64,000 nucleotides of DNA, taken from IMG/VR virus record IMGVR_UViG_3300025930_000008, positions 1 to 64,000 of that record; one strand, given 5' to 3'. The position numbers and the translations under genes are program-made. Source of the DNA: a virus. How positions within the stretch are numbered: position 1 is the first letter of the stretch; every line of letters starts with the position of its first letter. Below the pieces are notes generated by a model that saw only the letters and a list, made by a program, of their open reading frames with translations, did not search any database and had not been told where the DNA came from. Positions 1-64,000 of the stretch are shown piece by piece.

Positions 1-181
1 TAATATCTCCCCGGTCTTACTCGGCGCTTCCTCTGGCTTTTGCAATGGCACTCGCCTTTTCATCATCGGGCATCTGCTCGATAGCTCGTTCTATTTCTGC
101 CTCAGTCATACCGGTACCCATATCGCGGGTAGCAAGTACGTAGAGGAAGAGAATCTGATGATCGGAAAATTCGTCAGACAT
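1..181 (-). CDS. hypothetical protein, runs off the window edge
   Basis: ATG at 181, open frame MSDEFSDHQILFLY... to position 1. Confidence 0.5.
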
Positions 182-404
182 GGCTAACGTAGGAAATACG
201 CCAAGTCATGCCATTATCATCCTTCATCATGTCCATGCCCTCAAGGGCAGCCTCAATCACCTCTGTAGTCTTTGCCACAGGAGGGAGAGGTTCCTCACCT
301 ACGCGCTCCACACCGATAACCAACAGGTACCGGTGCTGACGGTCAGTATCTTTAGGCTCAGGCATCAGAGGGGTCCCCATCTTCCGTCCGCTTGTCATTG
401 GCAT
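174..404 (-). CDS. hypothetical protein
   Basis: 76 aa ORF, tightly packed with neighbours. Confidence 0.55.
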   Translation of the reverse strand: MPMTSGRKMGTPLMPEPKDTDRQHRYLLVIGVERVGEEPLPPVAKTTEVIEAALEGMDMMKDDNGMTWRISYVSHV

Positions 405-796
405 TATGCTTCACTCCATGCAACGTAGAATCCAGGTGCGGTGAATTTACTACGCAGGTCCACCGGCACAGTCTCGATAAGCTGACGCATCTGCTGACGC
501 ACACTGTCACGTAGGACAGCCCGGTCAAGGTCCATGATCCTAAGCAGAGCCATTTCGTCAAAATCATTTTCGCCCTCATTGGTGGCCGAAATGTTGAGGC
601 CAAGATAGAGGGTCTTATGATCGTTGGAAAAGACAACGTGCGAGTCACGGAACTTAGACTCAAACTTATCACACAGATCGTACAGGTCTGTATCATCGTC
701 AGCCTGTAATGCGTCGATGAGTGCCTTAGAGGCATCTTCCTCCGCATCCTTCTCAATGCGCCAATAGACGCCGTAGAACACCTGAGCAATCTTCAT
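404..796 (-). CDS. hypothetical protein (start revised to MKIAQV, leaderless)
   Basis: TTGACA(832-827)-N17-TATCAT(809-804), ATG 7 nt later; the longer ORF start lies inside a terminator. Confidence 0.6.
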   Translation of the reverse strand: MKIAQVFYGVYWRIEKDAEEDASKALIDALQADDDTDLYDLCDKFESKFRDSHVVFSNDHKTLYLGLNISATNEGENDFDEMALLRIMDLDRAVLRDSVRQQMRQLIETVPVDLRSKFTAPGFYVAWSEA

Positions 797-838
797 GGCT
801 TCCATGATACACGTCGAGAATTCCCGTGTCAACCACGC

Positions 839-863
839 AAAAAGCCCGCCTTTTGGGCGGGCC
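839..863 (-). terminator. intrinsic terminator
   Basis: GGCCCGCCC-AAAA-GGCGGGC-TTTT downstream of 895-1314. Confidence 0.7.
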
Positions 864-894
864 AATTGCGTTGCCAGCGGGTGTGAAAAGTCCG

Positions 895-1314
895 TTACTC
901 AGAAACGAGAACGTACTTCTTGTCGTCCGTCTTAGTGACCTTACCGGCGTCAGTAAGCTCACGCGCGAGGCGGTAAAGATAGTTCGGATTGTCCATCCCC
1001 ATCTTAGTCGCAATCTCAGCGACGGTAATGCCATCCTCGCCAGCGTCAGCGACGAAGGCAAGGAACTGCTCCGGGCGCTCACCACGGGAAGCACGGTCGC
1101 CACTGGCGGTACGCGCACCCCGGACCTTGGTCGGGTCGGTGATTGCATCGAAGTTGGCGAGAATTGCCTGCACACGAATGAACTGCTCATGTGCGGGGCG
1201 AAGCTCGTCAAGCTGCTTCTGCAAACCCTCACGGGTGCCAGACAGAAGGTTCTCAACCTCAGCCGGGGTACCCGTGTCCTGCGTCTGCTCCGTAGGAGCG
1301 TCAGTCGTGGACAT
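895..1314 (-). CDS. coiled-coil + winged-HTH DNA-binding protein
   Basis: LDELRP...GITVAEIATKMGMDNPNYLYRLARELTDAGKV; own promoter, SD AGGAGG, terminator. Confidence 0.7.
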   Translation of the reverse strand: MSTTDAPTEQTQDTGTPAEVENLLSGTREGLQKQLDELRPAHEQFIRVQAILANFDAITDPTKVRGARTASGDRASRGERPEQFLAFVADAGEDGITVAEIATKMGMDNPNYLYRLARELTDAGKVTKTDDKKYVLVSE

Positions 1315-1520
1315 TATGCCTCCTGGGCGTCGTTTACCGAATCCACTCCCGTAACGGTACCAGCGCCTTCATCCTGTGTCAAGGGCTGATTCTCAGATTC
1401 TTGCTCAGGGGTCCATTGTACCGGATTCCCCTGGTCCTGCCACTCGGGAGGCGGGGCCTGATTCTTCTGGCGATGGTTGTTGAGAAATTCGGCCAATTCC
1501 TCGGCCACAGATTTAGGCAT
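1314..1520 (-). CDS. hypothetical protein
   Basis: 68 aa ORF overlapping neighbours. Confidence 0.5.
   Translation of the reverse strand: MPKSVAEELAEFLNNHRQKNQAPPPEWQDQGNPVQWTPEQESENQPLTQDEGAGTVTGVDSVNDAQEA
1354..1382 (-). promoter_or_regulatory. sigma70-type promoter
   Basis: TTGACA-N17-TACCGT. Confidence 0.65.
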
Positions 1521-1815
1521 CGTCTATCGGGGATTCCTCAGCCTGCACACCCTGAGCGGGCCAGTCGTCAAGTATGGTCACCATTTTACCACGCGGCGGC
1601 GGCAGGGCAGGACCCTCACCTACAATGAACTTTATCTCACCATTACGTAGATCCCACTTAATAACCTGCCTTAGTACAGCGCCCTGCACTAACTTAGCGA
1701 AGGCGTAAGACAATAACTCCATACGATCCTCAAGAGCCATGTTCTTTTCACATCGTAGAGTGACTATCGTATCCCCATCACGGGGAGTAGTCCTGTCCTT
1801 ATTCCGACCGAACAT
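1513..1815 (-). CDS. hypothetical protein
   Basis: 100 aa ORF in operon. Confidence 0.55.
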   Translation of the reverse strand: MFGRNKDRTTPRDGDTIVTLRCEKNMALEDRMELLSYAFAKLVQGAVLRQVIKWDLRNGEIKFIVGEGPALPPPRGKMVTILDDWPAQGVQAEESPIDDA

Positions 1816-2083
1816 TCTTCAACTGTGCCTTCAGCGCGTCTATTTCATCTTCTAGAGTTGACACCCTGGCACGCTCGTCGTCCCTGTCCTTACGGGCACG
1901 GGCTAATTCCTCTTGGAGAGCATCAATTACACCGGTCTGAACCACCACGGCTCCCTGCGCTGCTGACACTACCACAGCGTCTTTATCTACACGGAATCGT
2001 AGGAGCGCCACAAGGCCGGTAACAAACCCACCACCTAGGACGGCAACGAGAATAGGAGTTATTTCAAAGGCGGCTAGTATCAT
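1799..2083 (-). CDS. membrane-anchored coiled-coil protein
   Basis: N-terminal TM helix, C-terminal coiled coil. Confidence 0.6.
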   Translation of the reverse strand: MILAAFEITPILVAVLGGGFVTGLVALLRFRVDKDAVVVSAAQGAVVVQTGVIDALQEELARARKDRDDERARVSTLEDEIDALKAQLKNVRSE

Positions 2084-2610
2084 TAGTCCTTCCTTGGTAC
2101 ATAGTCGTCAGGTGGAATATCTGTGAGTTCATGTGAGGCATTCGGTGGCACAATTGTAGCTGTACCGTCAGAGATACTTTGATCGCTTGTAATCTCTACA
2201 GGTACAAGCTCAACTGCCGGGGACAGAATTACCTTACCTCTGTAGACACACGCGATGATTACGGCTAGGTAAATAGCCAGGCCAGGAGTGAAGCCGTTGA
2301 CGTAAATAGCCGCAGAAGCATTTATGAGAAGAGTCGTCCCCAAAAAGATGAGGCCCGCTAGCTCTGCGCCCTGCGCCTCAATTGGGAACCGACGCCCTAG
2401 AGTACGATGAGGTACAGAGAGGCCCACTAATATTAGGACGCCAGAGAGCATGAACATAACAGTCCACAGGTAATCCCATGGGTGAAGTGTCCTACCCACC
2501 ACAGAATTAGCCAGAGACTCAGGCTGTAGGAACGTTGTGATACCACTTATCATACACATAGCCGCGATACATGCCTCAAAGGCATTGGCCTGTAGGTTGC
2601 GCCAATTCAT
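2083..2610 (-). CDS. 4-TM membrane protein
   Basis: four hydrophobic segments. Confidence 0.6.
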   Translation of the reverse strand: MNWRNLQANAFEACIAAMCMISGITTFLQPESLANSVVGRTLHPWDYLWTVMFMLSGVLILVGLSVPHRTLGRRFPIEAQGAELAGLIFLGTTLLINASAAIYVNGFTPGLAIYLAVIIACVYRGKVILSPAVELVPVEITSDQSISDGTATIVPPNASHELTDIPPDDYVPRKD

Positions 2611-2640
2611 TGCACTAGTTATGTCGCGGGCCGGAGAACG

Positions 2641-2666
2641 AAAAAGGGCCTGCTTTCGCAGGCCCT
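2641..2666 (-). terminator. intrinsic terminator
   Basis: AGGGCCTGC-GAAA-GCAGGCCCT-TTTT. Confidence 0.75.
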
Positions 2667-2713
2667 AGTTCGATGAGCAACGACCACCCCTGGTCGAAGT
2701 TATGTGAGGCTAA

Positions 2714-4234
2714 TTACCAGCCACGGCTACTGACCTGCTTGATGCCAGGCATCCCCTCACAGAAATCCTCAATCTTCACGACCTTACCGAACTTATTCGC
2801 ACCCCGGTAATCGTAGCGGCCACCGTGAGTGGCAAGCCACAGCCACCGTTCCTTATTCTTGCTGTCCGGCAGCACATCGTAGAAGGCACCCTCAAGATCG
2901 GTCATAACCACAACCGCCTTAGGATAATGTCCCAACTCAGGGACAACGGACTTCTGAATCTCAGCCTCAATGGGAGAGAAAGCCGTACCGCCACTCGCCA
3001 TCTTAGGGTTATCCGACTCAAGATCGAACGGAAGCGTGTACGTGCTGAACGTGTAGGCAATCAGCTTGATCTTGGACGGCGGCACCGACTTAGCCAGCGT
3101 AGCGAAATTCTGAATCCAGTCGGAGCAAGAGCCGGAACCGTCCATGAACATTACGATGCACGGAGTCTCGCCACGATGGGAGTCAGGGTCACGCTTGACC
3201 GGCATGACACCCATTTCCCTACCCATACGACTGTCGTACACACCCTGTAGCTTACGCGGGGTGCGATGGTAGGACGGGCGCGGCTTAGGACCACGCTTCT
3301 TGAACGTGTCAGGATTTACCTCACGCAGTAGCTCAGCCCACTTCATAGACACACCCTTCTGGTCTACGAAATTGCGCATAGCGCCTGCCTCAGAGCCAGG
3401 ACCGGCACCGGGCGTGCCCTGCTGATCGTCGTCCGCAGCCTTATCCTCAAGGTCCTGAGGCATACCGGCCTGCTCAGCGATCTTGCCAGAGGCATTGCCC
3501 TGACCCTTAGCGTCGTCCGGGTTATGCAACCAATCGTGATCGCCAGTCATCTGAGACTTGGACATACCGTCCATGTACTCGCCAAGACCACCCTTACCGG
3601 AGCCGTCAATCTGACCGCCGCCACCCTCGCCCTCATCGTCGCCCTCGCCGCCCTCACCGCTCTGGTCAGGGATATCGAGATAGACCTCAGACACCGTAGA
3701 GTTTGAGCAATCGTACTTCACGATATCCGGACCAAAGCATCCCATATCGCGGATACGGCCAGGCTCAAGGCCCATGCTGCTCAGGTAATCATTGATTACA
3801 CAGTCAGCCGCCACGTTGAACTTACGCGCATCCTTAAACTTACCCTTCTTCTTACCGCTCTCAATCAGCTTGAGGTGGTTCAGCAGGACGTGCATAGTCT
3901 CATGCGCCTGAATGAAAGCGAATTCCTCAGGCGTCAGGAGAGCCGCGAACGTGGGGTTGAAGTAGTAATTGAAGTCGGTCAGGTCAGCACCATCGTGCGG
4001 CAGACCGACAGCCGCCGTAGGCAGGCTGTGCGACCACTCAGGCTTACCCATGTTCAGGACGTGGGTAAGGAAGAACGCGAAGTTCTCATCGAGATAGTCT
4101 ACGGACTCGCGCCAGTGTGTAGGGAGGTGGCAATTGTCGATCTGCTCACGCGCAACCTTACGCGCACGCTCGACCGCATCGCGGACTTCCTTGGGCACCT
4201 GGGAAGTGTCCGGGGCGTTGGTTCGTTTGCTCAT
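2714..4234 (-). CDS. DUF2201-like metallopeptidase (HExxH) + vWA domain protein
   Basis: AHETMHVLLNH; NVAADCVIN; MIDAS DGSGS, GGT, VVVMTD. Confidence 0.85.
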   Translation of the reverse strand: MSKRTNAPDTSQVPKEVRDAVERARKVAREQIDNCHLPTHWRESVDYLDENFAFFLTHVLNMGKPEWSHSLPTAAVGLPHDGADLTDFNYYFNPTFAALLTPEEFAFIQAHETMHVLLNHLKLIESGKKKGKFKDARKFNVAADCVINDYLSSMGLEPGRIRDMGCFGPDIVKYDCSNSTVSEVYLDIPDQSGEGGEGDDEGEGGGGQIDGSGKGGLGEYMDGMSKSQMTGDHDWLHNPDDAKGQGNASGKIAEQAGMPQDLEDKAADDDQQGTPGAGPGSEAGAMRNFVDQKGVSMKWAELLREVNPDTFKKRGPKPRPSYHRTPRKLQGVYDSRMGREMGVMPVKRDPDSHRGETPCIVMFMDGSGSCSDWIQNFATLAKSVPPSKIKLIAYTFSTYTLPFDLESDNPKMASGGTAFSPIEAEIQKSVVPELGHYPKAVVVMTDLEGAFYDVLPDSKNKERWLWLATHGGRYDYRGANKFGKVVKIEDFCEGMPGIKQVSSRGW

Positions 4235-4241
4235 GCCAAGC

Positions 4242-4271
4242 ATGGTACACCATCCTCCGGTCGGCTGTCAA
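4242..4271 (-). promoter_or_regulatory. sigma70-type promoter, leaderless
   Basis: TTGACA-N18-TACCAT-N7-ATG. Confidence 0.65.
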
Positions 4272-4621
4272 GGGTGGACTTGAAACTCATTGCCATCGCC
4301 ATCTGTGAACGTTTCCTCGCGGCACACCTGACAAATGTAGTCACCCTGCTCAAACTGAGCCGCCTGCCGTGTCTCGCCACAGCTAGGACACTGACGCTCA
4401 CTCGTAAATTCCTGACGTACCTGCTCTATCTGAGCAGACATAAGTTGCCAGGAGTGTTCGTGATTGGTCCTGTCCATCGCTATATCTGACTGTAGTCTTT
4501 TGAAGTCAGCCAGATGCTCGACAAACAGCCTCTTAAGCTGCATCGTTCGATAGTACGCGAAGCCTGCGTAAATAAGACACGTCGGCGCGATAAAGGCTAA
4601 TATGTCACGTACTAAGACCAT
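4268..4621 (-). CDS. membrane-anchored protein with C-terminal Zn ribbon
   Basis: TM helix; CPSC...GDYICQVCR. Confidence 0.65.
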   Translation of the reverse strand: MVLVRDILAFIAPTCLIYAGFAYYRTMQLKRLFVEHLADFKRLQSDIAMDRTNHEHSWQLMSAQIEQVRQEFTSERQCPSCGETRQAAQFEQGDYICQVCREETFTDGDGNEFQVHP

Positions 4622-4743
4622 TGATTTTCCTGTTCCTGTCTACGGTCCATATGATTGCGTCGTTCCAGTACCACAACTTTATATCAGGCGGTCTACGGAA
4701 GGGGCGCACTCGCCAGTACCCATTCGTGAAGTAAATGTGAGGC

Positions 4744-4989
4744 TTACTCCATTGCGTAGTAAATGCCATTAGAACAGACCACCCCTAGGACACCATAGTT
4801 GTCTGTCTGTACGACCTGTCGGATATTGGAATGATGATCCTGACAGACAGCGTTTGGATCATCCCTGTCCACAGTAGCCGTATGCTGAGAGCTAGGGGTA
4901 TTAGAGCCGCCACACGCACCAATAAATAGGCACGCTAGAACGACGGCAGCCCCGGCCTTTCGACCGGGGCTATTTACGCCGCGCTTCAT
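4744..4989 (-). CDS. putative lipoprotein
   Basis: lipobox-like FIGAC after a hydrophobic stretch. Confidence 0.5.
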   Translation of the reverse strand: MKRGVNSPGRKAGAAVVLACLFIGACGGSNTPSSQHTATVDRDDPNAVCQDHHSNIRQVVQTDNYGVLGVVCSNGIYYAME

Positions 4990-4993
4990 TGAG

Positions 4994-6145
4994 CTACGCC
5001 AGCCCAAGCTGCTTGCGAAGGTTCGGGACCGACTGGTACCGGTGCTGAGGCAGGCTAGTCACCGCATCCTTAAGGGAGCCGTACTTACCCTGATTCATCT
5101 TGGACACATAGCCCTCAAGCATCGACGGCTTGAGGTTGTCCAGAATCTCAGCGTAGTTATTGGCGAGCGACTTGCCATGCTTGTTCTCAATCACCTTGAG
5201 GATGGCCTCATGGGTATCGAAATCGTCCTGATTATCCTTCATGTACTTCGACACTGACATACGCTTCTCGCTCAGCCAGTTCTCGTCGTACGTAAAGTTG
5301 GGGTTCGGACCGTTACCCAGCCCGCCCTGATGCTGCGTCGGCTTGACCCGACGAAGGTCATTCTCTGCACGCTCAAGCAGAGCGGCCAGCTTCTGACGAT
5401 CAGCCTGAATCCACTTAGGCAGAGCGGGCCGGAAGTCACCCGTGGCCTGGTAAACCATACCGATCTTCATAAGACGGCGGGGAGAGATAAAGTTCTCCAT
5501 CCCGCGACGAGCCTGGTTATGCTCGCCCCACCATGAGTAGAGCGCCTGAGCGATAGGCTTGGGAAGGTGCTGTGCCATGTAGGCAACATTCGGCTTAGCC
5601 TGAATGTCAATGAACACATCGAAACGGTCGATCAGTGCAGGGTCCAGATCGGACACCTTATAATCGCCGTCAGGCGGGTTCATCGCGGCCCAACAAGCCT
5701 TGACGTGAGGCAGCGGCTCACCGTTGATCGTCCGAAACTGAATAATCTCGAAGATCGCGTTCTGAGTCTTTTCGTCGCCACGGTTGAACTCATCGAAGAA
5801 AATGAGTTCAGCCTCATCAACCTCGCGGGGACGAACCATCTTCAGCGACTCAACGACCGGGCTATCCTCATCCTCAAGAATGCCGTTGCAGATGGGGCAG
5901 GCAGCCTTGTCGGTACCCAGCCAAATGCGGTCACGGGTGCAGAACTTACGCGGCGTAGGAACGCCCACCAGATCGGTGAACGGGTCCAGCGTCGAGCAAG
6001 AGTAATACTTGAGGACGATGTTCTTCTCACGCGCAAGGCGGAGAATTTCTTCCGTCTTACCGACGCCGTGCAGACCGATAAGAAGAACGTTCATCCCGTG
6101 GTCGAAATACTCACCGGCCTTGGGAATGAGAGGGTTGACTGACAT
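4994..6145 (-). CDS. MoxR-like AAA+ ATPase
   Basis: Walker A GLHGVGKT, Walker B IFFDEFNR, AMNP, LDPALIDRF. Confidence 0.9.
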   Translation of the reverse strand: MSVNPLIPKAGEYFDHGMNVLLIGLHGVGKTEEILRLAREKNIVLKYYSCSTLDPFTDLVGVPTPRKFCTRDRIWLGTDKAACPICNGILEDEDSPVVESLKMVRPREVDEAELIFFDEFNRGDEKTQNAIFEIIQFRTINGEPLPHVKACWAAMNPPDGDYKVSDLDPALIDRFDVFIDIQAKPNVAYMAQHLPKPIAQALYSWWGEHNQARRGMENFISPRRLMKIGMVYQATGDFRPALPKWIQADRQKLAALLERAENDLRRVKPTQHQGGLGNGPNPNFTYDENWLSEKRMSVSKYMKDNQDDFDTHEAILKVIENKHGKSLANNYAEILDNLKPSMLEGYVSKMNQGKYGSLKDAVTSLPQHRYQSVPNLRKQLGLA

Positions 6146-6207
6146 GAGTTTGGCGTAGCTCCTGTGTGTCTGGGCGTTATTGCCCGGTGCTTCAACTTAC
6201 GAGAGGG

Positions 6208-6236
6208 ATACTACAGACGATCCCCGTTGCTGTCAA
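6208..6236 (-). promoter_or_regulatory. sigma70-type promoter
   Basis: TTGACA-N17-TAGTAT. Confidence 0.7.
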
Positions 6237-6505
6237 GGGCCTTTTGCCCATTCTTCTGCGATAGAGCGCTTTTCAGCGCGGTTACGACGGCCATGCCACT
6301 GTAGCCGCTTGACACGCTTGGTATCTTCCACGCCCATATCGCTGAGCGCGCGCTTCATAAGCAATACCAGCTTCTCCAAATCATACGGATTGCCGCCAGC
6401 ATTGCTGTCGCCCCAATGGGAATAAAGCGCCTGTGACACAGACTGAGGCAGGCCACAATCCACCATTTCTCTAACGCTAGGTCGCTGAGGATTATTGAAC
6501 ACCAT
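6233..6505 (-). CDS. small protein resembling the AAA lid segment of the downstream ATPase
   Basis: LPQSVSQALYSHWG vs LPKPIAQALYSWWG. Confidence 0.65.
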   Translation of the reverse strand: MVFNNPQRPSVREMVDCGLPQSVSQALYSHWGDSNAGGNPYDLEKLVLLMKRALSDMGVEDTKRVKRLQWHGRRNRAEKRSIAEEWAKGP

Positions 6506-7176
6506 CAGATACCCTTCTTCTGAGCCGCCCGATAGGCAGCCTCAAGGTTGTCCATGATATCCTCGCCCTTACCGCGAGCGCGGTCCACAGCGTCACCCTT
6601 ACCGGCCTCAAGCTCAGCGATAGCCTTCCTCAGCTTTGCCTCGCCCATGGCACTGTAATTGCGGCTGACCTGACCCTCAGGAATAACCTCAGGCTCAATG
6701 TCTACAACAGCCGCAGGCGTAATAACCTGCGGGGCCATCTGGTTATCCGTCATACCAGAGAACATCGAACCCTTGCCAGCCTTAGCGTCTTTCTTGGCAT
6801 GACCAAGCGACTCATAAAGCTGCTTCTTAAGTTCGTCCATCGAACCGGGCTGAGTGATAGCCTCAGCCTCAGCGTAGGTGTCGGCGCTCTCGATAGCGTC
6901 ACGACAAACCTTACAAACGTAGTCGTCGGCGTAGAACACGTTGGTCCCGCCACAGTTGACGCACTCATGCGGGACAGAGGTAACGTTACCCTGACCCATC
7001 GACGCGCCATACTTCTTGACGACGTTCTTATACATCGCCGCCGCGCCTGCGAAATGCTTGCCCTCCCACTGATCGTAGGGGATGCCGGTATTACCCTCCA
7101 TCCGGTCGCGCGTGTAATCCCACGCGATAGGGTCCTTAGCGAAAGCGGGCGGTGCCTTTGTGTAGTGGTGTCCCAT
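6505..7176 (-). CDS. hypothetical protein with internal Zn ribbon
   Basis: CVNC...DDYVCKVCR; leaderless promoter TTGACG-N17-TAAGGT-N6-ATG. Confidence 0.7.
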   Translation of the reverse strand: MGHHYTKAPPAFAKDPIAWDYTRDRMEGNTGIPYDQWEGKHFAGAAAMYKNVVKKYGASMGQGNVTSVPHECVNCGGTNVFYADDYVCKVCRDAIESADTYAEAEAITQPGSMDELKKQLYESLGHAKKDAKAGKGSMFSGMTDNQMAPQVITPAAVVDIEPEVIPEGQVSRNYSAMGEAKLRKAIAELEAGKGDAVDRARGKGEDIMDNLEAAYRAAQKKGI

Positions 7177-7207
7177 TGCTGTACCTTAGCCTAGTTCCTG
7201 TGCCCCG

Positions 7208-7468
7208 TCAAGGGGCAATCTTATAATCCGTCAGCATCTTGATAAGAGCCTCCCCGAACACGGTATCGCCCATATCCCATTCCTCAATAAACTGCGCCAG
7301 GTGAAGGATCAGTTTATCTACAGCTTCCTGACTCGCGCGCTTCTGATCCAGAAGGGCCTTTTTGCGCTGACGGTAACGAAACTCGTCCTGATCGTAGCGA
7401 GTAGCCTCGTACTTATCATACAGATACTCGTCATAGTCCCAATCAGGGCTGGTATGCCAGGGCGGCAT
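7208..7468 (-). CDS. hypothetical protein
   Basis: 86 aa ORF. Confidence 0.55.
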   Translation of the reverse strand: MPPWHTSPDWDYDEYLYDKYEATRYDQDEFRYRQRKKALLDQKRASQEAVDKLILHLAQFIEEWDMGDTVFGEALIKMLTDYKIAP

Positions 7469-8304
7469 TATGAGATAGCCTCCGTAAGAGTCTCAGTAAT
7501 TTCATCAATCTTACCGGCGAAGTTCCTAAGATGCGCAATGGCATCCTTGCCCTCACCCCACTTGGCAATATGCGGGACGCTCATGCCAGAGGTGTCCAGA
7601 CCGATAGCCGCAGTCGTAAGGTAAGCCGCCGACTCCACGATAACCTCACGCTCAGCAGCAGAGTAATCGCCCAGGTCACTATCCATAGCCTGAGCCAGCG
7701 CGCGCACCAGTTCCCGCACGCGACCGTTAAGCTCAAGATCGTAGGAAATGTGGATGATCCCATTCTCGCGCGCAGTCTCATCCGTGGCATCGTAGATAAC
7801 CTCACAGCCAAAGGACTGAGCGTACTGCTCGCAACGCATAAGGTACTCGTCATGCGAGTGACCGGTGATGGCCTCCGACTCAGGCTCAGGGATAGGATCG
7901 CCATGAGTCTGACTCACGTCGAACACGGGGAGAGTCTTATACCACACGGCGATAACGATAGGCTTGCCCTTATCGTCCAGCACAGGCTGCCCGTCCTTAT
8001 CCTTCTTGTGGATGGGGATGGGCGGACCAAAAATCTTGATCGCGCGCTCACCCTCAGTGATAAGGCGGTTGAAATCCTTACGCCACTTGCCACCACCGGC
8101 CACCAGAGTAGCGTCGGGGCACTGTAGGGCAATCAGGATGGTGTTATTGAAGCTGTACTTGTGGAAGCGGTTACGCGCGTCAAGATAGCGCTTCCAGCCA
8201 GCCGATGAACACAGGTTCTCGACCGCCTGCGTGAGTAGCTGCTTCTGCTCATCACGCTTCTGCGCTGCGTACTGCTTCTTCTGCTCAGGGGTGTACTTAG
8301 CCAT
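7468..8304 (-). CDS. ArdC-like ssDNA-binding/antirestriction protein
   Basis: WKRYL..RFHKYSFNNTILIALQCPDATLVAG..W...GERAIKIF..VFDVSQT; leaderless promoter TTGACA-N17-TAAGGT-N6-ATG. Confidence 0.8.
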   Translation of the reverse strand: MAKYTPEQKKQYAAQKRDEQKQLLTQAVENLCSSAGWKRYLDARNRFHKYSFNNTILIALQCPDATLVAGGGKWRKDFNRLITEGERAIKIFGPPIPIHKKDKDGQPVLDDKGKPIVIAVWYKTLPVFDVSQTHGDPIPEPESEAITGHSHDEYLMRCEQYAQSFGCEVIYDATDETARENGIIHISYDLELNGRVRELVRALAQAMDSDLGDYSAAEREVIVESAAYLTTAAIGLDTSGMSVPHIAKWGEGKDAIAHLRNFAGKIDEITETLTEAIS

Positions 8305-8313
8305 ACCGGTACC

Positions 8314-8559
8314 TTAGGGCATCAGGTCAGTCCTGTCAAGCCATCGGCGTAAATGAATAACCTTCGGCTCAGCATGATACCCTCGGTAAGTCCAATGGTC
8401 TTTCACATTCAAAAATCCCTTGAGGGGATACGGATACTTCGCGGGTTTCCTACCAGTAGGTCCACCGATACGTAGATAAACTTGGTCCCCATCTATCCGC
8501 TCTACCCAAAAGGTTTCGCTGTCCTTAAACTGCCATAGTTCACCGTACTTTATCATCAC
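8314..8559 (-). CDS. hypothetical protein
   Basis: 81 aa ORF. Confidence 0.55.
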   Translation of the reverse strand: MMIKYGELWQFKDSETFWVERIDGDQVYLRIGGPTGRKPAKYPYPLKGFLNVKDHWTYRGYHAEPKVIHLRRWLDRTDLMP

Positions 8560-8891
8560 AAACCATCTTCAAGATGCTCTCGGCACCAACCGCAGATATA
8601 ATCTCCCTCATAGAAGATCATTTCATCCTCGTCGCACTCCGGGCAGTACCCATAGATCACATTACTCTCACGGGGGATAATGCTCAGGTCGTGCCTGATG
8701 ATCTGACCACCGTGATAAAAGGGCATGAGGGTGGTCACACCCTTAGCCTCCATCACACCGCCATTGCCATTAGGAATGTCTCCAAGGTACTGAATAGTAT
8801 AGTACCATGAGTGGCAAATCTTAGTAGGCCCGCCAAGGATCACAACATCGACGGGACCCATCGACAGAATATCTCCGCGCTTATAGTCCAT
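8556..8891 (-). CDS. hypothetical protein with C-terminal Zn ribbon
   Basis: CPEC...GDYICGWCR. Confidence 0.65.
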   Translation of the reverse strand: MDYKRGDILSMGPVDVVILGGPTKICHSWYYTIQYLGDIPNGNGGVMEAKGVTTLMPFYHGGQIIRHDLSIIPRESNVIYGYCPECDEDEMIFYEGDYICGWCREHLEDGL

Positions 8892-9189
8892 GACCAGTCT
8901 CGCAATACGACCTGAGCATACGGTGGAACCGTGCGTCAGTAAGGCGCTGACCGTTCTTATGCTGTTGAGTATCCCAGCACTCAGCCGGGGTGCAGTCGCC
9001 AGCGTACAGCTTGGTACGCTGTAGCTTATGGTTGCAGCCCTTGTGGGCGCGTGAGAACCGTACGGCGTAGATGCGCCAGCCCAGCCCTCGGTCAGCCATC
9101 GACCACACGGTCAGACGGCCATCTTGAATACGCTGCACCATGCAGGTATCCTTAGTCCTACCCAGGAGCGTCCAAGTCTCGCTTGTCAT
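8881..9189 (-). CDS. hypothetical protein
   Basis: promoter TTGACA-N17-TATCTT-N8-ATG. Confidence 0.6.
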   Translation of the reverse strand: MTSETWTLLGRTKDTCMVQRIQDGRLTVWSMADRGLGWRIYAVRFSRAHKGCNHKLQRTKLYAGDCTPAECWDTQQHKNGQRLTDARFHRMLRSYCETGHGL

Positions 9190-9358
9190 CCAAAGGAAAG
9201 ATAGGGCATTGACGGGCCTGTGTCAAGTGCTGAGTCCACAAGTCCCGAAACCATTTATTCTCCCGCTCCACGGCTTGACAGTTGCCGCCCTCTATGGTAC
9301 AAGTGCAGAAGGGCCTAGCGCAATAGGGCGAGCGGGCCATTCCCGCATTATAGCACGG

Positions 9359-11695
9359 CTAGGTGAAGCGGCCCTTTGGATTTTCAAACGGCGTGCGGCT
9401 GCCGGGGAGCGGAGTCAGCTTCTCAGGCTCTATGAAACATCGTACGTGATAACTTGACATAGGACCGCCCTTGAGAGGATACATAACCTCCACCCAACCC
9501 GTTGTCTGATCCTGAGATACTACCTCAACCATAGCATTCTTTGGTATTTCCATCCACTGACCTGCGTCATATGCGCCTTCACGGCCCTCTGACTGTCCTA
9601 GCGTAGCTTCCTCCATACGTGCGGCTGAGCCAGGAGGGAATTCATCACCGGCTTTAGCTACATGGTAGGATAAAGTTTCCCTAGAAGGATCAGTGCCCCA
9701 CATACCTTTGGTTGTCTCGTCAATATGATATCCGTTGGCATTTGCGAATTGCTCTAGGTATGGTTGGTATTTAGGATGCAGAGGGCTATTAGCATGGCCT
9801 AGGGTTTCTAAAAGCTGTCCCGATTCTGGCTTAAGATAAAAGGCGGACAGAGGAAATCCATTATGATTTCTCAACGACAAGAGTTGCATAGGCTCGCCAT
9901 TATGGGACGGGCTAATAGGCTCCTGGCTGTACTGATGAAATTGATTCTTATCCGTTTTCCAGAGTTGATTCAGCCGTGGTCCATCCTTTTGTAGACAATT
10001 ACGCATCATCATTCCCTCTCGGAAGGTATCTCCCCGGGTGGGAACGGTCTTGATATGAAATCCATCATCCCATTGATGTAGAATTTCACCGCGATCTGGA
10101 AAGGGCTTAGCATACTGCTCTACCATCGCCCGCTGTTGGGTTTGACTCAACCCTGCAACATATACTCTAGAGAATGTTCCAGGCTGCTGTAGTGGGTTAG
10201 CAGGGTATGGCCCAGGACGAGCGCCAGGGACAGACACAGGCTGCGGCGGTGGTAAAGTTTGTTCCTGTAGAGGATATGGCGGAATGATATTGCTGTCTGC
10301 CGGTGGAGCAAATTGATTCATAGGAATCAGGCCCATCGACGGGTTAGGCCCGTGGATAGCAGGGGGCGTCATATTCAACGGGATCCGGAAGTTAGGAATA
10401 TGTGGAGCGCCTGTAGGTATAGGGTACCCCGGAATCTCTGGCGCGCCCGTAGGTGGTGCATCGAACCCAGGGATAGGATTCAACGCAGGAGTAAGCTGTG
10501 GTCCATAAGGGGATGGAGCCATAGGCATACCTCCGGGTCCACCAGGGCCAGTGTATACCATACCCTCTGAGCCAGGAGCCTGTTCCCAATTCTGGGATGG
10601 CATATTAACAGGACCCTGTTGACCGAATGGTAGCGCAGGCTGTTGCCAACCCTGAGGTGTAGCTATACCCCCGCCCGGAGGCATACCCGCAGGCGGTGAC
10701 CCAGGTGGTAGGCCGGTAGGCTGATCGTCAACCGGGGTTGCTAATGACTTCCAATAAGCTGCGAGTACGTGCGCACATGGCCGTCCCTCATACTTTTTCC
10801 ACTGTCGTGTACGCTGAAATGCATACTGATCCCAGGGGCATTCACACGTCCATTGTGTGATTGCGCGGGAATTTGGATCGTCACGGGAAATCTCACATTG
10901 ATACTCTCCGTGATCGCCGATAACGTGAGCAACGACGTTGTTGTAACCATTTCTTAGTAGGGTAACATTCCCTGATTGAATGAGGCGCTTGGCCTTCGCC
11001 ATAATGTCAGGCCATGCGGCAGTCTTACGAACCTTAGAAGTCCAGTCCGTTTCATCGTCGCCAAAATCATGAGCCTTGGCAAAATACTCTTCCTGATTTT
11101 CTATGTACTGAGGCGTGACCCCTAGATGGTCGCCAAGAGAATCCTCTACCTCTCTCATATTGGGAGGATAAGCGTGACCTACAAGACGTGGATAATACCA
11201 GTGCAGAGTACCATCCTCCATAATACGTCCGGGGTGATGCGGCTCCGCATATGGAGAGCCATAGGCTATACCCTCAAACCCCGTTGTGGTACGCATCGCA
11301 TCAGTATGGAACTGCCCATGATGCCCCAGAAGAATTTGATTCCTCTGCGGAAAGTAGAGAAATGGATAATCATTGGAGTGTTTCTCGTCACCCCAATATT
11401 CGGTATCGAAATCAGGACGAATGATCGGGATACGAGTCTTATACTCGTCTGGATCAAATAGCTGCTGTTGGTCAAAGGAAAACTGTGCGTGTTTTATTCC
11501 ACACGCAGCCAATTCCTCACGACGGATCGTGTAGGCGAGCCAGCGGTCGTCAACAGTGCCACCAGTAGATAAGATGACCGCAGTTCCGGGTTCTGATTCC
11601 CACCAAGTAACACGCGATGGACCAATCTTGGCCTCGCGCTTAGGTAAACTTACTGGCGGGCCTGAGCCTACGCCGTCTTTTATGTCCCACGCCAT
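9359..11695 (-). CDS. multi-module protein with SWIM-type Zn finger, Pro-rich linker, PcfJ-like and SH3-like segments (putative virion polyprotein)
   Basis: CECPW...CAH; REGMMMRNCL; C-terminal VEVVSQDQTTGWVEV. Confidence 0.65.
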   Translation of the reverse strand: MAWDIKDGVGSGPPVSLPKREAKIGPSRVTWWESEPGTAVILSTGGTVDDRWLAYTIRREELAACGIKHAQFSFDQQQLFDPDEYKTRIPIIRPDFDTEYWGDEKHSNDYPFLYFPQRNQILLGHHGQFHTDAMRTTTGFEGIAYGSPYAEPHHPGRIMEDGTLHWYYPRLVGHAYPPNMREVEDSLGDHLGVTPQYIENQEEYFAKAHDFGDDETDWTSKVRKTAAWPDIMAKAKRLIQSGNVTLLRNGYNNVVAHVIGDHGEYQCEISRDDPNSRAITQWTCECPWDQYAFQRTRQWKKYEGRPCAHVLAAYWKSLATPVDDQPTGLPPGSPPAGMPPGGGIATPQGWQQPALPFGQQGPVNMPSQNWEQAPGSEGMVYTGPGGPGGMPMAPSPYGPQLTPALNPIPGFDAPPTGAPEIPGYPIPTGAPHIPNFRIPLNMTPPAIHGPNPSMGLIPMNQFAPPADSNIIPPYPLQEQTLPPPQPVSVPGARPGPYPANPLQQPGTFSRVYVAGLSQTQQRAMVEQYAKPFPDRGEILHQWDDGFHIKTVPTRGDTFREGMMMRNCLQKDGPRLNQLWKTDKNQFHQYSQEPISPSHNGEPMQLLSLRNHNGFPLSAFYLKPESGQLLETLGHANSPLHPKYQPYLEQFANANGYHIDETTKGMWGTDPSRETLSYHVAKAGDEFPPGSAARMEEATLGQSEGREGAYDAGQWMEIPKNAMVEVVSQDQTTGWVEVMYPLKGGPMSSYHVRCFIEPEKLTPLPGSRTPFENPKGRFT

Positions 11696-11984
11696 TGCGA
11701 TACTTTGGTTTCCCTGCTTTGATCCTACGTATTATAGGCGCGACTACGGCCATTTGATGAGGCAGTAGATCACCCTTGACTCTGTTGCATAATGGGTGAG
11801 CAGGCTGGCAATTCCAATAAGCGTGAGCGCCACCCTTAGATGTGGGTACGATGTGATCGACTGTCCATGACTTTTGATTAACCGGCTCTCCACAAATACC
11901 ACATCGTCCCGCGTATCGTCTTAGCAATTCGTCGCGCCGTACATGCTCAACGAACTTGCCTCGAACCTTCGCCTTTCGGGACAA
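11640..11984 (-). CDS. HNH endonuclease
   Basis: CGIC...VDHIVPTSKGG...NCQPAHPLCNRVK. Confidence 0.9.
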   Translation of the reverse strand: MSRKAKVRGKFVEHVRRDELLRRYAGRCGICGEPVNQKSWTVDHIVPTSKGGAHAYWNCQPAHPLCNRVKGDLLPHQMAVVAPIIRRIKAGKPKYRNGVGHKRRRRLRPASKFT

Positions 11985-12122
11985 TTAATTCCTTCGTGTT
12001 TCTCTAGTAGGGTACAGTTGGAGTATAATCTCCAACATCTGTCTCCTAACAGTCGCGTTAGGAGTGGTACGGATATCCTCTATGACTCGCTTGACGAGTT
12101 GACGCTGTAGAGGGTTTTCCAT
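11985..12122 (-). CDS. small hypothetical protein (45 aa)
   Basis: MENPLQRQLVKRVIEDI..., abuts the HNH start; GTAA-type promoter motif upstream. Confidence 0.5.
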   Translation of the reverse strand: MENPLQRQLVKRVIEDIRTTPNATVRRQMLEIILQLYPTRETRRN

Positions 12123-12147
12123 TCACCCATTACCACACGGAGGCAAT

Positions 12148-12410
12148 AAAAAAGGCGGGTAGCTAGCCGCTATCCCGCCTCACAACGCTTGGCATCATCG
12201 TATAAAAATGATAACCCATCGGTTGAGGGTTCCCGCCCTCAAGCTAGACCGAGTGGTACCTAGTATTCCCAAACAATATGGCCCGTGCCTCACTAGGAAA
12301 GACGCGGTTGTATCTGAGATAGGGCAGTCAGATACATGCAAGCCTACTTGACCTGAGGCATACCGCACTCTGGCGGACGTAACCCCAGGGAGTCTCCCTA
12401 TCGCTTTAGT
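12148..12410 (-). ncRNA. unassigned structured ncRNA (~260 nt)
   Basis: promoter TTGACA(12445-40)-N17-TAAGCT, terminator at 12148-12180, no ORF, helices TGCCTCA/TGAGGCA, TGTATCTGA/TCAGATACA, CCTAGT/ACTAGG. Confidence 0.65.
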
Positions 12411-12448
12411 CCAAACAGCTTAGCCGATCCTACGACGGCTGTCAAGGC

Positions 12449-13612
12449 TCAGTCGTCCTCATCCCACAAGTCTGCCCATTCGGAATCGGGCATTGCGGTC
12501 ATAGGATCGAAGGGATTATACTTGCCGCCATGGATCGGTGTCAAGCCCTGCGACTGTAGAAATTCATGGTACTGTGACGGGTCCTTGACCTTCCAGTTCT
12601 CAATTACGCTGGCTCGACCATCGGGTGCGATGTAAATATTCGCCACAGAGTTATTATTTACATGCCTTAGCTCAGGACCATTCAGACCAATATGATGCGG
12701 CCAACCATGCTCGTCCGTCTGCCAGTGGTGTAAGGCAAAGTCTGACGGCACTGATCCCTCAGGCGTAGTAGGCTGACCATTAGGCTTCATGTAAATAATG
12801 CCCTTACCAAACTTCCCTGGCCTCCAAGGATTTTGATACACTTCCGGCTCAGGACTAAATATGTTTCTATCGTGAGGATCCATGCCAGCCCTGCGAGCAA
12901 TATATTCGCCAGATACCTCAGCGATACGAGGGAATAACTCACGGTTAGCCAGGAACTTATAGACGATGTTGGCCTGGGAGAAATCTCCCTTACCCGCCTT
13001 CTGGTCCCTCATCCTACGCTGATGAATCTGATGCCAGAACTTAACGGCCTTATCCGGCTCGTAGCGTAATAGCCTCTCCATCTTATCGGCTGACTCTAGG
13101 GCATACACATAATCTGTATTATATTCACGCTCTACGTCATGGACACGGCTCTTGTCCGGTGGCTGAATCCAATTCTGTTGGATAATATCATAGCCTGAGC
13201 GCAAGCCAGGTTGATATAGGTCAGCCATTCCAATGTTCTTTGCTACAACGAAACCCTGCATCTGGTAGGGTGTACCCGGCAGAGTAGTACCATCTACATG
13301 CTCAATCATCAGAGCGATCAACCTAGCCCTATCCCACTCCGGTAGGAAATGCGGGTCCACGAATAGAGACACATCACAGTCTGACGCTGCGCTGTACTGA
13401 TACGTCGTGAGCGAACCGGTGAGGACTAGCTGTAACCATTGCTCAGGGTGAGGATGGAAGGTCTTGGCATGGCGATGGATTTCAGAGATTATCCAACGTC
13501 GATGTACTGGCTTGAGGGTAGGGGTAGGAGAGCCAGGATCATCCCACACATCAGGCGGTAGAGTATCGTGGATCGGGTCAAGAATATTTGACTTACGACC
13601 AGTCATCCTCAT
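12449..13612 (-). CDS. Pol-beta superfamily nucleotidyltransferase with an extra C-terminal module
   Basis: LVLTGS...SDCDV (hG[GS]x9-13DhD). Confidence 0.7.
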   Translation of the reverse strand: MRMTGRKSNILDPIHDTLPPDVWDDPGSPTPTLKPVHRRWIISEIHRHAKTFHPHPEQWLQLVLTGSLTTYQYSAASDCDVSLFVDPHFLPEWDRARLIALMIEHVDGTTLPGTPYQMQGFVVAKNIGMADLYQPGLRSGYDIIQQNWIQPPDKSRVHDVEREYNTDYVYALESADKMERLLRYEPDKAVKFWHQIHQRRMRDQKAGKGDFSQANIVYKFLANRELFPRIAEVSGEYIARRAGMDPHDRNIFSPEPEVYQNPWRPGKFGKGIIYMKPNGQPTTPEGSVPSDFALHHWQTDEHGWPHHIGLNGPELRHVNNNSVANIYIAPDGRASVIENWKVKDPSQYHEFLQSQGLTPIHGGKYNPFDPMTAMPDSEWADLWDEDD

Positions 13613-16600
13613 CTTCCTCTATAGGCTCATGCTCAGCATTGGGATCACCGTGAATGTTTGGGTCAAGCGCATGTAACCCATCAACGTTAGGGAAGGGTAT
13701 AGAACGACGGTCATAAGTGCCATACAGACCTGCATAGCCATCCGGATGAATATGGAATCGACGGTCATACGCGCTATCCCAATCATCCTGAATGCCCATA
13801 TTTTTCTCATAAGAATCATGGATAGGTTCGCCATCCTGATAATTGTCATAAAGATTCCATGTATGGTAATTACCATTCTGATCCATCGTACCTTTGCCCC
13901 AAGTACCAGGCTTCCAATTCAGGCGATGGCCCGGAGCATGAGTCACAGGAAAATCGCTGCTAGGCTGCGACTGCGACCAATTAGTATACGATGATAAATC
14001 CTCGGGGAAGTCTCTGAAATATGCTTCAACTTCCTCTGACGGCCATTGCTGAATCTCTTGCCACTCGTCTGAACGGCCAGCCGTCCTAGCTCGGATCAAC
14101 CCAAGCAATGCTTCTTTAGTGTTCAACTGCGGATTGTCCAATACCTGCTCATGTAGGAATTGGAGCGTCTTACCAATCTCAGGCCCCTGGGGAATACCCG
14201 CAGCCAATAGGTCACTACCATTCACCGCTAGCTGTGAAAGCGCCGTAGGGACGTTTCCTGCCCGCACAGAGTTGATTAGCGTGCGATGCTGGTCCACCGA
14301 AAGCGATGGATCAGTCGGATACTCAGACTTTCCGTCTTGGTCAGCCTGTCGCAAAATAAGCAGCCTATCCGCTAGGTCCCCCGTCTTATTTAGGAACCGG
14401 CGAGCGCCCTTTTCAGTATTGAAACCGGGGAACATATGGTGCATGATGAGGGCTGAGATAGGACTGATACGAGCATTAGGGTACCTTAGCTCCCCTAGCC
14501 TCGCTGCCGCCATATCCGCACCGATTGTTTCGTGAGTGCCACCGATACCGGGTGCCTTTTGGTAGAAGTGTCCCGAAACATTATTGCTGCCGCAATTCTC
14601 ACATACCTCAGCTTCACCGGGATGGGCGTGGTAGCAGTCCCTACACTCTGACCACCGGCTCGCAGGTTTTCCGATATCGTGCAGGAGTGCCGCCAACTTG
14701 AGGTCGGGGTCGTGTGGTGCGAGTTTTTGGGCATGTTCTAATACACTCAGTAGGTGCTGATCGAGTAGCTGCTCATGATGAGGATTCTTCTGGTCATAGT
14801 CTCGCGTTGCCTCTACCTCAGGGAAGATATATTTCATGAGGCCAGTATCCATCGCTAGCCTCATTGCGCGAGCCGTATCTACATCTTTGTGATTCCCGTC
14901 ATCCTCGTAGCCAAACATCTTATCTAGCTCTGTGCGAATACGGTCATTCGGTAGATTTTGCAGAGCGTGAGCATTATCCATCATCTGATCCTCTGTTTCA
15001 GAATTCGGGATCAAGCCATGCTTGGCTACAGCGGTAAGGGCACGCATAGTCCGTAGAGGGTCATCAGAAAGAGACTTGGTATGAAGGCTTCGTAGAGTTC
15101 TTCTTTTAATATCTGACAAACCCCCAAAGGGATCAAGAAGCTGACCTGTAGACAGGTCAACAGCCATAGCATTAGCGGTAAAGTCACGACGGTATAAATC
15201 TTCCTCGGGCGTCATTGTGTGGTCAGCGTCAATAGCAAAGTCCTTATGCCCACCGCCACCGGTAGCCCGCTCTCTACGCGGGATAGCAATTTCTACTTCC
15301 TTACCCTTGCCACGACCACCTTCGTGATAGCGGAACACACCGAAATCCTTACCGGTGAGGTCTACGCCACCCTTATTCTGCTTGCCCAATGCGGCTAGGA
15401 TACGATTTACTTCATCGGGATGAATACCCGTCACCATCAGGTCTAAATCGTTAGGCTCTTTGCCTAGTAGGGCATCACGCACAGCGCCACCCACGACATA
15501 CACATCGCCACCGGCAGCCTCTAAAGCCTTCCATGCGCGGAAAACGATAGGGTCAGCCGCAGCTAACGCCTGCACGTAGCCACCAATATCCTGACCGGCT
15601 AGCTTAGTCTGCTTGCCAGAATCGTCGGTTAGGTCTACTGACTTAATCTCCATGTGCGGATGATTGTAATACCACAACTCAAGCATGTGACGCACGGTAT
15701 AGGGCATATTGGTCATTGACCGGATATGCACCTTGCCACCAGGCTCATAAGTACCTTCTACTATGCCACCAGGGGTGAATTGGCCGGGGATATCAGACTG
15801 CTTCGTTCCCGGCTTCCCAATAGTTATTTCATCCTCTTGAATGTCATAAATGAACGGAATAGGAGCCGCGATCTGATCCTTACCTTCATCTGCCTTACCG
15901 GTAATAAACTCCCAGCCAGACATGCCACGACCCTCAGAATCCTCGGTTGCGTCATCCTCAGCATAAGGCTCATGCGGGATCAGTACCTTACGGATATTCT
16001 CCAAATGCTGTGGGCCGGTGCGCATACGTAGGCCACGCACACCTGGGTCCTCAACATACTCATCCTCTGGCGGGTCTACCCCTACCCATCCCTCATGGCT
16101 GTCCCTAAATGGAGGCCACCCCATATCCTCATAAAGATCATGGTGATAGTCACCCGGAGGGCCTAAAACAACGTGATTGAGCTTATAGTTGTAGACTACT
16201 GGCCTACGCCAACCAAACTCGCTCATATCAGCTTGGCCCGGGGCGTGCTTTACTGTGATCTGAGGTAATTCAGCAGATTCGTGGAACGATGGCATTTCAT
16301 GGAAATGAGGCGGGAAAGTCGCATCCATATCCAACCAGGCTGTATCCTTAGTGGGGTCATCATGGTTATCCCCCATAGGTTCCTCATTGGTCCTATGACG
16401 CAGGTATAGATTCCACGTAGGGAATAGGCGCTCACAGTCTGGACACTTGAACACGCCTCCGGGCTGACGCTCGTCCTTAGGCTCTTCAAACATATTATGC
16501 TCATCGGGGTTATTGAAAGTGCCAGCGCCAATGCTGTCAATCTCCATATCCTCGATAGTTTTCAGACCTGAGTCATTTCCTGCAATTATGGTCAATCCGT

Positions 16601-17189
16601 TGTCTGAGGCCCATTCGGCTAATGCCTCTATAGGCACTGTCCCGTAAAGGAAGGCTTCCTTGCCCCGTATATGAGCAGCGCCGCTAGAATTTTTTAAGGC
16701 ACTTTTTCTCCTGGCTAGGTTAGCGACCCCATCCTCATATGCGATGTAGTAGCTTTTTACAGGAGCAAACTCAGAACCCGTGTCAACCGGCTCACCTTGT
16801 AGGTCGGTCATGCCTCCCCACTGCCACCCGGCTGTTTCAGTGTAATCCTTGAGGATACGGGCTAATCCGTGGGCAGCTACATTTCCGGTAATGCGCCAAG
16901 AAGCCTTACCCAAATCGACGTGAACAGTACCCATAGCTGTAGGCCCAACATGATCTGCACGTACACCGGCATGGCTTGCTAGCTCGTCTAGTTCGTGATC
17001 CTCAGAAATGTGAAATTGACCGTTGCCATAGAACCATGTATAGTCCTCGACACCAGCCTTTTCCAACCAGTCAGGCCCACCACCCGGAGGCGTGGACTTA
17101 CCATCTATTGTCTCTGGTAGCTCACCGGGGTATGGCTCAGTCGCCCAGCCACCGGCCCCGCCACCATCTGCTGCTGTCCAGAGAGTCAT
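13593..17189 (-). CDS. cca: multi-domain protein containing a class II CCA-adding tRNA nucleotidyltransferase and HD domain
   Basis: VYVVGGAVRDALLG, DLDL, EEDLYRRDFTANAMA, DDPLRTMRA, LLHDIGKP. Confidence 0.9.
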   Translation of the reverse strand: MTLWTAADGGGAGGWATEPYPGELPETIDGKSTPPGGGPDWLEKAGVEDYTWFYGNGQFHISEDHELDELASHAGVRADHVGPTAMGTVHVDLGKASWRITGNVAAHGLARILKDYTETAGWQWGGMTDLQGEPVDTGSEFAPVKSYYIAYEDGVANLARRKSALKNSSGAAHIRGKEAFLYGTVPIEALAEWASDNGLTIIAGNDSGLKTIEDMEIDSIGAGTFNNPDEHNMFEEPKDERQPGGVFKCPDCERLFPTWNLYLRHRTNEEPMGDNHDDPTKDTAWLDMDATFPPHFHEMPSFHESAELPQITVKHAPGQADMSEFGWRRPVVYNYKLNHVVLGPPGDYHHDLYEDMGWPPFRDSHEGWVGVDPPEDEYVEDPGVRGLRMRTGPQHLENIRKVLIPHEPYAEDDATEDSEGRGMSGWEFITGKADEGKDQIAAPIPFIYDIQEDEITIGKPGTKQSDIPGQFTPGGIVEGTYEPGGKVHIRSMTNMPYTVRHMLELWYYNHPHMEIKSVDLTDDSGKQTKLAGQDIGGYVQALAAADPIVFRAWKALEAAGGDVYVVGGAVRDALLGKEPNDLDLMVTGIHPDEVNRILAALGKQNKGGVDLTGKDFGVFRYHEGGRGKGKEVEIAIPRRERATGGGGHKDFAIDADHTMTPEEDLYRRDFTANAMAVDLSTGQLLDPFGGLSDIKRRTLRSLHTKSLSDDPLRTMRALTAVAKHGLIPNSETEDQMMDNAHALQNLPNDRIRTELDKMFGYEDDGNHKDVDTARAMRLAMDTGLMKYIFPEVEATRDYDQKNPHHEQLLDQHLLSVLEHAQKLAPHDPDLKLAALLHDIGKPASRWSECRDCYHAHPGEAEVCENCGSNNVSGHFYQKAPGIGGTHETIGADMAAARLGELRYPNARISPISALIMHHMFPGFNTEKGARRFLNKTGDLADRLLILRQADQDGKSEYPTDPSLSVDQHRTLINSVRAGNVPTALSQLAVNGSDLLAAGIPQGPEIGKTLQFLHEQVLDNPQLNTKEALLGLIRARTAGRSDEWQEIQQWPSEEVEAYFRDFPEDLSSYTNWSQSQPSSDFPVTHAPGHRLNWKPGTWGKGTMDQNGNYHTWNLYDNYQDGEPIHDSYEKNMGIQDDWDSAYDRRFHIHPDGYAGLYGTYDRRSIPFPNVDGLHALDPNIHGDPNAEHEPIEEDEDDWS

Positions 17190-17196
17190 TCACTAC

Positions 17197-17373
17197 TTAC
17201 TCCCCGGATGATGCGGCTTCTAAATCCCTTGCCATAGCAAGAGCATCGCCGTCACAGAATTCACACAGAAAGATAGGTTTATCGCTAACACAAACGGGGA
17301 TCAGCGTTCGTGGTTCCTGGCCTGCCTTTTTACGGGCAGCCATGCAAGAAGTACAGGGCTTAGTCATCCGTTT
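17197..17373 (-). CDS. small Zn-finger protein
   Basis: CTSC...CEFCDG. Confidence 0.55.
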   Translation of the reverse strand, partial: KRMTKPCTSCMAARKKAGQEPRTLIPVCVSDKPIFLCEFCDGDALAMARDLEAASSGE

Positions 17374-17926
17374 CATCAGGTTGTTTACGCATCGCATTCA
17401 ATAGTTGAAATACCATTTCTTGATAGCTCGCGCTAGCACACTCCGCAAGCTGGATATCTAATAGCATACCAGCTTCCTTTGATGTTGCACCCTGAAAGAT
17501 CGACGGAAGATAAATAGTTTCGTTGGGGTTCTCAGGGTTAGGCAGCTTACGAATAGTGATGGTCATAAATGCCTCTCCCTCGGAGGCTGCTTCCATAGCC
17601 TCACTAAGCTGGTCAATATATTCTTCGACTTCTTCATCAGAAAACTCAGCCATCTGAGCTAGCTCCTGATGTTCCTCTACCTCTGGCTCTTTGGGTTCAG
17701 AAGGCGGGCCAATGATCTTGAAGTGTGTAGCAAATGTCCAGCCATCGGGCTGTCCGTTATACCTCCAATGATCCTTGTCCCACTCCACCTTCACCATTTC
17801 AAAGCCTGCGTCATCTACCTTGTGACCACGTACCCAACCCTCCGTGCCAGCCACAGCTAGTTGGTATAAATCCTCTGCTCCTGGGTTGAGTGCTATGCGT
17901 GAGTGAAGTGGAATCATCTTAGTCAT
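17360..17926 (-). CDS. hypothetical protein
   Basis: 188 aa ORF. Confidence 0.65.
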   Translation of the reverse strand: MTKMIPLHSRIALNPGAEDLYQLAVAGTEGWVRGHKVDDAGFEMVKVEWDKDHWRYNGQPDGWTFATHFKIIGPPSEPKEPEVEEHQELAQMAEFSDEEVEEYIDQLSEAMEAASEGEAFMTITIRKLPNPENPNETIYLPSIFQGATSKEAGMLLDIQLAECASASYQEMVFQLLNAMRKQPDETDD

Positions 17927-17946
17927 TATTCTAACGACTATACCAC

Positions 17947-18201
17947 TTAGTAAGGTCGGCGCGACTTGGATGCCTTGGCGCGACCCCTGCTCTTATCTGG
18001 AACATTGCTATCTTCATTTGCAATGCTTGCAGTTCGGATTTCGTCCAAGACTTCCTTAGTTTCCTTGAGAAGTCTTTCAAGTTCACCTACCCTCTGGGCA
18101 GAGCTAAGGGCGCGCTCTCGCACGCCCTGTTCATACTCTACTTGTTCATCTGACTTACTAAACGCCGAGTTCTTCGGGAACATCATCATCCTTAGCAGCA
18201 T
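17947..18201 (-). CDS. coiled-coil hypothetical protein
   Basis: 84 aa ORF. Confidence 0.5.
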   Translation of the reverse strand: MLLRMMMFPKNSAFSKSDEQVEYEQGVRERALSSAQRVGELERLLKETKEVLDEIRTASIANEDSNVPDKSRGRAKASKSRRPY

Positions 18202-18421
18202 TATGCTCGTCTACAATACCCTGCAATAACTTACGGGCATTGTCTACGCCTTTAGTAAGGGCTGAACGATGCCTGCTCTGGTCATTGCGCCTGTATTGAT
18301 CTATTAGATCATGGGACAGACAGAAATGATATGTAGTAGTCAGCACAGACAGGATAGCCTCTGCATCTTCCTCGTAGAGCGTGATCGCCTTGTCAAATTC
18401 CTCAGCCATTAGCCTCTCCAA
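18158..18421 (-). CDS. hypothetical protein
   Basis: 87 aa ORF. Confidence 0.55.
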   Translation of the reverse strand: MERLMAEEFDKAITLYEEDAEAILSVLTTTYHFCLSHDLIDQYRRNDQSRHRSALTKGVDNARKLLQGIVDEHNAAKDDDVPEELGV

Positions 18422-18589
18422 ATTCCTTGTATAAATATTCTAGTCTTACCACAGTGGACACACTTTATCTTGTTCCCATTTGTACGACTGAACAACAGAG
18501 ATACAGAGGTGACCTTGTACCCATTCGACCAGTAATACTCGTGGATACCTGAACCGCACCAATCAAAGTCAGGATCAGGGTCAGGACCC

Positions 18590-19021
18590 CTATTCGTCAG
18601 CTTCACGCCGATGATGCACCTTCCACATTACAAAGTATCCGATAAGGTCATCCACGATATCACTATCTGCCTCGATGGCATCGTCGCCCCGAACGAGTCG
18701 AGATATCTTGTCATCAATTCTAACTCGTAGCTGTTCCTCGGTGCTAGCCTTGGAGAAAATCCTGACTGGATCAAGAGCCGAATTTCCGTACTGTTCGTTC
18801 TTAGCGATGAGGAATTCTTTGATTTCGTCACACACTTCCCCAATCTCTAGAGCCACACCCCGACGCTGAATCTCCGGCTTCTTTGGAGGCTGCAATGGGT
18901 CCATCCTTTCCTTAGGCTGACAATTCTCACAGCCATCGCACTCCTGTGTCCACTGACTGTAACTATCGTCGGAGAAATACTTTGTGCCACTGCCATTGCA
19001 GGGACCGCCCATGTATACCAT
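18590..19021 (-). CDS. DUF1599/Nmad1-like (nucleotide-modification-associated) protein
   Basis: KNEQYGNSAL...VRIDDKISRL...DDLIGY. Confidence 0.75.
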   Translation of the reverse strand: MVYMGGPCNGSGTKYFSDDSYSQWTQECDGCENCQPKERMDPLQPPKKPEIQRRGVALEIGEVCDEIKEFLIAKNEQYGNSALDPVRIFSKASTEEQLRVRIDDKISRLVRGDDAIEADSDIVDDLIGYFVMWKVHHRREADE

Positions 19022-19299
19022 TAGTCGTTCAAGAAGTTATACTTCTGCTCCAATAGATCATCAATCTCTGCCTGAGCGATAGGCTCTAGCTCTTGACGCA
19101 GCCTCATGATCTGCTCGTACCTAAAGGACTCCGCTTCCTCATCTGTCATGCCGGGAGGCATAGCCCACTTGCCAGACACACTGAAATGATAGTCAGCACT
19201 GAGTTCAAACTTCTTTAGCTGCACCTTGCCTCCGCTAGAGACAGAGGCACCACACTCAATTAGCGTTGGCTTCTCTACAGAGTTATCCTCTTGCGACAT
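19021..19299 (-). CDS. hypothetical protein
   Basis: 92 aa ORF. Confidence 0.55.
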   Translation of the reverse strand: MSQEDNSVEKPTLIECGASVSSGGKVQLKKFELSADYHFSVSGKWAMPPGMTDEEAESFRYEQIMRLRQELEPIAQAEIDDLLEQKYNFLND

Positions 19300-19412
19300 T
19301 GACTACCAGTCCTTCCTTCTTAGCCAACTTCTCAGCATACTTCTCGAAATCAGCAATGACTTTAGGGTTAAGGGGCGCGCCAGATAGATCATGGATGGTC
19401 ACAGACACAGCA

Positions 19413-19847
19413 TTAGTTTTCATCAGTCAATCCTCGATGACATAGTAGAGTATTCATACGACACATAAACTGGAACTGCTTTGTCATGAGTTCCATGATA
19501 GAGTAATGATGCCCACCAATCTCAAACACCATTGGACAGCCATGCAATCCTTCCAATGGCTCCATGCCTAGCGCACTTATCATAGCCAACAACTCTGGAC
19601 ACTCTTCCTCAGTGCCAAGGTTGACAACCACATTACTAGGAGGTATATACGGAGGCGGCGTAACCGTATGATGGTATGTAGGGGGAGGGTACGAAGCGTT
19701 AGTAGTCGGGAATGTAAGACTACCAGTTGTGTAGCTCGATGGGCTTACAACATAATGCTTATGCGTATTCTCAGACTTGATAGCATCCATACTATCTCTT
19801 AGCTTATCATACTCTTCGTCGGTCATGAGTACCGGTGGTCCCTCCAA
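19413..19847 (-). CDS. hypothetical protein
   Basis: 144 aa ORF. Confidence 0.55.
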   Translation of the reverse strand: MEGPPVLMTDEEYDKLRDSMDAIKSENTHKHYVVSPSSYTTGSLTFPTTNASYPPPTYHHTVTPPPYIPPSNVVVNLGTEEECPELLAMISALGMEPLEGLHGCPMVFEIGGHHYSIMELMTKQFQFMCRMNTLLCHRGLTDEN

Positions 19848-21067
19848 TATAGAACACCATTTACGTAAGTGGCTAAGTCTAATTTGAACGTGCCGTCAGG
19901 CCAGATAGATGCTGTAGCAAACCCATTCTGCCAGTCAGGAGCAATCGTATAGCCCAAGCCGTCTTGTATCTTGCAGAGGCATCCTGTCTCAACTGCGGCC
20001 AAGGTGCTGAGCGTCCCGTCAATGTCATGAGTAGTCTTGTGTACCAAAGACTGTCGATGGGTGTGCCCGACAACCACAGAGTAACCAAGCGCTTCGAGAG
20101 TACCGAGTGCGCTTGCCCCCGAGCCTTTACGAGCGATCCATCCATGACGCGCAGCTAAATGGTTGGATAGTTTCGCCTGAGCGTGATTGTACCCGCCCGA
20201 TGGAGCGAGAAATTCAATGTCAAGACTTGGCAGGCGCAGTAGATTCGATACACACCATACAGGTGACTCTTGTTCCTCCCCAGGGATATCAGCCGCTCGC
20301 AATCCATATAAGTCCCGCACATATAGCAAAAGCTGCTGTCTAATTCTCTCGTCATGGTTGCCCATGAGTTTAGTCCAGCGCGTGTTGGTGCTAGCCTGAA
20401 CATAGTCCCTGAGCAGGAGGTACCCCGCATTTACACCCTCCTGTACCGTGGAGTCCCACTCTGGATTAAGAGCATGCCTAGAAATCCCCCCGAAATCCAC
20501 GGTGTCACCCATGAGGATGCCTCGCGCTGGTTTATTAACCCGGAGCCAGTCACAGAAAAGCCGATGGAGGTCAAGATCATGGTGGGGAGCCTGCTGATCC
20601 CCTGCAAATACTACAAGTTCCGCGCCTTTCTTGTCAAGCTGAGCCTTGGCCGGGGCCTTGTATTTAGAAGGCTCCTGCGCGAACGGGAGGACCAGTTGCA
20701 GCTTTCTCCTGGCGCTTACGGTAAGCTGCTTGAGCTTAATTCCACCCGGAGAATCCCACTCGTTCACCTTGACGTGGGTAACCTCCCACTCGTCCGGGTC
20801 TAGGTTACGTTCCTTGAGTAGATCATTAGTGTCAGGTAGTTTAACATCAGGCTCGGAGGTTATCTCCTTCTTGTTAGCATCCACTGACTCCTGTGTATAT
20901 ACTTCATCGTATCCACCAAAGACACGATCATACTCTACCTGTGATACGTAACGCTGTCCCTTAATCTTCCTTGTCTTGAGAGTCCCCCTGTCCACCCGGC
21001 TTCTCACTGCCCGATGGGTCAGACCCGCTCTCTCCGCTACTTCCTTGAGTGTCAGGTAATTCGTCAT
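19823..21067 (-). CDS. HTH + calcineurin-like metallophosphoesterase
   Basis: N-terminal LTLKEVAERAG; GDQQ, GDTVD, GNHD, HG, GHTH motifs. Confidence 0.85.
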   Translation of the reverse strand: MTNYLTLKEVAERAGLTHRAVRSRVDRGTLKTRKIKGQRYVSQVEYDRVFGGYDEVYTQESVDANKKEITSEPDVKLPDTNDLLKERNLDPDEWEVTHVKVNEWDSPGGIKLKQLTVSARRKLQLVLPFAQEPSKYKAPAKAQLDKKGAELVVFAGDQQAPHHDLDLHRLFCDWLRVNKPARGILMGDTVDFGGISRHALNPEWDSTVQEGVNAGYLLLRDYVQASTNTRWTKLMGNHDERIRQQLLLYVRDLYGLRAADIPGEEQESPVWCVSNLLRLPSLDIEFLAPSGGYNHAQAKLSNHLAARHGWIARKGSGASALGTLEALGYSVVVGHTHRQSLVHKTTHDIDGTLSTLAAVETGCLCKIQDGLGYTIAPDWQNGFATASIWPDGTFKLDLATYVNGVLYWRDHRYS

Positions 21068-23255
21068 CTACCAATCTGTATTTCTTCTGTTGTGAGGCGC
21101 TTCTAGGAAGCCTTGACACGATCTTTTCCGGCGGTTGAGAAACCTTATCAGCCGGTCCGGTGGGATCATCCTGCAAGGCAACGTTCTCTAGCTCCGTATG
21201 CGAGGCGCGCGCCGCCAAATTTTCAGACCCATTTTGAGTGGACGCTGGCCGTGGCATACCTTGCCTACGTTCCATTGAGACAGGCGGTGCTGTCATACCT
21301 CCACCTGGCCCCATCGCACCTTGAGGCGTGGCCGCAGGTGCCCCGCCCATACTCATATCATTACCGATACCGCCTGGTCCCATCATCCCTGCCGGTGGCG
21401 TTGGCATGACGATACTCTCACCTGGGCCACCCGGTCCTGCTGGTGGGCCTCCTGCGCCTGGGTCCTGCCCTGCCATACCTGTTGCTGCCGGTGGCAATAC
21501 TCCCGGCGTACCGGGCTGTTGCAGAACGGACTCAACCTCAGCCTTGAGGTCTGGTGGGATGGGTAGGTTACGCTCGCGCAGAATGGTGTAAGTTTTCATC
21601 TTGGCCTCCTGCTGACGGACAGTTTTCTTTACAAGTTCCTCGTTGGTGTCCTCAATCTCATCCTCAACATCAAAGTTGACACCAACCATAAGCCTACGGT
21701 CTGAGATAGGTACACCCATGGCACGTAGAGCCTGCATGAACTGACGTTCCGTAGCCTCGTCCCTTAGGTCAAGAGTCTGGAAAGATAGCTCAGGTATAAG
21801 CAGCTTGGGGCGCGTTTCAATCCGTTTGTTTCCGTCTGGATCATAGATAACGACTTCCTCGTACAGTGGCACCTTGGTAGAGCCTCGCATCTCGTAGTCG
21901 TAATGTTCCTGGGCCTCAGCCACGACAAGAGCGCGGCTCTCGAAATGTGCCTTAAGATAATCTTGGAAGGTGCGGAGGATTTGGTTAAGGAACTCTGCTT
22001 GGAGTGCGGAGCTAGCATAAGGCTGCGTAGTTGCCCCTGCTGATAACAGGCTTGGATTGACTCCGAAAATCTGCATGATACGACGTTCAATTCTGTCGAA
22101 GTCGTCCCCAAGTCGGGGCATTTGCTCTCGTCCGAATACATTTTCAATGTCTAGTCCAAAGTGGTGTACCATGAGGCGGAAGTCAGAGGACAATGCGATA
22201 TCAATATCGTCACGCACCATTTCCATCTGATCTGGTGTCGGTACCCACGGTGGCTCGCCGTCACCTAGGTCTTGGATACCTAGCTTGGCAAGAATGAACG
22301 GAGAGTAAAGACGTTCAGCGATAGCATCCTGTGATGCCATCAACTTTTCCTCATGCATAAGGGTACGCAATCCTCGCAGGAGGATAGGCGTACCGTGGTC
22401 ATCCCAATCTGTAATCTTGTTGGCGATCTGCTTTAGAAGCACGCCAGAGATAGGGATATGTTCATTGCGTCGGAGGTAAGGAATCAACTCAGGGAAATTA
22501 AGTTCCAGCATCCTGTACTCTTTCGCAGGAGACTTTTCTTGAGCCAACTTCTTTAGATACTCTGGCGGTACCATGAGCATCTGCTTTTCACCCAAGAGAG
22601 GGAAGTTCTTGATAACTATTTCCTCAGGGTTTAGAAGTTCCTCGCGCTCCCATACTCCTAAGTCCTCGTCAAAGGAACCAAGAGAAAAGGCTTCCCCGAC
22701 TGTCCAGAACTCTCGTCCAAGGGATACAAGGAAGTTAGGGTAGTCCAGCTTGTCAAAGAACAGAGACTCATAAAAGTCTGCAAGCTTCTGGTCCTTTGAG
22801 TACAACTCCATTCCAACAAGAGGGAAACGAGTGAAAATGTCAATGAGAATAGGGACAAGGTAATGTGTTGCATAGAAAAGACGGAGCCACTTGTGTAGTT
22901 TACGCCTGTGGTTTTCGTCTGCCATGTTCCACGGCAAACCAGACAGGTCCCAATACTCCATCGGGTCATAGAACCGAGGGATGGCAGCCCATGTATCAGA
23001 GCCACCCGCACTACTCAACCGACTCGTCCTCATGCGACGAGCCAGTGCGTTATTATCATCAAGTTGTTTGAGTGTCGCAGCGTTGGGCGAGTCTAAGTTA
23101 ACAGCGCCAGTTAATGTCGCTCTTAGATCACCGGGAGTACGCGCCATGCGATGCATTTCATTTGCGTACTCCTGCTTGCGCAAAGGGTGACGTGGTAGCG
23201 TCACCCCTCGTTTTGCCAGGTTCTCAACCTGACGGTCTAGCTTGCTAGTATCCAC
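20961..23255 (-). CDS. portal protein
   Basis: 764 aa, two genes from TerL; GREFWTVGEAF, GTPILLRGLRTL; low-complexity Pro/Gly tail. Confidence 0.75.
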   Translation of the reverse strand: MDTSKLDRQVENLAKRGVTLPRHPLRKQEYANEMHRMARTPGDLRATLTGAVNLDSPNAATLKQLDDNNALARRMRTSRLSSAGGSDTWAAIPRFYDPMEYWDLSGLPWNMADENHRRKLHKWLRLFYATHYLVPILIDIFTRFPLVGMELYSKDQKLADFYESLFFDKLDYPNFLVSLGREFWTVGEAFSLGSFDEDLGVWEREELLNPEEIVIKNFPLLGEKQMLMVPPEYLKKLAQEKSPAKEYRMLELNFPELIPYLRRNEHIPISGVLLKQIANKITDWDDHGTPILLRGLRTLMHEEKLMASQDAIAERLYSPFILAKLGIQDLGDGEPPWVPTPDQMEMVRDDIDIALSSDFRLMVHHFGLDIENVFGREQMPRLGDDFDRIERRIMQIFGVNPSLLSAGATTQPYASSALQAEFLNQILRTFQDYLKAHFESRALVVAEAQEHYDYEMRGSTKVPLYEEVVIYDPDGNKRIETRPKLLIPELSFQTLDLRDEATERQFMQALRAMGVPISDRRLMVGVNFDVEDEIEDTNEELVKKTVRQQEAKMKTYTILRERNLPIPPDLKAEVESVLQQPGTPGVLPPAATGMAGQDPGAGGPPAGPGGPGESIVMPTPPAGMMGPGGIGNDMSMGGAPAATPQGAMGPGGGMTAPPVSMERRQGMPRPASTQNGSENLAARASHTELENVALQDDPTGPADKVSQPPEKIVSRLPRSASQQKKYRLVDDELPDTQGSSGESGSDPSGSEKPGGQGDSQDKED

Positions 23256-23323
23256 ACCTGTTACTATACAGGAGCGGACGGTTTACTTACCGCAAACGCA
23301 GTCACCATTGCAAGGGCAAGGCA

Positions 23324-24847
23324 TTATGAATCCCTCCATTCCGCTAGTGCTTGTGCCTCTTGTTCATCAGTCAAGAACTCAGTGATAGGATTCTTGTCAG
23401 GATCGGTGGCCGACATACGGTTCGGGTCTACCGGTGACTCCATGCCACCAGGCCCCGGTACCTGAGTCTGCGGTGGTCCTGCGCCAGCGCCCTGTCCTAC
23501 TTGGCCCTGTTCACATAGCGGGCAGCCCTTCTTACCGGGACGACCATCATCCATCATCATGCCCTCATGCTTACCCTTATTGTGCGCCTTGATCGCCATG
23601 AAATCACGGAGCGGACTACCACTTGCCTGCTCTAGACATTGGGCAGCGACCTGTTCCATCTGTGGGTTAGTAGCATGCTCTACTGAAAGAGGCTGACCAA
23701 TATACTGAGGCCATGACTGCTCAAACTGTGCAAAGGGCATGCCATTTACTGACAGGCCAGGAATGTTCTGCTCAATTTGAGAGAGCGGTAGAATAGAACC
23801 GGGGTGCATGGTCCGAGGGTTCACTTGGGTAGCAGACACGGCTGACCTACCACCACCACCGAATGTCTCAGTGTGTGCGCCGCCGCCATCAGTAGGATTA
23901 GAGTCTTTCTCTACGTCCTGTGTCTCGGTGACTGCCCGGGTCTGCTCAAGGCGACCATCGTCATCACCGGGATCGCTACTCTTGTACGCCGCTGGCTCTG
24001 CGATATCCTGATGCCTCGTAGGGTGAGGCGACCCACTCATTTCAACGTCTAAAAAACGTACGTTTTCAGGGGTCCACTTCTTCTTATCCATTTTAGGTGA
24101 TGGCCCCGCACCACCCTGGTCTACATCAACAGTCTTTAGTGCTTCACCTGTGCGAGCCATGACCATATCACGCTCAGCGTCACCGGCCATTGCCCAATCA
24201 CTATCAGTGTAGAGGTCAGTCTCGATGGGTGCGTCAGGCTCAGGCACCTGAATATCATCCGGAGTAGCAACAGGATCGGTAACAGGTTCAGGCTCAGCGT
24301 CAGGGTGAGGCTGTCCACCACCCTCGTTGTCCCAATCATGCTCATTCTCTGCGCGCATACGCTCGCGCTCTAGGCGACGTTCCTCTGCTTTCTCTGCCTT
24401 GGTATCCCAATAAGATTGAGTAGTCATTTCAGGCTTGAAGTTACAGCGACCACCCTCCCATGCACCACGGCATGAGTTTTCGCTGAACATATGCTGAGCC
24501 ATGGCAGCGAAGCCAGCCTGAGGATCACCCTGCTGTAGAGAAATGTCCGTAATCTCACGGTGAACAGGACACATCTTAGGCTTGCGCGCCTCTACGGTGA
24601 AGCCAAGGTGCTGCTTGACTGAGGCTAAGACTGACTCCCAATCATCATAGTATACATCAGCGCACGCCTGCTTGACTGTCTCTGTCAAGTCCCCCGCTAC
24701 CAGCGCGAGTCGTTCATCATGATTCCCATTCGCCAGGAATTGTGCGAACCTTTTAGTGGCCCTCGCGCGAGCCAAAGCTAGGGCCTTGCGTGCTGCGACC
24801 CGATGTACTTCCTCATCAAAGGCTAGTGATTCAAATAGCCCACTCAT
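23324..24847 (-). CDS. putative head-associated protein
   Basis: lies between terminase and portal; acidic, modular. Confidence 0.5.
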   Translation of the reverse strand: MSGLFESLAFDEEVHRVAARKALALARARATKRFAQFLANGNHDERLALVAGDLTETVKQACADVYYDDWESVLASVKQHLGFTVEARKPKMCPVHREITDISLQQGDPQAGFAAMAQHMFSENSCRGAWEGGRCNFKPEMTTQSYWDTKAEKAEERRLERERMRAENEHDWDNEGGGQPHPDAEPEPVTDPVATPDDIQVPEPDAPIETDLYTDSDWAMAGDAERDMVMARTGEALKTVDVDQGGAGPSPKMDKKKWTPENVRFLDVEMSGSPHPTRHQDIAEPAAYKSSDPGDDDGRLEQTRAVTETQDVEKDSNPTDGGGAHTETFGGGGRSAVSATQVNPRTMHPGSILPLSQIEQNIPGLSVNGMPFAQFEQSWPQYIGQPLSVEHATNPQMEQVAAQCLEQASGSPLRDFMAIKAHNKGKHEGMMMDDGRPGKKGCPLCEQGQVGQGAGAGPPQTQVPGPGGMESPVDPNRMSATDPDKNPITEFLTDEQEAQALAEWRDS

Positions 24848-25854
24848 TATAGGAACAGTCCTTCATCTGGATAAGTTTCTTGTGTACTGGCTTCCTTAGC
24901 CACGCGCTCCGACTCTTGGTACCGTTCCTTTAGCGCCGCAGTACGCGCTTGACGAACGCGCTGAACAAATTCCTTGCGGAACTGAACGACCGCTTCACCA
25001 TCCAAGCCAGCAGTATGCGAACTAACAAAGCCGTTAGCGGTTTCTTCAACGCCCACAGCATCTTCCAAAGCCGGAGTTTCAAGATCAGCGATAAGAAGAT
25101 CGGGACCCTCTTCCATAAGTTTGTCAAAATCTTGAGCCTCATTCTCGTTAACCATTTGTTCGTGGATATGATCCAGCCAAGTCGAGTCGCCGCCGCCCAT
25201 GCTCTCCTGCTCAACCACATTTGTTTCAAAGGGAGCGGGTGGAGCATAAGGCTCCGCATCCTCAAGGGCGGCAAGCGCGTCAGTAATCTCGCGGAGTTCG
25301 TGGTCAGCAAAGACCATGATGTTACCGACAGTTGTCTCATCCGAGTAGGATGAATTCCTTAGAACCTGGGCTGCCTCATGCTTGATAGCCTTTAGTTCCT
25401 TTACCCTTGCTACAAGACCTGAACGTGACTGATCCTCAATGGGAGCGTTCAACCTTTCCTCTAACGCTGCAAGCGGAGAGGACGCGACCCTCTTTTCATT
25501 GAGCCATTCAAATTTCTCGTCCGGGGTCACATCAAAGCGTGTGATCCTACCATTCTCTAAGCGGATGGTTACTTGGTCGCCCCAAAGTCCCTTCTGCTTG
25601 CCAAGGATGGTACCCCTTAGGCCATTAGGAGTGACAACGTGGGTAGCAGAAGCGTAACTCGCTTCCTTCTCCTGCTCGTCGTCCTTCTTTTCCTCGTCGT
25701 CATCATCCTCATTCTTTTTGAATGGGAATTCAGCTAGCTTACGCTCTAGCTCATCAGCGTCGTCAGCAGATGCAACGATCTTACCTCCAACGTAAGCGTA
25801 AGCCTTGCCGTCGTCGTCAAATACGAATGTAGGTGTAGCAGGCATAGTTCTCAA
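24847..25854 (-). CDS. putative head-associated/scaffold-like protein
   Basis: acidic, helical; position in head module. Confidence 0.5.
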   Translation of the reverse strand: MRTMPATPTFVFDDDGKAYAYVGGKIVASADDADELERKLAEFPFKKNEDDDDEEKKDDEQEKEASYASATHVVTPNGLRGTILGKQKGLWGDQVTIRLENGRITRFDVTPDEKFEWLNEKRVASSPLAALEERLNAPIEDQSRSGLVARVKELKAIKHEAAQVLRNSSYSDETTVGNIMVFADHELREITDALAALEDAEPYAPPAPFETNVVEQESMGGGDSTWLDHIHEQMVNENEAQDFDKLMEEGPDLLIADLETPALEDAVGVEETANGFVSSHTAGLDGEAVVQFRKEFVQRVRQARTAALKERYQESERVAKEASTQETYPDEGLFL

Positions 25855-25889
25855 CGATTACACTACTTGCTCTGTAGTATTTTCAAGCC

Positions 25890-27989
25890 TTAGTAACCTC
25901 GGCCTGGCCTGCCACGTCTACTACGGGTATTCCAACTGCCTGAACGTGATGCCGTAAGACTATCAAGCTGTTCCCTTACCCTTTGTGACGGCCTACCGAG
26001 TGGGTCTGCATTTTTCTTTTGTTCACGGAAGGTATTCAATGAAGGCTTCTTAGCCACACCATTATAGAAGGTAGACATGGCCTGGTCATTGCGCCCCCCG
26101 ATTTGGTAACCACCCTCAGCACCGAACGCTGGGGACAATTCACCCAATGAATTCCTGGCCTGCTTAGCAATGACATTACCGATCAATGCTTCCGTCACTT
26201 CCATCAGACAATCAGCCATGTCCTTTGTAGTAACAGGACCAATCTCCTGACGGTCAACGCGAGGGAACCTACCGGCTGTGTTCACCTGTTGAAGATGCTT
26301 AAGCTCACGGTTAGACCATTCAGCATCACTAGTATCATTCGGTATATGTACCAGACCTTGGTATAATGCTGTTCGGAATACTTCAGCCCTATTCCAATTG
26401 TACTGTGACGTAGCGGTCTTTTCATACACACGGATATTGCCCATGTTATTCTTCCTAAGGTACGTATTGAGGAAGGAGATTGGGGCACCGGATTGGAACT
26501 GGTCAAAGGTTACCTCATATGGTTGGAAGATATTGATATACTTTACGACCTCATCAAGTACAACCTCCCAATCAATAACCCGGTCGGGGAATTGCTCTGG
26601 CTGCCAGCGCTTCACAATGTCAAAGACTACATGCTCGCGCAGTTGGCCTTGCGTGTCCTCTAATTCTTCGACGTGGCCGAGCGCAAATCCGAACCCCGCA
26701 GTCGTAGACGACGGATCAAGGTGCGCCTTGTACTGGAACTTGAATGATGGGTAAGACCAGTTGGTACGGAGGCTGACGGTACTGCCATCCCGCATTGGCA
26801 CGCCCTGGTACGCACGGTCCACCATTTCAGGACGGAGGAAGGCGTCAATAATTTCTGCGAACTGACCACGGCGCTCTACCTTGTACGACTCAGGATCCTG
26901 GCGCTCAGTGTCACGCTCAATTATAATACCATCGCGGTCATCGGCAGAGTAATAGTAGTCGTCACCCTTTTTCTCCATCGGGTCCCAATCTGGGGACTGC
27001 GTGATGGCCTTGCGCAGCGGCACGCCCTTGTGATATTGTGAGCGGTGGCCCTGGTAGCCTTCAAACAATGCCCACGAAGGGAACTGGAAGGTGAACATGA
27101 ATGGCGCAACTACCTTACCATCCTCTGTTAGTTTCAGACCGTCCTCATATCTCTCGTAGAACTTCCCGATCTTGGTATACGGGGAAGAGTTACAAAAGAT
27201 CATGGCATCTTTACCAAACTGAGCCAGCGCTGGTATGGCTGCGTCATAGACAGACGCAGCAGTGGCAGCACTTTCACCTTCCTGTTGCATGTGTGCCATC
27301 TCGTCAAAGCAAATGGCAATGGTGGCAGAACCACGAAGCGTTGCAGCATTGGCTGCGAGGGCTACCCCACGTAGCTTGGAAATGTCACGACCTACCCGGC
27401 CACCTTGACGCTTCCACCTATTCATGCGCTGTTTGTCAGCCTCAGTTGCTACAGAAAACTCTAGCTCCTGAATCTTAGTGATGTTCTGTTGCATGGCCTC
27501 ACACCTTGCAACGGTTGAAGAGAAGTCGGCGTACTGATACTTCTTAGCCTGGTCCTGAGCCGAGGCGAGACAAGAGAAATAGATTTCCTTGTCCGGGTCA
27601 ATGTTGTAGTACAGACCAGGATCCTGTAACTGTAAAGTGTCATACATCTTCTTGGCTAGTGCCAAGCCGGTGATGAATCCCTTAGAGGAACGTCGTCCTC
27701 CTACTAACACGCACTCACGGAAGTGTGAGTAGCCTGCCGTGCGTAGATACTCTACGCGCTCCCTGATCTTGGGAGAGATAACTATTTCTCTACCATCGCG
27801 GCCACCTCTGATCCAGTGGTCAAGGATATCTTCCTCTGGCCCGGTCAGTTCCTCAAGGAACATCAGCTTGAGTAGTACAAGCTGGCGAGGATACAGACGC
27901 TTGCCACAATACTGATCGGACTCGCAGTATTCTTCGATGGATACCTTGCGAGTAGCCAAGCCGCGTGTTATCTCATCGAAGAAGTCCAT
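25890..27989 (-). CDS. terL: terminase large subunit
   Basis: LYPRQ, Walker A GGRRSSKG, Walker B ICFDE, SSP, nuclease HLDP, TFDQFQS, KDMAD. Confidence 0.9.
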   Translation of the reverse strand: MDFFDEITRGLATRKVSIEEYCESDQYCGKRLYPRQLVLLKLMFLEELTGPEEDILDHWIRGGRDGREIVISPKIRERVEYLRTAGYSHFRECVLVGGRRSSKGFITGLALAKKMYDTLQLQDPGLYYNIDPDKEIYFSCLASAQDQAKKYQYADFSSTVARCEAMQQNITKIQELEFSVATEADKQRMNRWKRQGGRVGRDISKLRGVALAANAATLRGSATIAICFDEMAHMQQEGESAATAASVYDAAIPALAQFGKDAMIFCNSSPYTKIGKFYERYEDGLKLTEDGKVVAPFMFTFQFPSWALFEGYQGHRSQYHKGVPLRKAITQSPDWDPMEKKGDDYYYSADDRDGIIIERDTERQDPESYKVERRGQFAEIIDAFLRPEMVDRAYQGVPMRDGSTVSLRTNWSYPSFKFQYKAHLDPSSTTAGFGFALGHVEELEDTQGQLREHVVFDIVKRWQPEQFPDRVIDWEVVLDEVVKYINIFQPYEVTFDQFQSGAPISFLNTYLRKNNMGNIRVYEKTATSQYNWNRAEVFRTALYQGLVHIPNDTSDAEWSNRELKHLQQVNTAGRFPRVDRQEIGPVTTKDMADCLMEVTEALIGNVIAKQARNSLGELSPAFGAEGGYQIGGRNDQAMSTFYNGVAKKPSLNTFREQKKNADPLGRPSQRVREQLDSLTASRSGSWNTRSRRGRPGRGY

Positions 27990-28028
27990 TGTTTATAATC
28001 TTTATTATAATAAAATCTACAAGGAAAA

Positions 28029-28418
28029 TTATTTTCCCTTGTCGTCTTTCCTTTTGTTCAATGGCTCCTTCTGACCAAGCCACTGTTCGTTTCTTTCGTT
28101 GGCCTTGTTTACTTCCCAGCCCTTCTGCTCATGATCGAACCCGTGCTTATGTAACGAGTCGCCCTGGACTTTGCCAACGACTTCGATGACAGGTGGCTCA
28201 CCGTAAAAACACGGTGACGGGTCCATCGTAGCGAGAATGCCAATATCCATGAGGCGTGTAAGAGTTTCATCCCTTAGGCTTTCTAGATTCTCTACCGAGT
28301 TTTTGCGTCCCGCGTATTTGACACGAACTTCCTCGACTACCTTAAAGAATCTAGAAATCTCTGCGTCAGTGAGGTCGCTCGCTGAGTGGGCAAAGTCTTT
28401 GCCTGGTTCCATCGACAT
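28029..28418 (-). CDS. hypothetical protein
   Basis: 129 aa ORF with SD GGAGA. Confidence 0.6.
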   Translation of the reverse strand: MSMEPGKDFAHSASDLTDAEISRFFKVVEEVRVKYAGRKNSVENLESLRDETLTRLMDIGILATMDPSPCFYGEPPVIEVVGKVQGDSLHKHGFDHEQKGWEVNKANERNEQWLGQKEPLNKRKDDKGK

Positions 28419-28427
28419 AACTTTCTC

Positions 28428-28871
28428 CTATGCGTAGATGTGAATGGGTGACCACAAGGGTACCAAATCGTACAGTTCTATTACATCGGTGATGCTCATG
28501 CGGATACAGCCATGGGATGCATGAGTCCCGATGCTTGTGATGTTGTCGGTGCCATGAATGCCTACACCGTCGTTAGTAATCCCCATCCAACGAGCCTTCA
28601 AAGGATTGGCCGGGTCACCGCCCGGAATAATCTTGCCCTTGTTCTCGTCCGCCACCCAGGCTGAGTCCGGCATCTTCCATGCCGGGTTCTCCACCTTCAC
28701 ATGGATAAGCCACATGCCTAATGGGGTAGGGAAGTCTGGTTGACCTACTGCTACGTCATAGGTCTGGTATCTTTTGAATTCAATGCCGCCCGCCGGTCGC
28801 TTCCAAAGTTGTAGCTTACAGCGTGAGCGGGAGACTCTGAGGATCGCTGAGGGTTTGATGACATGGGGCAT
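28428..28871 (-). CDS. L,D-transpeptidase (YkuD family)
   Basis: VAVG..TPLG; GIHGT...SHGCIRM. Confidence 0.9.
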   Translation of the reverse strand: MPHVIKPSAILRVSRSRCKLQLWKRPAGGIEFKRYQTYDVAVGQPDFPTPLGMWLIHVKVENPAWKMPDSAWVADENKGKIIPGGDPANPLKARWMGITNDGVGIHGTDNITSIGTHASHGCIRMSITDVIELYDLVPLWSPIHIYA

Positions 28872-28965
28872 GGCATTCATTACAAGCAAGAAGCCCGCCA
28901 AAATGGCGGGCCTCAGGCAGATATCGGATCACCCCCTTCTCATAGGGTGGTCATAATATGTTTCC

Positions 28966-29479
28966 TTATACTAGTCGTGGTGCTACATCAGTAATCACAA
29001 TGCCCGCTGCCGTAGCGGCTGCTGCTGCTACGCGGACCTGAGCAATTACTGTAACGTCACCAGTAGGTCGGGCTGGCAACGGCGTAGCTGCTGCCGTGCC
29101 TGCGACCTGGGAGACTGCACCAGTACCATTGTTTACAACCACTAGGTCAATACGAGGGTTCGTACCGTCCGGGGCCGATGCCAATGCCTGGTTGTTTGCT
29201 GCGGCCACCGTTACAGTACCGCCATCCTCACGGAGTAGAGTTCCGGCTGACGTGGTGACCGTGATTGTGGTTCCGTTCGTTGAGACTACGCCGGATGCTA
29301 CAGCGGCAGGAATGTCACCGACTGTAACAAACTGTCCGATTGCTGAGTGGTGAGTAAGAGCCTGGCGAGAGGCAACGTTGTCAAGATCGACTACGCGGTT
29401 CGCCGTGCTGGTTACCATACCATTTCCTACGCGGACGCCTCGACGTGAGAGTCCACGAATTTTTACTAGCTCTGTCATG
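28966..29479 (-). CDS. putative structural/decoration protein
   Basis: Ala/Thr/Val-rich, PDGTNPRIDLVVV. Confidence 0.55.
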
Positions 29480-29572
29480 ATCTGTATTCCTCTTAGGTTT
29501 TGACGCGGTACGCTCCGTCGCAGGGGCACGCACCTTGGATCACCTATTCAGGAACGGAGGGACACGGTTTTA

Positions 29573-30475
29573 TTAGGTCGGAGAAATCCAGACCATGTAA
29601 AGGTTGGTGTAATACTCGTACGTGCGGTTGATATCGGAAACAGATGGACCTTGAAGGTTGATCGTTGAACCGGCATCGTGCCTCACCATAACACGATACG
29701 ACTGTCCAGCGACAAGCCGTGCGATGCCAGTCAGAATCCTATTGTTAGTAACAGTAGCTGATGGAGGGGCGTCTGAGCGCTCCAAGTGGATAGGATTATA
29801 ACCAATGGTTGAGTCAATAGTAGTTCGCTCTAGCCGCATATCACGATATGTACCAGCCGTCCAGCTACCAAGAGCAGTTTTCCAAACTACAGATATCGCC
29901 ACACTATAGTTACCGTCCACACTAGGGGTGATATCAGTAGTACCTGTAACGGTGAATCCAACGGTACCAGTACCTCCACCTAAGGCGCGGGCCGTCCACG
30001 TTACAGCCGTGTCCACACCAGTAGTAATAGCCTGACCCGATGAACCTTGGCTTGAGTAAAGTGATGCGCGTGGAGGGCTAACATTTATCTGCTGCCAAGC
30101 TGTTCCGTCAGACAGGTATAGCGTGAACGTATCGGTGGCATAGTAATACGCACCGGCTGTGTATGGCTGTGCCGGTCGTGCAGCGAGCGCGCCTTGCGTG
30201 TAACGGGCTGGACCAAAGTTCAGCTTGGCTGAGGTAACAGCGGCGTCCTGAATCTTGGTGGTGGTGACTGCATTGTCCTGAATCTTAGGGTTAGTGACAG
30301 CGTTACTAACTATCTGTGTCGCGCCAACTGAATTGGCAGCGAGCGCCTGACTGTTAGCTCCGTCGTGATTGTGAGCATCAATCAGCGACCAGTTATTAGC
30401 TAGCTCTGTGTAAACAAAATGATCGCTGGGATCATTCCAGACCCGAAGGCCCATCTTGGTTGTATTAGTTGCCAT
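29573..30475 (-). CDS. fibre-like protein, paralog 4
   Basis: shared N-terminus MGLRVWNDP..ELANNW..IDAHNH; AVTxxKI repeats. Confidence 0.7.
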   Translation of the reverse strand: MATNTTKMGLRVWNDPSDHFVYTELANNWSLIDAHNHDGANSQALAANSVGATQIVSNAVTNPKIQDNAVTTTKIQDAAVTSAKLNFGPARYTQGALAARPAQPYTAGAYYYATDTFTLYLSDGTAWQQINVSPPRASLYSSQGSSGQAITTGVDTAVTWTARALGGGTGTVGFTVTGTTDITPSVDGNYSVAISVVWKTALGSWTAGTYRDMRLERTTIDSTIGYNPIHLERSDAPPSATVTNNRILTGIARLVAGQSYRVMVRHDAGSTINLQGPSVSDINRTYEYYTNLYMVWISPT

Positions 30476-31341
30476 TAGAAAGCTTCAATCTTTGCCCATA
30501 GACGACGGTTACGCACCGACACTGTGTTACCAGCGCCATTCGATGTGTAACGTAAACCAACCGCATAAGTTCCAGGCTGTACACGAACGAGAACCCAATC
30601 ACCTACTGCATGATTAACAGTCAAGTCAGATGTACCACCATTGGTAAGACCGGCGTTACGTATGCCCGGAGTTGTCTCTGCCGCGCTGACGATACGGTCG
30701 TCGGCAGTAGTTGATGTGGCTAGACCAGTCGTGATACTCATGAATAAACCGTTGGTATTCACATCTTGGATCGGTGTACCATTGAGGGTCAACTGAATGC
30801 CACCAATGGAAAGCGTTGTGATCGACCGCATGCGAACCGAGAATGCAATGTGCAAAAGCGAGTTAGCAGTGGGAGCAACGAGGCCCGTCACCTGATCCAC
30901 GGTTGTGGCTGTAACAAATGATGCGTTAGTGATACTCTCAGCCGTATCAATGATTGACATGCCACGCTGGGCACCGCTAGGTTGTTCACGCCACACAGCA
31001 CCATCTGATACAAACATCTGCAACATATCAGTGGCCCAATAATGCACACCAATTGCCTGCGGCTGGGCAGGACGCGCACTAAGTAGTCCCGATGTATACT
31101 TACCAGCACCCGTGCCCAACTTAGGCAAAGTGACCGTGCCATCCTGAATTTTCGTGGTGGTAACAGCGTTGTTGACTATCTGTGTCGAGTCAACGGAGTT
31201 AGCTGCAAGGGTCTGGCTATTCGATCCATTATGATTATGCGCATCAATCAGTGACCAATTGTTTGCTAACTCAGTGTAAACAAAGTGGTCATTGGGATCG
31301 TTCCAAACCCGGAGTCCCATCTTGGCGGTGTTAGTTGCCAT
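30475..31341 (-). CDS. fibre-like protein, paralog 3
   Basis: N-terminus nearly identical to 29573-30475, different C-terminus. Confidence 0.7.
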   Translation of the reverse strand: MATNTAKMGLRVWNDPNDHFVYTELANNWSLIDAHNHNGSNSQTLAANSVDSTQIVNNAVTTTKIQDGTVTLPKLGTGAGKYTSGLLSARPAQPQAIGVHYWATDMLQMFVSDGAVWREQPSGAQRGMSIIDTAESITNASFVTATTVDQVTGLVAPTANSLLHIAFSVRMRSITTLSIGGIQLTLNGTPIQDVNTNGLFMSITTGLATSTTADDRIVSAAETTPGIRNAGLTNGGTSDLTVNHAVGDWVLVRVQPGTYAVGLRYTSNGAGNTVSVRNRRLWAKIEAF

Positions 31342-31343
31342 AG

Positions 31344-32435
31344 CTAGGGCCTAGGATGCTGGACCTTGATAATATACAGGAGGCCCACGTAAGCTGGGCG
31401 CAGGTCTGCTCCTAGAGTCGTATCGTTATTGCTCGTTGTCAATGCTACAGAACTCATGCCTGCGTCTGACTGCGTGCCAGTGTTAGGGGCTTGAGCGTCT
31501 GTACCAAATGCTCCCGATCCTAGCGTGGCTCCACCGTGGCTGTGCGCAGGGATACCAGGCACACCAAGGTCACCACCGCCTGCGTTCACATCACTGACGT
31601 ATGCGGCCTGCACCATCATTTCAGACACGACAGCCTGCGGTCCATCGAGTACCCATACTCCACGGGTACGTAGCTGATGGTTGTGAGCATCGTCGCCCTG
31701 GATAGGGTGAGCATGGTTAGGCACAGTGTGCGCGTGCGCCACAGTCCCATGAATGTGAGCGTTAGCAGTGTGCGTGTGGGAAGGAACGGGATGCGTGTGC
31801 TGCATGTTCCTAGTGTGCGCTCCACCGATAGAAGCCGTGCCATTTACAGACTCCGGTGGCGGGGTGGCTACGCCAAGACCCGTGCCGCTCGTAGCAGCAC
31901 CAAGAATAAATCGGTTGCGAAGGTCTGGGATGGTGACGTTGCCACCCGTCCCCCAATCATGGTTGACCGATGCAACTACAGAACCGTCACAAATTGCCCA
32001 ACCTTTAGGCGCAAGTCCTGCCCCATTACCCGCGTCAAAGTTAGCGGCGGGGCGGAACCAAGGGATGATAGTACCCAAAGGGAGAATAGCAGCGAGCGCA
32101 GCCAAGGTCATGTGACCAATGCCGATCTGCTGAGCGCCAATATCTATGCCCTGAACAGAGCCGTCAGCTATGTTAGACGAGTCAACGGCATTGGAAGCTA
32201 GCTTCCCATGAGTAACCGCGCCATCTTGAATCTCGTTAGTGCCAACCGCGAAGTCCTGAATCTTATCCTGGGAGATAGCGTTACTCTCAATACCCCCGTT
32301 GGGAATTTGCTTGCCCCACGAATTCGTATGATCGTGGTCGTCAATCCTCTGCCAGTTGGCGGCTAGGTCTGTGTGGTTATACTGATCGTCAAGATCATTC
32401 CAGACCTTGAGTTGCATTCGATTGGTGGTTATCAT
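31344..32435 (-). CDS. tail-collar/fibre protein, paralog 2
   Basis: PLGTIIPW...PKGWAICDG...PDLRNRFILG; HxH repeats; YIIK. Confidence 0.8.
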   Translation of the reverse strand: MITTNRMQLKVWNDLDDQYNHTDLAANWQRIDDHDHTNSWGKQIPNGGIESNAISQDKIQDFAVGTNEIQDGAVTHGKLASNAVDSSNIADGSVQGIDIGAQQIGIGHMTLAALAAILPLGTIIPWFRPAANFDAGNGAGLAPKGWAICDGSVVASVNHDWGTGGNVTIPDLRNRFILGAATSGTGLGVATPPPESVNGTASIGGAHTRNMQHTHPVPSHTHTANAHIHGTVAHAHTVPNHAHPIQGDDAHNHQLRTRGVWVLDGPQAVVSEMMVQAAYVSDVNAGGGDLGVPGIPAHSHGGATLGSGAFGTDAQAPNTGTQSDAGMSSVALTTSNNDTTLGADLRPAYVGLLYIIKVQHPRP

Positions 32436-33190
32436 TATGCGTACCTCAACTGCATCTGTGCCTTGACGGTCGCTGTGCTTGTGGCTATCGCGGCGCTGGT
32501 AGTAACCTGTATCACGTAGGTGCCCGTAGCTGGCACCGCTACCTCATTAGTTACGCCGGTGGTATATCCTGTGCCGGGGTTAGTCATCACACCAGAGCAA
32601 ATAGTGGAACCAATCGTAGCAGTAGCGCTGGTTGAAGTCACCGCATATAATCCTACGGTTACGGTCATCGTCTGCGCCGTGCCGTTATGCATTGAATAAC
32701 GAAGGCGAATGTTTGTCGCCTTGCCTGTGATGGTATAGTCTGACCAATCCCAATAGGTTGCAGCGCCAGGCCATGCGGTACCTAACGTACCCGCCGCCGC
32801 AGTCGGGTTACTTGTTTCCATAGCGTAAGCACCAGCCGCTACGGCTGCTGGCATTGTAGTCATTACGCTTCGTAGAATACGAGGCGAAGTGAAAAGACCT
32901 GTAGGGTCTGCTCCAACCGCTAGGTTAGAAGCCTGGACAGTACCCGTGCCTAGAACTGCGGAAGTGATAGCGCCGGTAGAAAAATGTGAAGCGCCAATAG
33001 TTGCCGGGGCAATGTGAGTGCCAGTGATTGCGCCATTCTGGATACCCGCTGCGCCAACCTGAGCGCCACGACCCGCAGAGTGGTCATGGATATCCAACTT
33101 GAGGAAATTATCTGCTAATTGTTCGTGGTCGTAGGGGTCGGACGGAGAGTTCCAGACTTTTAACGACATGCGGGGGCTTACAAATGCCAT
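32435..33190 (-). CDS. fibre-like protein, paralog 1
   Basis: MSLKVWNSPSDPYDHEQLADNF..LDIHDH. Confidence 0.7.
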   Translation of the reverse strand: MAFVSPRMSLKVWNSPSDPYDHEQLADNFLKLDIHDHSAGRGAQVGAAGIQNGAITGTHIAPATIGASHFSTGAITSAVLGTGTVQASNLAVGADPTGLFTSPRILRSVMTTMPAAVAAGAYAMETSNPTAAAGTLGTAWPGAATYWDWSDYTITGKATNIRLRYSMHNGTAQTMTVTVGLYAVTSTSATATIGSTICSGVMTNPGTGYTTGVTNEVAVPATGTYVIQVTTSAAIATSTATVKAQMQLRYA

Positions 33191-33221
33191 CGCCTTTTAC
33201 CACCGCGAACCATGGGTAAAA

Positions 33222-33408
33222 GAAGAAGGCCCGCTCATGGCGGGCCTCTCGGTACCTTATTCGATTGCTATGTGTGACGGATTCTAACCGCGACCTCTCG
33301 GCCTAGCAACTCAACCGGGCACCCTCGGCGGGCGTGGCGAAGCCCCAGGATTTACGTGCCTCTCTATAGCGTAGGCACGACCTCACAGGACACACACCAT
33401 CTTCTGCT
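33222..33408 (-). ncRNA. unassigned ncRNA (~190 nt)
   Basis: promoter TTGACG(33443-38)-N17-TACAGT, terminator 33222-33249, no ORF, CGTGCCT/AGGCACG and TGTGTG/CACACA helices, T-arm-like GGTTAGAATCC. Confidence 0.6.
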
Positions 33409-33432
33409 AGCACAACTGTAGCAGGCCAGAGC

Positions 33433-34188
33433 CTAGCCGTCAACCGGTACGCCAAACGCCTGCTGCGTCATGAGTCCCGCCCAATCATGAGCGCGGGAAC
33501 CCATTGCATAATACTTTGCCCAACCTGCGAAGGTCTTAGCCCAATCAGGAACAGAGGCCGGTGCCCAATTAGCAGTCTGGCTTGACAATGCATTCCCCGA
33601 CGCTAGTCGGTCAGCACCATACGGCCAGTTATGATACAGAGTGGCAAGTCGCCAAGCATACTCTGTCTTGTCTGACCTCTGAGCTACTGCCGACTTGGCT
33701 AGGTAGACATTGTAACGATTGTAAAGACTGTTGACCAAGAGGTTCACTTGATACAGAGAGTCAAAAGCACGCTGCACGGCTGGTTCCTCGTAGGGTTCGT
33801 ATACTCTCCTTTGAGTAAAACCACAGTCGGTACCGCCCGCCACTGATACATTGACTGCCGCAATGTAATTACCTGACTCTCCCTGGCAGATCCCTTCAAC
33901 CAGTCCCTTAGGAACTTTAGTTCCGGCGTCGGTACGTACAATACAAGACCGGAGGAAACGTGCTTGACTTTGAGGACCGAATATTCCATCAGCCGACAGA
34001 CCTACAGCTTCCTGCCACAGTTTGACTGCGGCGTCAGTACCTTCACCAAAGGTTCCATCCTCTCCTAGCGGAGCGTTCAACCAGTCTAGAGAATTGAGGC
34101 CCCGCTGGACAGCCCATACTCCCTGATGAATGTCGCCCTTCTTAAAACTATACTTGGTAGAAGTGGGCGGTGTTTGCATAATCCCCAT
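33433..34188 (-). CDS. peptidoglycan-binding + putative lytic transglycosylase-like protein
   Basis: DGTFGEGTDAAVKLWQ..GLSADGIFG; GES, DCGFTQ, YHN. Confidence 0.7.
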   Translation of the reverse strand: MGIMQTPPTSTKYSFKKGDIHQGVWAVQRGLNSLDWLNAPLGEDGTFGEGTDAAVKLWQEAVGLSADGIFGPQSQARFLRSCIVRTDAGTKVPKGLVEGICQGESGNYIAAVNVSVAGGTDCGFTQRRVYEPYEEPAVQRAFDSLYQVNLLVNSLYNRYNVYLAKSAVAQRSDKTEYAWRLATLYHNWPYGADRLASGNALSSQTANWAPASVPDWAKTFAGWAKYYAMGSRAHDWAGLMTQQAFGVPVDG

Positions 34189-34218
34189 AACATCTGTTAT
34201 AGGTCGGGTCGCACCACT

Positions 34219-34758
34219 TTATTTGGTCCAGGCAGGAGCGTCAAAAATCTGAGCAAGGTCGGCAGGCTTCATCGCTGCCGGTGGAACAGGCCAGATGAAC
34301 CGCCCTCGGGTCAGCGCATCCGAATAAAATCCCGAACAGATAGACGTGGCATATTTCACCGTCACGTACTTTCTATTCAAGGCGAGGTTGAAGAATAAAC
34401 TGACGATGGTACGCCAGCCATACCTATACTTTGCAGCTAGAACATTCTCTGCAAAGGCTAGCACCTGGGTCTGGTCATGCGGGTCCACGTCAACGTGAAC
34501 TAAGGTATACTCTTTCCATTTATACTTGGAGATATGAGTACGCACGACTCCATCACCTAGGGCCTCGGCTAAGTCACCTTGCTCATTAAGTACCAACGCA
34601 GCATGATTCCATGCAGCATACTTGGCTGGGTACCTGAGTTTTTGACCGAACCGAATCAGTTTAGAAAAGAAATAGTCACCGTGAGTGAGGACTAAATCTC
34701 CACACTGTAACGGTGACTCATGGGTCGCACCACTTTGGGTATGTTCTATGTCAGCCAC
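34219..34758 (-). CDS. permuted papain-like amidase (YaeF/YiiX)
   Basis: GDLVL, WNHAALV, AEA, ICSGF, PADL. Confidence 0.75.
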   Translation of the reverse strand: MADIEHTQSGATHESPLQCGDLVLTHGDYFFSKLIRFGQKLRYPAKYAAWNHAALVLNEQGDLAEALGDGVVRTHISKYKWKEYTLVHVDVDPHDQTQVLAFAENVLAAKYRYGWRTIVSLFFNLALNRKYVTVKYATSICSGFYSDALTRGRFIWPVPPAAMKPADLAQIFDAPAWTK

Positions 34759-34766
34759 ATAGATTA

Positions 34767-34839
34767 TAGCTCCGGTAGGAATTGAACCTACGCATGGAGG
34801 CTTATGAAACCTCTGCCTTAACCACTTGGCTACGGAGCC
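34767..34839 (-). tRNA. tRNA-Met(CAT), elongator (or Ile2)
   Basis: cloverleaf, loop TTCATAA. Confidence 0.85.
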
Positions 34840-34888
34840 AGGAGGGACCTGAGTTATTCATCCTCTTGAGGCACGGTCCCAATGCCTA

Positions 34889-34962
34889 CGGGATCGACGG
34901 GACTTGAACCCGCGACCTCCTGCGTGACAGGCAGGCGCTCTAACCGACTGAGCTACGACCCC
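34889..34962 (-). tRNA. tRNA-Asp(GTC)
   Basis: cloverleaf, loop CTGTCAC. Confidence 0.95.
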
Positions 34963-35309
34963 TATGCTTGACCCCACTGACCAGCCCGAACTAAATCCAT
35001 TAGGCTACCGCCAGCTTCGATCCAGATAGTCAACGCTAGCTGAGCTATCTGTGCTTCTTTATTATTCGGAATCCTGATATGATCCTTGCTTGCTACCGCC
35101 TGCATCTTCGCCACGATATAATGGTGAACGTTACGGTGTCCAGTAGGACAGAGCGGTACAGTCTCGGGATGCCACAAACCTATGCCGGTGTCAGGTCGCC
35201 AGAACTTCTGCCACGCTTGAGGCACTACATGATGTAGCTCTTGGGCTATAGGTTTGGGCCTATGGAACATATGCGCATCGCATGTGCGCGCTGTTGTCAC
35301 AGGTATCAT
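34962..35309 (-). CDS. HNH-like protein
   Basis: ELHHVVP...LCPTGHRNVH. Confidence 0.6.
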   Translation of the reverse strand: MIPVTTARTCDAHMFHRPKPIAQELHHVVPQAWQKFWRPDTGIGLWHPETVPLCPTGHRNVHHYIVAKMQAVASKDHIRIPNNKEAQIAQLALTIWIEAGGSLMDLVRAGQWGQA

Positions 35310-35317
35310 ACGTATTA

Positions 35318-35388
35318 AGCACCCGAAGGGAATCGAACCCTCAATCTCTGCTTGGAAGGCAGGGGTTATACCATTTAACTACGAGTGC
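35318..35388 (-). tRNA. tRNA-Gly(TCC)
   Basis: cloverleaf, loop CTTCCAA. Confidence 0.9.
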
Positions 35389-35663
35389 ATGTTACGACAG
35401 GTCCAGCAAAGGTAATCATCCATGGCTGCTCGGCGTCCGCAACCATTCCCGCAGCGATTGGAAGCCACCATCCTCTTGACATTCTCGTCGGGCGTAGCCT
35501 TGACATTCGTAGCATTCAAGAAGATGCTTGATGATCGCCTCGCACTCCGCGCTGCTAATTGGCGGGTCTGTTGGTGGACGCCCACCCATCGCTTGTATCC
35601 TTTGAGATAACGTCCTTTCCGCCACTTACGCTTCGCTCCCTGTAGTGGTTTCTGTTGTGGCAT
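35379..35663 (-). CDS. hypothetical protein with C-terminal Zn ribbon
   Basis: CGNGC...DDYLCWTCR; stop is TAG at nt 8-10 of tRNA-Gly. Confidence 0.6.
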   Translation of the reverse strand: MPQQKPLQGAKRKWRKGRYLKGYKRWVGVHQQTRQLAARSARRSSSIFLNATNVKATPDENVKRMVASNRCGNGCGRRAAMDDYLCWTCRNMHS

Positions 35664-35664
35664 A

Positions 35665-35736
35665 TGGAGGATGAGGGAATCGAACCCTCAACTCCTGCGT
35701 GCAAGGCAGGCATGTTCCCGTTAGCACTAATCCCCC
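35665..35736 (-). tRNA. tRNA-Ala(TGC)
   Basis: G3:U70, loop CTTGCAC. Confidence 0.9.
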
Positions 35737-35945
35737 GCGTTGACTGGCTCAATTATGCCAGGCATGGCCCATCTTGTCAAGGCTGTTCTTCGACAGTCTG
35801 AGCATAGGTAGTCATCCCATGGTAAGAGTACAGGTTCACCGCACTCAGGACATGCTACCCCGTATTTATTCAACAACGTCTGTTCCGCTTTGCGTGCAGC
35901 CTGAGCGTAATAATCCCGCCACAATTGCGTAGTCGGGTCTACCAT
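35727..35945 (-). CDS. hypothetical protein with Zn ribbon
   Basis: CPEC...DDYLCSDCR; stop inside tRNA-Ala. Confidence 0.6.
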   Translation of the reverse strand: MVDPTTQLWRDYYAQAARKAEQTLLNKYGVACPECGEPVLLPWDDYLCSDCRRTALTRWAMPGIIEPVNAGD

Positions 35946-35949
35946 ATCA

Positions 35950-36022
35950 AGCCGTCCAGGGGACTTGAACCCCTAACCCCCTGCTTACAAGGCAGGCGCT
36001 CTGCCAATTGAGCTAGGACGGC
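35950..36022 (-). tRNA. tRNA-Thr(TGT)
   Basis: cloverleaf, loop CTTGTAA. Confidence 0.95.
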
Positions 36023-36024
36023 AG

Positions 36025-36669
36025 CTAGTGGAGCGCTGCCCATGTGCGCGCCCCAACTGTTCCATCTGCGGGTAGATTATGTGCCCGCTGGAACGCCTTG
36101 ACTGCTCGCTCAGTATTCTTTCCAAAGAATGGATTGTATCGGTTGCTGTTCGGCTTACCAGTGGCACCGGTTGAGAAATCTCGGATGCCATTATCATACA
36201 GAAGTTTCTTGAGCCGGACAACCGATGGACCCTTGGACTTATACTTGAGTACAGGGTCTACGTTGGCATCCTTGACAGCCGGGTAGCTACCGGGCTTCCA
36301 TTTAATATGCCACCACTCACTAGGAGCATCTGACCATCGTTTCGCAAAACCGTACTTGGCTCCGATCTGATCCACGATGTGACGCATTTGCGGTGTAGCA
36401 AGATCGACCGCCAGCCCCCATCCGTGATTTGAAGTACCTGGGTGGGCAGCGAGATTACCACGTCCTGACCGCCACAAATTCCATAGGTATTGCTGCTGTG
36501 CGTACGTCCGGTACGAGGACATACCGCCAGTTGGTCGAAGAGTAACCCCATACTTACGAACACTCTCCGCGTTCATTGCGTTCCATGCCTTTGCCGCGTC
36601 CTTTCGTAGACGGCCACCGGCAATGTCGCCTAGAGCAACGCCGGGTAGTCTGCCATTAAGGTAAGCCAT
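36025..36669 (-). CDS. endolysin: M15 (VanY-like) peptidase + PG-binding domain
   Basis: SYRTYAQQ, PGTSNHGWGLAVD, EWWH; ADGTVGARTW. Confidence 0.9.
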   Translation of the reverse strand: MAYLNGRLPGVALGDIAGGRLRKDAAKAWNAMNAESVRKYGVTLRPTGGMSSYRTYAQQQYLWNLWRSGRGNLAAHPGTSNHGWGLAVDLATPQMRHIVDQIGAKYGFAKRWSDAPSEWWHIKWKPGSYPAVKDANVDPVLKYKSKGPSVVRLKKLLYDNGIRDFSTGATGKPNSNRYNPFFGKNTERAVKAFQRAHNLPADGTVGARTWAALH

Positions 36670-36704
36670 TCCATAAACTTACCCACCAGCATGGAAATGA
36701 AAAA

Positions 36705-36775
36705 CTGGGGAACTAGGATTCGAACCTAGACGCTGAGTTCCAAAGACTCATGTGCTGCCGTTACACTATTCCCCA
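36705..36775 (-). tRNA. tRNA-Gln(TTG)
   Basis: cloverleaf, loop CTTTGGA. Confidence 0.9.
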
Positions 36776-37071
36776 TCGGCGTAGCCAGGCTCAGGGTTAG
36801 AAGGTTCTTCGTTATCCATCCTGCGTAGACGCAGAACCATTTCACGAAGTTCCTTATCAGCCTTGTCCTGCGCTGCCTCAGTACGTGACGACTGCCAGCT
36901 TGACCAGTGAGCCACAACAATAGCATACAATGATAGCCAGGTAACAAAGAGAACTTGGTCACCAAAAGCTAAGGCTAATGGTATAGAAACTATCAGCCAG
37001 AAGATAGCAAACCAGCCGTGCAATCTCATGGCATGCTGTGAGTCAGCTAACCAGTTATGTACCTTCTTCAT
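36766..37071 (-). CDS. 2-TM membrane protein (start revised to MKKVHN)
   Basis: two TM helices; upstream extension lies inside the RNase P RNA. Confidence 0.55.
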   Translation of the reverse strand: MKKVHNWLADSQHAMRLHGWFAIFWLIVSIPLALAFGDQVLFVTWLSLYAIVVAHWSSWQSSRTEAAQDKADKELREMVLRLRRMDNEEPSNPEPGYADGE

Positions 37072-37087
37072 ACATATTACATTGAGT

Positions 37088-37361
37088 TGTGAATGAAAAC
37101 AGTAGGCGGGATTCTGTTCTATCCATGCATCCATCTATGCTCTCCACCTAGGGGATGCCCTTCCCCGGCTTGAGATTGCATCGCTTCGCTGACGGCAGAG
37201 GTACAAGCGCCCGCACCTATTTGTTGTGGCGGTAGGCGACCGCCTGTCGCTAAGGCTCCCTCCATTTTTACCCGCGCTCGTATCCCTTCCAGGGGATATG
37301 GCTCACGCAATGTCCCGACCTTCCTCGATATTTCTACCGCGCATGGTCGTAATCATTCACA
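37088..37361 (-). ncRNA. rnpB: RNase P RNA (compact, ~274 nt)
   Basis: P1 UGUGAAUGA/UCAUUCACA; P2 CCAUGC/GCAUGG; CR-I GAGGAAGGUCGGGA pairing with CR-V ACAGAAUCCCGCCUA (P4); P5 CAUUGC/GCGAUG followed by CAA; CR-IV AGAUGGAUG. Confidence 0.85.
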
Positions 37362-37401
37362 CTTAATGTTTATCGTCCACCAATAAACATATTATCGCCT
37401 C

Positions 37402-37566
37402 CTACCAGCGTCGTCCCCAACGGCCATCAGTGCCGCCGCCGAAGTAACTAAACAGTAGAACAACCAACAGCACAACAACTAGAATCCAAATCAGCTTGGT
37501 GAAAACAAAACCACCAACGACTGCTAGGACAACTAGGATTAGAAGTAGCAATAGTAATAGGTCCAT
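37402..37566 (-). CDS. small hydrophobic protein (actinobacterial type)
   Basis: MDLLLLLLLILVVLAVVGGFVFTKLIWILVVV...GRWGRRW; SD GGGAGG. Confidence 0.7.
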   Translation of the reverse strand: MDLLLLLLLILVVLAVVGGFVFTKLIWILVVVLLVVLLFSYFGGGTDGRWGRRW

Positions 37567-37609
37567 GATCCTCCCTTCATGCTATTAGCATACAGGAGGG
37601 CACGGATAA

Positions 37610-37680
37610 AGCGGCTAGCGGGAATCGAACCCGCAAATCTTGCATGGCAAGCAAGTAGGTTACCGTTACATCATAGCCGC
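37610..37680 (-). tRNA. tRNA-Gly(GCC)
   Basis: loop TTGCCAT. Confidence 0.9.
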
Positions 37681-37682
37681 AA

Positions 37683-37754
37683 CGCCCCTAATAGGAATCG
37701 AACCCATCCCTTGTGATCCGAAGTCACACGCGCTATCCAATACACCATAGGGGC
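37683..37754 (-). tRNA. tRNA-Arg(TCG)
   Basis: loop CTTCGGA. Confidence 0.9.
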
Positions 37755-37755
37755 A

Positions 37756-37827
37756 TACCCCCGGTAGGAATCGAACCTACGCACTCGGTTCCGTAGACCG
37801 ACGCTCTATCCACTGAGCTACGAGGGC
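37756..37827 (-). tRNA. tRNA-Arg(ACG)
   Basis: loop CTACGGA. Confidence 0.9.
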
Positions 37828-38013
37828 ACGTTCAGGTGCAATGACAGCACCATTGTTTACTAATTCCTGCGGGCTGTTATGGTAGTCACCATCATAACTA
37901 TGCTCATCCATGCGATACCAAACCGTAGATTCATCTACTCTTGTGATGGTACCCCATCCAGTATCTACCCAATACCCATTGTTGGGTAGGTATATCTTCC
38001 GCCCAACAGACAT
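37777..38013 (-). CDS. hypothetical protein reading into tRNA-Arg
   Basis: MSVGRKIYL...; last 51 nt lie inside the tRNA. Confidence 0.5.
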   Translation of the reverse strand: MSVGRKIYLPNNGYWVDTGWGTITRVDESTVWYRMDEHSYDGDYHNSPQELVNNGAVIAPERALVAQWIERRSTEPSA

Positions 38014-38029
38014 AAGAGAATGGCGCTCT

Positions 38030-38701
38030 TTACGCAAGCGCCGCGAGAGCCATTGATACTTCGTGGGCAACGCTCGACTCAGCGGGTTCAAACTTACCCT
38101 CCATCCAGTCTTTGACAAGCCTAGCTTCATAGACTGAGCTAGACCCACGACCGATTAGTATGAGTAGCTTGGGACGCTGCTCGGACAGTGCCGTTAGGGC
38201 ACGGTCAGCAAACGCCTTTTCCTGTTCCGTGAGCAAATGAACGATAGATTTGGGTGTACCATTTCTGTCGTGAAGGTCACGGTGACAGTCTATGCAAACA
38301 GGGATGCAGTTTTCCTTGCGGTTAGACCACACTCTCTCGTAGGAATCTAGCTCTCGCAGAATCCAACGGTTGACAAAGTGGTGCTTGGTACTGTCGCCTT
38401 CCTTACCACAAAGTCTACAGGGTGGAGCAACTCTTCTCTGCTCTCTGAACTTATCCCTGCGCCTGCGTATGAGGTCAGGTATCTCGGGAATCTGACCAAG
38501 CGCTTCCCTGAGTCGCTTAAGACATTCAGCCTGCTTAATGCCAGCCTCAAGCAAATCTTCTAGGTCCACATTCTCAACGGACGCCAGCAATTCAAGCTGT
38601 TCATCCGTAGCCTTCTGATGGCTCTGGTTTATCTCAAACCAGTGATGCGGATTGAGGCATGGACTATCACAGCCGATGCCGATGTGCCTTGCGCGACTCA
38701 A
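38030..38701 (-). CDS. HNH-domain protein
   Basis: CRLC...KHHFV...NCIPVCIDCHRDLH. Confidence 0.7.
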   Translation of the reverse strand: MSRARHIGIGCDSPCLNPHHWFEINQSHQKATDEQLELLASVENVDLEDLLEAGIKQAECLKRLREALGQIPEIPDLIRRRRDKFREQRRVAPPCRLCGKEGDSTKHHFVNRWILRELDSYERVWSNRKENCIPVCIDCHRDLHDRNGTPKSIVHLLTEQEKAFADRALTALSEQRPKLLILIGRGSSSVYEARLVKDWMEGKFEPAESSVAHEVSMALAALA

Positions 38702-38715
38702 ACCTTCCCCCTTTC

Positions 38716-39024
38716 TTACGTTTCGGTATCCTCCCTACACTTAGGGCAGAGATAGTCGTCATCGAGCGTGAAGTATGTCTCAACACACTCACCACAAGTA
38801 GCATTACCTACGGGTGGAGCCAATACCTCCACCTCTTGGATCTGATAGCGCGGGCGATGCTTCTGATGATGGTAGAGAACCGTCAGCCTACCCTCTTTGA
38901 GCGCCTTGTGATAGCTGCTCTTAGGATTGTCACGAATCTCTTTCAACCGCGCGACTACTTCATCAGGAGAGTGTAGATCACGCCCCTTCTGAACAGTCTT
39001 GGCCTTGTACCAATCAACCTGCAT
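38716..39024 (-). CDS. hypothetical protein with C-terminal Zn ribbon
   Basis: CGEC...DDYLCPKCR. Confidence 0.65.
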   Translation of the reverse strand: MQVDWYKAKTVQKGRDLHSPDEVVARLKEIRDNPKSSYHKALKEGRLTVLYHHQKHRPRYQIQEVEVLAPPVGNATCGECVETYFTLDDDYLCPKCREDTET

Positions 39025-39364
39025 CGCGGCACTCCGGGCAAAGGTAATCGTCCCCAAAGAACGGGGACTCACACTCAGCACAGGGCTTAGCACCAGGCGG
39101 AACACCTTCGTTGAGTACCATTACAGCCCAAGGCTTAGCGACGGGTTCTTCCTCATCCTTATCAGGAATCTTTACCATCATCTTCTTCCCGGTACCCATA
39201 GGAGTTTCGGGTCGGACCTTAGAGTTGTAATGAATCTCCAACTCAGAGTCAGCGTGCCTTCCAGCGCCCTTGCTAATCTTAGCCGCGTACTTCTCGGCTT
39301 CGTCCAAGGTGGCGAAGGTCTTGAGTGGGTATGCGCTTCTGACAATCACCAAGGCCACGTCCAT
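39014..39364 (-). CDS. hypothetical protein with C-terminal Zn ribbon
   Basis: CAEC...DDYLCPECR. Confidence 0.65.
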   Translation of the reverse strand: MDVALVIVRSAYPLKTFATLDEAEKYAAKISKGAGRHADSELEIHYNSKVRPETPMGTGKKMMVKIPDKDEEEPVAKPWAVMVLNEGVPPGAKPCAECESPFFGDDYLCPECRDAG

Positions 39365-39531
39365 CCGATGACAACAGGACCAATATGAAAGGTATACACC
39401 TTCCCTTGTGTCTCTGCATCGAGAATTGTCTTAGCGACAAAGAAGAATGGGATGCCCCATAGCTTCATCCTAAACTGTCCGTCGATCTGTTGCATGGCCC
39501 CAGGATACCAGGGCGTCAGGGGAAATGCAAG

Positions 39532-39604
39532 TAGCGCGTACGGGAATCGAACCCGTGTTACCGCCTTGAGAGGGCGGCGTATTAGGCCACTATACTAACG
39601 CGCC
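39532..39604 (-). tRNA. tRNA-Glu(CTC)
   Basis: loop CTCTCAA. Confidence 0.9.
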
Positions 39605-39725
39605 ATGTAGGGACGTTCATTTGTCGCTTTGGGCCACTCCCTATTAGGGGAGGTACGCTCGCCACACGTACAACTGACACGGGTTCAATACCCGCCGCCT
39701 CTTGACACGGGGTATCCGCCCGTCC

Positions 39726-40100
39726 CTAAGTTCTGTGTTCCTGGCAGAGAAAGTCACCGGGTAGCGCCGGGTCCCCACACTCTGCACAAAGTAGCTCACC
39801 ATCGAGCGGTTGGGAATTCAATGCGTCAACTCTTTCCTTGCCCGTGGCAAGAAGTGCGTACCACTTACGCTTGAACTCGGTATCCTGTAGGTTAACAGAG
39901 CCAAGGTCATGCCAACTGTTCGGTTGCTCCGTATGACCAATACAAATCCAAGCCGAACTATACTTCTTAGTTGTTTTGCCTTCTTTCTCTACGGGTGCAG
40001 CAGGCAAAGTAAACATATACCACTGATTTGCAGCTTCATGCTCAGGATATCGCATCTTCTTCGCTATCGTTTTGTTACGCAGTTCACGAATGTTACCCAT
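39726..40100 (-). CDS. hypothetical protein with C-terminal Zn ribbon
   Basis: CAEC...GDFLCQEHR; ATG 3 nt after tRNA-Lys. Confidence 0.65.
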   Translation of the reverse strand: MGNIRELRNKTIAKKMRYPEHEAANQWYMFTLPAAPVEKEGKTTKKYSSAWICIGHTEQPNSWHDLGSVNLQDTEFKRKWYALLATGKERVDALNSQPLDGELLCAECGDPALPGDFLCQEHRT

Positions 40101-40103
40101 CAA

Positions 40104-40177
40104 TACCCCCACTAGGACTCGAACCTAGAACCTTGAGATTAAAAGTCTCCTACTCTAACCAATTGAGTTATGGGGGC
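40104..40177 (-). tRNA. tRNA-Lys(TTT)
   Basis: loop CTTTTAA. Confidence 0.9.
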
Positions 40178-40185
40178 GCGTCCCC

Positions 40186-40614
40186 TCATACGAGGATGAG
40201 GGGAGTCACATCTACCGACTCTAGATGCTCAAAGTATCCATCCCACGGACGATACATTCGGTTCGTACGCTTCTGGTTATTGTCTGCGTGGCAGAGTCGC
40301 TGCGCAGTATAAGCATCCTGTAGGTCTGCCTTAACAGCCGGGATGGTCCACGCTCCATGAGAGCCGAACGTTCCTCCGGTTGTATAGGTGACGACTACTA
40401 GATAAGCATTCTGACCTGGCTCGATTTCATCGTAACCATAAATATCATCATAATCACTCAACTGCTGCGCGTCCCAGCCAGTTAGCTGAGTTGTGCTGAT
40501 CTTATTGATCGACACGGTAAGACCATAGTCTCCCTGATGGAGCCATGGTCCGTCGCCTTCCTCTGGCGGACTTATCTGGTAAGTATACTCAGAGAACTCT
40601 ACCCAATAGGTCAT
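40186..40614 (-). CDS. hypothetical phage protein
   Basis: 142 aa, YLVVVTYTTGGTFG...PWDGYFE. Confidence 0.65.
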   Translation of the reverse strand: MTYWVEFSEYTYQISPPEEGDGPWLHQGDYGLTVSINKISTTQLTGWDAQQLSDYDDIYGYDEIEPGQNAYLVVVTYTTGGTFGSHGAWTIPAVKADLQDAYTAQRLCHADNNQKRTNRMYRPWDGYFEHLESVDVTPLILV

Positions 40615-40641
40615 CGCACGACCCTTTCTTTACTTGTTAGG

Positions 40642-40714
40642 GGTGAACGACGGGAGTCGAACCCGCATCTACATGGACCACAACCATGTGCATTACCATT
40701 ATGCTACGCTCACC
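40642..40714 (-). tRNA. tRNA-His(GTG)
   Basis: G-1:C73, loop TTGTGGT. Confidence 0.9.
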
Positions 40715-40722
40715 ATGTTCAG

Positions 40723-40805
40723 TACGCCCGGTGGGATTTGAACCCACAATGCCGCAAGGCCAGAAGGGTTTAAGCCTCCCGCGTATACCGTTCCGCCACG
40801 GGCGC
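40723..40805 (-). tRNA. tRNA-Leu(TAA)
   Basis: long variable arm, loop CTTAAAC. Confidence 0.9.
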
Positions 40806-40808
40806 TAG

Positions 40809-40881
40809 CTGCCGAGCTAGGGATCGAACCTAGACTTTCCTGATCCAGAGTCAGGCGTGTTTCCAGTTACACCACTCGGCA
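40809..40881 (-). tRNA. tRNA-Gln(CTG)
   Basis: loop CTCTGGA. Confidence 0.9.
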
Positions 40882-41123
40882 ATAATCTTCCTATCCATGG
40901 CGACAATCTTACCACGGCCATTGAAATCGTGCTGTCTCAACGTCCAATAGATCGTAGGCTCATCAATATCCTCCGCCTTAGGTTTAGTTAGCTGCCAGCG
41001 TCTGGAATGCGTCCGACAAAATACCTTGCCAGGGACCACTACATGCCCACAGACATAACACATACCCGTACTATCACGTCCATGACGCTTAGGATTAAGC
41101 TCACGAAATAGTTCCTTGGTCAT
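40851..41123 (-). CDS. hypothetical Zn-finger protein reading into tRNA-Gln
   Basis: CYVC...FCRTH; ATG 2 nt after tRNA-Leu. Confidence 0.55.
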   Translation of the reverse strand: MTKELFRELNPKRHGRDSTGMCYVCGHVVVPGKVFCRTHSRRWQLTKPKAEDIDEPTIYWTLRQHDFNGRGKIVAMDRKIIAEWCNWKHA

Positions 41124-41125
41124 AG

Positions 41126-41207
41126 TACCGGGAGCGGGATTTGAACCCGCACGCTTATCAGGCATCGGGGTTTGAGGCCGACGTGTCTACCATTCCACCA
41201 TCCCGGC
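41126..41207 (-). tRNA. tRNA-Leu(CAA)
   Basis: loop CTCAAAC. Confidence 0.9.
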
Positions 41208-41215
41208 ATAGGTTA

Positions 41216-41287
41216 TAGCGCGACGGGGAATCGAACCCCGGTTACAGGCTTGAAAGGCCCGCGTCCTAACCATTAAACGACCGCGCC
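41216..41287 (-). tRNA. tRNA-Glu(TTC)
   Basis: loop CTTTCAA. Confidence 0.9.
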
Positions 41288-41363
41288 TAGCGAGAGAGTC
41301 GGATGAAGTGAACACGCAGCGTGTTCTATGAGGGTAGGATAACCGCTCTCTCATACCTACCAA

Positions 41364-41436
41364 TGGGCACGGTTGGAATCGAACCAACGACTTCCACCTT
41401 ATCAGAGTGGCGCTCTAACCGCTGAACTACGTGCCC
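41364..41436 (-). tRNA. tRNA-Ile(GAT)
   Basis: loop CTGATAA. Confidence 0.95.
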
Positions 41437-41437
41437 G

Positions 41438-42175
41438 TTAGGGTAATTGCCTTAGAGAATGCTTGCCCATCGGGATGCAAGCCTCACCATCATCATTCAA
41501 GATAGTCTCCAAGTCCTCAACTCGTAAGAAACAATCTCCGTCCAGACCCCAGGTCTTGCCCCAGGAGTTGCGCAAGCGTACCACATGAAGCTCGCCGTGT
41601 CCAGGGAATCGACGCTTGAGGGCATGACCGCGTACACAAATAGCATGACCACCGACGTGCTGTCCAGAAATGTCAAGCAGCCCGGAAGGGTCCGGGTCAA
41701 ACATGCTATCGCGCCACCAAATGCCAATTTCCACGACACCGTGGTTAGATAAGGTGGCTAGTACGTCATCAATGCTGAACGCCCAACGGTATGAGTCAAT
41801 GAACCCATACTGTTGCATGATCTTCGCACCTGACAATACAGAAGTACCATCGTTGTGCGGATTAGCGCCAGGGTATGCTCCACCCGGCCAAGGATCATTC
41901 TTTTGAGCTTCCCAATAGACCTTTTGCTCTGCAAAGCTATTGGAAATACCTCGCGTGTGATCTTTGTACGCTGAGGCGCAGTGGCTCCATGAGAAACCTA
42001 CACAAGCACCCTCTTGTCCCTGGTCTAACCAGACTGGACACTGCCAAGTCTTAGTCTTTAGCGTCTCGGGGACCAGACCACGGATATCGTAGTCCTTTGA
42101 GCGGTCATCGAACTCTTGGAGTCTATCGAGCCGCCTGTCTTGTGTATCTGTACCGTCGCGTAGAGTAGGCATCAC
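41438..42175 (-). CDS. papain-like (C1) cysteine peptidase
   Basis: DQGQEGACVGFS, GGHAI, RNSWGKTWG. Confidence 0.85.
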   Translation of the reverse strand: MMPTLRDGTDTQDRRLDRLQEFDDRSKDYDIRGLVPETLKTKTWQCPVWLDQGQEGACVGFSWSHCASAYKDHTRGISNSFAEQKVYWEAQKNDPWPGGAYPGANPHNDGTSVLSGAKIMQQYGFIDSYRWAFSIDDVLATLSNHGVVEIGIWWRDSMFDPDPSGLLDISGQHVGGHAICVRGHALKRRFPGHGELHVVRLRNSWGKTWGLDGDCFLRVEDLETILNDDGEACIPMGKHSLRQLP

Positions 42176-42194
42176 CCATTACGCTACGGAGGCA

Positions 42195-42266
42195 TGGCGA
42201 ATATTGGAGTCGAACCAATGACGCGAGGTTCTTCAGACCTCCGCTCTACCACTGAGCTAATTCGCC
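42195..42266 (-). tRNA. tRNA-Phe(GAA)
   Basis: loop CTGAAGA. Confidence 0.9.
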
Positions 42267-42348
42267 AAGTGAAGGCGGTTCGCCCCGCACCTTACGAACC
42301 CGAATCGTACGCGGTGGGCATAGGACACTAGTAATCCATTACCGCCAG

Positions 42349-42438
42349 CGGAGAGTGTAGGATTCGAACCCACGCGCCGGTTCAAGGCCGACCAACGGTT
42401 TTCAAGACCGCCCCAATAGTCCACTCTGGCAACTCTCC
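42349..42438 (-). tRNA. tRNA-Ser(TGA)
   Basis: long variable arm, loop CTTGAAA. Confidence 0.9.
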
Positions 42439-42451
42439 ATGTCGTGTATAA

Positions 42452-42871
42452 ATAAGCTGCGAGAGGCATAGCGTCCGCAGCTAAGATAGCCCGAATTGCA
42501 AGGTAAAGGTCAGGCCCTAGGCTCATCTGGCACAGCCGGGGTGTCCGTCCCTACGTAGGTTCATTCCAGGCCACGACTACCTAGCTGAAACCTATACCTC
42601 GGAGGCGTTCGCAGCCCCAAGCGGGTGAAGAACCACTTCAACCTTTAAGTTTAGAAACCTCCTGTTCGATGACAAATGATAGACATTTCAACCGACCTGA
42701 GCGTGTCCGTGGATACTGTGTTCGCACGCAGCGGTCAAGCACTCGGCCCCATATCCTTTTCGGCTGGCTACTCCGTCGCCCTTGCACAGTCATAGGTTTC
42801 TAAGGGTTCCCGCCCTCCACCTAATCTTCCCGCACAGTATGTGTCAGTCTATAAGCCTCAGGTTCTCAGCC
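42452..42871 (-). ncRNA. large structured ncRNA candidate (~420 nt)
   Basis: no credible ORF; long-range helices ACCUGAG/CUCAGGU, AUACUGUG/CACAGUAU, UUAGAAACCU/AGGUUUCUAA; 3' hairpin AGCUGCG/CGCAGCU. Confidence 0.6.
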
Positions 42872-42872
42872 A

Positions 42873-43120
42873 CTATTGGCCCTGTCCTAACCACCCTTGT
42901 AGGTGACTTTTATCTGCGACAACCTCTACATTGAGAGGGTCCCATGGTTGGGGCTGATCCCGTAGTGATTCATCCTCGGGATTTTCTGCCACAATCCAAG
43001 TGATGCCAGGATCGCTGTGAGCATACTCCCCCCAATACTTCAATGCATCGGCTTCGCTCACCACTCGGCCATACAGACCGTAGTAGTGATTCAAGATAAG
43101 GTATCTGACCTTAGTCTTGC
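42873..43120 (-). CDS. hypothetical protein (start uncertain)
   Basis: open frame between tRNA-Cys and the ncRNA. Confidence 0.4.
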
Positions 43121-43121
43121 A

Positions 43122-43192
43122 AGGCAAGGACGGGAGTCGAACCCGTGTTACAGGTTTTGCAGACCCGCGCGTAGCCATTCCGCCACCTTGCC
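43122..43192 (-). tRNA. tRNA-Cys(GCA)
   Basis: loop CTGCAAA, U73. Confidence 0.9.
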
Positions 43193-43306
43193 ATTACGTC
43201 GTAGACATTCCTCACGGTCACAATTACATGCGTTCTGACAAACGAAACCCTTGTGACACTCACAGTCTTTGATGGGCTGTTCACAAATAGTACATTTCCA
43301 TACCAT
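43148..43306 (-). CDS. small Cys-rich protein reading into tRNA-Cys
   Basis: MVWKCTICEQPIKDCEC...; ATG 2 nt after tRNA-Asn. Confidence 0.45.
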   Translation of the reverse strand: MVWKCTICEQPIKDCECHKGFVCQNACNCDREECLRRNGKVAEWLRAGLQNL

Positions 43307-43308
43307 AG

Positions 43309-43380
43309 CTCGCCGGGTAGGACTTGAACCTACAACCATTCGGTTAACAGCCGAACGCTCTGCCATTGAGCTACCGGCGA
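43309..43380 (-). tRNA. tRNA-Asn(GTT)
   Basis: loop CTGTTAA. Confidence 0.95.
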
Positions 43381-43631
43381 CTGTTGATCCAACTATCTAG
43401 ACACGCCTTATGAGTGGGCAGTAACTCCCAATCAGCGTGCCAAGTACCCTGCACAATGTCAAAGGTTTCCGTACCTTCGTCTGACCACTCGCCACCCATG
43501 CGTTGTATTTTACACGGGATTCCCTGGCGTCCTTCCTGAGCCTGTTCAACTGTAATGATACGCCAGATCGCACATTCGCTTTTATCAAAGCGGTAGTTTG
43601 CATATATTCTACCGACTAGCGGCTCTTTCAT
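43371..43631 (-). CDS. hypothetical protein
   Basis: ATG 1 nt after tRNA-Lys; stop is TAG at nt 8-10 of tRNA-Asn. Confidence 0.55.
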   Translation of the reverse strand: MKEPLVGRIYANYRFDKSECAIWRIITVEQAQEGRQGIPCKIQRMGGEWSDEGTETFDIVQGTWHADWELLPTHKACLDSWINSRR

Positions 43632-43632
43632 A

Positions 43633-43705
43633 TGCCCCCAACAGGGATCGAACCTGTGACCTTGAGATTAAGAGTCTCCTGCTCTACCGGCTGAGCTATA
43701 GGGGC
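43633..43705 (-). tRNA. tRNA-Lys(CTT)
   Basis: loop CTCTTAA. Confidence 0.95.
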
Positions 43706-43769
43706 GATGATTGGTCATTCCCCTTACCCCTAGGGAATCGTTACTGGATGGGCAACCAATCAAGTTGTA

Positions 43770-43849
43770 TGGCGGGTGGAGGAATCGAACCTCATTACGC
43801 TCTCGCCAGCTAGGTTATGAGCCTTGCTGCCCAAACCTGGGCACCCGCG
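43770..43849 (-). tRNA. atypical tRNA(CAT), initiator-like
   Basis: C1xC72 mismatch, loop CTCATAA, shrunken D-arm, extra variable arm. Confidence 0.65.
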
Positions 43850-43863
43850 TCGTAAATTTGCTA

Positions 43864-43949
43864 CGGAGAGTGGGGGATTTGAACCCCCGGTACCCACTGG
43901 ATACTCCGTCTTAGCAGGACGGTGCATTAAGCCACTCTGCCAACTCTCC
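43864..43949 (-). tRNA. tRNA-Ser(GCT)
   Basis: loop CTGCTAA. Confidence 0.9.
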
Positions 43950-44135
43950 CTGTGTGATACGTGGCACCCACGTACCCCTTTTAACTAAGGCGAAAAACTC
44001 TATCAACGTACACTTAGAACTATCCGTCAATCCATCTACACGGCCGTCTGTGTAAGTCCAATAAACTCTTTCCGTCTTAGGATCATAGAGATAATCCTTC
44101 ACCATTGCGTTCGCTTCCCAACGAAAAGAAATCAT
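43911..44135 (-). CDS. hypothetical protein reading into tRNA-Ser
   Basis: ATG 1 nt after tRNA-Arg. Confidence 0.5.
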   Translation of the reverse strand: MISFRWEANAMVKDYLYDPKTERVYWTYTDGRVDGLTDSSKCTLIEFFALVKRGTWVPRITQGELAEWLNAPSC

Positions 44136-44136
44136 A

Positions 44137-44208
44137 CGGCCCCGGTGAGAATCGAACTCACATCTATCCCTTAGGAGGGGATCGTTCTGTCCATTATACT
44201 ACAGGGCC
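44137..44208 (-). tRNA. tRNA-Arg(CCT)
   Basis: loop CTCCTAA. Confidence 0.9.
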
Positions 44209-44264
44209 AGAAGCAGGGCATTTCAGCCCCACCCACGTCACCGCTTTAGGACAACGGCTGCCTG

Positions 44265-44468
44265 TCAGATATCCATAGCGCACTGGTTAACGCAATCCCG
44301 ACAACAATTGCACACCGTATCGTAATCGCCACCGATTTCCTCTGCATACGGACAGCCATGAGGAATCTCTCCCTCATTACCGCAGTTACAGAGCGGACTG
44401 ATTGCCGATAACAACCAGTCTTTGACAACCTGCTTGTAAATATGCATACGTATTTGCACAGCAGGCAT
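44265..44468 (-). CDS. Cys-rich small protein
   Basis: HGCPYAEEI...CNCCRDCVNQCAMDI. Confidence 0.6.
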   Translation of the reverse strand: MPAVQIRMHIYKQVVKDWLLSAISPLCNCGNEGEIPHGCPYAEEIGGDYDTVCNCCRDCVNQCAMDI

Positions 44469-44540
44469 AGGCCAGGATGGATTTGAACCATCGACCCGCA
44501 CCTTATAAGAGTGCCGCTCTAACCCCTGAGCTACTGGCCC
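44468..44540 (-). tRNA. tRNA-Ile(TAT)
   Basis: loop CTTATAA; body similar to Ile(GAT). Confidence 0.9.
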
Positions 44541-44549
44541 AATTAGTTA

Positions 44550-44728
44550 GAGGATCGTATATGGGGGACTTACTTCATGGATAGGTACGCACTACGCCGG
44601 GGCGACCACACCCCTCTCGGCCAGCACGCATACTCCTAGATGTAGTCAACATCGTTAGTGACCTATATCAATCCGCTTACCCTTATCCCACCTGCGCACT
44701 GTGGGCGGCAATTATCCGTCCGATCCTC
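44550..44728 (-). ncRNA. unassigned structured RNA (~180 nt)
   Basis: closing stem GAGGATCG/CGATCCTC, inner ATAGGT-CACTA/TAGTG-ACCTAT. Confidence 0.5.
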
Positions 44729-44729
44729 A

Positions 44730-44801
44730 AGCCCGCGAGGGGAATCGAACCCCTATCCCTGCTTTACGAAAGCAGTATAATAGCCGTTATACTACGCGGG
44801 C
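44730..44801 (-). tRNA. tRNA-Thr(CGT)
   Basis: loop TTCGTAA. Confidence 0.9.
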
Positions 44802-44899
44802 GACTTACTTATCAGGCACAATCATAGTGCCTTTACAGATGGGACATACCCTACCATTGTTAAGGATGCCCCCTTTCATCTTGCATTTACAATCCATAG

Positions 44900-45349
44900 T
44901 GGAGGTGGGCGGAATTGAACCGCCGTCCTGCGTACACTTGTTGACTCAGTTTCTAGCAGCTTTGTAATACAATACTGGCAACCGGTTCTGAGCCGCCTAC
45001 CCTTACTCTACCACAAGATACGGCAGACTCATGCTAGTGACTGTTTGAAATAGTCGGGAGCAGCCTGTTGTTCCGTACACCCTGCTGTCGAGATTACTCA
45101 CCACGCAATGGAAATACCATTAGAGTGGAGCCGAGTAAGCCAATTAGATTGACCGTCTAATCTTTCCAAACAAGGATTTGGGACTTTATACCCCGGCCAC
45201 GCTTTCTGTTCCTAGGTCCGTGGCTCCTGACCCGAGCGGACTAAGCCGCTAGAGCAAACGTATGAGTGTCTGCAATTATTGTTAGTGGTAGGCCACTACC
45301 CGCTGCACTAAGGCAACCGCATCTTACACAGTCGATGCCTGTCACCCCC
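44900..45349 (-). ncRNA. ssrA: tmRNA, tag (A)ADTHTFALAA
   Basis: 5' GGGGGTGACAGGCATCGAC, 3' GGCGGTTCAATTCCGCCCACCTCCA with G3:U; resume context ATAATT-GCA; tag at 45273-45241. Confidence 0.95.
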
Positions 45350-45687
45350 ATGATTATCAGCCTCCACCTAGCCTTATTAGACTAACGTCTAGCTTACGGC
45401 CTCGCTCTAGATTTGCTGACACGGAGCGAATTAAAGTTTATGCCGGATTTCTTGGACGGCTCCGGCAACCGCCCATAAGGAGTTTATGAAAGGTGGTACC
45501 TCAACAAGACCGCGATATTCGCCTTGTTCCTCTCATAGACTCCACCAAGTTATACGAGAGTCCACTGTGCCGTAGCCACTCCGAACGGTTCCTGCCGTCC
45601 CGCACTAGCCTCACGGTCTAGGCGATGGTCGGGAGACAATCTCCCCCTTGGGGCAGTCCATCCCAACTTAGAAGTAGAACTCTCTAG

Positions 45688-45757
45688 TAGACCGGGCAGG
45701 ATTCGAACCTGCAATGAACAATGATAAAGATTGTTTGTGTACCGTACACACCGGTCA
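45688..45757 (-). tRNA. non-canonical tRNA-like RNA with UUA (ochre) anticodon
   Basis: canonical T-arm GCAGG-TTCGAAT-CCTGC, 6-bp anticodon stem, loop CTTTATC, U1xU72. Confidence 0.55.
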
Positions 45758-45824
45758 AGCCCCGGCATAGGGTTCCCGCCCTATGTTACTCCGGGGTCGT
45801 CCACGGACAATTAGTCGATGGACA

Positions 45825-45896
45825 TGGGCCGCACTGGAATCGAACCAGTGACTTCCTGCGTGTCGAGCAGGCGTTCTACCGCTGAACTAGCGGCCC
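45825..45896 (-). tRNA. tRNA-Val(GAC)
   Basis: loop TCGACAC. Confidence 0.9.
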
Positions 45897-45995
45897 TAGT
45901 TACGTGAGCTAGCTTACTCACTTCGCTAGCTCACACCCAAAACAACGCCTGATTCTGACGATGCGTGAGCGGGATGGTTGACCAACCAGAACAAC

Positions 45996-46024
45996 AGTTT
46001 AGCCGATGTTCTGGCGACTGTCAA
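45996..46024 (-). promoter_or_regulatory. sigma70-type promoter within the RNA cluster
   Basis: TTGACA-N17-TAAACT. Confidence 0.65.
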
Positions 46025-46214
46025 GCTTATCGGGACGAGAGGTAAACGCCTTCTATCTTTGCCCCACTGTACTCCTGCTTGTCAATCGCGTCTGCAACAG
46101 CAAGACCAACATCTTGGCGCAAGTCAAACTTCTTGATAGGCGCCAACGTCGTCGGAATGGTGATGACCACCGTGATTGTATTATCCATGCTAAAAACGTA
46201 GCACGACTGTCAAG

Positions 46215-46286
46215 TGGACCCGGCTGGGATCGAACCAGCGACCTTCTGCTTGTAAGGCAGACGTTCTCCCACTAAACTACGGGTCC
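46215..46286 (-). tRNA. tRNA-Val(TAC)
   Basis: loop CTTACAA. Confidence 0.9.
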
Positions 46287-46427
46287 GCAGCAGGCTCCCT
46301 CATGGGGCGTACCTCCCATAGACACTACCCGACAGGTTCCCGCCTGTCAAGGCGAGGGAACCTGCGTGCTTAATCCCCGTGGGTACGCACGGATTAGGTA
46401 CTGCGATGGCCCCTGACTGATGGGCAG

Positions 46428-46499
46428 AGCCGTCACCGGGAATCGAACCCGGCTTACTAACTTACCAAGCTAGGGTAATATCCGATATACTATGACGGC
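46428..46499 (-). tRNA. tRNA-Thr(GGT)
   Basis: loop TTGGTAA. Confidence 0.85.
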
Positions 46500-46502
46500 T
46501 TA

Positions 46503-46576
<74 letters not shown>

Positions 46577-46715
46577 TTACAAATGACTGAATACATAAGT
46601 CACAGCAGAGATACCATGACTAATGAAACTCATGATACCGGTGGCAGCAGCCACCTTGAGGTACCACAATTCCTTACGGCTGAGCGTAACCTTTTCCTCA
46701 GCCTTCTTTATGGCT

Positions 46716-47066
46716 TTAAGTTTCGCTTCTTCCTTGTCCATTGAGCGCCTTGCTTTGACGCCGCTTATACCCAAAGATCAAGTAGAGCGCGACATTCCCT
46801 GCGATGAATCCCACCGCATTCAGCGGGATATAGTAGGAAAACCCTGTGTCAAGTCTCTCAACGTTGTTAGTCAACGCTGACGTGGCTAAGAGCAGATACG
46901 AAACGGCAATGAGTACAACATGGAGCGGCAGCAGAGCTACATATCCTCCCTGCTTGCGCAGTTTGAGGTAGCTCTGGGTATATACCACCACAATCAGCAC
47001 CACAAACGACACAATGCCTCCGTACAGAAAGATATTCAAGTATCGGAGGCCATCCAAAATGCTCAT
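46716..47066 (-). CDS. 3-TM membrane protein
   Basis: three hydrophobic segments. Confidence 0.6.
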   Translation of the reverse strand: MSILDGLRYLNIFLYGGIVSFVVLIVVVYTQSYLKLRKQGGYVALLPLHVVLIAVSYLLLATSALTNNVERLDTGFSYYIPLNAVGFIAGNVALYLIFGYKRRQSKALNGQGRSET

Positions 47067-47080
47067 GCTCTATTACCTAG

Positions 47081-47151
47081 CGGGGGATCGAGGATTTGAA
47101 CCCCGAAGTTCGGGTTTGGAGGCCGACAGTTTACCATTAGCTTAATCCCCC
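47081..47151 (-). tRNA. tRNA-Trp(CCA)
   Basis: loop CTCCAAA. Confidence 0.9.
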
Positions 47152-47452
47152 AGGAGCGCACGGAGGGAGCGCGAGATTCTCTCACCCCTCGGTTATGTGA
47201 ACAGACTTGTCATACGCCGACTTCACGCGGGCGGATTCTAACCATAGACCCTAAGGCGTATAGTTCATATGTGACTATACCGCGAAGGGACTCCGTTTCC
47301 ATCGAATACTCCTGAACGCATGGTGCCATCTGAAACAATCGTCATTGCCACGCCGCTTTTCGCTACTTGTATACTGCCCTCCGGGGATCAATCCATCCAG
47401 ACGCATACGTTTGCTCGCTACAGCCGTGCGCATGTATTGAGCAATGACGAAG

Positions 47453-47534
47453 TACGCCCGGAGGGACTTGAACCCCCACACCTTTCGGCATCAGGACCTA
47501 AACCTGACGTGTCTACCGATTCCACCACGGGCGC
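47453..47534 (-). tRNA. tRNA-Leu(TAG)
   Basis: loop TTTAGGT. Confidence 0.9.
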
Positions 47535-47668
47535 TAGTACCGATAACGTTCAAGGAAGGGCTGTTATCGGTGTTATCGTGCGACTGCCATTGGACCATAT
47601 TCATAGTCGAGAGCCTTGCGCCGCTGCATGATACCCCGGATTCCCGTCCGGCATATTCATGCCTGATA

Positions 47669-47751
47669 TGCGATCAGTGAGAGTCGAACTCACACGCCTG
47701 TTAGGGCACTGACCCCTCAAGCCAGCGTGTCTACCATTTCACCATGATCGC
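47669..47751 (-). tRNA. tRNA-Leu(GAG)
   Basis: loop TTGAGGG. Confidence 0.9.
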
Positions 47752-47765
47752 TAAAGATTTTGAAA

Positions 47766-47847
47766 TGGCGGGAGTAGGATTCGAACCTACGAAGGCATAG
47801 CCGTCTGATTTACAGTCAGATGCGTTTGACCGCTCCGCAACCCCGCC
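47766..47847 (-). tRNA. tRNA-Tyr(GTA)
   Basis: loop CTGTAAA. Confidence 0.95.
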
Positions 47848-48007
47848 GAATAAACACTTGGGCACCTAGATTGGGTGCGACCCTTCTCTTTCAAGTCAAC
47901 TTCCTCCTGCCTAGCCTTATCCGGGCAGATGGTTCGCCGTATCTACGGCTGATCTAGGAGTTGGCTCCCAAGCTATGTAGTTTTTGTCAGTCTACCAGAC
48001 TGTCAAG

Positions 48008-48080
48008 CGCCCCCGCCCGGATTTGAACCGGGAACCTGCGGTTTAGAAGGCCGCTGCGCTATCCGTTGCGCCACAGGGGC
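48008..48080 (-). tRNA. tRNA-Arg(TCT)
   Basis: loop CTTCTAA. Confidence 0.9.
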
Positions 48081-48081
48081 A

Positions 48082-48264
48082 TAAAAAAGGCGACCCTCTT
48101 TGGTCGCCCCCGTCTTACACCTATCGTATGGGTAGACGAGAGCTAGACCAGGGGCTTACGACCTCCGATAAAGGCGTCCCAATTCTGATGTTCGGTCGAA
48201 TATCTCATACTCGTCTGATTCTTAGTGCAGGCGGGGCACCCGTTTTATAGGTCCCCGCGATGGT
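48082..48264 (-). ncRNA. unassigned ncRNA candidate (~180 nt) ending in an intrinsic terminator
   Basis: promoter TTGACT-N16-TATCGT; AGACGAG/CTCGTCT stem; terminator GGCGACC-AAAGAG-GGTCGCC-TTTTTT. Confidence 0.5.
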
Positions 48265-48457
48265 CGTTTCACGATAGCAGATGGTCCGGTGGAGTCAAGA
48301 GCGCCAACGCGCCAAGACGGATCGGGGCACCTTCACCTTTGGCGAATGACCCTCAGGCCGATCACAAGGATAGCCGTCACCACCATTGCCGGGTGCCCAC
48401 CAGACCACCCCATCCCACTTCACGCGATAGATACAGTATCTACAATCAGCACTGAAT

Positions 48458-50158
48458 CTATATACCGCAGGCTCCACCGACGCAGCGTTCTTCCGACTCT
48501 TCAAAGACCACGCCTTCCTGTTCACGCGCGACATTATAGCCGACCGCGCTCAAGGGCTGTCCGCCCCGCGCCCCGTCAGGATAGCAGGTCACGCCGCGAA
48601 GTCTAGGGAGATAATCATACAACATCTTCCCAAAGTCCTCAACTTCATCCGGGTCTGTGATTACATACGGGAGGTTGATCGTGGAGGATATTCCGTGATC
48701 GACGTACTGCTGTACGAAGGCTTGAAACGCAATCCTTTTTTCCACATTGTATGAGAGCGAGTACGCATCTTCAATCTGGTCTGGCGCCACTCCATACTCG
48801 TCAACCAATCTCTTTGCGGTGGGATCAACGACGTACTGGTACTTCCATGTTTTGCCTGACGCCAGGTATCGACGTTTGTACGCCACACAGAAGATCGGTT
48901 CAATGCCAGTAGTTGTTTCAGCGATAATCCCGATTGTGCCTGTTGGAGCAATTGCTCTAGTCTTTGCAGGCCGAGTAAGGTTATGGCGATCTGCCCAATA
49001 GTGAGCGTACTCTGTCGCCTTTGTGTAGTATTCCAACCACTCTGCCAACTCTTCGTTTGGCTCATATGAATAACCTCGCTTGAGCAACCACTCATGAATT
49101 CCCATCAGGCCAAGGCCAAGACGCCTGTTCTTCTGACGAACAGCGTCAACCTTTTCGTAAGGGACATGACTATAAACCGTGCCTGCTAATAGGAAAAGAG
49201 TCGCATGGAATACAGCATCACCAAAGTCATCTAGGCTATCAAACCGTGCTAGATTTAGACTACCTAAATTACAAATGTCTGAATCATCTGTAGAGGTAAC
49301 CTCCGTGCAAGCGTTGCGTAGAGTTTCACCTGCGTTCTCCCCTGTGTCAATAGAGAACCCTGGCTCTGCCGTCTTGAGCATTCGCTTGACCGTAGACGAA
49401 TAAACATGCACTGCCTGGTCATGTAGCTCATGCCAGTCGTTCTCGTATGCTACAAAAAATTCATCGTCTAGAATAATGGATACATTAGTCATATCCAACG
49501 TGGCCGGGAAGTTGAAATCCTTCTCTTTGAGGGCGCGTACCTCTGCGGGCCAGTCCTTAACGCGAATAAACTTAATAGCATCAGGATGGGACCACTTAAG
49601 GCCAGCCCAAATAGCAGAACGACGACTACCACCCTGCATGATATGACGGCCACACTCATTGACCATTTCCATCAACGAAATAGGACCGGAAGCGAATCCA
49701 CCAGTGCGCTTGATAGGTTCACCCTCTGCACGCACATCAGAATAGTCTATACCGATACCGGCACCTGTCATCAGCGCCATAGACGCCCGGTAGAGTAGGT
49801 CAGACCATTCCTCGCGTGAGTCGCCAGCCTTTAACAACAAACAGTTCTGCGTCTGGTGTAGGTCACGACCTGAGGCGTACAGGTAACGACCACCCGGCAT
49901 GAACTGCCTGTTCGTAATAAGATTCAATACTCGCTGATACTCAGGAGTTGTATGGTCATAATCCAGGGCACCCAAAACATGCTTAGTAACACGCTCTGCT
50001 GTGTCCTCCCACGACTCCACTGGATTGCCGTTTTCGTCCTTCCAAGCGTACTTCTGTTCGTAAATAGATGATGCGAATGGACTCATGTCTACTTCCCGTA
50101 GTTCCTTGACTGTTACGGGAAGTGAGTCCCTCTCTGCTAGTGCCACTGTCGGTTGCAT
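48458..50158 (-). CDS. nrdJ: class II (adenosylcobalamin) ribonucleotide reductase
   Basis: FMPGGR, NCLLL, GGSRRSA, NACTE, CNLGSLNL, APTGT. Confidence 0.9.
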   Translation of the reverse strand: MQPTVALAERDSLPVTVKELREVDMSPFASSIYEQKYAWKDENGNPVESWEDTAERVTKHVLGALDYDHTTPEYQRVLNLITNRQFMPGGRYLYASGRDLHQTQNCLLLKAGDSREEWSDLLYRASMALMTGAGIGIDYSDVRAEGEPIKRTGGFASGPISLMEMVNECGRHIMQGGSRRSAIWAGLKWSHPDAIKFIRVKDWPAEVRALKEKDFNFPATLDMTNVSIILDDEFFVAYENDWHELHDQAVHVYSSTVKRMLKTAEPGFSIDTGENAGETLRNACTEVTSTDDSDICNLGSLNLARFDSLDDFGDAVFHATLFLLAGTVYSHVPYEKVDAVRQKNRRLGLGLMGIHEWLLKRGYSYEPNEELAEWLEYYTKATEYAHYWADRHNLTRPAKTRAIAPTGTIGIIAETTTGIEPIFCVAYKRRYLASGKTWKYQYVVDPTAKRLVDEYGVAPDQIEDAYSLSYNVEKRIAFQAFVQQYVDHGISSTINLPYVITDPDEVEDFGKMLYDYLPRLRGVTCYPDGARGGQPLSAVGYNVAREQEGVVFEESEERCVGGACGI

Positions 50159-50319
50159 TCCCTTTGTGTTTTAGTCCGTAGACCTTACACGTCGCCCCGG
50201 ATACGCATGAAGTGGCAAGCCAGCCATCCAACCTGGGCGTCTGATATCGCGCGCCCACTGGAGCCTTAAGGGTTAACAGGAGAAAGAAAAAGACCCTCTG
50301 CTCATATATAAATTTTGTA

Positions 50320-50637
50320 ATGAACCTACTACTAGACAACCCACAGCTTTGGGTTCTTCTAATTGGAAGTATTGTACCATTAGGAGGGTATCTTCTTAAC
50401 AAGGTAGGTCCGTGGGTGGACGAAAGTACAAAAGCTTTTGTTCAGGTACTATTAGCGGCAGTAGCTGCTGCTCTATACACGGCTCTTGATACGGATGTAT
50501 TTGGTTGGAATGACGACACACTACAGTTAGTCCTAACTGGTATAGTTTCTATGTTAGCAGCCCATAAGCTACTATGGAAGCCTGCTAGGGTAAATGAACG
50601 TCTTGGAGCTATAGAGGACGTACCTGAGGGTAAGTAA
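50320..50637 (+). CDS. holin-like 3-TM protein
   Basis: three TM segments, charged C-terminus, downstream hairpin. Confidence 0.55.
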   Translation: MNLLLDNPQLWVLLIGSIVPLGGYLLNKVGPWVDESTKAFVQVLLAAVAAALYTALDTDVFGWNDDTLQLVLTGIVSMLAAHKLLWKPARVNERLGAIEDVPEGK

Positions 50638-50741
50638 CCCAGCGCGCAGGCGAGTAAACGTGCGAGGCCCGCTCTAATCGGCGGGTCTTGCTCGTTCTAG
50701 GCAACATTTCCTTGGACCTGGGCGTTTGAAATCATGAACGG

Positions 50742-51062
50742 ATGACCCAAATCGTTGCTCGCCAACAGTGCCGCTCACTTGACGGCTGGTATCCTTACAA
50801 GGCTCAGTCCTCAGCCGATGAGGACGCACATTACGTTGTCCATGTGAACCCTTGGGCTAATCGTAGTGAACAACATGTATGTGAATGTAAGGGTTACCAG
50901 TATCGTGGCCGCTGTCGGCATCAAAAGGAAGCTCACCTAGATCATTGCGGCTGGAATGAAGTGGATAGTGAGATTCAACAGACTCCTGAGGAAGCAAAGA
51001 ATCGTATCTGTCCTGAGTGTGGTGGTCCAACCCACTATGCAATGTGGGAAGTAGATGAATGA
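50742..51062 (+). CDS. SWIM Zn-finger protein
   Basis: CECKGYQYRGRCRH; CPEC. Confidence 0.7.
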   Translation: MTQIVARQQCRSLDGWYPYKAQSSADEDAHYVVHVNPWANRSEQHVCECKGYQYRGRCRHQKEAHLDHCGWNEVDSEIQQTPEEAKNRICPECGGPTHYAMWEVDE

Positions 51063-51609
51063 AGAGACTAAACAACTAGGTGAGGCGTACCGTCAGTGGA
51101 AAGATGCTGAGAAATCTAAGAACGTGGCTAGAGACAAGTTCTTCCGGGCGGTCACTGAGGAATTGGAGCAGGAGATTCCGCCACAGGTGGTTGAGCGCGT
51201 CGAAGCCAGCGATGATGAGCAGGCGTTACGTATTGCTCAGCGTCGGTTTGTTCGTCACCGCGTTGTTGATGTGGCTCGCGTTAGTGATACGGAATACGAC
51301 GTTATCCTAGAGGAAGATGCAAGCCTCCGTCCGTATTCTTATATTAACCGGGATGATGGAACAGTATACCGACGCATCATATCTGAGGGAACGCCGATTC
51401 TTGATGATGAGGCATTACGCGATGAGTCACCCGAGCTTTGGGAGGCTATCACTGAGGAAGTGGTTGAAAGGAAACTCAAACCCTTGGATAAGCTAACCCC
51501 TGAGGAAACAGAGGCGTTGCGGCCCTACATAGCCATGCCCAAGCCACAGGTAAAGTTAGGTGCCCCCCGAAAGGCTACGCAAGAGGAACTAGATGGAGCA
51601 GAAGAGTAA
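51055..51609 (+). CDS. hypothetical protein
   Basis: 184 aa ORF. Confidence 0.65.
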   Translation: MNEETKQLGEAYRQWKDAEKSKNVARDKFFRAVTEELEQEIPPQVVERVEASDDEQALRIAQRRFVRHRVVDVARVSDTEYDVILEEDASLRPYSYINRDDGTVYRRIISEGTPILDDEALRDESPELWEAITEEVVERKLKPLDKLTPEETEALRPYIAMPKPQVKLGAPRKATQEELDGAEE

Positions 51610-51693
51610 GTTCGTTGCTGGTATCACTTGTGGAAGGCTCAGATTCCGGGAGCCAATCATTTCTATACCAGCAGACGAGATTGAGCAATTGAT

Positions 51694-52032
51694 ATGCGAA
51701 CTACAACAGACCCAAAAAACTTCCGATTCCACTTCACGGTAACGGACCTTGCACGATTTCTCGGTAAATCTCCCGTCACGCTTCGGCATTGGGAACGGCA
51801 AGGTCTTGTGGTATTTCCAAGGGACACAAACGGGGACCGTAAGCTGTCAACTCAAGATGTTAGATATATGGCACGAATTGCCGCGAACCTGGGTCGTATC
51901 ACAGAGGAACGTAAGAACTTGGTTGAAGCAACCATCACAATGTTGCAGTTAGTTGAACAGGAGAATGATGATAAAGGTAGCATTATTGGGAGCGCCGTCG
52001 TCGGGCAAAACGGACACGGCACAGGACATTAG
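51694..52032 (+). CDS. MerR-type HTH protein
   Basis: TVTDLARFLGKSPVTLRHWERQG...RDTNGDR. Confidence 0.8.
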   Translation: MRTTTDPKNFRFHFTVTDLARFLGKSPVTLRHWERQGLVVFPRDTNGDRKLSTQDVRYMARIAANLGRITEERKNLVEATITMLQLVEQENDDKGSIIGSAVVGQNGHGTGH

Positions 52033-52564
52033 TAATGGATTGCACGACCGCACCGTCAGCATATGCGACGAGTACGTTGCCGACATTGAAGAACGCTCAG
52101 ACAATACTCTCGGACACTTTGCCACTTATCTGGGAAACCTACAGGTGGGCATCGGACGTTGGGAACGCGAGCGTCAATTGGTACGCGACTTCAAGCCTGA
52201 CATTCTTATCACTTGCGGAACCGTGGTGGAGACTGTCGTCTACGAAGCGCTGAACGCGCTCACGATGGCAAGCCTCAATGGCGACTCTCTCACGCTCCGC
52301 GAGGTACAGAATAACAAGCGCGCGTCGGTAACCCTGACCGCGTTGAGTATCATAGCCCATGACACCTGGGACTATGACTATGCGTATTATCTACCGTTAG
52401 TAGACTGTGATGACCAACGTCATCAGGCAGTAGATAAACACATTCTAGAATCAGCAAGCGCTCTGGAAGTACCAGTCAAGCAAGTAGACCAGGCAGCAGT
52501 AGCTACCATAGTACAGGATATTATCGCGCATGAGCAAGCTGAAACTCCCGCATCTGACCAGTAG
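51965..52564 (+). CDS. P-loop kinase/ATPase (AAA_28/NadR-like)
   Basis: KVALLGAPSSGKT. Confidence 0.65.
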   Translation: MMIKVALLGAPSSGKTDTAQDISNGLHDRTVSICDEYVADIEERSDNTLGHFATYLGNLQVGIGRWERERQLVRDFKPDILITCGTVVETVVYEALNALTMASLNGDSLTLREVQNNKRASVTLTALSIIAHDTWDYDYAYYLPLVDCDDQRHQAVDKHILESASALEVPVKQVDQAAVATIVQDIIAHEQAETPASDQ

Positions 52565-53327
52565 CCAGTTTGCGGAGATAGAACAGCGAGCGAGGCTGTC
52601 GGGTATTCACCCGGATACGTGCCCAACGTGCGGGTCAGTCGCAGACGAGTGGGGCGAGCGCGAAAACGGAGTTTTCACGTTCAATGATGTCACTCAAAAG
52701 TGCGACTGTCAAGACCAGATCATGCTTCGTAAGCATTATCTACTGGCGAACATACCCGATCAGTACATGCGCCTGGATTGGGAGCGAGACTATAAGGGCG
52801 ATGCTAATGCGAAGATCGCCGTGGATAGTTTCCTATCCAACTGGCCTCAGTACAAGCTGTACGGTATGGGCCTAGAGCTAGGTGGCCCACTCGGCGTAGG
52901 TAAGACGTTCGCCGCCACAACTATAGCGCGCGAGTTGGTAAAGCGTGGTGAAGATGTTTTCTTCTTACCTTTCAACCAGATGCTTTACGCGATACGACAC
53001 GACGAACGAGCCGTACTAGCCAGGATGAATGAATCGAATGTTCTGGTATTGGATGAGATACAGGCTCCACCCAACGATTCACTACGGAACGTGATGGAAA
53101 ACCATTTTGAATCAGTCGTTCGAAATCGGACAAACTACAATGGGGTAACCATTTTGACAACAAATCTTTCCGAGAAGGATATGCAGGTCCATTACTCCCG
53201 TTCATACAGTCTATTAGCGGCGAAAGAAGTGCGGGTTGAAATATCTGGTGATGATGTGCGGAAGCGTGCAATAGGACAAGAGAATCTTGCTCGACTACTG
53301 AGCGGTCAACAGGCCCCGATTTCATGA
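52530..53327 (+). CDS. DnaC/IstB-like helicase loader ATPase
   Basis: GPLGVGKT, LVLDE, TILTTNL. Confidence 0.85.
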   Translation: MSKLKLPHLTSSQFAEIEQRARLSGIHPDTCPTCGSVADEWGERENGVFTFNDVTQKCDCQDQIMLRKHYLLANIPDQYMRLDWERDYKGDANAKIAVDSFLSNWPQYKLYGMGLELGGPLGVGKTFAATTIARELVKRGEDVFFLPFNQMLYAIRHDERAVLARMNESNVLVLDEIQAPPNDSLRNVMENHFESVVRNRTNYNGVTILTTNLSEKDMQVHYSRSYSLLAAKEVRVEISGDDVRKRAIGQENLARLLSGQQAPIS

Positions 53328-54556
53328 CTGTTCTAGACCTTGATTTGGAGTTGATGTTCCATCTTACGGACCCAGCGTCGTGGCAGGTCATCCGTGATGA
53401 GCATTTTAATCCCGTACTGCTTGAAGATAATCTCGTTGCATCGGTCTATGAATTCTGCCGTACTCATTTCAATGAACAGGGGGCCTTGCCGAATGCGCTC
53501 GTCATCGAGGAAGAATTTAAGAGTCACGGTGTAACTCTTGAGCCATCCAAGGTGGCTATTGGGGATTTGATTCAACGCCTGCGCAATCGCTACGCTACTA
53601 ATCAGGGTAGACATGCCATCTTGGATATTACGAACAAGACGATCAATGACCCAACTCAACTCGCTAAGGCTATGTTGGAGGAAGGGAATCGCCTCCACCG
53701 ATTGCTTACCCCACGGGGTAAGGCGTTCAACGCCGATGACTACGGCAAAGCCATAGAACGCTATCACAAAAGTGTCGTGGCTGGGCGAGGACCATCGTTG
53801 GGGTTCGTTGAACTGGACGATTACTTCTACGGACAACGTGGCCTCACTTTCATGGTTGGTGCGCCTAAGTCATTCAAGTCGTGGTTCACTGTCAAGGCTG
53901 TGTTAGAGAATGTCAAGAACGGTGGCAGTCCATACCTCTACAGCCTTGAGCTACCGGCTGAGGAAACGGATATGCGGCTGCGGTGTCTCGCGGCAGATGT
54001 ACCTTACTGGAAGTACCTACAGCATCAGCTAGACAAGCAAGACATTCAGGCTATTGAGGAGCACTCAGAGATACTAGCAGGCTTCGGCAACGTCACTATT
54101 GATAAGCCACAACAGGGTGACCGCTCCGTGGACAGTATCATTGGCCGTGCCCGTGATGCTGGTGCTGACTGTATCTTTGTCGATCAGTTGCAGTATGTTG
54201 AAAACCGCAAGGGGATCGCTGTTGGTGCGACTAATGACACCAAAGATTATTTCGAAGTCATCAATGACCTCAGAGATTTCTCCGACGATGGTCCCATCTG
54301 GTGTGTCCATCAGTTCAATCGCTCCGTCCTGAACTCTGACTCGATGCCCGAAATGCAGCAGATCAAAGGGTCTGCCGCCGTGGAGGAATGCTCAACTCTA
54401 GCACTTGGCCTCTGGTCTAACAAGGAAATGCGCAAATCGAATCTCCTGCACCTAGGAGTGCTTACCGCCCGCAACTTTGGATACAAGACCTGGGAGGCTC
54501 AGGTTAGAATGCGTACTGGTTGTAACATCAATGTCATTGGCGAGGTAACAGAATGA
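53324..54556 (+). CDS. dnaB: DnaB-like replicative helicase
   Basis: GAPKSFKS, SLEL, IFVDQLQ, QFNR. Confidence 0.85.
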   Translation: MTVLDLDLELMFHLTDPASWQVIRDEHFNPVLLEDNLVASVYEFCRTHFNEQGALPNALVIEEEFKSHGVTLEPSKVAIGDLIQRLRNRYATNQGRHAILDITNKTINDPTQLAKAMLEEGNRLHRLLTPRGKAFNADDYGKAIERYHKSVVAGRGPSLGFVELDDYFYGQRGLTFMVGAPKSFKSWFTVKAVLENVKNGGSPYLYSLELPAEETDMRLRCLAADVPYWKYLQHQLDKQDIQAIEEHSEILAGFGNVTIDKPQQGDRSVDSIIGRARDAGADCIFVDQLQYVENRKGIAVGATNDTKDYFEVINDLRDFSDDGPIWCVHQFNRSVLNSDSMPEMQQIKGSAAVEECSTLALGLWSNKEMRKSNLLHLGVLTARNFGYKTWEAQVRMRTGCNINVIGEVTE

Positions 54557-55077
54557 TCTACGGCGACTCAATAGAACTAATGCGTATGATGGACGTAGGT
54601 AGTGTGGACTTTGTGTTAGCTGATCCACCATACAGTGACCATGAAACTATTGACCTGGGTATCTACTATGCCCGCGCCATCTGTAAGGGACCATCACTGT
54701 TCTTTATGTATCCTGAGGACTTGTGTCGCCTAGAGGAACCACCCGATCAGGTCATCCACTGGATCAAGCCACCTAGTACCAAGAATACAGTGCGTAGATA
54801 CTCACGCTTTGTTGAGGCTATCGCATGTTATGACCTAGATCAGAGTCCGTTCAATCAGGACACGCATTGGACGACCCGGACAGGCGTGTTCAATGACAGT
54901 TTCGCTGCCAAGCAAGTCCATCCTTTTGAGAAGCCAGCCAGCCTACTTGAAAAGCTACTGGTTGTCCACTCTAAGCCAGGGGACTTGGTTCTCGATCCTT
55001 TTGCCGGATCCGGTTCGGTTGAAAAGGTCTGTAATCGCATCGGTCGTAAATGTCTATCCATTGAAATCAAACCATGA
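54553..55077 (+). CDS. DNA N6-A/N4-C methyltransferase
   Basis: DPPY; HPFEKP; VLDPFAGSGS. Confidence 0.85.
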   Translation: MIYGDSIELMRMMDVGSVDFVLADPPYSDHETIDLGIYYARAICKGPSLFFMYPEDLCRLEEPPDQVIHWIKPPSTKNTVRRYSRFVEAIACYDLDQSPFNQDTHWTTRTGVFNDSFAAKQVHPFEKPASLLEKLLVVHSKPGDLVLDPFAGSGSVEKVCNRIGRKCLSIEIKP

Positions 55078-55751
55078 GTCAGTATGTAGTATTCCATCCG
55101 TATGGCACTGTTGATCTAGAGGCTTCGCATGCCTCAGATTTATCAGTGGTCAACGCTGCCCGCGTATCTTTTGCCAAACACAGCCGTTTCTACTCGGACA
55201 CCGACGCTAGGGTCCTACGGTTCTTGATGAAGGAAAAGCACGGTACGCCCTTTGAGCATAATTATTTCAGATGGCGTGTACGTGCGCCTATGATTGTTTT
55301 CTGGGAGTGGGTACGGCATCGTATGGCCTCCTACAACGTGGAATCAGCACGGTATGTGGAAATGCGTCCGCACTTTTACTATCCAGATGAGGCGCGTATT
55401 CAAAAGGGCAGGCCAGGAGACTACTGGTTTGAGTCAGGGACAGGAGAGCAGACCAAATGGTTACAGAAGGAACTATCAGAGCATTCGCAACAGGGGTTCG
55501 ACCTCTACCTAGAAGCAATCGACCGGGGAATTGCCAAAGAGCAGGCCCGTCTGTTCGTGCCTCCAAATCTCTACGTAGAGTTTTATTTCTCCTGCAACGC
55601 CCGCAGCCTCATGAACTTCCTGTCCCTGCGTAATGACACTCATGCTATGTATGAGATACGCAAGTATGCTATCGCTCTAGAGTATCTATGGGGCGAGATA
55701 ATGCCAGACACTAAGAAGGCATTCGTAGAACATGGTCGCATTGCACCTTAA
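55074..55751 (+). CDS. thyX: flavin-dependent thymidylate synthase
   Basis: AARVS, HGTPFEH, RHRx7SARY, HAMYEIR. Confidence 0.95.
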   Translation: MSQYVVFHPYGTVDLEASHASDLSVVNAARVSFAKHSRFYSDTDARVLRFLMKEKHGTPFEHNYFRWRVRAPMIVFWEWVRHRMASYNVESARYVEMRPHFYYPDEARIQKGRPGDYWFESGTGEQTKWLQKELSEHSQQGFDLYLEAIDRGIAKEQARLFVPPNLYVEFYFSCNARSLMNFLSLRNDTHAMYEIRKYAIALEYLWGEIMPDTKKAFVEHGRIAP

Positions 55752-56736
55752 ATGGGATGACATATACCCTCGTATAGATTGGGAGAAACTATACGATGAA
55801 CTTGGATGGGAGCCAATCTACACCCGAGGGGACGAAGATAAGGGGTACTGTCTCATGCCCCAAAACCATACCCACGGAGACTCCACGGGAAAACTGGCTA
55901 TCAACCGAGCGAAGGGACTCTACAATTGTTGGGTATGTGGTGGAGGCACTGTGGTACAGCTTGTCAGTGCTGTACGTTCTCTATCTGCTCAAGATAGTTT
56001 GAAGTACCTTTCACAGTTTGTTGATTCAAGCACTAAAGAGTCAACAGATGAATTCACGACTCGCGTCGCAAGACTATTGGCGAAGGAAACGGAATCACCA
56101 CGCCGCGTGTCGCCGCCGGTATTCAACCCTAACGTACTCAAAGACTGGCAAACGCCCCATGAGTGGTTTGATTCCCGACATATTCGTGATGGAGTACGTC
56201 AAAGTTTCCAAGCGGGGTTTGACCCTGTGGCTAGACGGTACTCCCCGGAACACGGAACATACGAAGGTCCGGGAATCATACTTCCCCATTTTTGGGGTGG
56301 CTCATTGGTTGGATGGCAAACTAGATGGCTGGACGGTAAGCCCAAGTGGCTCCCTAAGTACACGAACACTACTGATTTTCCACGCGAGACAACTTTATGG
56401 GGATACGATAGTGCAGCAACATCTGAACATGCGCCGGTTATTGTGGAGTCCGTCCCAACAGCCCTCTACCTAATCTCCGAGGGTTACCCGGCAATTGCGA
56501 CGTTCGGAGCGCAGATCACAGAGGCCCAACTGCGCCATTTGAGACAATTTCAACAGGGCGTAATTCTCGCCCCGGACAACGACTCTGCTGGTAGAAAGTG
56601 GCTCGATACGACCACTAAATACTTGGAGAGATTTATTCCTGTCAATAGCGTAGGCCCCGTCGAAGGTGAAGGCGCGGACCTAGGTGACTTACAACCAACT
56701 CAATTACAATGGCATTTAGAAAATACCAAAAAGTAG
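55732..56736 (+). CDS. dnaG: DNA primase (Zn finger + TOPRIM)
   Basis: C..H.D...CWVC; PKY; IVES; PDNDSAG. Confidence 0.85.
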   Translation: MVALHLKWDDIYPRIDWEKLYDELGWEPIYTRGDEDKGYCLMPQNHTHGDSTGKLAINRAKGLYNCWVCGGGTVVQLVSAVRSLSAQDSLKYLSQFVDSSTKESTDEFTTRVARLLAKETESPRRVSPPVFNPNVLKDWQTPHEWFDSRHIRDGVRQSFQAGFDPVARRYSPEHGTYEGPGIILPHFWGGSLVGWQTRWLDGKPKWLPKYTNTTDFPRETTLWGYDSAATSEHAPVIVESVPTALYLISEGYPAIATFGAQITEAQLRHLRQFQQGVILAPDNDSAGRKWLDTTTKYLERFIPVNSVGPVEGEGADLGDLQPTQLQWHLENTKK

Positions 56737-56876
56737 AAAAGCACGATGTCGTGAGTCCTGAGGGCCACGACGCAATTGCGGACGAACTCCGTAAAACCGG
56801 CAAGACAAGCGTGTCGGAAATGACCTCTGCTGAGAAAGAGCAGACTATCAAGCGTCTGGACAACGATGAGAGTTAG
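56709..56876 (+). CDS. small hypothetical protein (55 aa)
   Basis: MAFRKYQKVEKHDVVS... Confidence 0.5.
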   Translation: MAFRKYQKVEKHDVVSPEGHDAIADELRKTGKTSVSEMTSAEKEQTIKRLDNDES

Positions 56877-57009
56877 AGCGCAAGCATCCCTTCTTGTCGT
56901 TGGAACATTTGCCACTGGACAAACGGCGTTGCCACGACTTGAAGTGGCATCGAGTCTCCCGGTCGGCACCTTTGCCACCGGGCAAGCGGTCAACCTGACC
57001 GTTCTGTAG
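56866..57009 (+). CDS. 47 aa protein with a duplicated VGTFATGQ motif
   Basis: the two repeat copies differ only at synonymous positions. Confidence 0.55.
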   Translation: MRVRAQASLLVVGTFATGQTALPRLEVASSLPVGTFATGQAVNLTVL

Positions 57010-57057
57010 TCTTTAGACATACGCAAAACACAAGCTGCCAAGCAGCTTTACAAGCAC

Positions 57058-57990
57058 ATGGAGAATTACATGCCCGAGTTTAGGCGTGGTATTGCAGGTA
57101 TGCAGTCGAACAACGGTTCCGGGGGCAAGCAGTTCCCGGCCTTCTGCCCAGAAATCAGGTGGCAGAATGACCGTGAAGAGAAGTTCATCCTATTTCTCAA
57201 CACGATTGATGACATTCCAACCGTCGAGCTTCACACATTCATCCCGGTTGGAACTACTAAGAGCGGCAAGACAAAGTACGACCAGTTTATCTCCCGTCGT
57301 GATCCGGCAATTGGAGAGTCTGCTGATGATTTGTCAGACCGTTTGGGTCGTAAAGCTGTGGCTAGGGCTTTAGCAGTCGCAGTTGAACTAGAGCCTAAGT
57401 ACAAGATGGTCAACGGTAAGCGCCGTCCGACTGGCTTTGAGGTAAAGACTGAAACCTTTACCCGTAAGACCGAGGAAGGTGGCACTGAGGACGTTGAGGC
57501 TCCGCTCGTCGGCCTGGTAGTACAGTCGCCGTACAATTTCTACGGCTGGCTTGGCTCATTCAGTGAGTCCACTGGAACCATTGAGGACACTCCGTTCCAG
57601 ATCATCCGTCGTGGTAAGGATGCAAAGACCACGTACGATTTCATGCCGTTCCTTGACCAAGAGGTTGACTTTACTAATCTCATTAGTCTTGTAGGAAACG
57701 TTAGCTACCTCCGTGGTGAAGTAGATAAGCTTCCTTCTGACGACAAGGAAGCGGCTCTCCGTATTGGTGAAGTAATGCTAGAGAAGCGTCTATCAGAACT
57801 TACCGATAAGGACCGCTACACGGAATTGGTCACTCCTATTCAGGAGATTGAAGATCGGTTCGGTGGTAGCGGCGGTCAGACTAGGATTGAACCTAAGGCT
57901 GACGCACAGGCAATGGTCACCCCGACCAATGGTACGACTAACGGCTCAGATAAGTTTGAGCAGCTAAGAAAGATGCACGAAGGGGTCTAA
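57058..57990 (+). CDS. putative ssDNA-binding protein
   Basis: replication context; IIRRGKDAKTTYDF resembles gp32-like SSBs. Confidence 0.5.
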   Translation: MENYMPEFRRGIAGMQSNNGSGGKQFPAFCPEIRWQNDREEKFILFLNTIDDIPTVELHTFIPVGTTKSGKTKYDQFISRRDPAIGESADDLSDRLGRKAVARALAVAVELEPKYKMVNGKRRPTGFEVKTETFTRKTEEGGTEDVEAPLVGLVVQSPYNFYGWLGSFSESTGTIEDTPFQIIRRGKDAKTTYDFMPFLDQEVDFTNLISLVGNVSYLRGEVDKLPSDDKEAALRIGEVMLEKRLSELTDKDRYTELVTPIQEIEDRFGGSGGQTRIEPKADAQAMVTPTNGTTNGSDKFEQLRKMHEGV

Positions 57991-58256
57991 TGTATACAGT
58001 TGACACTGAGTCTGTCGAGTATGCCTTCGACCATCTGATGAATGTTGCTCAGATTCACGCTGACAACGATTCTATGGCAGAGATTGCCAGCGCCCTTAAG
58101 CTAGTACATCAGGGCCTTGGCATGACTGAGGAAGCTACTGATGCGGTCTTTACGGGCATTGCGAAAATGTCTCCCGAACTAGACAAAGCATCGTGGATGG
58201 TACTTGGTGTCATCATCGGGTTAGCGGCAGCACAACATGGCGCTGAATCCGAGTAG
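57990..58256 (+). CDS. hypothetical protein
   Basis: 88 aa ORF. Confidence 0.55.
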   Translation: MYTVDTESVEYAFDHLMNVAQIHADNDSMAEIASALKLVHQGLGMTEEATDAVFTGIAKMSPELDKASWMVLGVIIGLAAAQHGAESE

Positions 58257-58674
58257 TGGACTCTTAGTCTACACAGACGGCGCTTATAGCGCACGGGGAC
58301 CAGGCGGTTGGAGTTGGGTAGCGGTAGATGCTTTTGGCGGGGAGCAATTCTCGTCAGGGCATATACCGCCCCCGACTACCAATAACCGTGCTGAACTTGT
58401 GGCTGTGTACGCAGCCCTTGATGACTTACATGCCAAGTATGGGCCAATTGAATTAGAGATAGTAAGCGACAGTATCTATGTCGTCAAAGGTGCAACCTAT
58501 CCAGAGCGTGCGCGCAACGTCAATCGTGACCTATGGGATAGAGTTGACCGGGGCATAGAGAAACATGCTTACGTCCAATTCAGGCACATACCAGGCCATG
58601 TGGGAGTGAAGTACAACGAACTGGCAGATACCCTGGCAGTTGAAGCAAAGAGGAAATCAACCTATGTCTATTAG
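58237..58674 (+). CDS. rnhA: ribonuclease HI
   Basis: VYTDGA, TTNNRAEL, SDSIYV, GH...NELAD. Confidence 0.95.
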   Translation: MALNPSSGLLVYTDGAYSARGPGGWSWVAVDAFGGEQFSSGHIPPPTTNNRAELVAVYAALDDLHAKYGPIELEIVSDSIYVVKGATYPERARNVNRDLWDRVDRGIEKHAYVQFRHIPGHVGVKYNELADTLAVEAKRKSTYVY

Positions 58675-58861
58675 TACGACTACAAAGAAGGAAGCAGTAT
58701 ACAATTACCTGCGTAAGAACCGCAGGTACATTCCCGGCCCCGAGATTGAGGCGGCTGGTGGTCTACGTAGGCTCCGTGAGCTACGTTCTGAGGGCAAGAA
58801 TATTGTCTCTCGTAAGAACCCTAAGACTGGTGCCTGGGAGTACCGTCTACAGGGTAAGTAA
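58664..58861 (+). CDS. small HTH protein
   Basis: LRRLRELRSEGKNI...EYRL. Confidence 0.6.
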   Translation: MSISTTTKKEAVYNYLRKNRRYIPGPEIEAAGGLRRLRELRSEGKNIVSRKNPKTGAWEYRLQGK

Positions 58862-61800
58862 TGCAATTCGCTCCACTACACAATCACTCAGAATACTCCG
58901 CACTAGACGGGTTCTCTACCTGTGAGGAAATAGCGGAGCGATGCGTTGAATTGGGGTGTCCCTGCTGCGGTATCACAGATCACGGTACTGTGGCAGGGCA
59001 CCTTGAATTCGCTAAGGCCCTAGCTAAGAGGGATATCAAGCCTATCTTTGGTACAGAATTGTACCACGGAGTCAAGCCCAAAGGTTACAAGGGCTGGACT
59101 CGGAACGAGCGTGACCAGGCGCACCTAGTTGTGGGTGCCATGACGAATGAGGGCCTACGTAACCTATGGCGACTGAATGATATCGCCAGTCAGAACTTTC
59201 GATACGTAGGGAGGGTGACGTGGGATGATCTTGAGGGCTATTCAGACGGTCTTTTTTGCACTACAGCTTGCATCGCTAGTCTCGTATCTAGTGAGTTGCT
59301 TGCCGGACACTCGGAGTCTCTAAATAAGTACGTAGAGATATTCAAGGATAATCTCTACGTTGAGTTACACACCTATCCCAGCCCTGACCAAGAGCAGATC
59401 AACCTGGCTCTTTGTCAAATTGCAACGGAACGTGGACTCCCCGTAGTATACGCTAACGATGCCCACTTTGCCTATCCCGGGCAGTATGCGCAGCACGATG
59501 CTTATGTTGCCATGCAGACCGGGGAATCCATTGACACTCCGATCAATGACCGTAAGATGTGGCACCCCTTTGCGTTGTATATGATGGACGAAACGGAGAT
59601 TCGCAACCATTTACATTACCTGCCTGACTCTGTAGTTGATGAGGCGTTGTCAAATACCGTCGCGCTCGGCAGCCGCTGTAATGTCAGCCTCCCATCTATC
59701 AAGCCACATCTCCCTATCTTCATCCCCAAGCATTGCGAATTCGTCCCCGAACATCATCGTGAGGACAATGCGAGCAAGCTCTTTATCGACCTTGTTGAGA
59801 ATGGCCTCAAGGATCGCTACGGAGAGGACGCCGGGGATGAGGTATGGCAGCGCGCGAATAAGGAAATGGAGGCTTTCTTTGCAGGAGGGCTTCATCACTA
59901 TTTCTTACAAGCGTGGGACTTCTGTCAGTTCTGTGATGCAAATGGCATAGAACGGGGTCCGGGTCGTGGATCGGCGGCGGGAGCGCTTGTTTCTTACGCG
60001 CTTGGTATTACGGACGTTGACCCACTTCGTTACCAACTCTCTTTCGAGAGGTTTTGGAACGCTGGTCGAGCTAAAGGCTTCCCCGATATAGACAATGATT
60101 TCCCCGTTTATGAGCGTGAGAGGATTAAGGAGTACCTCACTCGTAGGTGGGGCGGCGACAACGTACGCAGCATAGGCACGGTGACCCGGCTGAAACCGAA
60201 AGCTGCCCTTGATAAGACTTACAGGGTATTTGGCGTCGAGTTTCAAGAGAAAGAATCCATCAAAAAGATTGTCAACACTGTACCTGACCTCAACATTCTC
60301 GGTGCCGACTCGGTGGGCTGGAAAGATGACGGTGGCGGTAAGACGATCTACGTGTGGTCACATGTTGGTCGGCAGATAAAGCAGTACGTTGAGCAGCGTC
60401 CACCTGATCGTCAAACTGTCCTGTGGAAGTGGCTTGATTTCGTGGAGGCTGTGTGTTCCCGTGTTTCAGGATACGGCGTACATGCCTCAGGAGTCGTTGT
60501 GTCCGATGTGCCATTGAGTGATGAGTTGCCTAGTTTCTGGTCAGCTACAGGTAACACTCAGGCGACGATGTTCCCGATGGCCGACGTGGATAAGCGCGGA
60601 TTCATCAAGCAGGACATTCTTGGCCTGCGGAATCTAGACACTCTACAGGAGTGGAAGCGCCTCGTCAAGCTGAACCACGGCATTGATATCAAGTGGTCAG
60701 GATTAGAGGCTAAGCAGCACCCACTTGAGATGTGGGAAATGCTGGACAAGGGACTCACCACGGGTGTGTTCCAAATTGAGACTAGTCCACCTGTGAGAAA
60801 GCTGACCATGGAATTCAAGCCACGCTCAGTCGAGGACTTGTCAGTTATTGTGGCCTTGAACCGTCCCGGCCCACTACGTAGTGGTACGGGTGAAAGGTTC
60901 GTAGCCCGCCGTAATGGCCTAGAGCCGATCCAATACGACCACCCCTTTCTTGAGGATATCCTAGATGAAACTTATGGACTGTTTCTATATCAGGAGCAGG
61001 TCATCGCGCTGTTCAGTAAGCTAGGTCTATCTGAGTCTGATGCTGATGCGATCCGTAAGGTACTAGGCAAGAAGAATAATGAGGATTGGCAAGCGGTCAA
61101 GAATGGTGAAGGGGAGTGGCAAGATAAGGGCTTTTTCGATCTTGCTCGCCGTGTTATGGATGAGGGTTCTGCGCAGGTTATATGGAACCGCCTTGAGGAA
61201 TTCGCTAAGTACAGCTTCAACAAGTCGCACTCCATCGCTTATGCAACGATTGCGTTTCGTACGCTCTATGCGAAGTATTACGCGCCAACAGAATTCATCA
61301 TGGCATGTATACGAACCAATAACGAAGATGCAGCTTTATACGTGGCTGAGGGACGACGCATCGGAGTGCCAGTATTGCCTCCGGATATTAGAAAATCCGG
61401 TGCTGAGGTTGGCGTTACCGATGGAGCTATCTACTATGGACTCGCAAACGTTAAGGGTGTGGGCCTATCATCTGCACGGTATCTCTCCCAACTTGTCAAA
61501 ACACATTCATGCTTTACGCCCGCCGACGTTGAAACGGCGTTAGAGGTAGAAGATGCGGCGTGGCGAAAGAGAAAAGAGGCTCATCAGGCTAATAATGTCA
61601 CAGCCTTCCGCGAGCGCTCACCCCGTAGCCAGTGTCGATCCAATATCATTGAGGCCCTTGAGAGAGTTGGGGCCTTTGACAATTACAAAGAAAGAACTGT
61701 ATCTCTGGCTGAACAGCAAGCCGCCGAGACTGAACTCTTGGGCATTGTTCTTAGCGACAACACTCAGGAAGCGCTAGATAGAAACTCCGATCTGGTAGAA

Positions 61801-62079
61801 GAATGTGACGATTACCAGGAGTTTATTGATTCTATCTCAGCGGGTGCGCGTGCTAAACTAGCAGGTATAGTTTCAAATATTCGTCCAACTCAAACGAAGG
61901 CGACTGGCTCTGACATGGCTATCGTCACCATCGAAATGGGGCAGGACAACATTGAGTTCGCTGTATTCCCACGTCAATGGGAGTCCTACAAGTTTTTATG
62001 GAAGGAACGAACCGCTGGAATATTCAACCTTAAGAAGTCGGACAGAGGAACCTTCTTTGAGGACGGAATCAAACTCTAA
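58861..62079 (+). CDS. dnaE: DNA polymerase III alpha subunit
   Basis: LHNHSEYSALDG, TDHG, GRGSAAG, PDIDND, HASG, FNKSH. Confidence 0.97.
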   Translation: MQFAPLHNHSEYSALDGFSTCEEIAERCVELGCPCCGITDHGTVAGHLEFAKALAKRDIKPIFGTELYHGVKPKGYKGWTRNERDQAHLVVGAMTNEGLRNLWRLNDIASQNFRYVGRVTWDDLEGYSDGLFCTTACIASLVSSELLAGHSESLNKYVEIFKDNLYVELHTYPSPDQEQINLALCQIATERGLPVVYANDAHFAYPGQYAQHDAYVAMQTGESIDTPINDRKMWHPFALYMMDETEIRNHLHYLPDSVVDEALSNTVALGSRCNVSLPSIKPHLPIFIPKHCEFVPEHHREDNASKLFIDLVENGLKDRYGEDAGDEVWQRANKEMEAFFAGGLHHYFLQAWDFCQFCDANGIERGPGRGSAAGALVSYALGITDVDPLRYQLSFERFWNAGRAKGFPDIDNDFPVYERERIKEYLTRRWGGDNVRSIGTVTRLKPKAALDKTYRVFGVEFQEKESIKKIVNTVPDLNILGADSVGWKDDGGGKTIYVWSHVGRQIKQYVEQRPPDRQTVLWKWLDFVEAVCSRVSGYGVHASGVVVSDVPLSDELPSFWSATGNTQATMFPMADVDKRGFIKQDILGLRNLDTLQEWKRLVKLNHGIDIKWSGLEAKQHPLEMWEMLDKGLTTGVFQIETSPPVRKLTMEFKPRSVEDLSVIVALNRPGPLRSGTGERFVARRNGLEPIQYDHPFLEDILDETYGLFLYQEQVIALFSKLGLSESDADAIRKVLGKKNNEDWQAVKNGEGEWQDKGFFDLARRVMDEGSAQVIWNRLEEFAKYSFNKSHSIAYATIAFRTLYAKYYAPTEFIMACIRTNNEDAALYVAEGRRIGVPVLPPDIRKSGAEVGVTDGAIYYGLANVKGVGLSSARYLSQLVKTHSCFTPADVETALEVEDAAWRKRKEAHQANNVTAFRERSPRSQCRSNIIEALERVGAFDNYKERTVSLAEQQAAETELLGIVLSDNTQEALDRNSDLVEECDDYQEFIDSISAGARAKLAGIVSNIRPTQTKATGSDMAIVTIEMGQDNIEFAVFPRQWESYKFLWKERTAGIFNLKKSDRGTFFEDGIKL

Positions 62080-62242
62080 GCTGCATCGAGCAGTCCGAGC
62101 GCAACAGAAGGCCAAGCTACAAACTTACATGGCCTTGATGGAACAACGTCTACCTATCCCCGCTGACTTAAGAAGGGACGTAGAAGAGAAAATACCTGTA
62201 ACCAGAAAGTATCTAAGAGATTGGCTAACGTATACGACATAG
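62057..62242 (+). CDS. 61 aa protein homologous to the portal C-terminal segment
   Basis: SD AGAGGA + TTG; VRAQQKAKLQTYMALMEQRLPIPADLRRDVE. Confidence 0.6.
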   Translation: MRTESNSKLHRAVRAQQKAKLQTYMALMEQRLPIPADLRRDVEEKIPVTRKYLRDWLTYTT

Positions 62243-63267
62243 CAAAGAAATACGAGAAGAAATATGGGCATCAAGCTAGCGCTGGTGGCAGGTTCAATCG
62301 AGTTATTGACGTTACTAGCACGGGGATATTATCGCTGGACTACGCACTTGGTACCGGAGGCTGGGAAGAGGGGACTATCAACGAAGTATTTGGTCCTCCT
62401 GATATTGGCAAGTCGTCTATCATCGGCTTTAACGCGATTATAGAACAGCAAAAGAAGGGCCGTATCTGTGCAATCGTAGCACTAGAGCCTGGGTTTGATC
62501 CTAAGTGGGCTGAAAAGAATGGAGTAGACCTTGACAAAGTTATCATCGGGTGGCCGGACAATGGTGAAGATGCGTTCAACATGGCGTACGACTTTGTTCT
62601 CGATGAGAATATTGGGTTTGTTCTCTTTGATTCTATTGGTGCGGTGCTTCGACCTTCTGAGGCAGGCGATAAGGGAAAGCCCTCTCAAGGTGGGCAAAGC
62701 GCTCTTATTACGTGGGGAGTCAAAAGGCTTCAAATGCCAGCCTGGAAGCGAAAGAAAACCGTAATCCTACTGAATCAGGTCAGGGACGATATGAACGCTC
62801 GCATCCCTGGTCTAGTGGATTCGCCCGGAGGCCACGCGCTCAAACATACCTGTGAAGTACGCATCCAATTGCGGCCTGGTAGCGATCAGTATAAGGTCCG
62901 CGTTGGTAGTGGTGACGACGCTCACGATGTTACTGTAGGTAGGTCAATTATCGCCATCGTCAAGCGTACTAAGAGGGCAGAGGGCACGAATGCCCGCGCT
63001 GTCTTTGACTTCTACTCTATGGAAACCGAGCATCTACCGTTCGGCGTAGACAAAGAGTGGGACATTATCAATACCGCCAAGCGTGCTGGTGTATTCTCCG
63101 GTACCGGTTGGCTTTACCATCAATCATTCCCAGATGGCAAGCTACATGGCAAGGACGCTGTAGCTCAGTTCCTAAAGGACAATCCACTAATCGTGGAGGG
63201 AATCAAAAACGAAGTTATAGCTCAAGTGAGAAAAAATGAACGGCAAGCAGCTAGCGAAGATACATGA
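62221..63267 (+). CDS. recA: RecA recombinase
   Basis: STGILSLDYALGTGG, EVFGPPDIGKS, FDSIGA, LNQVR, SPGGHALK. Confidence 0.95.
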   Translation: MANVYDIAKKYEKKYGHQASAGGRFNRVIDVTSTGILSLDYALGTGGWEEGTINEVFGPPDIGKSSIIGFNAIIEQQKKGRICAIVALEPGFDPKWAEKNGVDLDKVIIGWPDNGEDAFNMAYDFVLDENIGFVLFDSIGAVLRPSEAGDKGKPSQGGQSALITWGVKRLQMPAWKRKKTVILLNQVRDDMNARIPGLVDSPGGHALKHTCEVRIQLRPGSDQYKVRVGSGDDAHDVTVGRSIIAIVKRTKRAEGTNARAVFDFYSMETEHLPFGVDKEWDIINTAKRAGVFSGTGWLYHQSFPDGKLHGKDAVAQFLKDNPLIVEGIKNEVIAQVRKNERQAASEDT

Positions 63268-63571
63268 GGAATGGGTAGCTAAACAATATGATGGAAGGCG
63301 CTCTCGTACCTCGGGAGCGTCCCCTGTAGATAAAGGCGATGTGTCCACCGGCACTCACTTGTATGAGTGCAAACTCCGTGGTGCCCCTGGTGGACCATCT
63401 ATGCGCACGACACAGATGCGTTGGATGGAAAAGGTCGCTGATGAGGCATGGGCCGAGGGTAAGCAACCCGCTCTATGCTTACGCTATTATTGTCCTGAGT
63501 CAATTTTAGCCAACCATGAAGGCTGGGTTGACTTCACCCTCCGACTAACGAGGGATGATAGTGGCAATTAG
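63236..63571 (+). CDS. Holliday junction resolvase-like PD-(D/E)XK protein
   Basis: HE...SGA..KGDV...ECK. Confidence 0.7.
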   Translation: MNGKQLAKIHEEWVAKQYDGRRSRTSGASPVDKGDVSTGTHLYECKLRGAPGGPSMRTTQMRWMEKVADEAWAEGKQPALCLRYYCPESILANHEGWVDFTLRLTRDDSGN

Positions 63572-64000
63572 GCTCAAGAAAGATACCTTTGTCCGCAACC
63601 TTGTCAAGAATCACAAACTAGCCGGACACATCGACAAATCAATTGGTGAGGGCGAGTTCAATTGGCATGCAGAATTCAAGGTCAAGCAAGGCGATGACGG
63701 ATTTCATCCTAGTAGTGACTGCACTCCAAGCGTATTTAATCTATTTCGTAGTCGGACAACGGATAGTAAGGGCATCTCTACGGGGCTAAGCAAAGCCTTT
63801 CAAGTTGGACACTTCTGGCACGCTTACATTCAATGGATTGTCGTAGAAAGATTAGGCTATGCGTCATGGGATGAAATCGAAGTCCGAGGCCAACGTCGCT
63901 GGGCGGATGGCCCTTATGGTTGGGCTACTGGTAGTGCTGATATCGCCCCTTGTCATATACCTAGTGCTGGGGATTATCTCATTGATATAAAAACCATGAG
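63561..64000 (+). CDS. PD-(D/E)XK (Cas4/RecB-like) exonuclease, truncated by the window edge
   Basis: FHPSSDC, GHFWH, GSAD, LIDIKT. Confidence 0.7.
   Translation, partial: MAIRLKKDTFVRNLVKNHKLAGHIDKSIGEGEFNWHAEFKVKQGDDGFHPSSDCTPSVFNLFRSRTTDSKGISTGLSKAFQVGHFWHAYIQWIVVERLGYASWDEIEVRGQRRWADGPYGWATGSADIAPCHIPSAGDYLIDIKTM

Follow-up and report, generated by a model that had tools for sequence, protein, structure and literature searches.

A putative stand-alone RNA gene with a predicted double-pseudoknot domain in an uncultured phage lineage

Introduction

To our knowledge, few phage-encoded structured RNAs apart from tRNAs have a known function. A first-pass annotation of phage DNA had singled out a stretch between the gene for a putative NTase and a gene for an HNH protein as a non-coding RNA with its own promoter and terminator, and had raised, without taking it as established, the possibility of a partnership between that RNA and the neighbouring nuclease. 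This locus raises three connected questions: whether the stretch is an RNA gene in its own right, whether the fold proposed for it is conserved in any relative, and whether the genes on either side have anything to do with it. Here we address these questions by comparative sequence analysis.

Results

The locus and its neighbouring genes

We analysed the first 64 kb (the window) of an IMG/VR virus record that is 107 kb long and estimated to be 67% complete. A scan with Rfam covariance models gave 35-36 tRNA matches and a tmRNA in this phage, on the minus strand, which is the coding strand of every gene inspected in 7-17 kb and of all RNA genes. The features around the putative RNA are, in the direction of transcription:

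13593-17189, minus strand: 1198-aa protein with a CCA-adding/HD module
12449-13612, minus strand: NTase, a 387-aa protein with no Pfam or PDB sequence match
12148-12410, minus strand: putative non-coding RNA of about 263 nt, with a promoter and a terminator at its ends
11975-12147, minus strand: structured stretch from the terminator to the HNH start, outside the RNA and given as context
11640-11984, minus strand: HNH protein, 114 aa (Pfam HNH, 1e-12)
9359-11695, minus strand: SWIM-finger protein, 778 aa

The 387-aa protein has a conserved N-domain of 240 residues, in which a GS...DxD pattern is kept in 23/23 aligned relatives. A structural model of the protein averages pLDDT 70 (80-98 over most of the N-domain), and a fold search with this model returned only transferases of the Pol-beta fold (CD-NTases, ANT, MNT, Cid1 and the CCA enzyme), all of them weak matches, the best at E = 4.5e-3. 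"NTase" is hence a soft but reasonable name, resting on a predicted structure. The N-domain is widespread (317 proteins, many at 60-75% identity) and has no Pfam model; its closest relative, P0003, is 88% identical over the conserved domain. Among the uncultured phages that encode such proteins, the C-terminal fusions differ (Fic and others). We also considered a module common to the NTase tail and the cca enzyme; the BLASTP match was not significant (E = 0.09-0.12), and a search of the phage's own genome likewise failed to return it.

The only Pfam domains matched by the 114-aa protein are HNH, HNH_5 and HNH_4, and in the window its gene has atypical codon usage (score about 0). Between the terminator of the putative RNA and the start of this gene, the 11975-12147 stretch is itself structured (z = -3.13, with 0/200 shuffles as stable), with three perfect hairpins within long-range stems. 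It includes a 45-codon frame (12122-11985, minus strand) that we regard as doubtful, having a weak ribosome-binding site and a codon score of about 0. None of the fetched loci contains a homologue of this stretch, which may be a structured leader of the HNH gene rather than a gene.

Promoters, terminator and coding potential of the putative RNA gene

The expression signals assigned to the stretch by the first-pass annotation can be read directly from the minus strand, and a second promoter lies upstream of them:

12515-12544, minus strand: second promoter, TTGACA-N18-TATAAT, within the last 30 codons of the NTase gene
12417-12445, minus strand: RNA promoter, with -35 TTGACA (12445-12440), a 17-nt spacer and -10 TAAGCT (12422-12417)
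12368-12195, minus strand: 57-codon GTG frame, codon score -0.375 bits per codon
12148-12181, minus strand: intrinsic terminator, a hairpin (12181-12152) followed by U6 (12153-12148)

The predicted RNA start, at ~12410, lies 39 nt past the NTase stop codon on the same strand. A consensus promoter scan leaves out the 12417-12445 site because TAAGCT matches the consensus at only 3/6 positions. Across the window, there are 12 sites of the form TTGACA-N16-18-TAnnnT on the minus strand and 2 on the plus strand, a six-fold enrichment. The second promoter, 99 nt upstream of the RNA promoter, is the sole 12-of-12 consensus match in the 60 kb scanned, and is predicted to give a longer transcript of about 360 nt. 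At the other end of the unit, the proposed U-tract terminator comprises a GC-rich stem of 12 pairs with one bulged A, a 5-nt loop and U6; its fold energy is -20.9 kcal/mol (z = -4.3, with 0/200 shuffles as stable). An automatic terminator scan missed it, presumably because of the bulged base in the stem.

Promoters of the same class occur elsewhere in the window and in related loci. Two on the minus strand, at 9198-9226 and 8311-8339, stop 6-8 nt ahead of the start codons at 9189 and 8304, and TTGAC-type promoters in two related loci likewise end 6-8 nt before start codons (L006, 6785-6814; L013, 4698-4726). This spacing points to leaderless messages in the phage group. Between the terminator at 12148 and the promoter at 9226, we found no TTGACA-type promoter in the window; the conserved 778-aa gene therefore seems dependent on read-through.

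One part of the initial description was wrong: the unit was said to hold no open reading frame longer than a few codons, and frames of 57 and 47 codons lie inside it, the latter on the plus strand. The score of the 57-codon frame is at the low end of what spurious small frames give, as against +0.44 for the NTase gene, and by this measure the frame is probably non-coding. Moreover, the gaps between the window sequence and its homologue in a second phage, described below, are 1, 2, 10 and 13 nt in length, which rules out a common reading frame. The features expected of a generic stand-alone small RNA gene, namely a promoter, an intrinsic terminator and the lack of a coding frame, were all found here, and the expression signals are present in both phages. 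We conclude that 12148-12410 is likely to be a stand-alone RNA gene, as first proposed.

No match to a known RNA family

The first-pass annotation could not assign the RNA to a family, and neither could we: it has no Rfam match at gathering scores or at E<10. Rfam 15 at gathering scores, run over the whole window, returned only the tRNAs and the tmRNA elsewhere; relaxing the threshold to E<10 for region 11500-13000 gave two spurious matches, both outside the RNA; and an Rfam search of the copy in the second phage found no match. A literature search likewise found nothing specific to such an RNA.

Several particular candidates were set aside. The group I intron core (RF00028) has no match at E<10, and no interrupted gene is seen: the alignment of the NTase with the homologous protein of the second phage extends to the last NTase residues, and the N-terminus of the 778-aa gene product matches separate genes in relatives. 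A bacterial Y RNA (YrlA) acting with Ro was discarded for want of a TROVE or RtcB match in the 107-kb record, and a tRNA-like element because none lies within 11000-14000. For an antisense regulator, duplex energies at four nearby start regions were no better than those at shuffled targets. CTAG is not enriched (4 in 300 nt is within the genome's range), and defence-system models gave only faint, HNH-level matches.

A homologous RNA in a second uncultured phage

Scanning metagenome contigs with an alignment of the three closest NTase proteins identified a 2926-bp contig, L016, that encodes a 392-aa NTase 64% identical to that of the window over its full length. Directly 3' of this gene, a covariance model that contained only hairpins and was derived solely from the window sequence matched a copy of the RNA at 2461-2597 (27.8 bits, E = 1e-8). 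The L016 promoter, TTGACG-N17-TAGTCT, is in the same place as in the window, over the NTase stop codon, and is followed by about 300 non-coding nt and then by a hairpin of -20.9 kcal/mol with U4. The 12515-12544 promoter of the window is not conserved there. The blocks conserved between the two sequences are AAGCG(A/G)UAGG, the 13-nt CAAGUAGGCUUGC, CUGACUGCC, UCUUUC and the CGGGAA loop. A second L016 promoter, TTGACA-N17-TAGTCT, lies at 2777-2805, 14 nt past the U tract of the terminator. It would drive a second small non-coding unit (2777-2926) with a CGGGAA hairpin of the same type as in the window, 10 nt beyond which the contig ends; this arrangement suggests a short array of RNA genes in L016.

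All comparative evidence on the RNA comes from these two sequences, both from uncultured phages. Blastn of the RNA against 50,697 phage records gave no further homologue, and tblastn of the NTase protein against the same records gave no match and thus no cultured relative. The RNA, searched both as DNA and with model R2, had no match in four related phage genomes. Applying nhmmer, blastn and the models to all fetched loci revealed no copy besides that in L016, and scans of viral contigs for exact patterns, taken from the blocks conserved between both copies, also found none; a pattern scan of prokaryote genomes yielded two matches, both of which fail the model and are taken as chance. Among the viral contigs, searches with the single NTase, cca-enzyme and HNH proteins returned no relative, the 778-aa protein matched only one locus (L002), and the NTase alignment retrieved 11 loci, all at <=60% identity.

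Predicted fold of the 5' domain and its conservation

Comparison of the two sequences suggests a conserved domain in the 5' part, ~155 nt long and with four hairpins (P1-P4), in which the loops of P3 and P4 would be used for pseudoknots PK1 and PK2:

12394-12402, minus strand: 5' strand of PK1, GAUAGGG(AG), pairing with the P3 loop (12324-12318)
12363-12376, minus strand: hairpin P1, CCGC...GCGG; in L016, CCGGC-UAA-GCCGG in the same place
12339-12350, minus strand: hairpin P2, CAAG-UAGG-CUUG; the 13-nt CAAGUAGGCUUGC is identical in both phages
12310-12335, minus strand: hairpin P3, with 6 conserved pairs, 9 possible in the window
12283-12307, minus strand: hairpin P4, with 9 positions and a 7-nt loop, UCCUAGU
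12259-12297, minus strand: PK2, P4 loop CCUAGU (12297-12292) with ACUAGG (12264-12259)

P1 can be extended by CCUGGGGU (12389-12382) pairing with GCCUCAGG (12359-12352), in the window only. The 9-bp hairpin of the first-pass annotation is present at 12336-12328/12317-12309 on the minus strand. Between the window and L016, P3 has three pairs changed on both sides and one changed on one side, all of which can still pair. In P4, four pairs are changed on both sides and one on one side, and a position mismatched as C/A in the window is a C-G pair in L016; each copy of P4, folded alone, gives the same shape. The P3 loop, CUGCC(C)UA(U/C)C, includes the 3' strand of PK1 (12324-12318). This helix reads GAUAGGG/CCCUAUC in the window and GGUAGG/CCUACC in L016, with one A-U to G-C change and with one G and its partner C lost together in L016; RNAalifold picks it unprompted. 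Because the full PK1 of 9 pairs and P3 together leave linkers of only 2 nt, the two may form partly or alternately.

PK2 is the crossing of CCUAGU with ACUAGG that had been offered as a possible pseudoknot. It has the geometry of a classical H-type pseudoknot: the loop strand is preceded by 1 nt and followed by none, and the linker is 18 nt long. In L016 it becomes UCUAGC/GCUAGA with a 19-nt linker, and the two pairs changed on both sides are compensatory, which strengthens the original suggestion. A further helix proposed at the outset, UGCCUCA (12360-12354) with UGAGGCA (12292-12286), fared less well: it can be drawn in the window but is not conserved, since L016 lacks its 5' strand, owing to a 10-nt deletion, and the 3' strand of the helix forms part of the local, covarying hairpin P4 instead.

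Altogether, 12 base pairs are changed on both sides between the window and L016 yet remain paired, and none is broken by a change. Nine of them are in P1-P4 and PK1 (three in P3, four in P4 and one each in P1 and PK1), as against 0-3 when partners are slid; PK2 adds two and the outer helix of a fifth hairpin, P5, adds one. For P1-P4 and PK1, 98.3% of the cells in the two-sequence alignment are paired, as compared with 33-49% when partners are slid by 1-3 columns; these figures are to be read knowing that the P1-P4 alignment was fitted to the structure, and two sequences rule out a statistical test of covariation. P3, P4 and P5 were obtained from folding the window alone, and PK2 came from the first-pass annotation, all before L016 had been seen; PK1 and PK2 were outside the model that made the alignment of the window with L016. 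The retention in L016 of the predictions that preceded it therefore provides fair tests of this putative fold, on two sequences only. The fold of the whole RNA has z = -2.74, and that of the 5' domain by itself does not exceed mononucleotide shuffles in stability (z = -0.5, -0.2). Folding energy is not the evidence for the 5' domain; thermodynamics alone is weak.

A recurrent hairpin in the 3' part

Downstream of PK2, two more hairpins are predicted before the terminator:

12219-12252, minus strand: P5, with outer helix UCGG/CCGA, a 6-nt 5' bulge, inner helix UUGAGGG/CCCUCAA and hexaloop CGGGAA (12235-12230)
12193-12213, minus strand: P6, hairpin UAUCAUU...GAUGAUG, between P5 and the terminator

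The hairpin with a CGGGAA loop had been noted before, and we find it at 12242-12223 on the minus strand. The P5 architecture recurs at L016 2884-2916, with UCGG/CCGA replaced by UCAG/CUGA (one compensatory pair); the local alignment of the window P5 region with the second L016 unit scores 45, compared with 17 +/- 3.5 for shuffles. There is one CGGGAA-type hairpin in each of the two small units of L016, and in that phage the 5' domain and the P5 module appear, from the positions of the signals, to be transcribed separately; in the window they appear to share one transcript. PK2 and the terminator are separated by 80 nt in the window, and by about 140 nt in L016. P6 is part of the minimum-energy fold, but is not among the listed pairs above 0.6 probability; the position of its equivalent in L016 is beyond the contig end.

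The hairpin is not confined to this locus. The 15-nt core of P5 is identical at window 42817-42803, and related CGGGAA-type hairpins with other stems lie at 45778, 46342, 47646 and 45594; all of these, the 42817-42803 copy included, are on the minus strand, in transcribed spacers of the tRNA array. The minus strand of the phage, which is the transcribed one, has five instances of GGC[GA]GGAACC; the four related genomes have none in that form. One of the tRNA-array hairpins, CUUGACAGG-CGGGAA-CCUGUCGGG (46322-46351, minus strand), overlaps a TTGACA-N17-TAGTGT promoter, coinciding exactly with its -35 box and spacer.

The locus in relatives

If the RNA were a partner of the HNH protein or the NTase, it should accompany their genes. 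Most fetched loci keep the order NTase gene, variable segment, SWIM gene. The slot after the NTase gene is empty in L012, where the genes abut; in L006 and L013 it holds a TTGAC-type promoter driving small leaderless frames, and in L018 a long HNH gene. A TTGACA/TTGACC-N17-TAnnnT promoter is positioned at the NTase stop codon in several relatives, with differing cargo. Homologues of the HNH protein (38-54% identical) are encoded directly upstream of the SWIM gene in L017 (6828-7145), L018 (6028-6243) and L009 (6357-6608), and the HNH and SWIM genes overlap both in the window and in L017. The two thus look like a conserved gene pair, and the HNH gene less like a stray homing endonuclease.

Model R2 found no copy of the RNA in the L012, L006, L013, L017, L018 and L009 loci, nor in three complete related phage genomes and one that is 87% complete. 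The RNA is present in 1/19 distinct fetched loci with an NTase homologue, that of L016, where the 481 nt downstream of the NTase gene contain the RNA and no HNH gene before the contig end. The RNA-nuclease partnership raised by the first-pass annotation, and likewise one with the NTase, is not supported by these relatives, which carry NTase and HNH genes without the RNA. Judged by gene order, the HNH gene goes with the SWIM gene and not with the RNA, and the RNA unit looks like a lineage-restricted, inserted RNA cassette.

Discussion

Taking the locus as a whole, we lean, by a little, towards an independently transcribed RNA cassette that acts in trans, with a double-pseudoknot domain and a hairpin bound at its hexaloop. 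Uncultured soil phages of one narrow lineage would carry the cassette, with the NTase gene on one side and the HNH/SWIM pair on the other. A host polymerase of the sigma-70 type would make the RNA, which would end at its own terminator, fold into a compact globular domain and act in trans as a stable RNA. The double-pseudoknot domain would be its working part, and the CGGGAA hairpin could be the docking site of one protein or nuclease that also handles transcripts of the tRNA array. Several observations weigh against this reading. The seeming dependence of the 778-aa gene on read-through favours regulation in cis; in its nested fold, the 5' domain gains no stability over shuffled sequence; PK1 at full length and P3 leave each other only 2-nt linkers; and we found no convincing antisense target among the four nearby start regions.

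The main rival is a cis-acting leader, in which the 5' domain would be a sensor or antitermination element gating read-through at 12148, whether as a riboswitch-like element, by binding a protein, or in the manner of HK022 put or lambda nut/boxB. Read-through at this point would reach the 45-codon frame (ORF45), the HNH gene and the 778-aa gene, the last being a conserved core gene with no TTGACA-type promoter of its own between 12148 and 9226. The unit is arranged like a transcription attenuator, with a promoter, then a conserved structured domain, a variable segment and a terminator; two tandem promoters, one of perfect consensus, feed the unit; and P5 has the place of a boxB-like site, between promoter and terminator. 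We nevertheless consider a leader unlikely. The L016 terminator stands directly before the new TTGACA-N17-TAGTCT promoter, so read-through control would be pointless in that phage, and the need of downstream genes for read-through is not common to all members. Furthermore, the conserved domain stops 80 nt (window) or about 140 nt (L016) short of the terminator, inspection of the window folds revealed no pairing that competes with the 5' strand of the terminator, and no riboswitch or leader family matches. It is improbable, too, that the cca-NTase operon message simply ends in this RNA as a structured 3' untranslated region, with hairpins that block 3' exonucleases and with the terminator being that of the operon. 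No terminator separates the NTase stop codon from the RNA 39 nt further on, and upstream transcripts must therefore run through the RNA; against this, a promoter is placed exactly at the NTase stop in both phages, L006 and L013 also have one there ahead of other cargo, most relatives have the NTase gene without such a tail, and a protective tail needs neither conserved pseudoknots nor an invariant 13-nt hairpin block.

That the RNA serves the HNH nuclease or the NTase next to it, be it as guide, cofactor or substrate, seems to us very improbable. Adjacency, which is seen in the window only, speaks for it, as do the weak resemblance of the NTase fold to Pol-beta transferases that handle RNA or nucleotides and the NTase C-terminal extension shared by both RNA-bearing phages. 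It would have to be reconciled with HNH homologues that adjoin the SWIM gene without the RNA in L017, L018 and L009, with an HNH protein of 114 residues that is a bare HNH domain, with the presence of the RNA in 1/19 distinct NTase loci and 0/4 related genomes, and with the lack of a match to HEARO or any other guide-RNA family. We give scarcely any credence to a self-processing RNA, whether a self-cleaving ribozyme or what is left of a group I intron that was once home to the HNH gene. The double-pseudoknot architecture, the phage context and the nearby HNH gene would fit, but even at E<10 there is no match to a ribozyme or intron family, and no gene is interrupted, the NTase C-terminus being complete and the 778-aa start being as in relatives.

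Returning to the trans-acting cassette, a bolder proposal is that the double-pseudoknot domain represents a new functional class of phage RNA, be it catalytic, ligand-binding or a subunit of an RNP; this is a speculative idea that we think rather doubtful. Such an RNP, made by the phage, would form part of its unusually complete RNA toolkit, alongside 36 tRNAs, a tmRNA and a CCA-adding enzyme. If the new-class reading were true, the CGGGAA hairpin would serve as a shared address label, by which one factor is directed both to this RNA and to transcripts of the tRNA array. What marks the locus out is the presence of hallmarks of a working RNA: expression signals, an invariant hairpin block and two putative pseudoknots with compensatory changes. 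The phage around it is, moreover, one with a heavy investment in RNA machinery. A partner or activity, if found, could show how such phages organise or protect their own RNA processing, and could also explain the CGGGAA "label". The HNH gene is most likely a bystander, which removes an attractive but mistaken guide-RNA reading. The weight of the finding is that of two sequences, both from uncultured phages.

Known systems offer partial parallels. HEARO, or omega RNA, is associated with IsrB, a protein of about 350 aa with a split RuvC and an HNH domain. Like it, the RNA described here is a structured RNA of a few hundred nucleotides upstream of an HNH-domain gene; unlike it, the adjacent protein has 114 residues and an HNH domain only, with no RuvC, the RNA does not match HEARO (RF02033), and RNA and HNH gene do not co-occur in relatives. 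The CGGGAA hairpin resembles the hairpins bound by CsrA/RsmA in being short, in having GGA in a hexaloop and in being reused on several transcripts with varied stems. Its loop is C-G/A-G-G-A-A, as compared with A-N-G-G-A-N for CsrA/RsmA, and each transcript here has one such hairpin and not a sponge-like array of them.

Among phage RNAs, the phi29 pRNA (RF00044) is a stand-alone phage RNA gene whose loops form pseudoknot-type pairings. The RNA of the window is likewise a putative stand-alone phage RNA gene of the 170-260 nt class, with its own promoter and terminator and predicted loop pairings, and the palindromic CUAG core of PK2 would in principle allow pairing between molecules. It differs in having no Rfam match and in the type of phage, the contig here being at least 107 kb with a tRNA array, and nothing ties it to packaging genes. 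The species 1 and 2 stable RNAs of T4 (rnaC and rnaD) are small, structured phage RNAs whose function is not known; they lie inside a tRNA cluster and are released by tRNA processing. The likeness, one of description, is that of a small, stable-looking structured RNA in a tRNA-carrying phage, and the RNA described here has a hairpin motif in common with the spacer RNAs of the tRNA array. Unlike rnaC and rnaD, it is ~22 kb away from the array, of which the closest tRNA gene is at 34767, with no tRNA within 11000-14000, and it has its own promoter and terminator. In its genomic setting, the unit is closest in kind to the "morons" described by Hendrix and colleagues, accessory promoter-to-terminator cassettes between conserved phage genes. 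Classical morons are protein-coding and were described in temperate phages; the unit described here is, like them, self-contained and placed in a variable slot that holds other cargo in relatives, but its own cargo appears to be a structured RNA.

Follow-up and report, generated by a model that had tools for sequence, protein, structure and literature searches.

Small genes starting flush against CCA-less tRNAs in an uncultured phage, and their possible release by tRNA excision

A one-strand array of CCA-less tRNAs and small genes

We analysed a 64,000-nt window (positions 1 to 64,000) of IMG/VR record IMGVR_UViG_3300025930_000008, an uncultured phage whose 107-kb record is about 67% complete. 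ARAGORN and Rfam placed 37 tRNA genes and one tmRNA gene at 34.7–48.1 kb, all on the minus strand, and none of these 38 genes encodes CCA. As ARAGORN misplaced the 3′ end by one base in roughly 14 genes, the discriminators were re-set by the T-loop+19 rule, assuming 7-bp acceptor stems. Position 74 is T in 24 of the 38 genes and C followed by T in 14, and the spacers between adjacent tRNAs measure 1, 2, 3, 3, 8 and 9 nt.

The first-pass annotation had reported nine open reading frames whose ATG lies 0–4 nt after the discriminator of a CCA-less tRNA or tmRNA, and all nine positions proved exact after re-setting. All of the following features are on the minus strand. tRNA-Ala(tgc) (35665..35736; discriminator A 35665) is followed by a trailer T and the ATG (35663, gap 1) of a 94-aa ORF (35379..35663) with a zinc-ribbon C-terminus, the stop of which is the TAG at positions 8–10 of tRNA-Gly(tcc), an overlap of 10 nt. 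After tRNA-Thr(tgt) (35950..36022; discriminator T 35950) the trailer TGAT precedes the ATG (35945, gap 4) of a 72-aa zinc-ribbon ORF (35727..35945) that stops within tRNA-Ala. tRNA-Lys(ttt) (40104..40177; discriminator A 40104) and its trailer TTG lead into a 124-aa ORF with a C-terminal zinc ribbon (39726..40100; ATG 40100, gap 3), while tRNA-Leu(caa) (41126..41207; discriminator A 41126) and its trailer CT lead into a 90-aa ORF (40851..41123; ATG 41123, gap 2) that overlaps tRNA-Gln(ctg) by 31 nt. The trailer CT also separates tRNA-Asn(gtt) (43309..43380; discriminator G 43309) from a Cys-rich 52-aa ORF (43148..43306; ATG 43306, gap 2), which overlaps tRNA-Cys by 45 nt. A single T lies between tRNA-Lys(ctt) (43633..43705; discriminator A 43633) and an 86-aa ORF (43371..43631; ATG 43631, gap 1) ending in the TAG at positions 8–10 of tRNA-Asn, and likewise between tRNA-Arg(cct) (44137..44208; discriminator G 44137) and a 74-aa ORF (43911..44135; ATG 44135, gap 1) that overlaps tRNA-Ser(gct) by 39 nt. 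At tRNA-Ile(tat) (44468..44540) the discriminator A 44468 is itself the A of the ATG (gap −1) of a Cys-rich 67-aa ORF (44265..44468), which has a further in-frame ATG at codon 8 as an alternative start. Finally, the tmRNA (44900..45349; called by ARAGORN and, at 68.8 bits, by Rfam RF00023, whose gathering score is 47; discriminator A 44900, trailer CT) precedes a Cys-rich 30-aa ORF of putative coding status (44805..44897; ATG 44897, gap 2), which ends 3 nt before tRNA-Thr(cgt). In six of the nine flush ORFs the stop thus falls 10–45 nt inside the next tRNA, and across the array ORF ends either abut the next tRNA or overlap it by 1–45 nt.

CCA-less tRNAs need a CCA-adding activity, and a 1198-aa protein (13593..17189, minus strand) carries a tRNA nucleotidyltransferase module together with an HD domain (Pfam PolyA_pol, E 1e-24; PolyA_pol_RNAbd; HD; tRNA_NucTran2_2). 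The RNA-processing genes with which the phage had been credited stand as far as the CCA enzyme and the tmRNA are concerned. For the RNase P RNA there is a candidate at 37091..37358 (minus strand) with a sub-gathering Rfam match (RF00373, gathering score 84; 32.9 bits, with E 4.6e-7 when 3 kb were searched) and a syntenic RF00010 match in a relative (L081:5293-5788; 25.4 bits, E 1e-5). The further proposal of a self-contained processing system had to be dropped, because the 107-kb, ~67% complete record encodes no RNase Z or metallo-beta-lactamase.

ATG codons are in excess directly after the tRNAs

A flush ATG follows 9 of the 38 tRNA and tmRNA genes, compared with 4.0–4.9% of random same-strand positions (binomial P 1.4e-5 to 7.7e-5). 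When only gaps of 1–4 nt are counted, eight ATG triplets are found against 2.8 expected (P 0.008); all eight open frames of 30 codons or more (P 2e-4 to 2e-3), seven of them reaching 50 or more. The effect is specific to ATG: the same count gave 0 for GTG, 2 for TTG and 0–2 for six control codons. A gap of 0 was never seen among the flush junctions, and what precedes the flush ATGs is the minimal trailer found on all tRNAs of the clade, namely T, CT or TT. The gap −1 class, in which the ATG is formed by A73-T74-G75, has four members, and since three of these open just 3–7 codons, the tRNA-Ile(tat) case is a weak one.

Among 122 unique tRNAs of related IMG/VR phages, 13 more are followed by a flush junction (P 1.2e-3). 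Gap 2 stands out sharply: nine junctions there read CT-ATG or TT-ATG, compared with about one per offset elsewhere. These junctions fall on different tRNAs and unrelated genes. Both comparisons that the first-pass annotation had proposed for the ATG-to-tRNA distances, with chance and with related phages, thus favour its observation: the ATGs exceed random placement, and they recur at non-homologous tRNA/gene pairs. No flush ATG junction was found in T5, KVP40 or phiCbK, phages which encode CCA.

Most flush ORFs appear to be genes that begin at the junction ATG

Judged by orthologues, a homologue family of about 20 members, an 86% variant and coding potential, at least six of the nine ORFs are real genes, and on the same comparative grounds the conserved N-termini of most flush ORFs need the junction ATG. 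The ORF after tRNA-Ala has an orthologue in relative G001 (L081:7812-8096; 57% identical, E 3e-34); its conserved region begins at codon 6, and no other in-frame start occurs before codon 27. The G001 orthologue lacks a flanking tRNA, and the long hairpin that lies 3 nt ahead of its start is not a tRNA, so adjacency to a tRNA is not obligatory for this gene. The orthologue of the ORF after tRNA-Thr (L081:6897-7106; 42% identical, E 4e-14) aligns from residue 1 and likewise lies flush after a tRNA-Thr(tgt), with a gap of 3. For the ORF after tRNA-Lys(ttt) a cutoff of E <= 1e-3 left 24 matches, of which some 20 are full-length homologues (101–174 aa; best E 1e-26), and residues 1–15 are conserved in a 51%-identical homologue. 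In an 86%-identical variant of the ORF after tRNA-Arg(cct) the frame is intact throughout, starting at the same Met and with codons 1–10 open, and the protein encoded after tRNA-Lys(ctt), which has no alternative in-frame start, appears among the gene calls of 11 contigs. Against the null, coding scores lie in the top 1.2% for the ORF after tRNA-Lys(ttt), 1.8% for Arg(cct), 2.2% for Leu(caa) and 2.4% for Lys(ctt). The ORF after tRNA-Asn, a candidate gene with no homologue found and no alternative in-frame start, scores ambiguously (87th percentile), and that after tRNA-Ile(tat) has a weak tblastn match to L038 (35%, E 2e-4).

Initiation context and promoters

The flush position had been described as leaving no room for a Shine-Dalgarno (SD) sequence. 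However, an SD is present in just 21 of 93 genes of this phage (23%, against 11% by chance), so that starts lacking one are the rule here and the absence of room for it is not special. The first 36 nt of the flush ORFs fold at −4.2 kcal/mol, close to the −4.3 of bona fide gene starts and compared with −6.0 for random windows. Translational coupling is excluded at the Leu(caa), Lys(ctt) and tmRNA junctions, since no ORF lies upstream within 280–315 nt. Gene-to-gene junctions often read TAATG.

Promoters hidden in the tRNA genes, which the first-pass annotation had named as evidence that would count against its reading, were not found: a sigma-70-type scan scored none at the nine junctions, and the 21 hits that it gave in all were not above shuffles (16.4 +/- 3.9). 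A repeated motif, CTTGACAGTC, has 20 matches against 4.2 expected and lies immediately behind two of the array's tRNAs, where it may mark internal promoters; it is absent from all nine flush junctions.

A possible role for tRNA excision

The array packs CCA-less tRNA genes and small accessory protein genes tightly together on one strand. It would be co-transcribed, putatively as the single polycistron in which, by the first-pass annotation, tRNA processing gates protein expression. On the reading that we propose, each tRNA has to be cut free endonucleolytically, at the discriminator or immediately beyond it, before the phage CCA-adding enzyme can finish it. Candidate cuts would be by RNase Z after N73, after C74 as in Streptomyces, or by an RNase E-type enzyme at U|AUG. 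As the tRNAs all lack CCA, such a 3′ cut would necessarily leave the downstream RNA with a 5′-monophosphate and 0–4 nt, usually U or CU, before the AUG. Ribosomes would then initiate on the cut RNA rather than on the precursor, and the small genes would be translated as near-leaderless mRNAs. Such a cut would be the most economical route to translating the flush genes, a view that the evidence supports in part. That tRNA 3′ cleavage frees near-leaderless messages for these genes, as in mitochondria, is a reading of the sequence to which we give about as much credence as doubt.

This interpretation, which follows that of the first-pass annotation, gains from the non-random junctions, the genes being real, the lack of CCA and the encoded CCA enzyme. 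It fares less well at several points. The tRNA-Ile(tat) junction sits uneasily with it, since cleavage behind the discriminator would take away the A of the AUG. Moreover, with six ORF stops lying within the next tRNA, complete excision of both tRNAs would give non-stop messages; RNase P cleavage at those six tRNAs would remove the stops, so that mutually exclusive transcript fates fit better than clean punctuation. An actinobacterial host, from a group cited earlier for its leaderless translation, is not established, and because SD-less starts are common in the genome, initiation in the host may need neither a leader nor a free end.

Alternative explanations

The arrangement could instead reflect compaction, with selection for a small genome squeezing genes against tRNAs. 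Each transcript copy would be either processed to tRNAs, destroying the messages, or translated while unprocessed or misfolded, and the tRNA sequence would serve as an SD-less leader or its helix would occupy the usual place of the SD duplex. The whole array is indeed packed to the base, with its 1–9 nt tRNA spacers, ORF/tRNA overlaps and TAATG junctions; six of the nine ORFs keep their stop codon only with the next tRNA still attached, functional genes of T5 show the same 3′ overlaps, and 77% of the genes do without an SD. The hairpin ahead of the G001 orthologue also suggests that a helix followed by 2–4 nt and AUG may itself be tolerated or even favoured. On the other hand, judging from ribosome structure, an acceptor stem folded within 1–4 nt of the AUG would be expected to collide with the mRNA exit path of the 30S subunit. 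Compaction alone also leaves unexplained why gap 0 is absent, why the ATG always follows a T or CT trailer and why only ATG is used, and in T5 the packing stops at 13–25 nt. We regard this account as rather unlikely.

It is less probable still that the junction ATGs are not the starts in use. On that view ribosomes would initiate further inside, at ATG, GTG or TTG, or some ORFs would go unexpressed, and the flush ATG would arise incidentally from open frames filling the spacers. Alternative in-frame starts do exist in six ORFs (Lys(ttt) codon 16, Leu(caa) 21, Arg(cct) 11, Ile(tat) 4 and 8, Thr 8 (TTG) and tmRNA 7), public data hold shorter gene calls from codons 11 and 16, five of the flush ORFs reach only intermediate coding scores and none of the nine has a Pfam or PHROG family. 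Yet the Ala, Asn and Lys(ctt) ORFs have no alternative start in their first 26 or more codons, the N-termini of the Lys(ttt), Thr and Ala ORFs are conserved, the Arg(cct) variant stays open over codons 1–10, and neither the ATG excess at gaps 1–4 nor its recurrence in relatives would be explained. We consider it very improbable that promoters inside the tRNA genes fire at the ATG to give primary, triphosphate leaderless transcripts independently of tRNA processing. In some phyla primary leaderless transcripts are widespread (PMC4681348), and the over-represented CTTGACAGTC after two array tRNAs leaves room for internal promoters; but neither that motif nor a sigma-70-type promoter occurs at the nine junctions, and −10 and −35 elements would have to fall in conserved T-arm and anticodon-arm sequence common to tRNAs that have no flush ORF.

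Relation to known systems

In animal mitochondria transcripts are punctuated by tRNAs, as Ojala, Montoya and Attardi reportedly described in 1981; the subject has since been reviewed (PMC3790967, PMC4394434). In both systems protein genes and tRNAs adjoin directly on a single strand, CCA is not encoded and is completed by a CCA-adding enzyme, and 3′ endonucleolytic excision would give mRNAs starting at or a few nucleotides from the AUG. Unlike mitochondria, this is a bacterial phage in which the 37 tRNAs far exceed the flanked genes, only about a quarter of the tRNAs having a flush gene, and it keeps a pyrimidine trailer of 1–4 nt. Moreover, where mitochondrial genes end in U or UA stumps completed by polyadenylation, six of the nine phage ORFs read 10–45 nt into the next tRNA.

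The flush genes resemble bacterial leaderless mRNAs in starting only at AUG, in lacking an SD and in their 5′ leader, which would be very short or missing. Leaderless initiation requires AUG and is favoured by a 5′ phosphate and an AUG near the 5′ end, and leaders of even a few nucleotides lower it in E. coli (PMC9031893). The product of RNase Z or RNase E would carry the favourable phosphate. Endonuclease-made leaderless messages have been proposed before, in the MazF model, which is contested and was not reproduced by others (PMC9031893). Known leaderless mRNAs are mostly primary transcripts, whereas the phage end would come from tRNA maturation and usually bear 1–2 extra nucleotides.

We found no paper describing genes that start flush against phage tRNAs. 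Phage T5 (NC_005859) has a comparable one-strand array of about 24 tRNAs among small ORFs, homing nucleases and stable RNAs, and several of its CDSs run into the tRNA that follows (T5.069/tRNA-Asn by 24 nt, hegC/tRNA-Ser2 by 14 nt, T5.057/tRNA-Met by 6 nt). In contrast to the phage studied here, 22 of 23 T5 tRNAs encode CCA, every annotated CDS that follows a tRNA starts 13–25 nt downstream of it, leaving room for an SD and giving no flush ATG, and many promoters have been mapped within the array.

A 2003 paper is said to have reported a preference of RNase Z for U74. The enzyme cuts CCA-less precursors 3′ of the discriminator, and an example precursor from B. subtilis has U74 A75 (PMC1874595); in S. 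coelicolor cleavage occurs between C74 and C75 (PMC4681348). In those bacteria the trailers are not known to serve as messages, and the phage record does not encode the enzyme. The phage genes resemble these substrates in that 38 of 38 lack CCA and have U, or C then U, from position 74, so that cleavage behind N73 or C74 would yield ends of the form U-AUG or CU-AUG.

The phage and its tRNA array

The record IMGVR_UViG_3300025930_000008 comprises 107,022 bp from a single virus, of which the window is the first 64 kb; the GC content is 51.6%. Genes in the window include a DnaE-type polymerase, a class II ribonucleotide reductase (RNR) and a 1198-aa CCA-adding protein, and an endolysin-like gene (VanY/PG_binding_1) sits within the tRNA array itself. 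Both ARAGORN and Rfam identify 37 tRNAs and one tmRNA, every one of which lies on the minus strand at 34.7-48.1 kb. ARAGORN placed the boundaries of about 14 of these 38 genes one base away from the 7-bp stem/U8 register and from Rfam, and counting gaps from its output alone would give wrong values; we therefore re-placed the discriminators 19 nt after T54, requiring a 7-bp acceptor stem and U8. Among cultured phages, megablast of the region returned tRNA-Asp matches only, tblastn of a 507-aa protein returned no match, and the best DnaE match, to Gordonia phages, reached only 31%. The nearest RNR copy (77%) lies on a 3.9-kb scaffold, probably of phage DNA, that was assigned to a Ferruginibacter MAG.

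Small ORFs start flush with tRNA 3′ ends

Once the discriminators had been fixed by the T54/acceptor-stem register, every one of the nine ATG coordinates in the first-pass annotation proved right. On the minus strand, tRNA-Ala is followed after 1 nt by an ORF of 94 codons (35379-35663), tRNA-Thr(tgt) after 4 nt by one of 72 codons (35727-35945), tRNA-Lys(ttt) after 3 nt by one of 124 codons (39726-40100) and tRNA-Leu(caa) after 2 nt by one of 90 codons (40851-41123). Further along the same strand come ORFs of 52 codons (3′ end 43148) 2 nt after tRNA-Asn, 86 codons (3′ end 43371) 1 nt after tRNA-Lys(ctt), 74 codons (3′ end 43911) 1 nt after tRNA-Arg(cct), and 30 codons 2 nt after the tmRNA. These eight junctions have gaps of 1-4 nt; in the ninth, where a 67-codon ORF follows tRNA-Ile(tat), the gap is -1 and the discriminator A doubles as the A of the ATG.

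Of 6-nt windows placed at random on the same strand, 4.0-4.9% contain an ATG with an open frame of 30 codons or more, as compared to flush ATGs after 9/38 genes (P = 1.4e-5 to 7.7e-5). The comparison of ATG-to-tRNA distances with chance, proposed in the first-pass annotation, thus reveals a clear excess (P from about 1e-5). All nine starts fall at offsets 0-5, with at most one at any later offset. At gaps 1-4 we observed 8 ATG triplets where 2.8 were expected (P 0.008); each of the eight opens 30 codons or more, and for seven the frame reaches 50 or more (P 1e-4 to 3e-3). The same count gave 0 for GTG, 2 for TTG and 0-2 for six control codons. The gap -1 class (A73-T74-G75) has four members, and since three of these open only 3-7 codons, the Ile(tat) case is by itself unconvincing.

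Across the window, post-tRNA starts comprise the nine at no more than 4 nt and two at 8 nt, and only six first ORFs have a 14-36-nt leader. A 179-aa gene at 34758 (minus strand) begins with GTG 8 nt after tRNA-Met, with a GGAG 11 nt upstream within the tRNA-Met acceptor strand; a 115-aa gene (34962-35309, minus strand) begins with ATG 8 nt after tRNA-Gly(tcc) and shares its last base with tRNA-Asp. It had been stressed that the junctions leave no room for a Shine-Dalgarno (SD) sequence. This is true, but it does not set them apart: SD words (GGAG/GAGG/AGGA) lie upstream of 21/93 likely genes, versus 11% at random, and many gene-gene junctions are TAATG overlaps, so the absence of an SD is normal in this genome.

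Coding potential of the flush ORFs

Searches of the nine ORFs against Pfam and PHROG returned no family for any of them. Orthologues in the closest relative, G001 (IMGVR_UViG_3300037423_000972), were found for the Ala ORF (57% identity, E 3e-34) and the Thr ORF (42%, E 4e-14). The Lys(ttt) ORF has 24 matches at E <= 1e-3, about 20 of which are full-length homologues (101-174 aa; lowest E 1e-26), and residues 1-15 of its product are conserved relative to its 51% homologue; an 86% variant of the Arg(cct) ORF retains the frame from the same Met. Scored against a frame-specific Markov null, the Lys(ttt), Leu(caa), Lys(ctt) and Arg(cct) ORFs reach the top 1-3%, and the remaining five are intermediate. 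We regard six of the ORFs as real genes that use the junction ATG, judging from sequence conservation and composition, and the Asn, Ile(tat) and 30-codon tmRNA ORFs as unproven.

Searches for related loci with the Lys(ttt) ORF, the Lys(ctt) ORF and an array-internal 223-aa protein found none, an alignment of the Lys(ttt) family had no match in viral_contigs and metagenome_contigs, and the Lys(ctt) ORF matched only itself in a word-index search. A zinc-ribbon module, CxxC-x(5-11)-D[YF]LCxxCR, recurs in otherwise unrelated small proteins of the array (ORFs 35379-35663, 35727-35945, 39726-40100, 40851-41123, 38716-39105 and 39014-39364) and of the G001 locus L081, at the C-terminus and, once, at the N-terminus.

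Flush junctions in relatives and control phages

Relatives were recovered among IMG/VR contigs via the RNR gene adjoining the array. G001 carries a syntenic array of 39 tRNAs. G001 and three further contigs (G002, G004 and G005) yielded 13 additional junctions, with ORFs of 49-127 codons whose ATG lies 1-4 nt past the discriminator. These 13 stand among 122 unique tRNAs, against a null of 4.0% (P 1.2e-3). The comparison with related phages that the first-pass annotation had suggested therefore yielded a sharp peak at gap 2, where 9/13 lie as CT-ATG or TT-ATG, with about one per offset elsewhere. The start codon is ATG at 9/9 junctions in the window and 13/13 in the relatives, and never GTG.

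The junctions in the relatives involve different tRNAs and unrelated proteins. tRNA-Thr(tgt) and its ORF are the only orthologous pair that is flush in both the window and G001; tRNA-Lys(ttt) precedes a flush gene in both phages, but not the same gene. The G001 orthologue of the Ala ORF does not follow a tRNA and is instead preceded by a strongly folded 171-nt spacer. Taken together, these comparisons of sequence indicate that the flush arrangement is a design repeated within the clade, not an accident of inheritance, and that for a given gene it is not obligatory. The 171-nt spacer (L081:7641-7811, after tRNA-Gly(tcc), -57 kcal/mol) contains a long hairpin separated by 3 nt (CTT) from the ATG of the Ala orthologue, so that flush starts may also follow non-tRNA helices.

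In T5, KVP40 and phiCbK, which encode CCA in essentially all of their tRNAs, no ATG lies within 4 nt of a discriminator. In the T5 annotation, the distance from a tRNA to the start of the CDS after it is always 13-25 nt, as opposed to 4 nt or less at the window junctions, and such a 13-25-nt leader with an SD does not characterise the window array; CDS ends overlapping the next tRNA are found in T5 (T5.069, hegC, T5.057) as in the window. Mycobacteriophage Bxz1, with 24/27 tRNAs CCA-less and C74 in all, has two ATGs, at gaps 2 and 4, which are indistinguishable from chance since its genome is 65% GC.

tRNA 3′ ends and processing machinery

None of the 38 genes encodes CCA at positions 74-76. 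All 38 tRNA and tmRNA 3′ ends of the window (34767-48080) have at position 74 either a T or a C with a T after it, and positions 74-75 in the clade relatives (loci L001, L081 and L082-L085) are CT in 56, TT in 30 and TA in 10 of 122. This Y74 trailer pattern looks like a clade-wide determinant of 3′ processing. tRNA-to-tRNA spacers as short as T, TT, CTA and TAA retain it. RNase Z cleaves 3′ of the discriminator (PMC1874595), and in S. coelicolor cleavage occurs between C74 and C75 (PMC4681348).

The first-pass annotation had suggested a self-contained RNA-processing system for the phage. Its CCA enzyme is borne out by the ORF at 13593-17189 (1198 aa), which has the PolyA_pol head, RNA-binding, HD and tRNA_NucTran2_2 domains of a CCA-adding enzyme; CCA-less pre-tRNAs together with such an enzyme resemble known RNase Z substrates. 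The system is not self-contained, as the 107-kb record (estimated 67% complete) has no Lactamase_B or Lactamase_B_2 match, the metallo-beta-lactamase domains of RNase Z; a host RNase Z is possible. The proposed phage RNase P RNA is a candidate. The hit at 37091-37358 (minus strand; RF00373, 32.9 bits, E 4.6e-7 locally) is below the gathering threshold, and in its favour G001 has a weak RF00010 match in the syntenic position (L081:5293-5788, plus strand, between tRNA-Gly(gcc) and tRNA-Gln(ttg)).

How the flush ORFs might be expressed

The array runs on one strand with tiny gaps, and promoter-like and terminator-like counts are not above those in shuffled sequence. Each CCA-less tRNA must be cut at its 3′ end regardless, and the cut ends would carry a 5′ phosphate close to the AUG, permitting near-leaderless translation; a 5′ phosphate and an AUG near the 5′ end favour leaderless translation (PMC9031893). 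Were the C74-U75 class cut after C74, all six TATG/CTATG junctions would yield the same U-AUG end. The Ile(tat) ATG would lose its A to a cut after N73. Bacterial leaderless mRNAs have an AUG (rarely GUG or UUG) within about 5 nt of the 5′ end and no SD, and the phage messages would resemble them if their 5′ ends lie where predicted. The unstructured 5′ coding region of leaderless mRNAs is also found here: the first 36 nt of the ORFs have a mean MFE of -4.2 kcal/mol, as compared to -4.3 for known gene starts and -6.0 for random windows (P 0.04). We also reason that 30S binding should suffer when an acceptor stem is folded 1-4 nt from the AUG. Given that the 3′ cut is needed anyway, that it would leave 5′-phosphate ends, that coupling cannot be general and that no sigma-70-type promoter scored at the junctions, we rank processing-generated near-leaderless mRNAs first and give this reading about an even chance.

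Ranked second, and in our view somewhat unlikely, is that the arrangement reflects genome compaction, with each transcript yielding either tRNA or protein but not both. In six of the nine ORFs the stop codon lies within the next tRNA, at a depth of 10-45 nt (3′ ends 35379, 35727, 40851, 43148, 43371 and 43911), and three of these use a TAG at tRNA positions 8-10, so that excision of both flanking tRNAs would leave non-stop messages. Third comes the doubtful alternative that internal starts are used or that the ORFs are not expressed; against it, the conserved part of the Ala protein starts at codon 6, and the Ala, Asn and Lys(ctt) ORFs have no alternative in-frame start within the first 26 or more codons. 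Promoters hidden in the tRNA genes rank fourth and are very improbable, as no sigma-70-type promoter scored at the nine junctions. A single polycistron is nevertheless not assured, because CTTGACAGTC is over-represented (20 matches versus 4.2 expected) and lies inside the array, where it directly follows tRNA-Arg(tct) and tRNA-Val(tac). Exact copies are found on the minus strand at 46016-46025, 46205-46214, 47998-48007 and 52704-52713, along with 16 one-mismatch copies. This element, possibly a phage promoter or RNA motif, lies 17-20 nt from the next ATG, a spacing unsuited to a sigma-70 -35 box. CTTGAC follows three tRNAs in a further locus, L001. Coupling of translation across the tRNA cannot explain the junctions in general, since three of them lack an upstream ORF within 280-315 nt.

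Processing-generated messages would recall mitochondrial punctuation, in which tRNA-flanked protein genes on one strand have zero to a few nucleotides before the AUG, as is the case here. Unlike mitochondrial mRNAs, which end at the next tRNA with a stop codon that is complete or completed by A, six of the nine phage ORFs run into that tRNA, and the two bases before each of those tRNAs are not T or TA. A bolder and rather improbable reading is that an uncultured phage clade runs a mitochondria-like expression module in a bacterium. The tRNAs would be matured by a 3′ endonuclease, the phage CCA enzyme and an RNase P-like RNA that may be the phage's own, and maturation of the CCA-less tRNAs would be the step that creates translatable 5′-phosphate leaderless messages. 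Because the next tRNA would take the stop codon from most of these messages, the phage tmRNA would join the circuit by releasing or tagging the microproteins, and accessory-protein output would be mechanically coupled to tRNA supply.

A full-text literature search for tRNA punctuation or processing-made leaderless mRNAs in bacteria and phages found only mitochondrial, plant-organelle and general leaderless papers. Translation of the cut RNAs, if it occurs, would make this the first leaderless mRNA system outside organelles to be punctuated by tRNAs and generated by processing. Phage accessory genes would then do without both promoters and ribosome-binding sites by relying on tRNA maturation enzymes. 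That the pattern recurs in relatives points to a general design and not to a curiosity. The junctions offer a testable case of how near the AUG a structured RNA or a 5′ end may lie in bacteria, and of whether leaderless mRNAs made by an endonuclease function, a matter under dispute since the MazF work. In tRNA-rich phages such genes would be missed, or given a wrong start, by gene callers that insist on a leader or that allow no overlap with tRNAs.

Two further tRNA-like stretches lie in the array. A tRNA-like gene at 45688-45757 (minus strand), called tRNA-Stop by ARAGORN, carries the ochre-reading anticodon UUA, and its first acceptor pair is mismatched. Directly after tRNA-Phe, the stretch 42170-42194 (minus strand) resembles the 5′ half of a tRNA, with a 7-nt stem strand, TAGC and a D-loop-like GTAATGG; it may be a tRNA remnant, and now forms the 5′ end region of a 245-aa ORF (41438-42175).

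Follow-up and report, generated by a model that had tools for sequence, protein, structure and literature searches.

Does a tRNA-rich phage carry its own gene for the RNA subunit of RNase P, and if so, what would the phage use it for? To our knowledge, RNase P RNA is one of two universal ribozymes, and its gene has been regarded as belonging only to cells and organelles. The question is raised by a short element on the minus strand of a virus record (IMG/VR record IMGVR_UViG_3300025930_000008), whose first 64,000 nucleotides were analysed here and are called the window. A preliminary description of the window proposed that the element is a compact, phage-borne RNase P RNA. This proposal is supported by a match to the covariance model of bacterial class A RNase P RNA (RF00010), by the catalytic core of the element, by its position in a tRNA array and by its recurrence in other phages. 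The coordinates of the gene, its structural elements and the associated genes are collected in Table 1.

Table 1. Positions of the RNase P RNA gene, its elements and related genes in the window
Feature	Position	Strand	Remarks
RNase P RNA gene	37089-37360	minus	272 nt, class A-derived, compact; RF00010 match; ends set by P1 pairing
P1 5' strand (GUGAAUGA..ACG)	37348-37360	minus	pairs with 37089-37101
P1 3' strand	37089-37101	minus	pairs with 37348-37360
P2 5' strand CCAUGC	37341-37346	minus	6/6 pairs canonical with GCAUGG
P2 3' strand GCAUGG	37123-37128	minus	immediately after CR-IV
P3, 5-bp hairpin with GAAA tetraloop	37326-37339	minus	far shorter than consensus; 5 pairs canonical
CR-I / P4 5' strand GAGGAAGGUCGGGAC with bulged U	37312-37326	minus	aligned to consensus GAGGAAAGUCCGGGC
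CR-V / P4 3' strand ACAGAAUCCCGCCUA	37103-37117	minus	RF00010 alignment, script check
P5 5' strand CAUUGC	37307-37312	minus	pairs with GCGAUG at 37179-37184
J5/15 CAA	37176-37178	minus	directly after P5
P15 (UCUC/GAGA), internal loop, P16 (GGGGA/UCCCC)	37141-37175	minus	
GGU, 3'-CCA-binding motif	37146-37148	minus	in P15/P16 internal loop; class A hallmark
CR-IV AUAGAUGGAU	37129-37138	minus	AGAUGAAUG-like string of J18/2; aligned to consensus
Insert replacing specificity (S) domain	37185-37306	minus	122 nt between the two P5 strands
tRNA array	34766-48080	minus	36-37 tRNA genes and tmRNA; RNase P RNA embedded; presumed substrates
tmRNA	44899-45349	minus	RF00023, 68.8 bits
CCA-adding module protein, 1198 aa	13593-17189	minus	PolyA_pol head, RNA-binding and HD parts at residues 563-1029

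Identity of the element

The RF00010 model aligns end to end (model positions 1-367) with 37087-37358 on the minus strand and scores 40.2 bits, with an E-value of 5e-11 in a local search and 1.6e-12 in the whole 107-kb record. The covariance-model search to which the preliminary description had pointed thus gives a significant match, though one below the gathering score of RF00010, which is 100 bits. Because the score lies under this cut-off, standard annotation overlooks the gene, which did not appear in a default Rfam scan of the window. At the locus, RF00010 gives the top Rfam match and the only significant one, with no competing family. It is also the top model in a cmscan over the RNase P clan CL00002 (class B, archaeal, type T and nuclear models), in which one lower-scoring overlapping match from the clan was dropped. 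Two miscalled open reading frames had been said to hide the element, and three mechanical ones do overlap it: on the minus strand 37119-37310 (63 aa) and 36766-37134 in its long form, and on the plus strand 37226-37366 (46 aa).

The full-length model match, the intact core, the position in a tRNA/tmRNA array and independent, covarying copies in other phages together argue for a compact class A-type identity. The element is almost certainly homologous to bacterial class A RNase P RNA and is a putative ribozyme.

Two artefacts were considered and ruled out. The gene is complete from the 5' strand of P1 through its 3' strand, which excludes an attP remnant of integration into rnpB. A chimeric assembly is excluded because many runs, and also L182, an independent contig from the rhizosphere, show the same arrangement.

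The catalytic core

All helices were written out, and each pair was verified by script. The elements that the preliminary description had listed (P1, P2, a short P3, P4, P5 followed by CAA, a P15-like helix with GGU, and CR-IV) are all present on the minus strand. P1 consists of 11 canonical pairs flanking a 2x2 U/U internal loop, and 15 of the 18 P1/P2 pairs in the RF00010 alignment are canonical. In P4, 37313-37321 is joined to 37103-37110 by 8 canonical pairs, and the U at 37318 forms the bulge. Compared with the consensus, three of its pairs are altered on both strands, whereas the bulged U and the GGAA and ACAGAA strings are unaltered. P4 is flanked by CR-I (GAGGAA...) and CR-V (ACAGAA...), as expected of class A. 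The helices also follow the class A order, 5'-P1-P2-P3-P4, with 3' strands in the order P2'-P4'-P1'.

The peripheral elements are trimmed. CR-IV follows P15 directly, leaving P18 absent, and the 24 consensus positions of this GNRA-loop hairpin are reduced to 0 nt in the RF00010 alignment, as the preliminary description had anticipated. P16 is capped by a loop of 6 nt, which leaves no room for P17, and no partner for the P6 pseudoknot was found in the phage RNA. The pairings show that a complete core of the catalytic (C) domain is present in the predicted fold.

An unrecognizable specificity domain

The S-domain had been described as reduced. It is indeed unrecognizable, but it is not short, since 122 nt lie in its place. 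RF00010 leaves these 122 nt unaligned. When the insert alone was compared with Rfam, it gave only chance matches and no RNase P match at E-values up to 10. A blastn-short search against the other phage copies and the rest of the window showed no similarity. Of the class A S-domain, with its CR-II/CR-III T-loop module that reads the tRNA elbow and its helices P7-P14, nothing was found in it beyond a P8-like hairpin and a weak CR-II-like string, CCGCCACAACAAAUA, at 37218-37232. This string is the only hint of its ancestry. Comparison with shuffled sequences revealed no significant fold (z-score +0.66). Only one hairpin, at 37281-37298, is stable in the ensemble, and several mutually exclusive helices are possible. 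The S-domain is thus present in length yet unrecognizable. With no CR-II/CR-III match, no stable predicted fold and no relatives, recognition of the tRNA elbow may have been lost.

Phage and tRNA-array context

The record belongs to a phage, as shown by genes for portal, large terminase, DnaE-type polymerase, ribonucleotide reductase and endolysin. The phage is an uncultured soil phage with a genome of about 160 kb. The portal shares 42% identity with its counterparts in Gordonia phages Skog and Pupper and in Mycobacterium cluster C phages, a distant relationship that suggests an actinobacterial host. The phage is common in rhizosphere metagenomes, and at least 20 rhizosphere data sets contain its RNase P RNA gene.

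The RNase P RNA gene lies on the same strand as the tRNAs and the tmRNA of the array. RF00005 recognizes 36 tRNAs in the array, and ARAGORN reports 38 genes including the tmRNA. Two of the ARAGORN genes, an 80-nt 'tRNA-Met' at 43770-43849 and a tRNA with anticodon UUA (an ochre suppressor) at 45687-45757 on the minus strand, do not appear among the RF00005 matches at the gathering score. The tmRNA carries an unusual tag peptide, read by ARAGORN as GQSNWLTRLHSNGISIAW. Between 36600 and 37900, no promoter-like site was found, nor any terminator-like site on the strand of the RNase P RNA. The array is tightly packed, with eight junctions of at most 14 nt, the tightest ranging from -1 to 3 nt and three of them from -1 to 2 nt. 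A 3' CCA is encoded in none of the array tRNAs and not in the tmRNA, and in essentially all of these genes the discriminator is followed by a U. The open reading frame just downstream of the RNase P RNA (36766-37071, minus strand) has its stop codon (36766-36768) inside tRNA-Gln (36705-36775). If RNase P cut this tRNA at its 5' end, the mRNA would lose its stop.

The preliminary description saw no gene resembling rnpA in the window, and the observation extends to the whole 107-kb record, in which neither rnpA (PF00825) nor PRORP (PF16953) has a match. The phage does encode a CCA-adding module within a large protein, whose N-terminal 555 residues have no match in Pfam, PHROG or the ESM Atlas. 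A CCA-adding enzyme is also encoded in genomes G021 and G015, not in G060, and it is present in G084, which is without the RNase P RNA. There is thus no strict co-occurrence of the two genes.

Conservation and a hint of expression

The independent contig L182 shares the order tRNA-Arg, tRNA-Arg, tRNA-Gly, RNase P RNA, tRNA-Gln with the window. The RNase P RNAs of the two differ by 2 substitutions, as opposed to about 50 differences in 300 nt of the open reading frame just downstream. One substitution, at 37207, changes a G-C to a G-U pair in either of two candidate helices, and the other, at 37150, falls in the L15 loop; both are compatible with the predicted fold. Divergence from L182 is about 0.4% over 37086-37638 and about 17% over 36776-37056. 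The jump at 37085 coincides exactly with the 3' end of the RNA and looks like a mosaic boundary. Since the block of low divergence also spans 278 nt upstream of the gene, it may be a recombination block rather than the outcome of selection on the RNA alone. At the upstream tRNA-Gly (GCC), L182 shows adjacent-base swaps at 37639/37640 and 37654/37655, 15 nt apart, which look like compensatory changes in two anticodon-stem pairs.

All four metatranscriptome runs, from four studies, contain contigs of at least 99% identity on 37012-37487, one of which spans 37121-37353. These contigs, of depth 2.6-3.9, are the only near-identical ones on the 1-kb stretch 36690-37700; parts of it without contig cover carry no information, and the contigs may stem from DNA carry-over. 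They give a weak hint that the RNase P RNA is expressed.

Recurrence in other phages

Compact RNase P RNAs are found on about a dozen other phage and metagenome contigs. Exact-pattern scans for both P4 halves at compact spacing yielded four viral contigs, ten metagenome contigs and one contig of a metagenome-assembled genome (MAG), and a scan with the canonical P4 added two viral contigs. These two carry compact RNAs with canonical P4 in viral tRNA arrays, at L197 976-1255 (minus strand, 171 bits) and at L198 425-705 (plus strand, 52 bits); a tmRNA 3' end stands at the start of the L198 contig. Taken together, the copies score from 20 to 174 bits against RF00010 and measure 155-297 nt. All phage copies sit within tRNA arrays, on the strand of the tRNAs. 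Two of the carrier genomes, of 163 kb and 50.5 kb, are complete and have terminal repeats; no rnpA was found in either. Anticodon-CUA tRNAs (amber suppressors, labelled Pyl by ARAGORN) head two of the arrays that carry an RNase P RNA (L068 592-666 and L178 4078-4152).

The core helices covary among these copies. Across nine phage RNAs, P2 occupies the same topological place with eight different sequences, and all 59 of its pairs are canonical. P5 starts right after P4 and ends directly before CAA or CGA, and its pairs are likewise canonical (45 of 45). For both helices, the assignment was curated by hand and the pairs were verified by script.

The periphery differs from copy to copy. Most of the other copies have a small S-domain with CR-II/CR-III-like strings, and some retain a P18-like GNRA hairpin. 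The shortest, at L136 4075-4229 (IMGVR_UViG_3300028581_000200), is about 155 nt long, lacks an S-domain and has its P5 capped by a pentaloop. It directly abuts a tRNA-Arg, and its C-domain is the closest to that of the window (51 bits with our own model). This covariance model, R1, built from the window and L182, recovered L136 and fragments only, besides itself, and it is too sequence-specific. A 270-nt copy of 146 bits (L135/L148), in which no P2/P3 was found and 11 nt separate P1 from CR-I, lies on a 318-kb record labelled 'provirus' (IMGVR_UViG_3300028840_008185). Its sequence recurs on a 452-kb metagenome contig (L181).

Other searches were less productive. A scan with a 14-mer of the P4 5' strand returned at least 120 loci, nearly all of them chance, and one weak match in 50 records. 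When 11 RNAs were aligned with MAFFT and folded with RNAalifold, P4 and two hairpins were all that emerged, as sequence alignment is unable to handle helices this divergent. No match came from blastn searches of 50,697 GenBank phage records with three of the phage RNase P RNAs, nor from megablast of the 3-kb neighbourhood.

Relatives and origin

Gordonia phages Skog and Pupper, Mycobacterium phage Cali and the near-complete uncultured relatives G084 and G096 have no match to RF00010 (E-values up to 10) or to R1. Since these closest cultured and near-complete relatives do without it, the RNase P RNA gene is dispensable for this type of phage. It is an accessory of some tRNA-rich phages rather than a fixture of the lineage. 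Relatives found by portal (22 loci) or endolysin (2 loci) also gave no RNase P match; most of them are small fragments that may not include the tRNA region.

A possible cellular counterpart is the only rnpB in the 3-Mb genome of an Acidimicrobiaceae MAG, palsa_738 (PLZW01000025.1; L190 5222-5441 / L191), which scores 152 bits and has an NN assembly gap in its S-domain. It shares the unusual P4 variant and CR-IV (AGAUGGAUG) with the phage RNA. The presence of the variant in the sole rnpB of this genome indicates that it is compatible with a cellular enzyme, and the shared strings may be a clue to the origin of the phage gene or to the host group, the P4 variant hinting at an actinobacterial, Acidimicrobiia-like source. 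The 15-mer of the P4 variant occurs in 6 of 61 genomes of the class of the MAG, and in the five checked it lies outside rnpB each time. The variant is therefore not class-wide.

Proposed function and alternatives

We think that the element probably encodes the catalytic subunit of an RNase P that works with a host protein and cuts phage pre-tRNAs. The RNA would be co-transcribed with the array, excised from the transcript and assembled with RnpA of the host, the likely partner since the phage has no rnpA. The enzyme would then cleave the 5' leaders of the phage pre-tRNAs and pre-tmRNA. In a packed array without encoded CCA, each cleavage in front of a tRNA would also free the tRNA upstream, and the freed CCA-less tRNAs would be completed by the CCA-adding enzyme of the phage. 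Given the lack of a recognizable T-loop reader in the S-domain, substrates would dock through the C-domain and the protein, with the L15 GGU contacting the tRNA 3' end and the J5/15 A contacting position -1. C-domain-only constructs and type T RNAs bind their substrates in this way, through the C-domain and protein. The benefit to the phage would be additional or host-independent capacity for tRNA 5' maturation during infection.

The same features could be read differently. The RNA could be a decoy, a poor catalyst that titrates RnpA or pre-tRNAs of the host and so re-routes or shuts down host tRNA maturation. The C-domain elements that contact RnpA (P2/P3, P15 and CR-IV/CR-V) are retained next to an unrecognizable S-domain, and any protein bound by the RNA has to come from the host. 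However, the blocks linked to catalysis (the bulged U and GGAA of P4, ACAGAA, the J5/15 A and the L15 GGU) are all retained too, and the 36 phage tRNAs themselves need RNase P, so blocking it would harm the phage. A decoy is quite improbable for these reasons. Another alternative is a functionless rnpB copy that was acquired together with tRNA genes and is now eroding, with P18 and P17 lost and the S-domain scrambled. The absence of the gene from phage relatives, the lack of a fold signal in the S-domain and the sub-threshold Rfam score would all suit such decay. The erosion, however, is strictly modular: the core helices are perfectly paired, the CR-I, CR-IV and CR-V strings are intact, and the same pattern of kept core and trimmed periphery recurs in unrelated phage contigs with compensatory changes. 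The 2 changes relative to L182, against about 17% in the neighbouring open reading frame, and the presence of the gene in so many rhizosphere data sets also speak against a decaying passenger, which is quite improbable too.

The RNA could also belong to a specialized enzyme. The replaced S-domain, possibly together with an unrecognized phage protein, could alter the substrate range, for example to prefer the CCA-less phage precursors or to make cuts that 'punctuate' a mixed tRNA/ORF transcript, and the enzyme may be independent of host RnpA. The insert has kept its full length and is not deleted as in the 155-nt L136 form. Open reading frames of the array begin right after tRNAs or end inside them, as the one that stops in tRNA-Gln does, and rnpA is absent from the record and from the two complete carrier genomes. 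Yet neither covariation nor a fold signal nor a homologue was found for the insert, the analysis turned up no candidate for a partner protein, and the L15 GGU suggests ordinary recognition of the CCA end. We regard such specialization as unlikely. A broader proposal, which also seems doubtful to us, is that a phage lineage of RNase P frees the tRNA supply from the host. With its swapped 122-nt module, and with a phage protein or none, the enzyme would target CCA-less precursors and tRNA/ORF transcripts, giving leaderless and non-stop mRNAs for the tmRNA. If true, this would be a viral RNA-processing system, possibly one that counters host defences against tRNA maturation.

Relation to known systems

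The phage RNA shares with class A RNase P RNA (RF00010; E. coli M1 RNA/rnpB, Thermotoga maritima) helices P1-P5, the P4 pseudoknot with its bulged U, the CR-I, CR-IV and CR-V strings, the J5/15 A and the GGU of the P15/P16 loop. It differs in its length (272 nt instead of about 350-400), in a P3 cut to 5 bp, in the absence of P18 and P17/P6, in an S-domain without recognizable CR-II/CR-III and in the three P4 pairs changed on both strands. It also differs in being encoded by a virus, in a tRNA array and without rnpA.

Natural minimal RNase P RNAs include the 276-nt class B RNA of Mycoplasma fermentans, the 'type T' RNAs of the Pyrobaculum type, which have lost the S-domain and measure about 200 nt, and organellar RNAs. 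They resemble the phage RNA in their trimmed periphery, retained catalytic core and similar size range. However, they are the sole and essential enzymes of cells or organelles, whereas the phage RNA is an accessory viral copy of class A descent, with a long non-homologous insert at the site of the S-domain.

Mycobacterium cluster C (Bxz1-like) and Gordonia phages are of the same phage type and carry the same module of at least 30 tRNAs and a tmRNA. In contrast to Cali, Skog and Pupper, which have no RNase P RNA match, the phage described here adds a putative processing enzyme to the set of substrates. Theta ribozymes, which are minimal HDV-like ribozymes, adjoin phage tRNAs and have been implicated in tRNA maturation (PMC10879173). 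They are small and self-cleaving in cis, unlike RNase P RNA, which acts in trans with multiple turnover and has a different fold and chemistry. In a 2024 review of RNase P, phages appear only as sources of substrates (PMC11143913). Our search of the full-text literature, a scope that covers few subscription journals and so does not prove absence, found no description of an RNase P RNA in a virus or phage. The kind of RNA is known; what is new is the class of host, a virus, and the reduced form.

Significance

As the phage copy falls below the Rfam cut-off, such genes are probably under-annotated, with open reading frames called across them. The phage copies constitute a natural deletion series of about 155-297 nt, with or without P18, P3 and the S-domain, that indicates which parts are dispensable while the ribozyme stays in use. 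This series is useful for structural work and for synthetic systems that express tRNA arrays. The viral translation toolkit, which includes tRNAs, tmRNA, CCA-adding enzymes and synthetases, is extended by this gene to the maturation of tRNA 5' ends. The recurrence of a viral RNase P RNA implies that some infections are limited by the capacity of RNase P or by access to it.

Follow-up and report, generated by a model that had tools for sequence, protein, structure and literature searches.

A conserved, probably folded RNA element upstream of tRNA-Ser(UGA) in a viral tRNA array

Introduction

The small stable RNAs rnaC and rnaD of phage T4 arise by maturation of precursor transcripts that also contain tRNAs, and to date they have no known function. 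Both are non-coding members of the T4 tRNA cluster, where rnaC (species 1, 139 nt) and rnaD (species 2, 119 nt) are located downstream of the last tRNA (NC_000866). Two further families of phage and prophage non-coding RNAs, GOLLD (RF01998) and ROOL (RF03087), are often found near tRNA islands (PMC12286853), and many members of GOLLD exceed 800 nt (PMC12286853). With lengths of about 600 to over 800 nt, GOLLD and ROOL comprise multiple pseudoknots and form homo-oligomeric cages. The Y RNA-like YrlA RNAs of bacteria and phages (RF02553), with a length of about 100-130 nt, are likewise small and structured, and they contain tRNA-like hairpins.

The element described here, named E1, comprises about 153 nt. 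Like rnaC and rnaD, it falls into the 120-150-nt class, lies in a phage tRNA cluster on the same strand as the tRNAs, and adjoins a tRNA gene. Unlike the T4 RNAs, E1 is located upstream of a tRNA, and it is a candidate small RNA of putative stability. A search of the T4 tRNA region with an E1 covariance model, filters switched off, yielded noise, with the best score of 7.7 bits located elsewhere and a partial match of 2.4 bits in rnaC. Accordingly, rnaC and rnaD are the closest precedent for E1 by context, but they are not homologous to it and resemble it neither in sequence nor in structure. Compared to GOLLD and ROOL, E1 is short and its predicted fold is nested. Its hairpin P2, a 5-bp stem with a 7-nt loop, recalls a T-arm, as in the tRNA-like hairpins of YrlA, whereas no YrlA match lies inside E1. 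Altogether, E1 is a conserved and probably folded small RNA outside the known families.

Results and discussion

The tRNA array and its largest non-coding gap

The window, i.e. the whole stretch of DNA analysed, covers the initial 64 kb of an IMG/VR virus record that measures 107 kb and has a CheckV completeness of 67%. At least 18 studies of rhizosphere and soil metagenomes contain near-identical DNA. Between 34.7 and 48.1 kb, ARAGORN and Rfam identified an array of 37 tRNA genes and one tmRNA gene on the minus strand, with small ORFs interspersed. Genes for ribonucleotide reductase, DNA polymerase and terminase are located near the array, as is one whose product of 1198 aa includes a tRNA nucleotidyltransferase domain. 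The stretch 42452-42871 belongs to the largest non-coding gap in this section of the array, the ORF-free interval between an orphan small ORF and tRNA-Ser(UGA) (Table 1). On the minus strand, tRNA-Ser(UGA) is followed by a spacer of 80 nt, tRNA-Phe and the gene of a papain-like peptidase.

The initial annotation had described this gap as an ORF-free RNA candidate inside a tRNA array, and both observations hold true: it is surrounded by the minus-strand genes of the array, and stop codons of all three types (TAA, TAG and TGA) close the six frames of the interval. Stop-codon recoding was considered and rejected, as no single reassignment, including TAA as a sense codon, opens any of these frames. 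For the longest minus-strand ORF (51 aa, 42641-42793) the homologue search gave no match.

The orphan ORF upstream of the interval matched only itself among 5.8 billion proteins, and it is present neither in the divergent relative L101 described below nor in any other locus compared. Contigs of rhizosphere metatranscriptomes cover this ORF, extending to 42805, and also match the tmRNA gene. On the ORF, the RNA contigs of three metatranscriptome libraries cover 42857-43109, 42805-43026 and 42884-43100, for which DNA carry-over is possible. The RNA-library contigs are assemblies, those listed include none on 42439-42804, and they are uninformative on expression, ends and levels. A contig of the DNA run X4 is identical to the window at 42349-42950.

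Two observations concern other parts of the array. A tRNA gene at 45687-45757 carries the anticodon UUA and would read the stop codon UAA. In the tmRNA gene (44899-45349), 90 nt within 45082-45173 are replaced by 124 other letters in contigs of all three metatranscriptome libraries, and the DNA run X4 matches the window and not these contigs at this position. The altered contigs could stem from a variant strain, or from processing or permutation of the tmRNA.

Table 1. Features of the ORF-free interval and its surroundings (window coordinates; P1 to P8 are predicted helices of E1)
Feature	Position	Strand	Remarks
tRNA-Cys	43192-43122	minus	upstream of the orphan ORF
Orphan small ORF	43109-42876 (stop 42873-42875)	minus	78 codons; between tRNA-Cys and the candidate
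ORF-free interval	42872-42439	minus	434 nt; from the orphan ORF to tRNA-Ser(UGA)
Lineage-specific 5' part	42641-42872	minus	232 nt; holds most of the proposed long-range partners
Hairpin GAGGG-CGGGAA-CCCUU	42802-42817	minus	one copy of the array-wide C(G/A)GGAA hexaloop hairpin
Sigma-70-like TTGTCA-16-TAAACT	42648-42675	minus	rejected candidate; its end lies about 7 nt upstream of E1
E1 conserved core	42488-42640	minus	candidate structured RNA of about 153 nt; aligned to L101:1322-1478
P1 hairpin	42638-42633 / 42624-42619	minus	RNAalifold
P2 hairpin	42618-42614 / 42606-42602	minus	invariant loop UGCGAAC at 42613-42607
P3	42601-42595 / 42505-42499	minus	closes the long arm; helix of 5-7 bp
P4	42593-42589 / 42511-42507	minus	long arm
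P5	42584-42579 / 42522-42517	minus	long arm
P6	42577-42570 / 42531-42525	minus	long arm
P7	42569-42566 / 42539-42536	minus	long arm
P8	42563-42556 / 42553-42546	minus	long arm, apical
Strain-variable hairpin AGCUGCG...CGCAGCU, then UUAUUUAU	42453-42487	minus	U-rich tail; between E1 and tRNA-Ser
tRNA-Ser(UGA)	42348-42438	minus	ARAGORN and Rfam; directly downstream of E1 in all copies
Complementary pair	42651-42660 / 42794-42803		10 nt
Complementary pair GAAACCUAU/AUAGGUUUC	42587-42595 / 42792-42800		9 nt
Complementary pair	42713-42720 / 42833-42840		8 nt
C(G/A)GGAA hairpins	47636-47651, 46328-46351, 45766-45785, 45583-45600, 42802-42817, 35442-35455, 12223-12242	minus	

Relatives of the locus

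A protein search with the neighbouring peptidase gave relatives graded 99%, 84%, 80%, 78%, 78%, 76% and 77%, and a metagenome scan with the peptidase alignment led to four contigs, namely the 99% strains L099 and L102, and L100 and L101 with 77-78%. Of the latter two, only L101 extends into the region, so that this contig, whose peptidase is 77% identical in protein, is the sole divergent relative with the E1 region. In L101, tRNA-Cys and tRNA-Ser(UGA) are separated by 183 nt, and the spacer at 1322-1478 aligns with the window at about 42488-42640 and with no other part of the interval. The arrangement with tRNA-Ser(UGA) directly after E1 is common to L099, L101 and L102. Over about 2.5 kb, L102 is identical to the window except for five substitutions and a deletion of 35 nt, all within 42450-42503 at the 3' edge of E1. 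This cluster of differences marks either a hotspot of local change or a short patch of recombination.

Outside this group, E1 was not found. The closest IMG/VR relative, L016, shares 75% amino acid identity in the ribonucleotide reductase and has a syntenic array, of which only the tRNAs align with the window. Its gap between tRNA-Cys and tRNA-Ser(UGA) holds a small ORF of 62 codons and not E1, and a search of its array with the E1 covariance model, filters off, gave no E1 either. The ORF (L016:20094-20289) has its ATG 2 nt past the 3' end of tRNA-Cys, and the stretch folds unusually well (z = -2.57). Among the ribonucleotide-reductase relatives, whose arrays are syntenic, and including the whole records G001-G004, E1 was detected neither by blastn nor by nhmmer nor by the covariance model. 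IMG/VR relatives found via the peptidase (best 48%) showed no tRNA array, and blastn against the GenBank phages of INPHARED gave matches to tRNA-Ser only. Conserved blocks of E1 were also used in exact-pattern scans, four against IMG/VR and a fifth against 185,579 prokaryote genomes, and these resulted in chance hits only, as checks of the hits with the covariance model or blastn showed. Across 35 loci and five whole virus records, the covariance model recovered E1 in the window, L099, L102 and L101 only. E1 is thus a rare, lineage-restricted family that is absent from Rfam.

The interval as a single RNA

The initial annotation had proposed long-range helices of 7-10 bp in crossing order, together with a switch or intermolecular pairing between GAAACCUAU and AUAGGUUUC. 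This proposal stands in part: the complementary segments are present, comprising the three pairs of Table 1 and five further pairs of 7 nt, and their order is crossing, but they are barely above chance, and most of the long-range partners are missing from L101. Of 1000 shuffles that preserved the dinucleotides, the observed count of perfect stems was reached by 3.5% for stems of at least 7 nt, 5.4% for at least 8 nt, 1.9% for at least 9 nt and 4.7% for at least 10 nt (p about 0.02-0.05). Since the arms of 10 nt and 9 nt use one common partner, they are not independent. Compared to shuffled sequences, the minimum free energy (MFE) of the whole interval was not lower, with z = +0.35 on the minus and 0.01 on the plus strand, and the 5' part showed a z of +1.27.

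The 5' part of 232 nt holds the partners at 42792-42803, 42780-42786, 42833-42840 and 42857-42863. In L101 this part is missing, and E1 begins 26 nt after tRNA-Cys. In the 99% strains L099 and L102 the part is 100% identical to the window and therefore uninformative on covariation, and DNA and translated searches with it gave no homologue.

A multi-pseudoknotted RNA of the GOLLD/ROOL kind spanning all of the approximately 420 nt could draw on the mild enrichment of crossing complementary segments and on the reported location of GOLLD and ROOL by phage tRNA islands (PMC12286853). Nonetheless, we regard it as extremely unlikely. Neither GOLLD nor ROOL nor any other model of Rfam 15 matched the interval at E <= 10, the MFE values are unremarkable, and the two longest arms compete for a single partner. 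Furthermore, the proposed switch partner GAAACCUAU (42792-42800) falls in the segment that is missing from L101, and AUAGGUUUC has conserved pairing partners within the core of 153 nt. Since L101 lacks the long-range partners of the 5' part and nevertheless keeps E1, a large pseudoknotted fold is not needed for what is conserved. The conserved part is about 153 nt of the minus strand in place of 420 nt, and its supported consensus fold is nested and not a multi-pseudoknot. With 434 nt for the interval and 153 nt for the part conserved in L101, the size of GOLLD is not reached. Complementarity read by eye in a GC-balanced spacer of 430 nt lies near chance, and one divergent relative exposed this. 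In our reading, the interval is a composite and not one RNA.

Conservation and strand of E1

Compared to L101, E1 showed 72% identity over 160 alignment columns, with invariant runs of 17, 16, 11, 9, 9 and 9 nt. The neighbouring peptidase gene served as a yardstick: of its four-fold degenerate sites, 38% (35 of 91) are identical to L101, while 27% are expected by chance. Neutral sequence is therefore near saturation at this distance. In this comparison, the conservation of E1 is about that of tRNA-Ser (76%) and of the peptidase gene at the DNA level (74%). Stop codons in all frames and indels of 1 nt between the lineages indicate that E1 is non-coding. At the level of the compared sequences, these values demonstrate purifying selection on E1.

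To regard the interval as a spacer devoid of function or as the remnant of a decayed gene, with the similarity to L101 originating from a recent lateral transfer, is a highly improbable reading in view of these values. It would account for the 5' 232 nt, which show no sign of constraint, and it agrees with the fast turnover of array spacers, as reflected by the comparison with L016. With neutral sites near saturation (38%), however, the similarity within E1 is not explained. The identity of E1 to L101 (72-77%) equals that of the flanking genes (74-76%) and not the value of more than 94% of the mobile spacer element E2, so that a recent transfer is unlikely.

E2 is the spacer of 80 nt between tRNA-Ser and tRNA-Phe (42268-42347, minus strand). 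It is 94.6% identical to L101:3687-3760, located after tRNA-Glu(UUC), against a background of 74-77%, and it is precisely missing from the 99% strain L099. Its fold is three-way and closed (GGCGGU...ACCGCC), and one of its pairs is compensatory (UACGA/UCGUA versus UAUGA/UCAUA). A single pattern scan of IMG/VR gave chance hits only and no further copies. E2 looks like a mobile, structured spacer element.

The fold of E1 fits the tRNA-sense strand only, as judged from eight G:U pairs and from the consensus energies of the window and L101, which amount to -43.2 kcal/mol on the tRNA-sense strand versus -27.6 kcal/mol on the opposite strand.

Predicted fold and covariation

RNAalifold predicted a nested consensus of 46 pairs, in which the hairpins P1 and P2 are followed by a long, internally looped arm, P3 to P8. 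The internal loops of this arm contain invariant blocks. P2, with GGGGC-UGCGAAC-GCCUC in the window as against GCCAC-UGCGAAC-GUGGU in L101, has three of its five pairs changed on both sides, two of them by transversions, while the loop of 7 nt is unchanged. For P3, the window has CGAGGUA/UACCUUG, L102 has CGAGGUA/UAUCUCG and L101 has CAGGA/UCCUG, and the helix is kept in all three. Its pairing in L102 is preserved through a one-sided change from G:C to G:U and another from G:U to G:C. The helices P1, P5, P7 and P8 are invariant and thus uninformative on covariation.

In total, 98.9% of the cells are paired and five pairs are changed on both sides. The pair count of E1 was reached in none of 500 shuffles, and partners slid by 1-3 columns gave counts of 0-2, values to be read with the structure having been derived from the same sequences that were later used for the counts (model-fitted alignment). 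The lineages comprise two divergent ones and two 99% strains, and the covariation rests on one comparison. Within this model, compensatory changes demonstrably keep the predicted helices of E1. Folded singly, neither sequence stands out, with z = +0.58 (window) and z = -1.66 (L101), and an alternative local hairpin in the arm, UAGGUUU...GAACCUA around CUAGGY...GCCUGG, is equally invariant.

The long invariant blocks could also point to E1 being conserved as DNA, e.g. as a protein-binding, promoter, recombination or homing site, with an incidental RNA fold. The concentration of the L102 rearrangements at the 3' edge of E1 (42450-42503) would be in line with such a site. However, the three double compensatory changes in one stem of 5 bp, transversions included, with a fixed loop speak against such a site, the G:U pairs make the fold strand-specific, and 150 bp would be unusually long for a DNA site. 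Conservation of E1 as DNA is therefore very unlikely, and we retain the reading as a folded RNA.

Sequences surrounding E1

Between E1 and tRNA-Ser(UGA), the window and L099 carry a strain-variable hairpin of 35 nt, which is deleted in L102 and absent in L101. In the latter two, E1 consequently ends about 14 nt before tRNA-Ser. The hairpin is dispensable, and it was not called in a scan for the terminator consensus.

Upstream of E1, a sigma-70-like sequence was considered as a promoter and rejected. One such site was found in 2.6 kb, compared to 2.0 expected in shuffles, and it is not conserved, since the gap of 26 nt between tRNA-Cys and E1 in L101 leaves no room for it.

One hairpin of the 5' part belongs to a series distributed over the array. 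C(G/A)GGAA hairpins occur six times on the minus strand of the 13.6-kb array, compared to an expected number of 0.16 and a maximum of two in 300 shuffles. They were also found on the sense strand of the relatives L016 (three), L100 (one) and L101 (one). Their stems differ and are nevertheless perfectly paired, the hexaloop is constant, and they lie in array spacers. This pattern fits a recognition or processing signal at the RNA level.

Comparison with known RNA families

The suggested relation to the giant RNAs was examined with their covariance models, and it found no support. The GOLLD model, including its conserved 3' domain, stayed below the gathering threshold everywhere in the window, and at E <= 10 it gave no match on 42200-43200, on the 171-nt core region 42480-42650 or on the L101 copy. 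For ROOL, there was likewise no Rfam match on the interval, the core or the L101 copy.

The models of tRNA, tmRNA, RNase P RNA, T-box and YrlA gave no match within 42439-42872 at E <= 10, and ARAGORN found nothing in the same range. Short motif resemblances to RNase P RNA, SRP RNA and T-box were consequently dropped. A weak YrlA match at 42217-42315 (22 bits, E = 0.046, compared to a gathering score of 69) lies outside E1. It rests on the genuine tRNA-Phe and also overlaps the spacer E2. A TROVE/Rsr gene was not found in the 107-kb record, which is 67% complete.

Proposed processing and function

E1 lies on the same strand as the array and ends 14-49 nt upstream of tRNA-Ser(UGA). Our preferred reading, which is held with moderate confidence, is that of a composite interval with a structured element of a new family, E1, which would be transcribed together with the array, cut out as a small RNA and act in trans. 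From 5' to 3' on the minus strand, the composite consists of the spacer of 232 nt, E1 (42640-42488), the strain-variable hairpin and tRNA-Ser(UGA). The unidirectional arrangement of the array suggests co-transcription, and the enzymes that mature the neighbouring tRNAs may release E1 as a discrete small RNA. The cut of RNase P at +1 of tRNA-Ser, located 14 nt downstream in L101 and L102, would produce its 3' end, and its 5' end would, in L101, result from the 3' processing of tRNA-Cys, which lies 26 nt upstream. The released E1 would then be a stable RNA that binds protein or RNA in trans during infection, as is assumed for rnaC and rnaD.

The main rival of this reading is a function in cis, with E1 as a folded 5' leader of tRNA-Ser(UGA) that guides or times the processing of this type-II tRNA, or insulates it from sequences further upstream, and is degraded after the cut of RNase P. 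We consider this unlikely, even though E1 is located just before tRNA-Ser(UGA) in four of four copies with a varying upstream neighbour, and the gap is 14 nt in both L101 and L102. Since the order of tRNAs is conserved in these arrays anyway, the adjacency carries little weight. Moreover, neither the other 36 tRNAs of the array nor the tRNA-Ser(UGA) of L016, L017 and L018 have such a leader, and no specific complementarity between E1 and tRNA-Ser was found. Loops and junctions of E1 hold invariant runs of 16-17 nt, which point to a specific ligand more than to a generic spacer.

Returning to E1 as a small RNA acting in trans, its possible partners can be considered. The invariant internal loop between P4 and P5 presents UCA followed by a purine at 42588-42585, i.e. 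the codon read by tRNA-Ser(UGA). By analogy with the specifier loop of a T-box, and more speculatively, E1 could dock tRNA-Ser(UGA) by its anticodon. The T-box model showed no match to E1, and a duplex prediction for E1 and tRNAs gave no signal specific to tRNA-Ser. In a wider sense, E1 might be the first of a new class of passenger RNAs of tRNA arrays, folded and about 150 nt in length, which the tRNA-maturing enzymes of the host would cut from the phage precursor and which would bind a specific factor of translation or tRNA surveillance, from either host or phage, but we regard this as possible rather than probable.

Conclusions

The spacers of large phage tRNA arrays are usually annotated as junk, and one of them holds here a selected non-coding element. 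The selection on E1 is as strong as that on the tRNAs themselves, the substitutions preserve the predicted helices, and no Rfam family matches. If E1 is processed and stable, it would be a third example, after rnaC/rnaD of T4 and GOLLD/ROOL, of phage tRNA clusters serving as platforms for the expression and processing of RNAs, and it would provide a small, tractable molecule for asking what such RNAs do.
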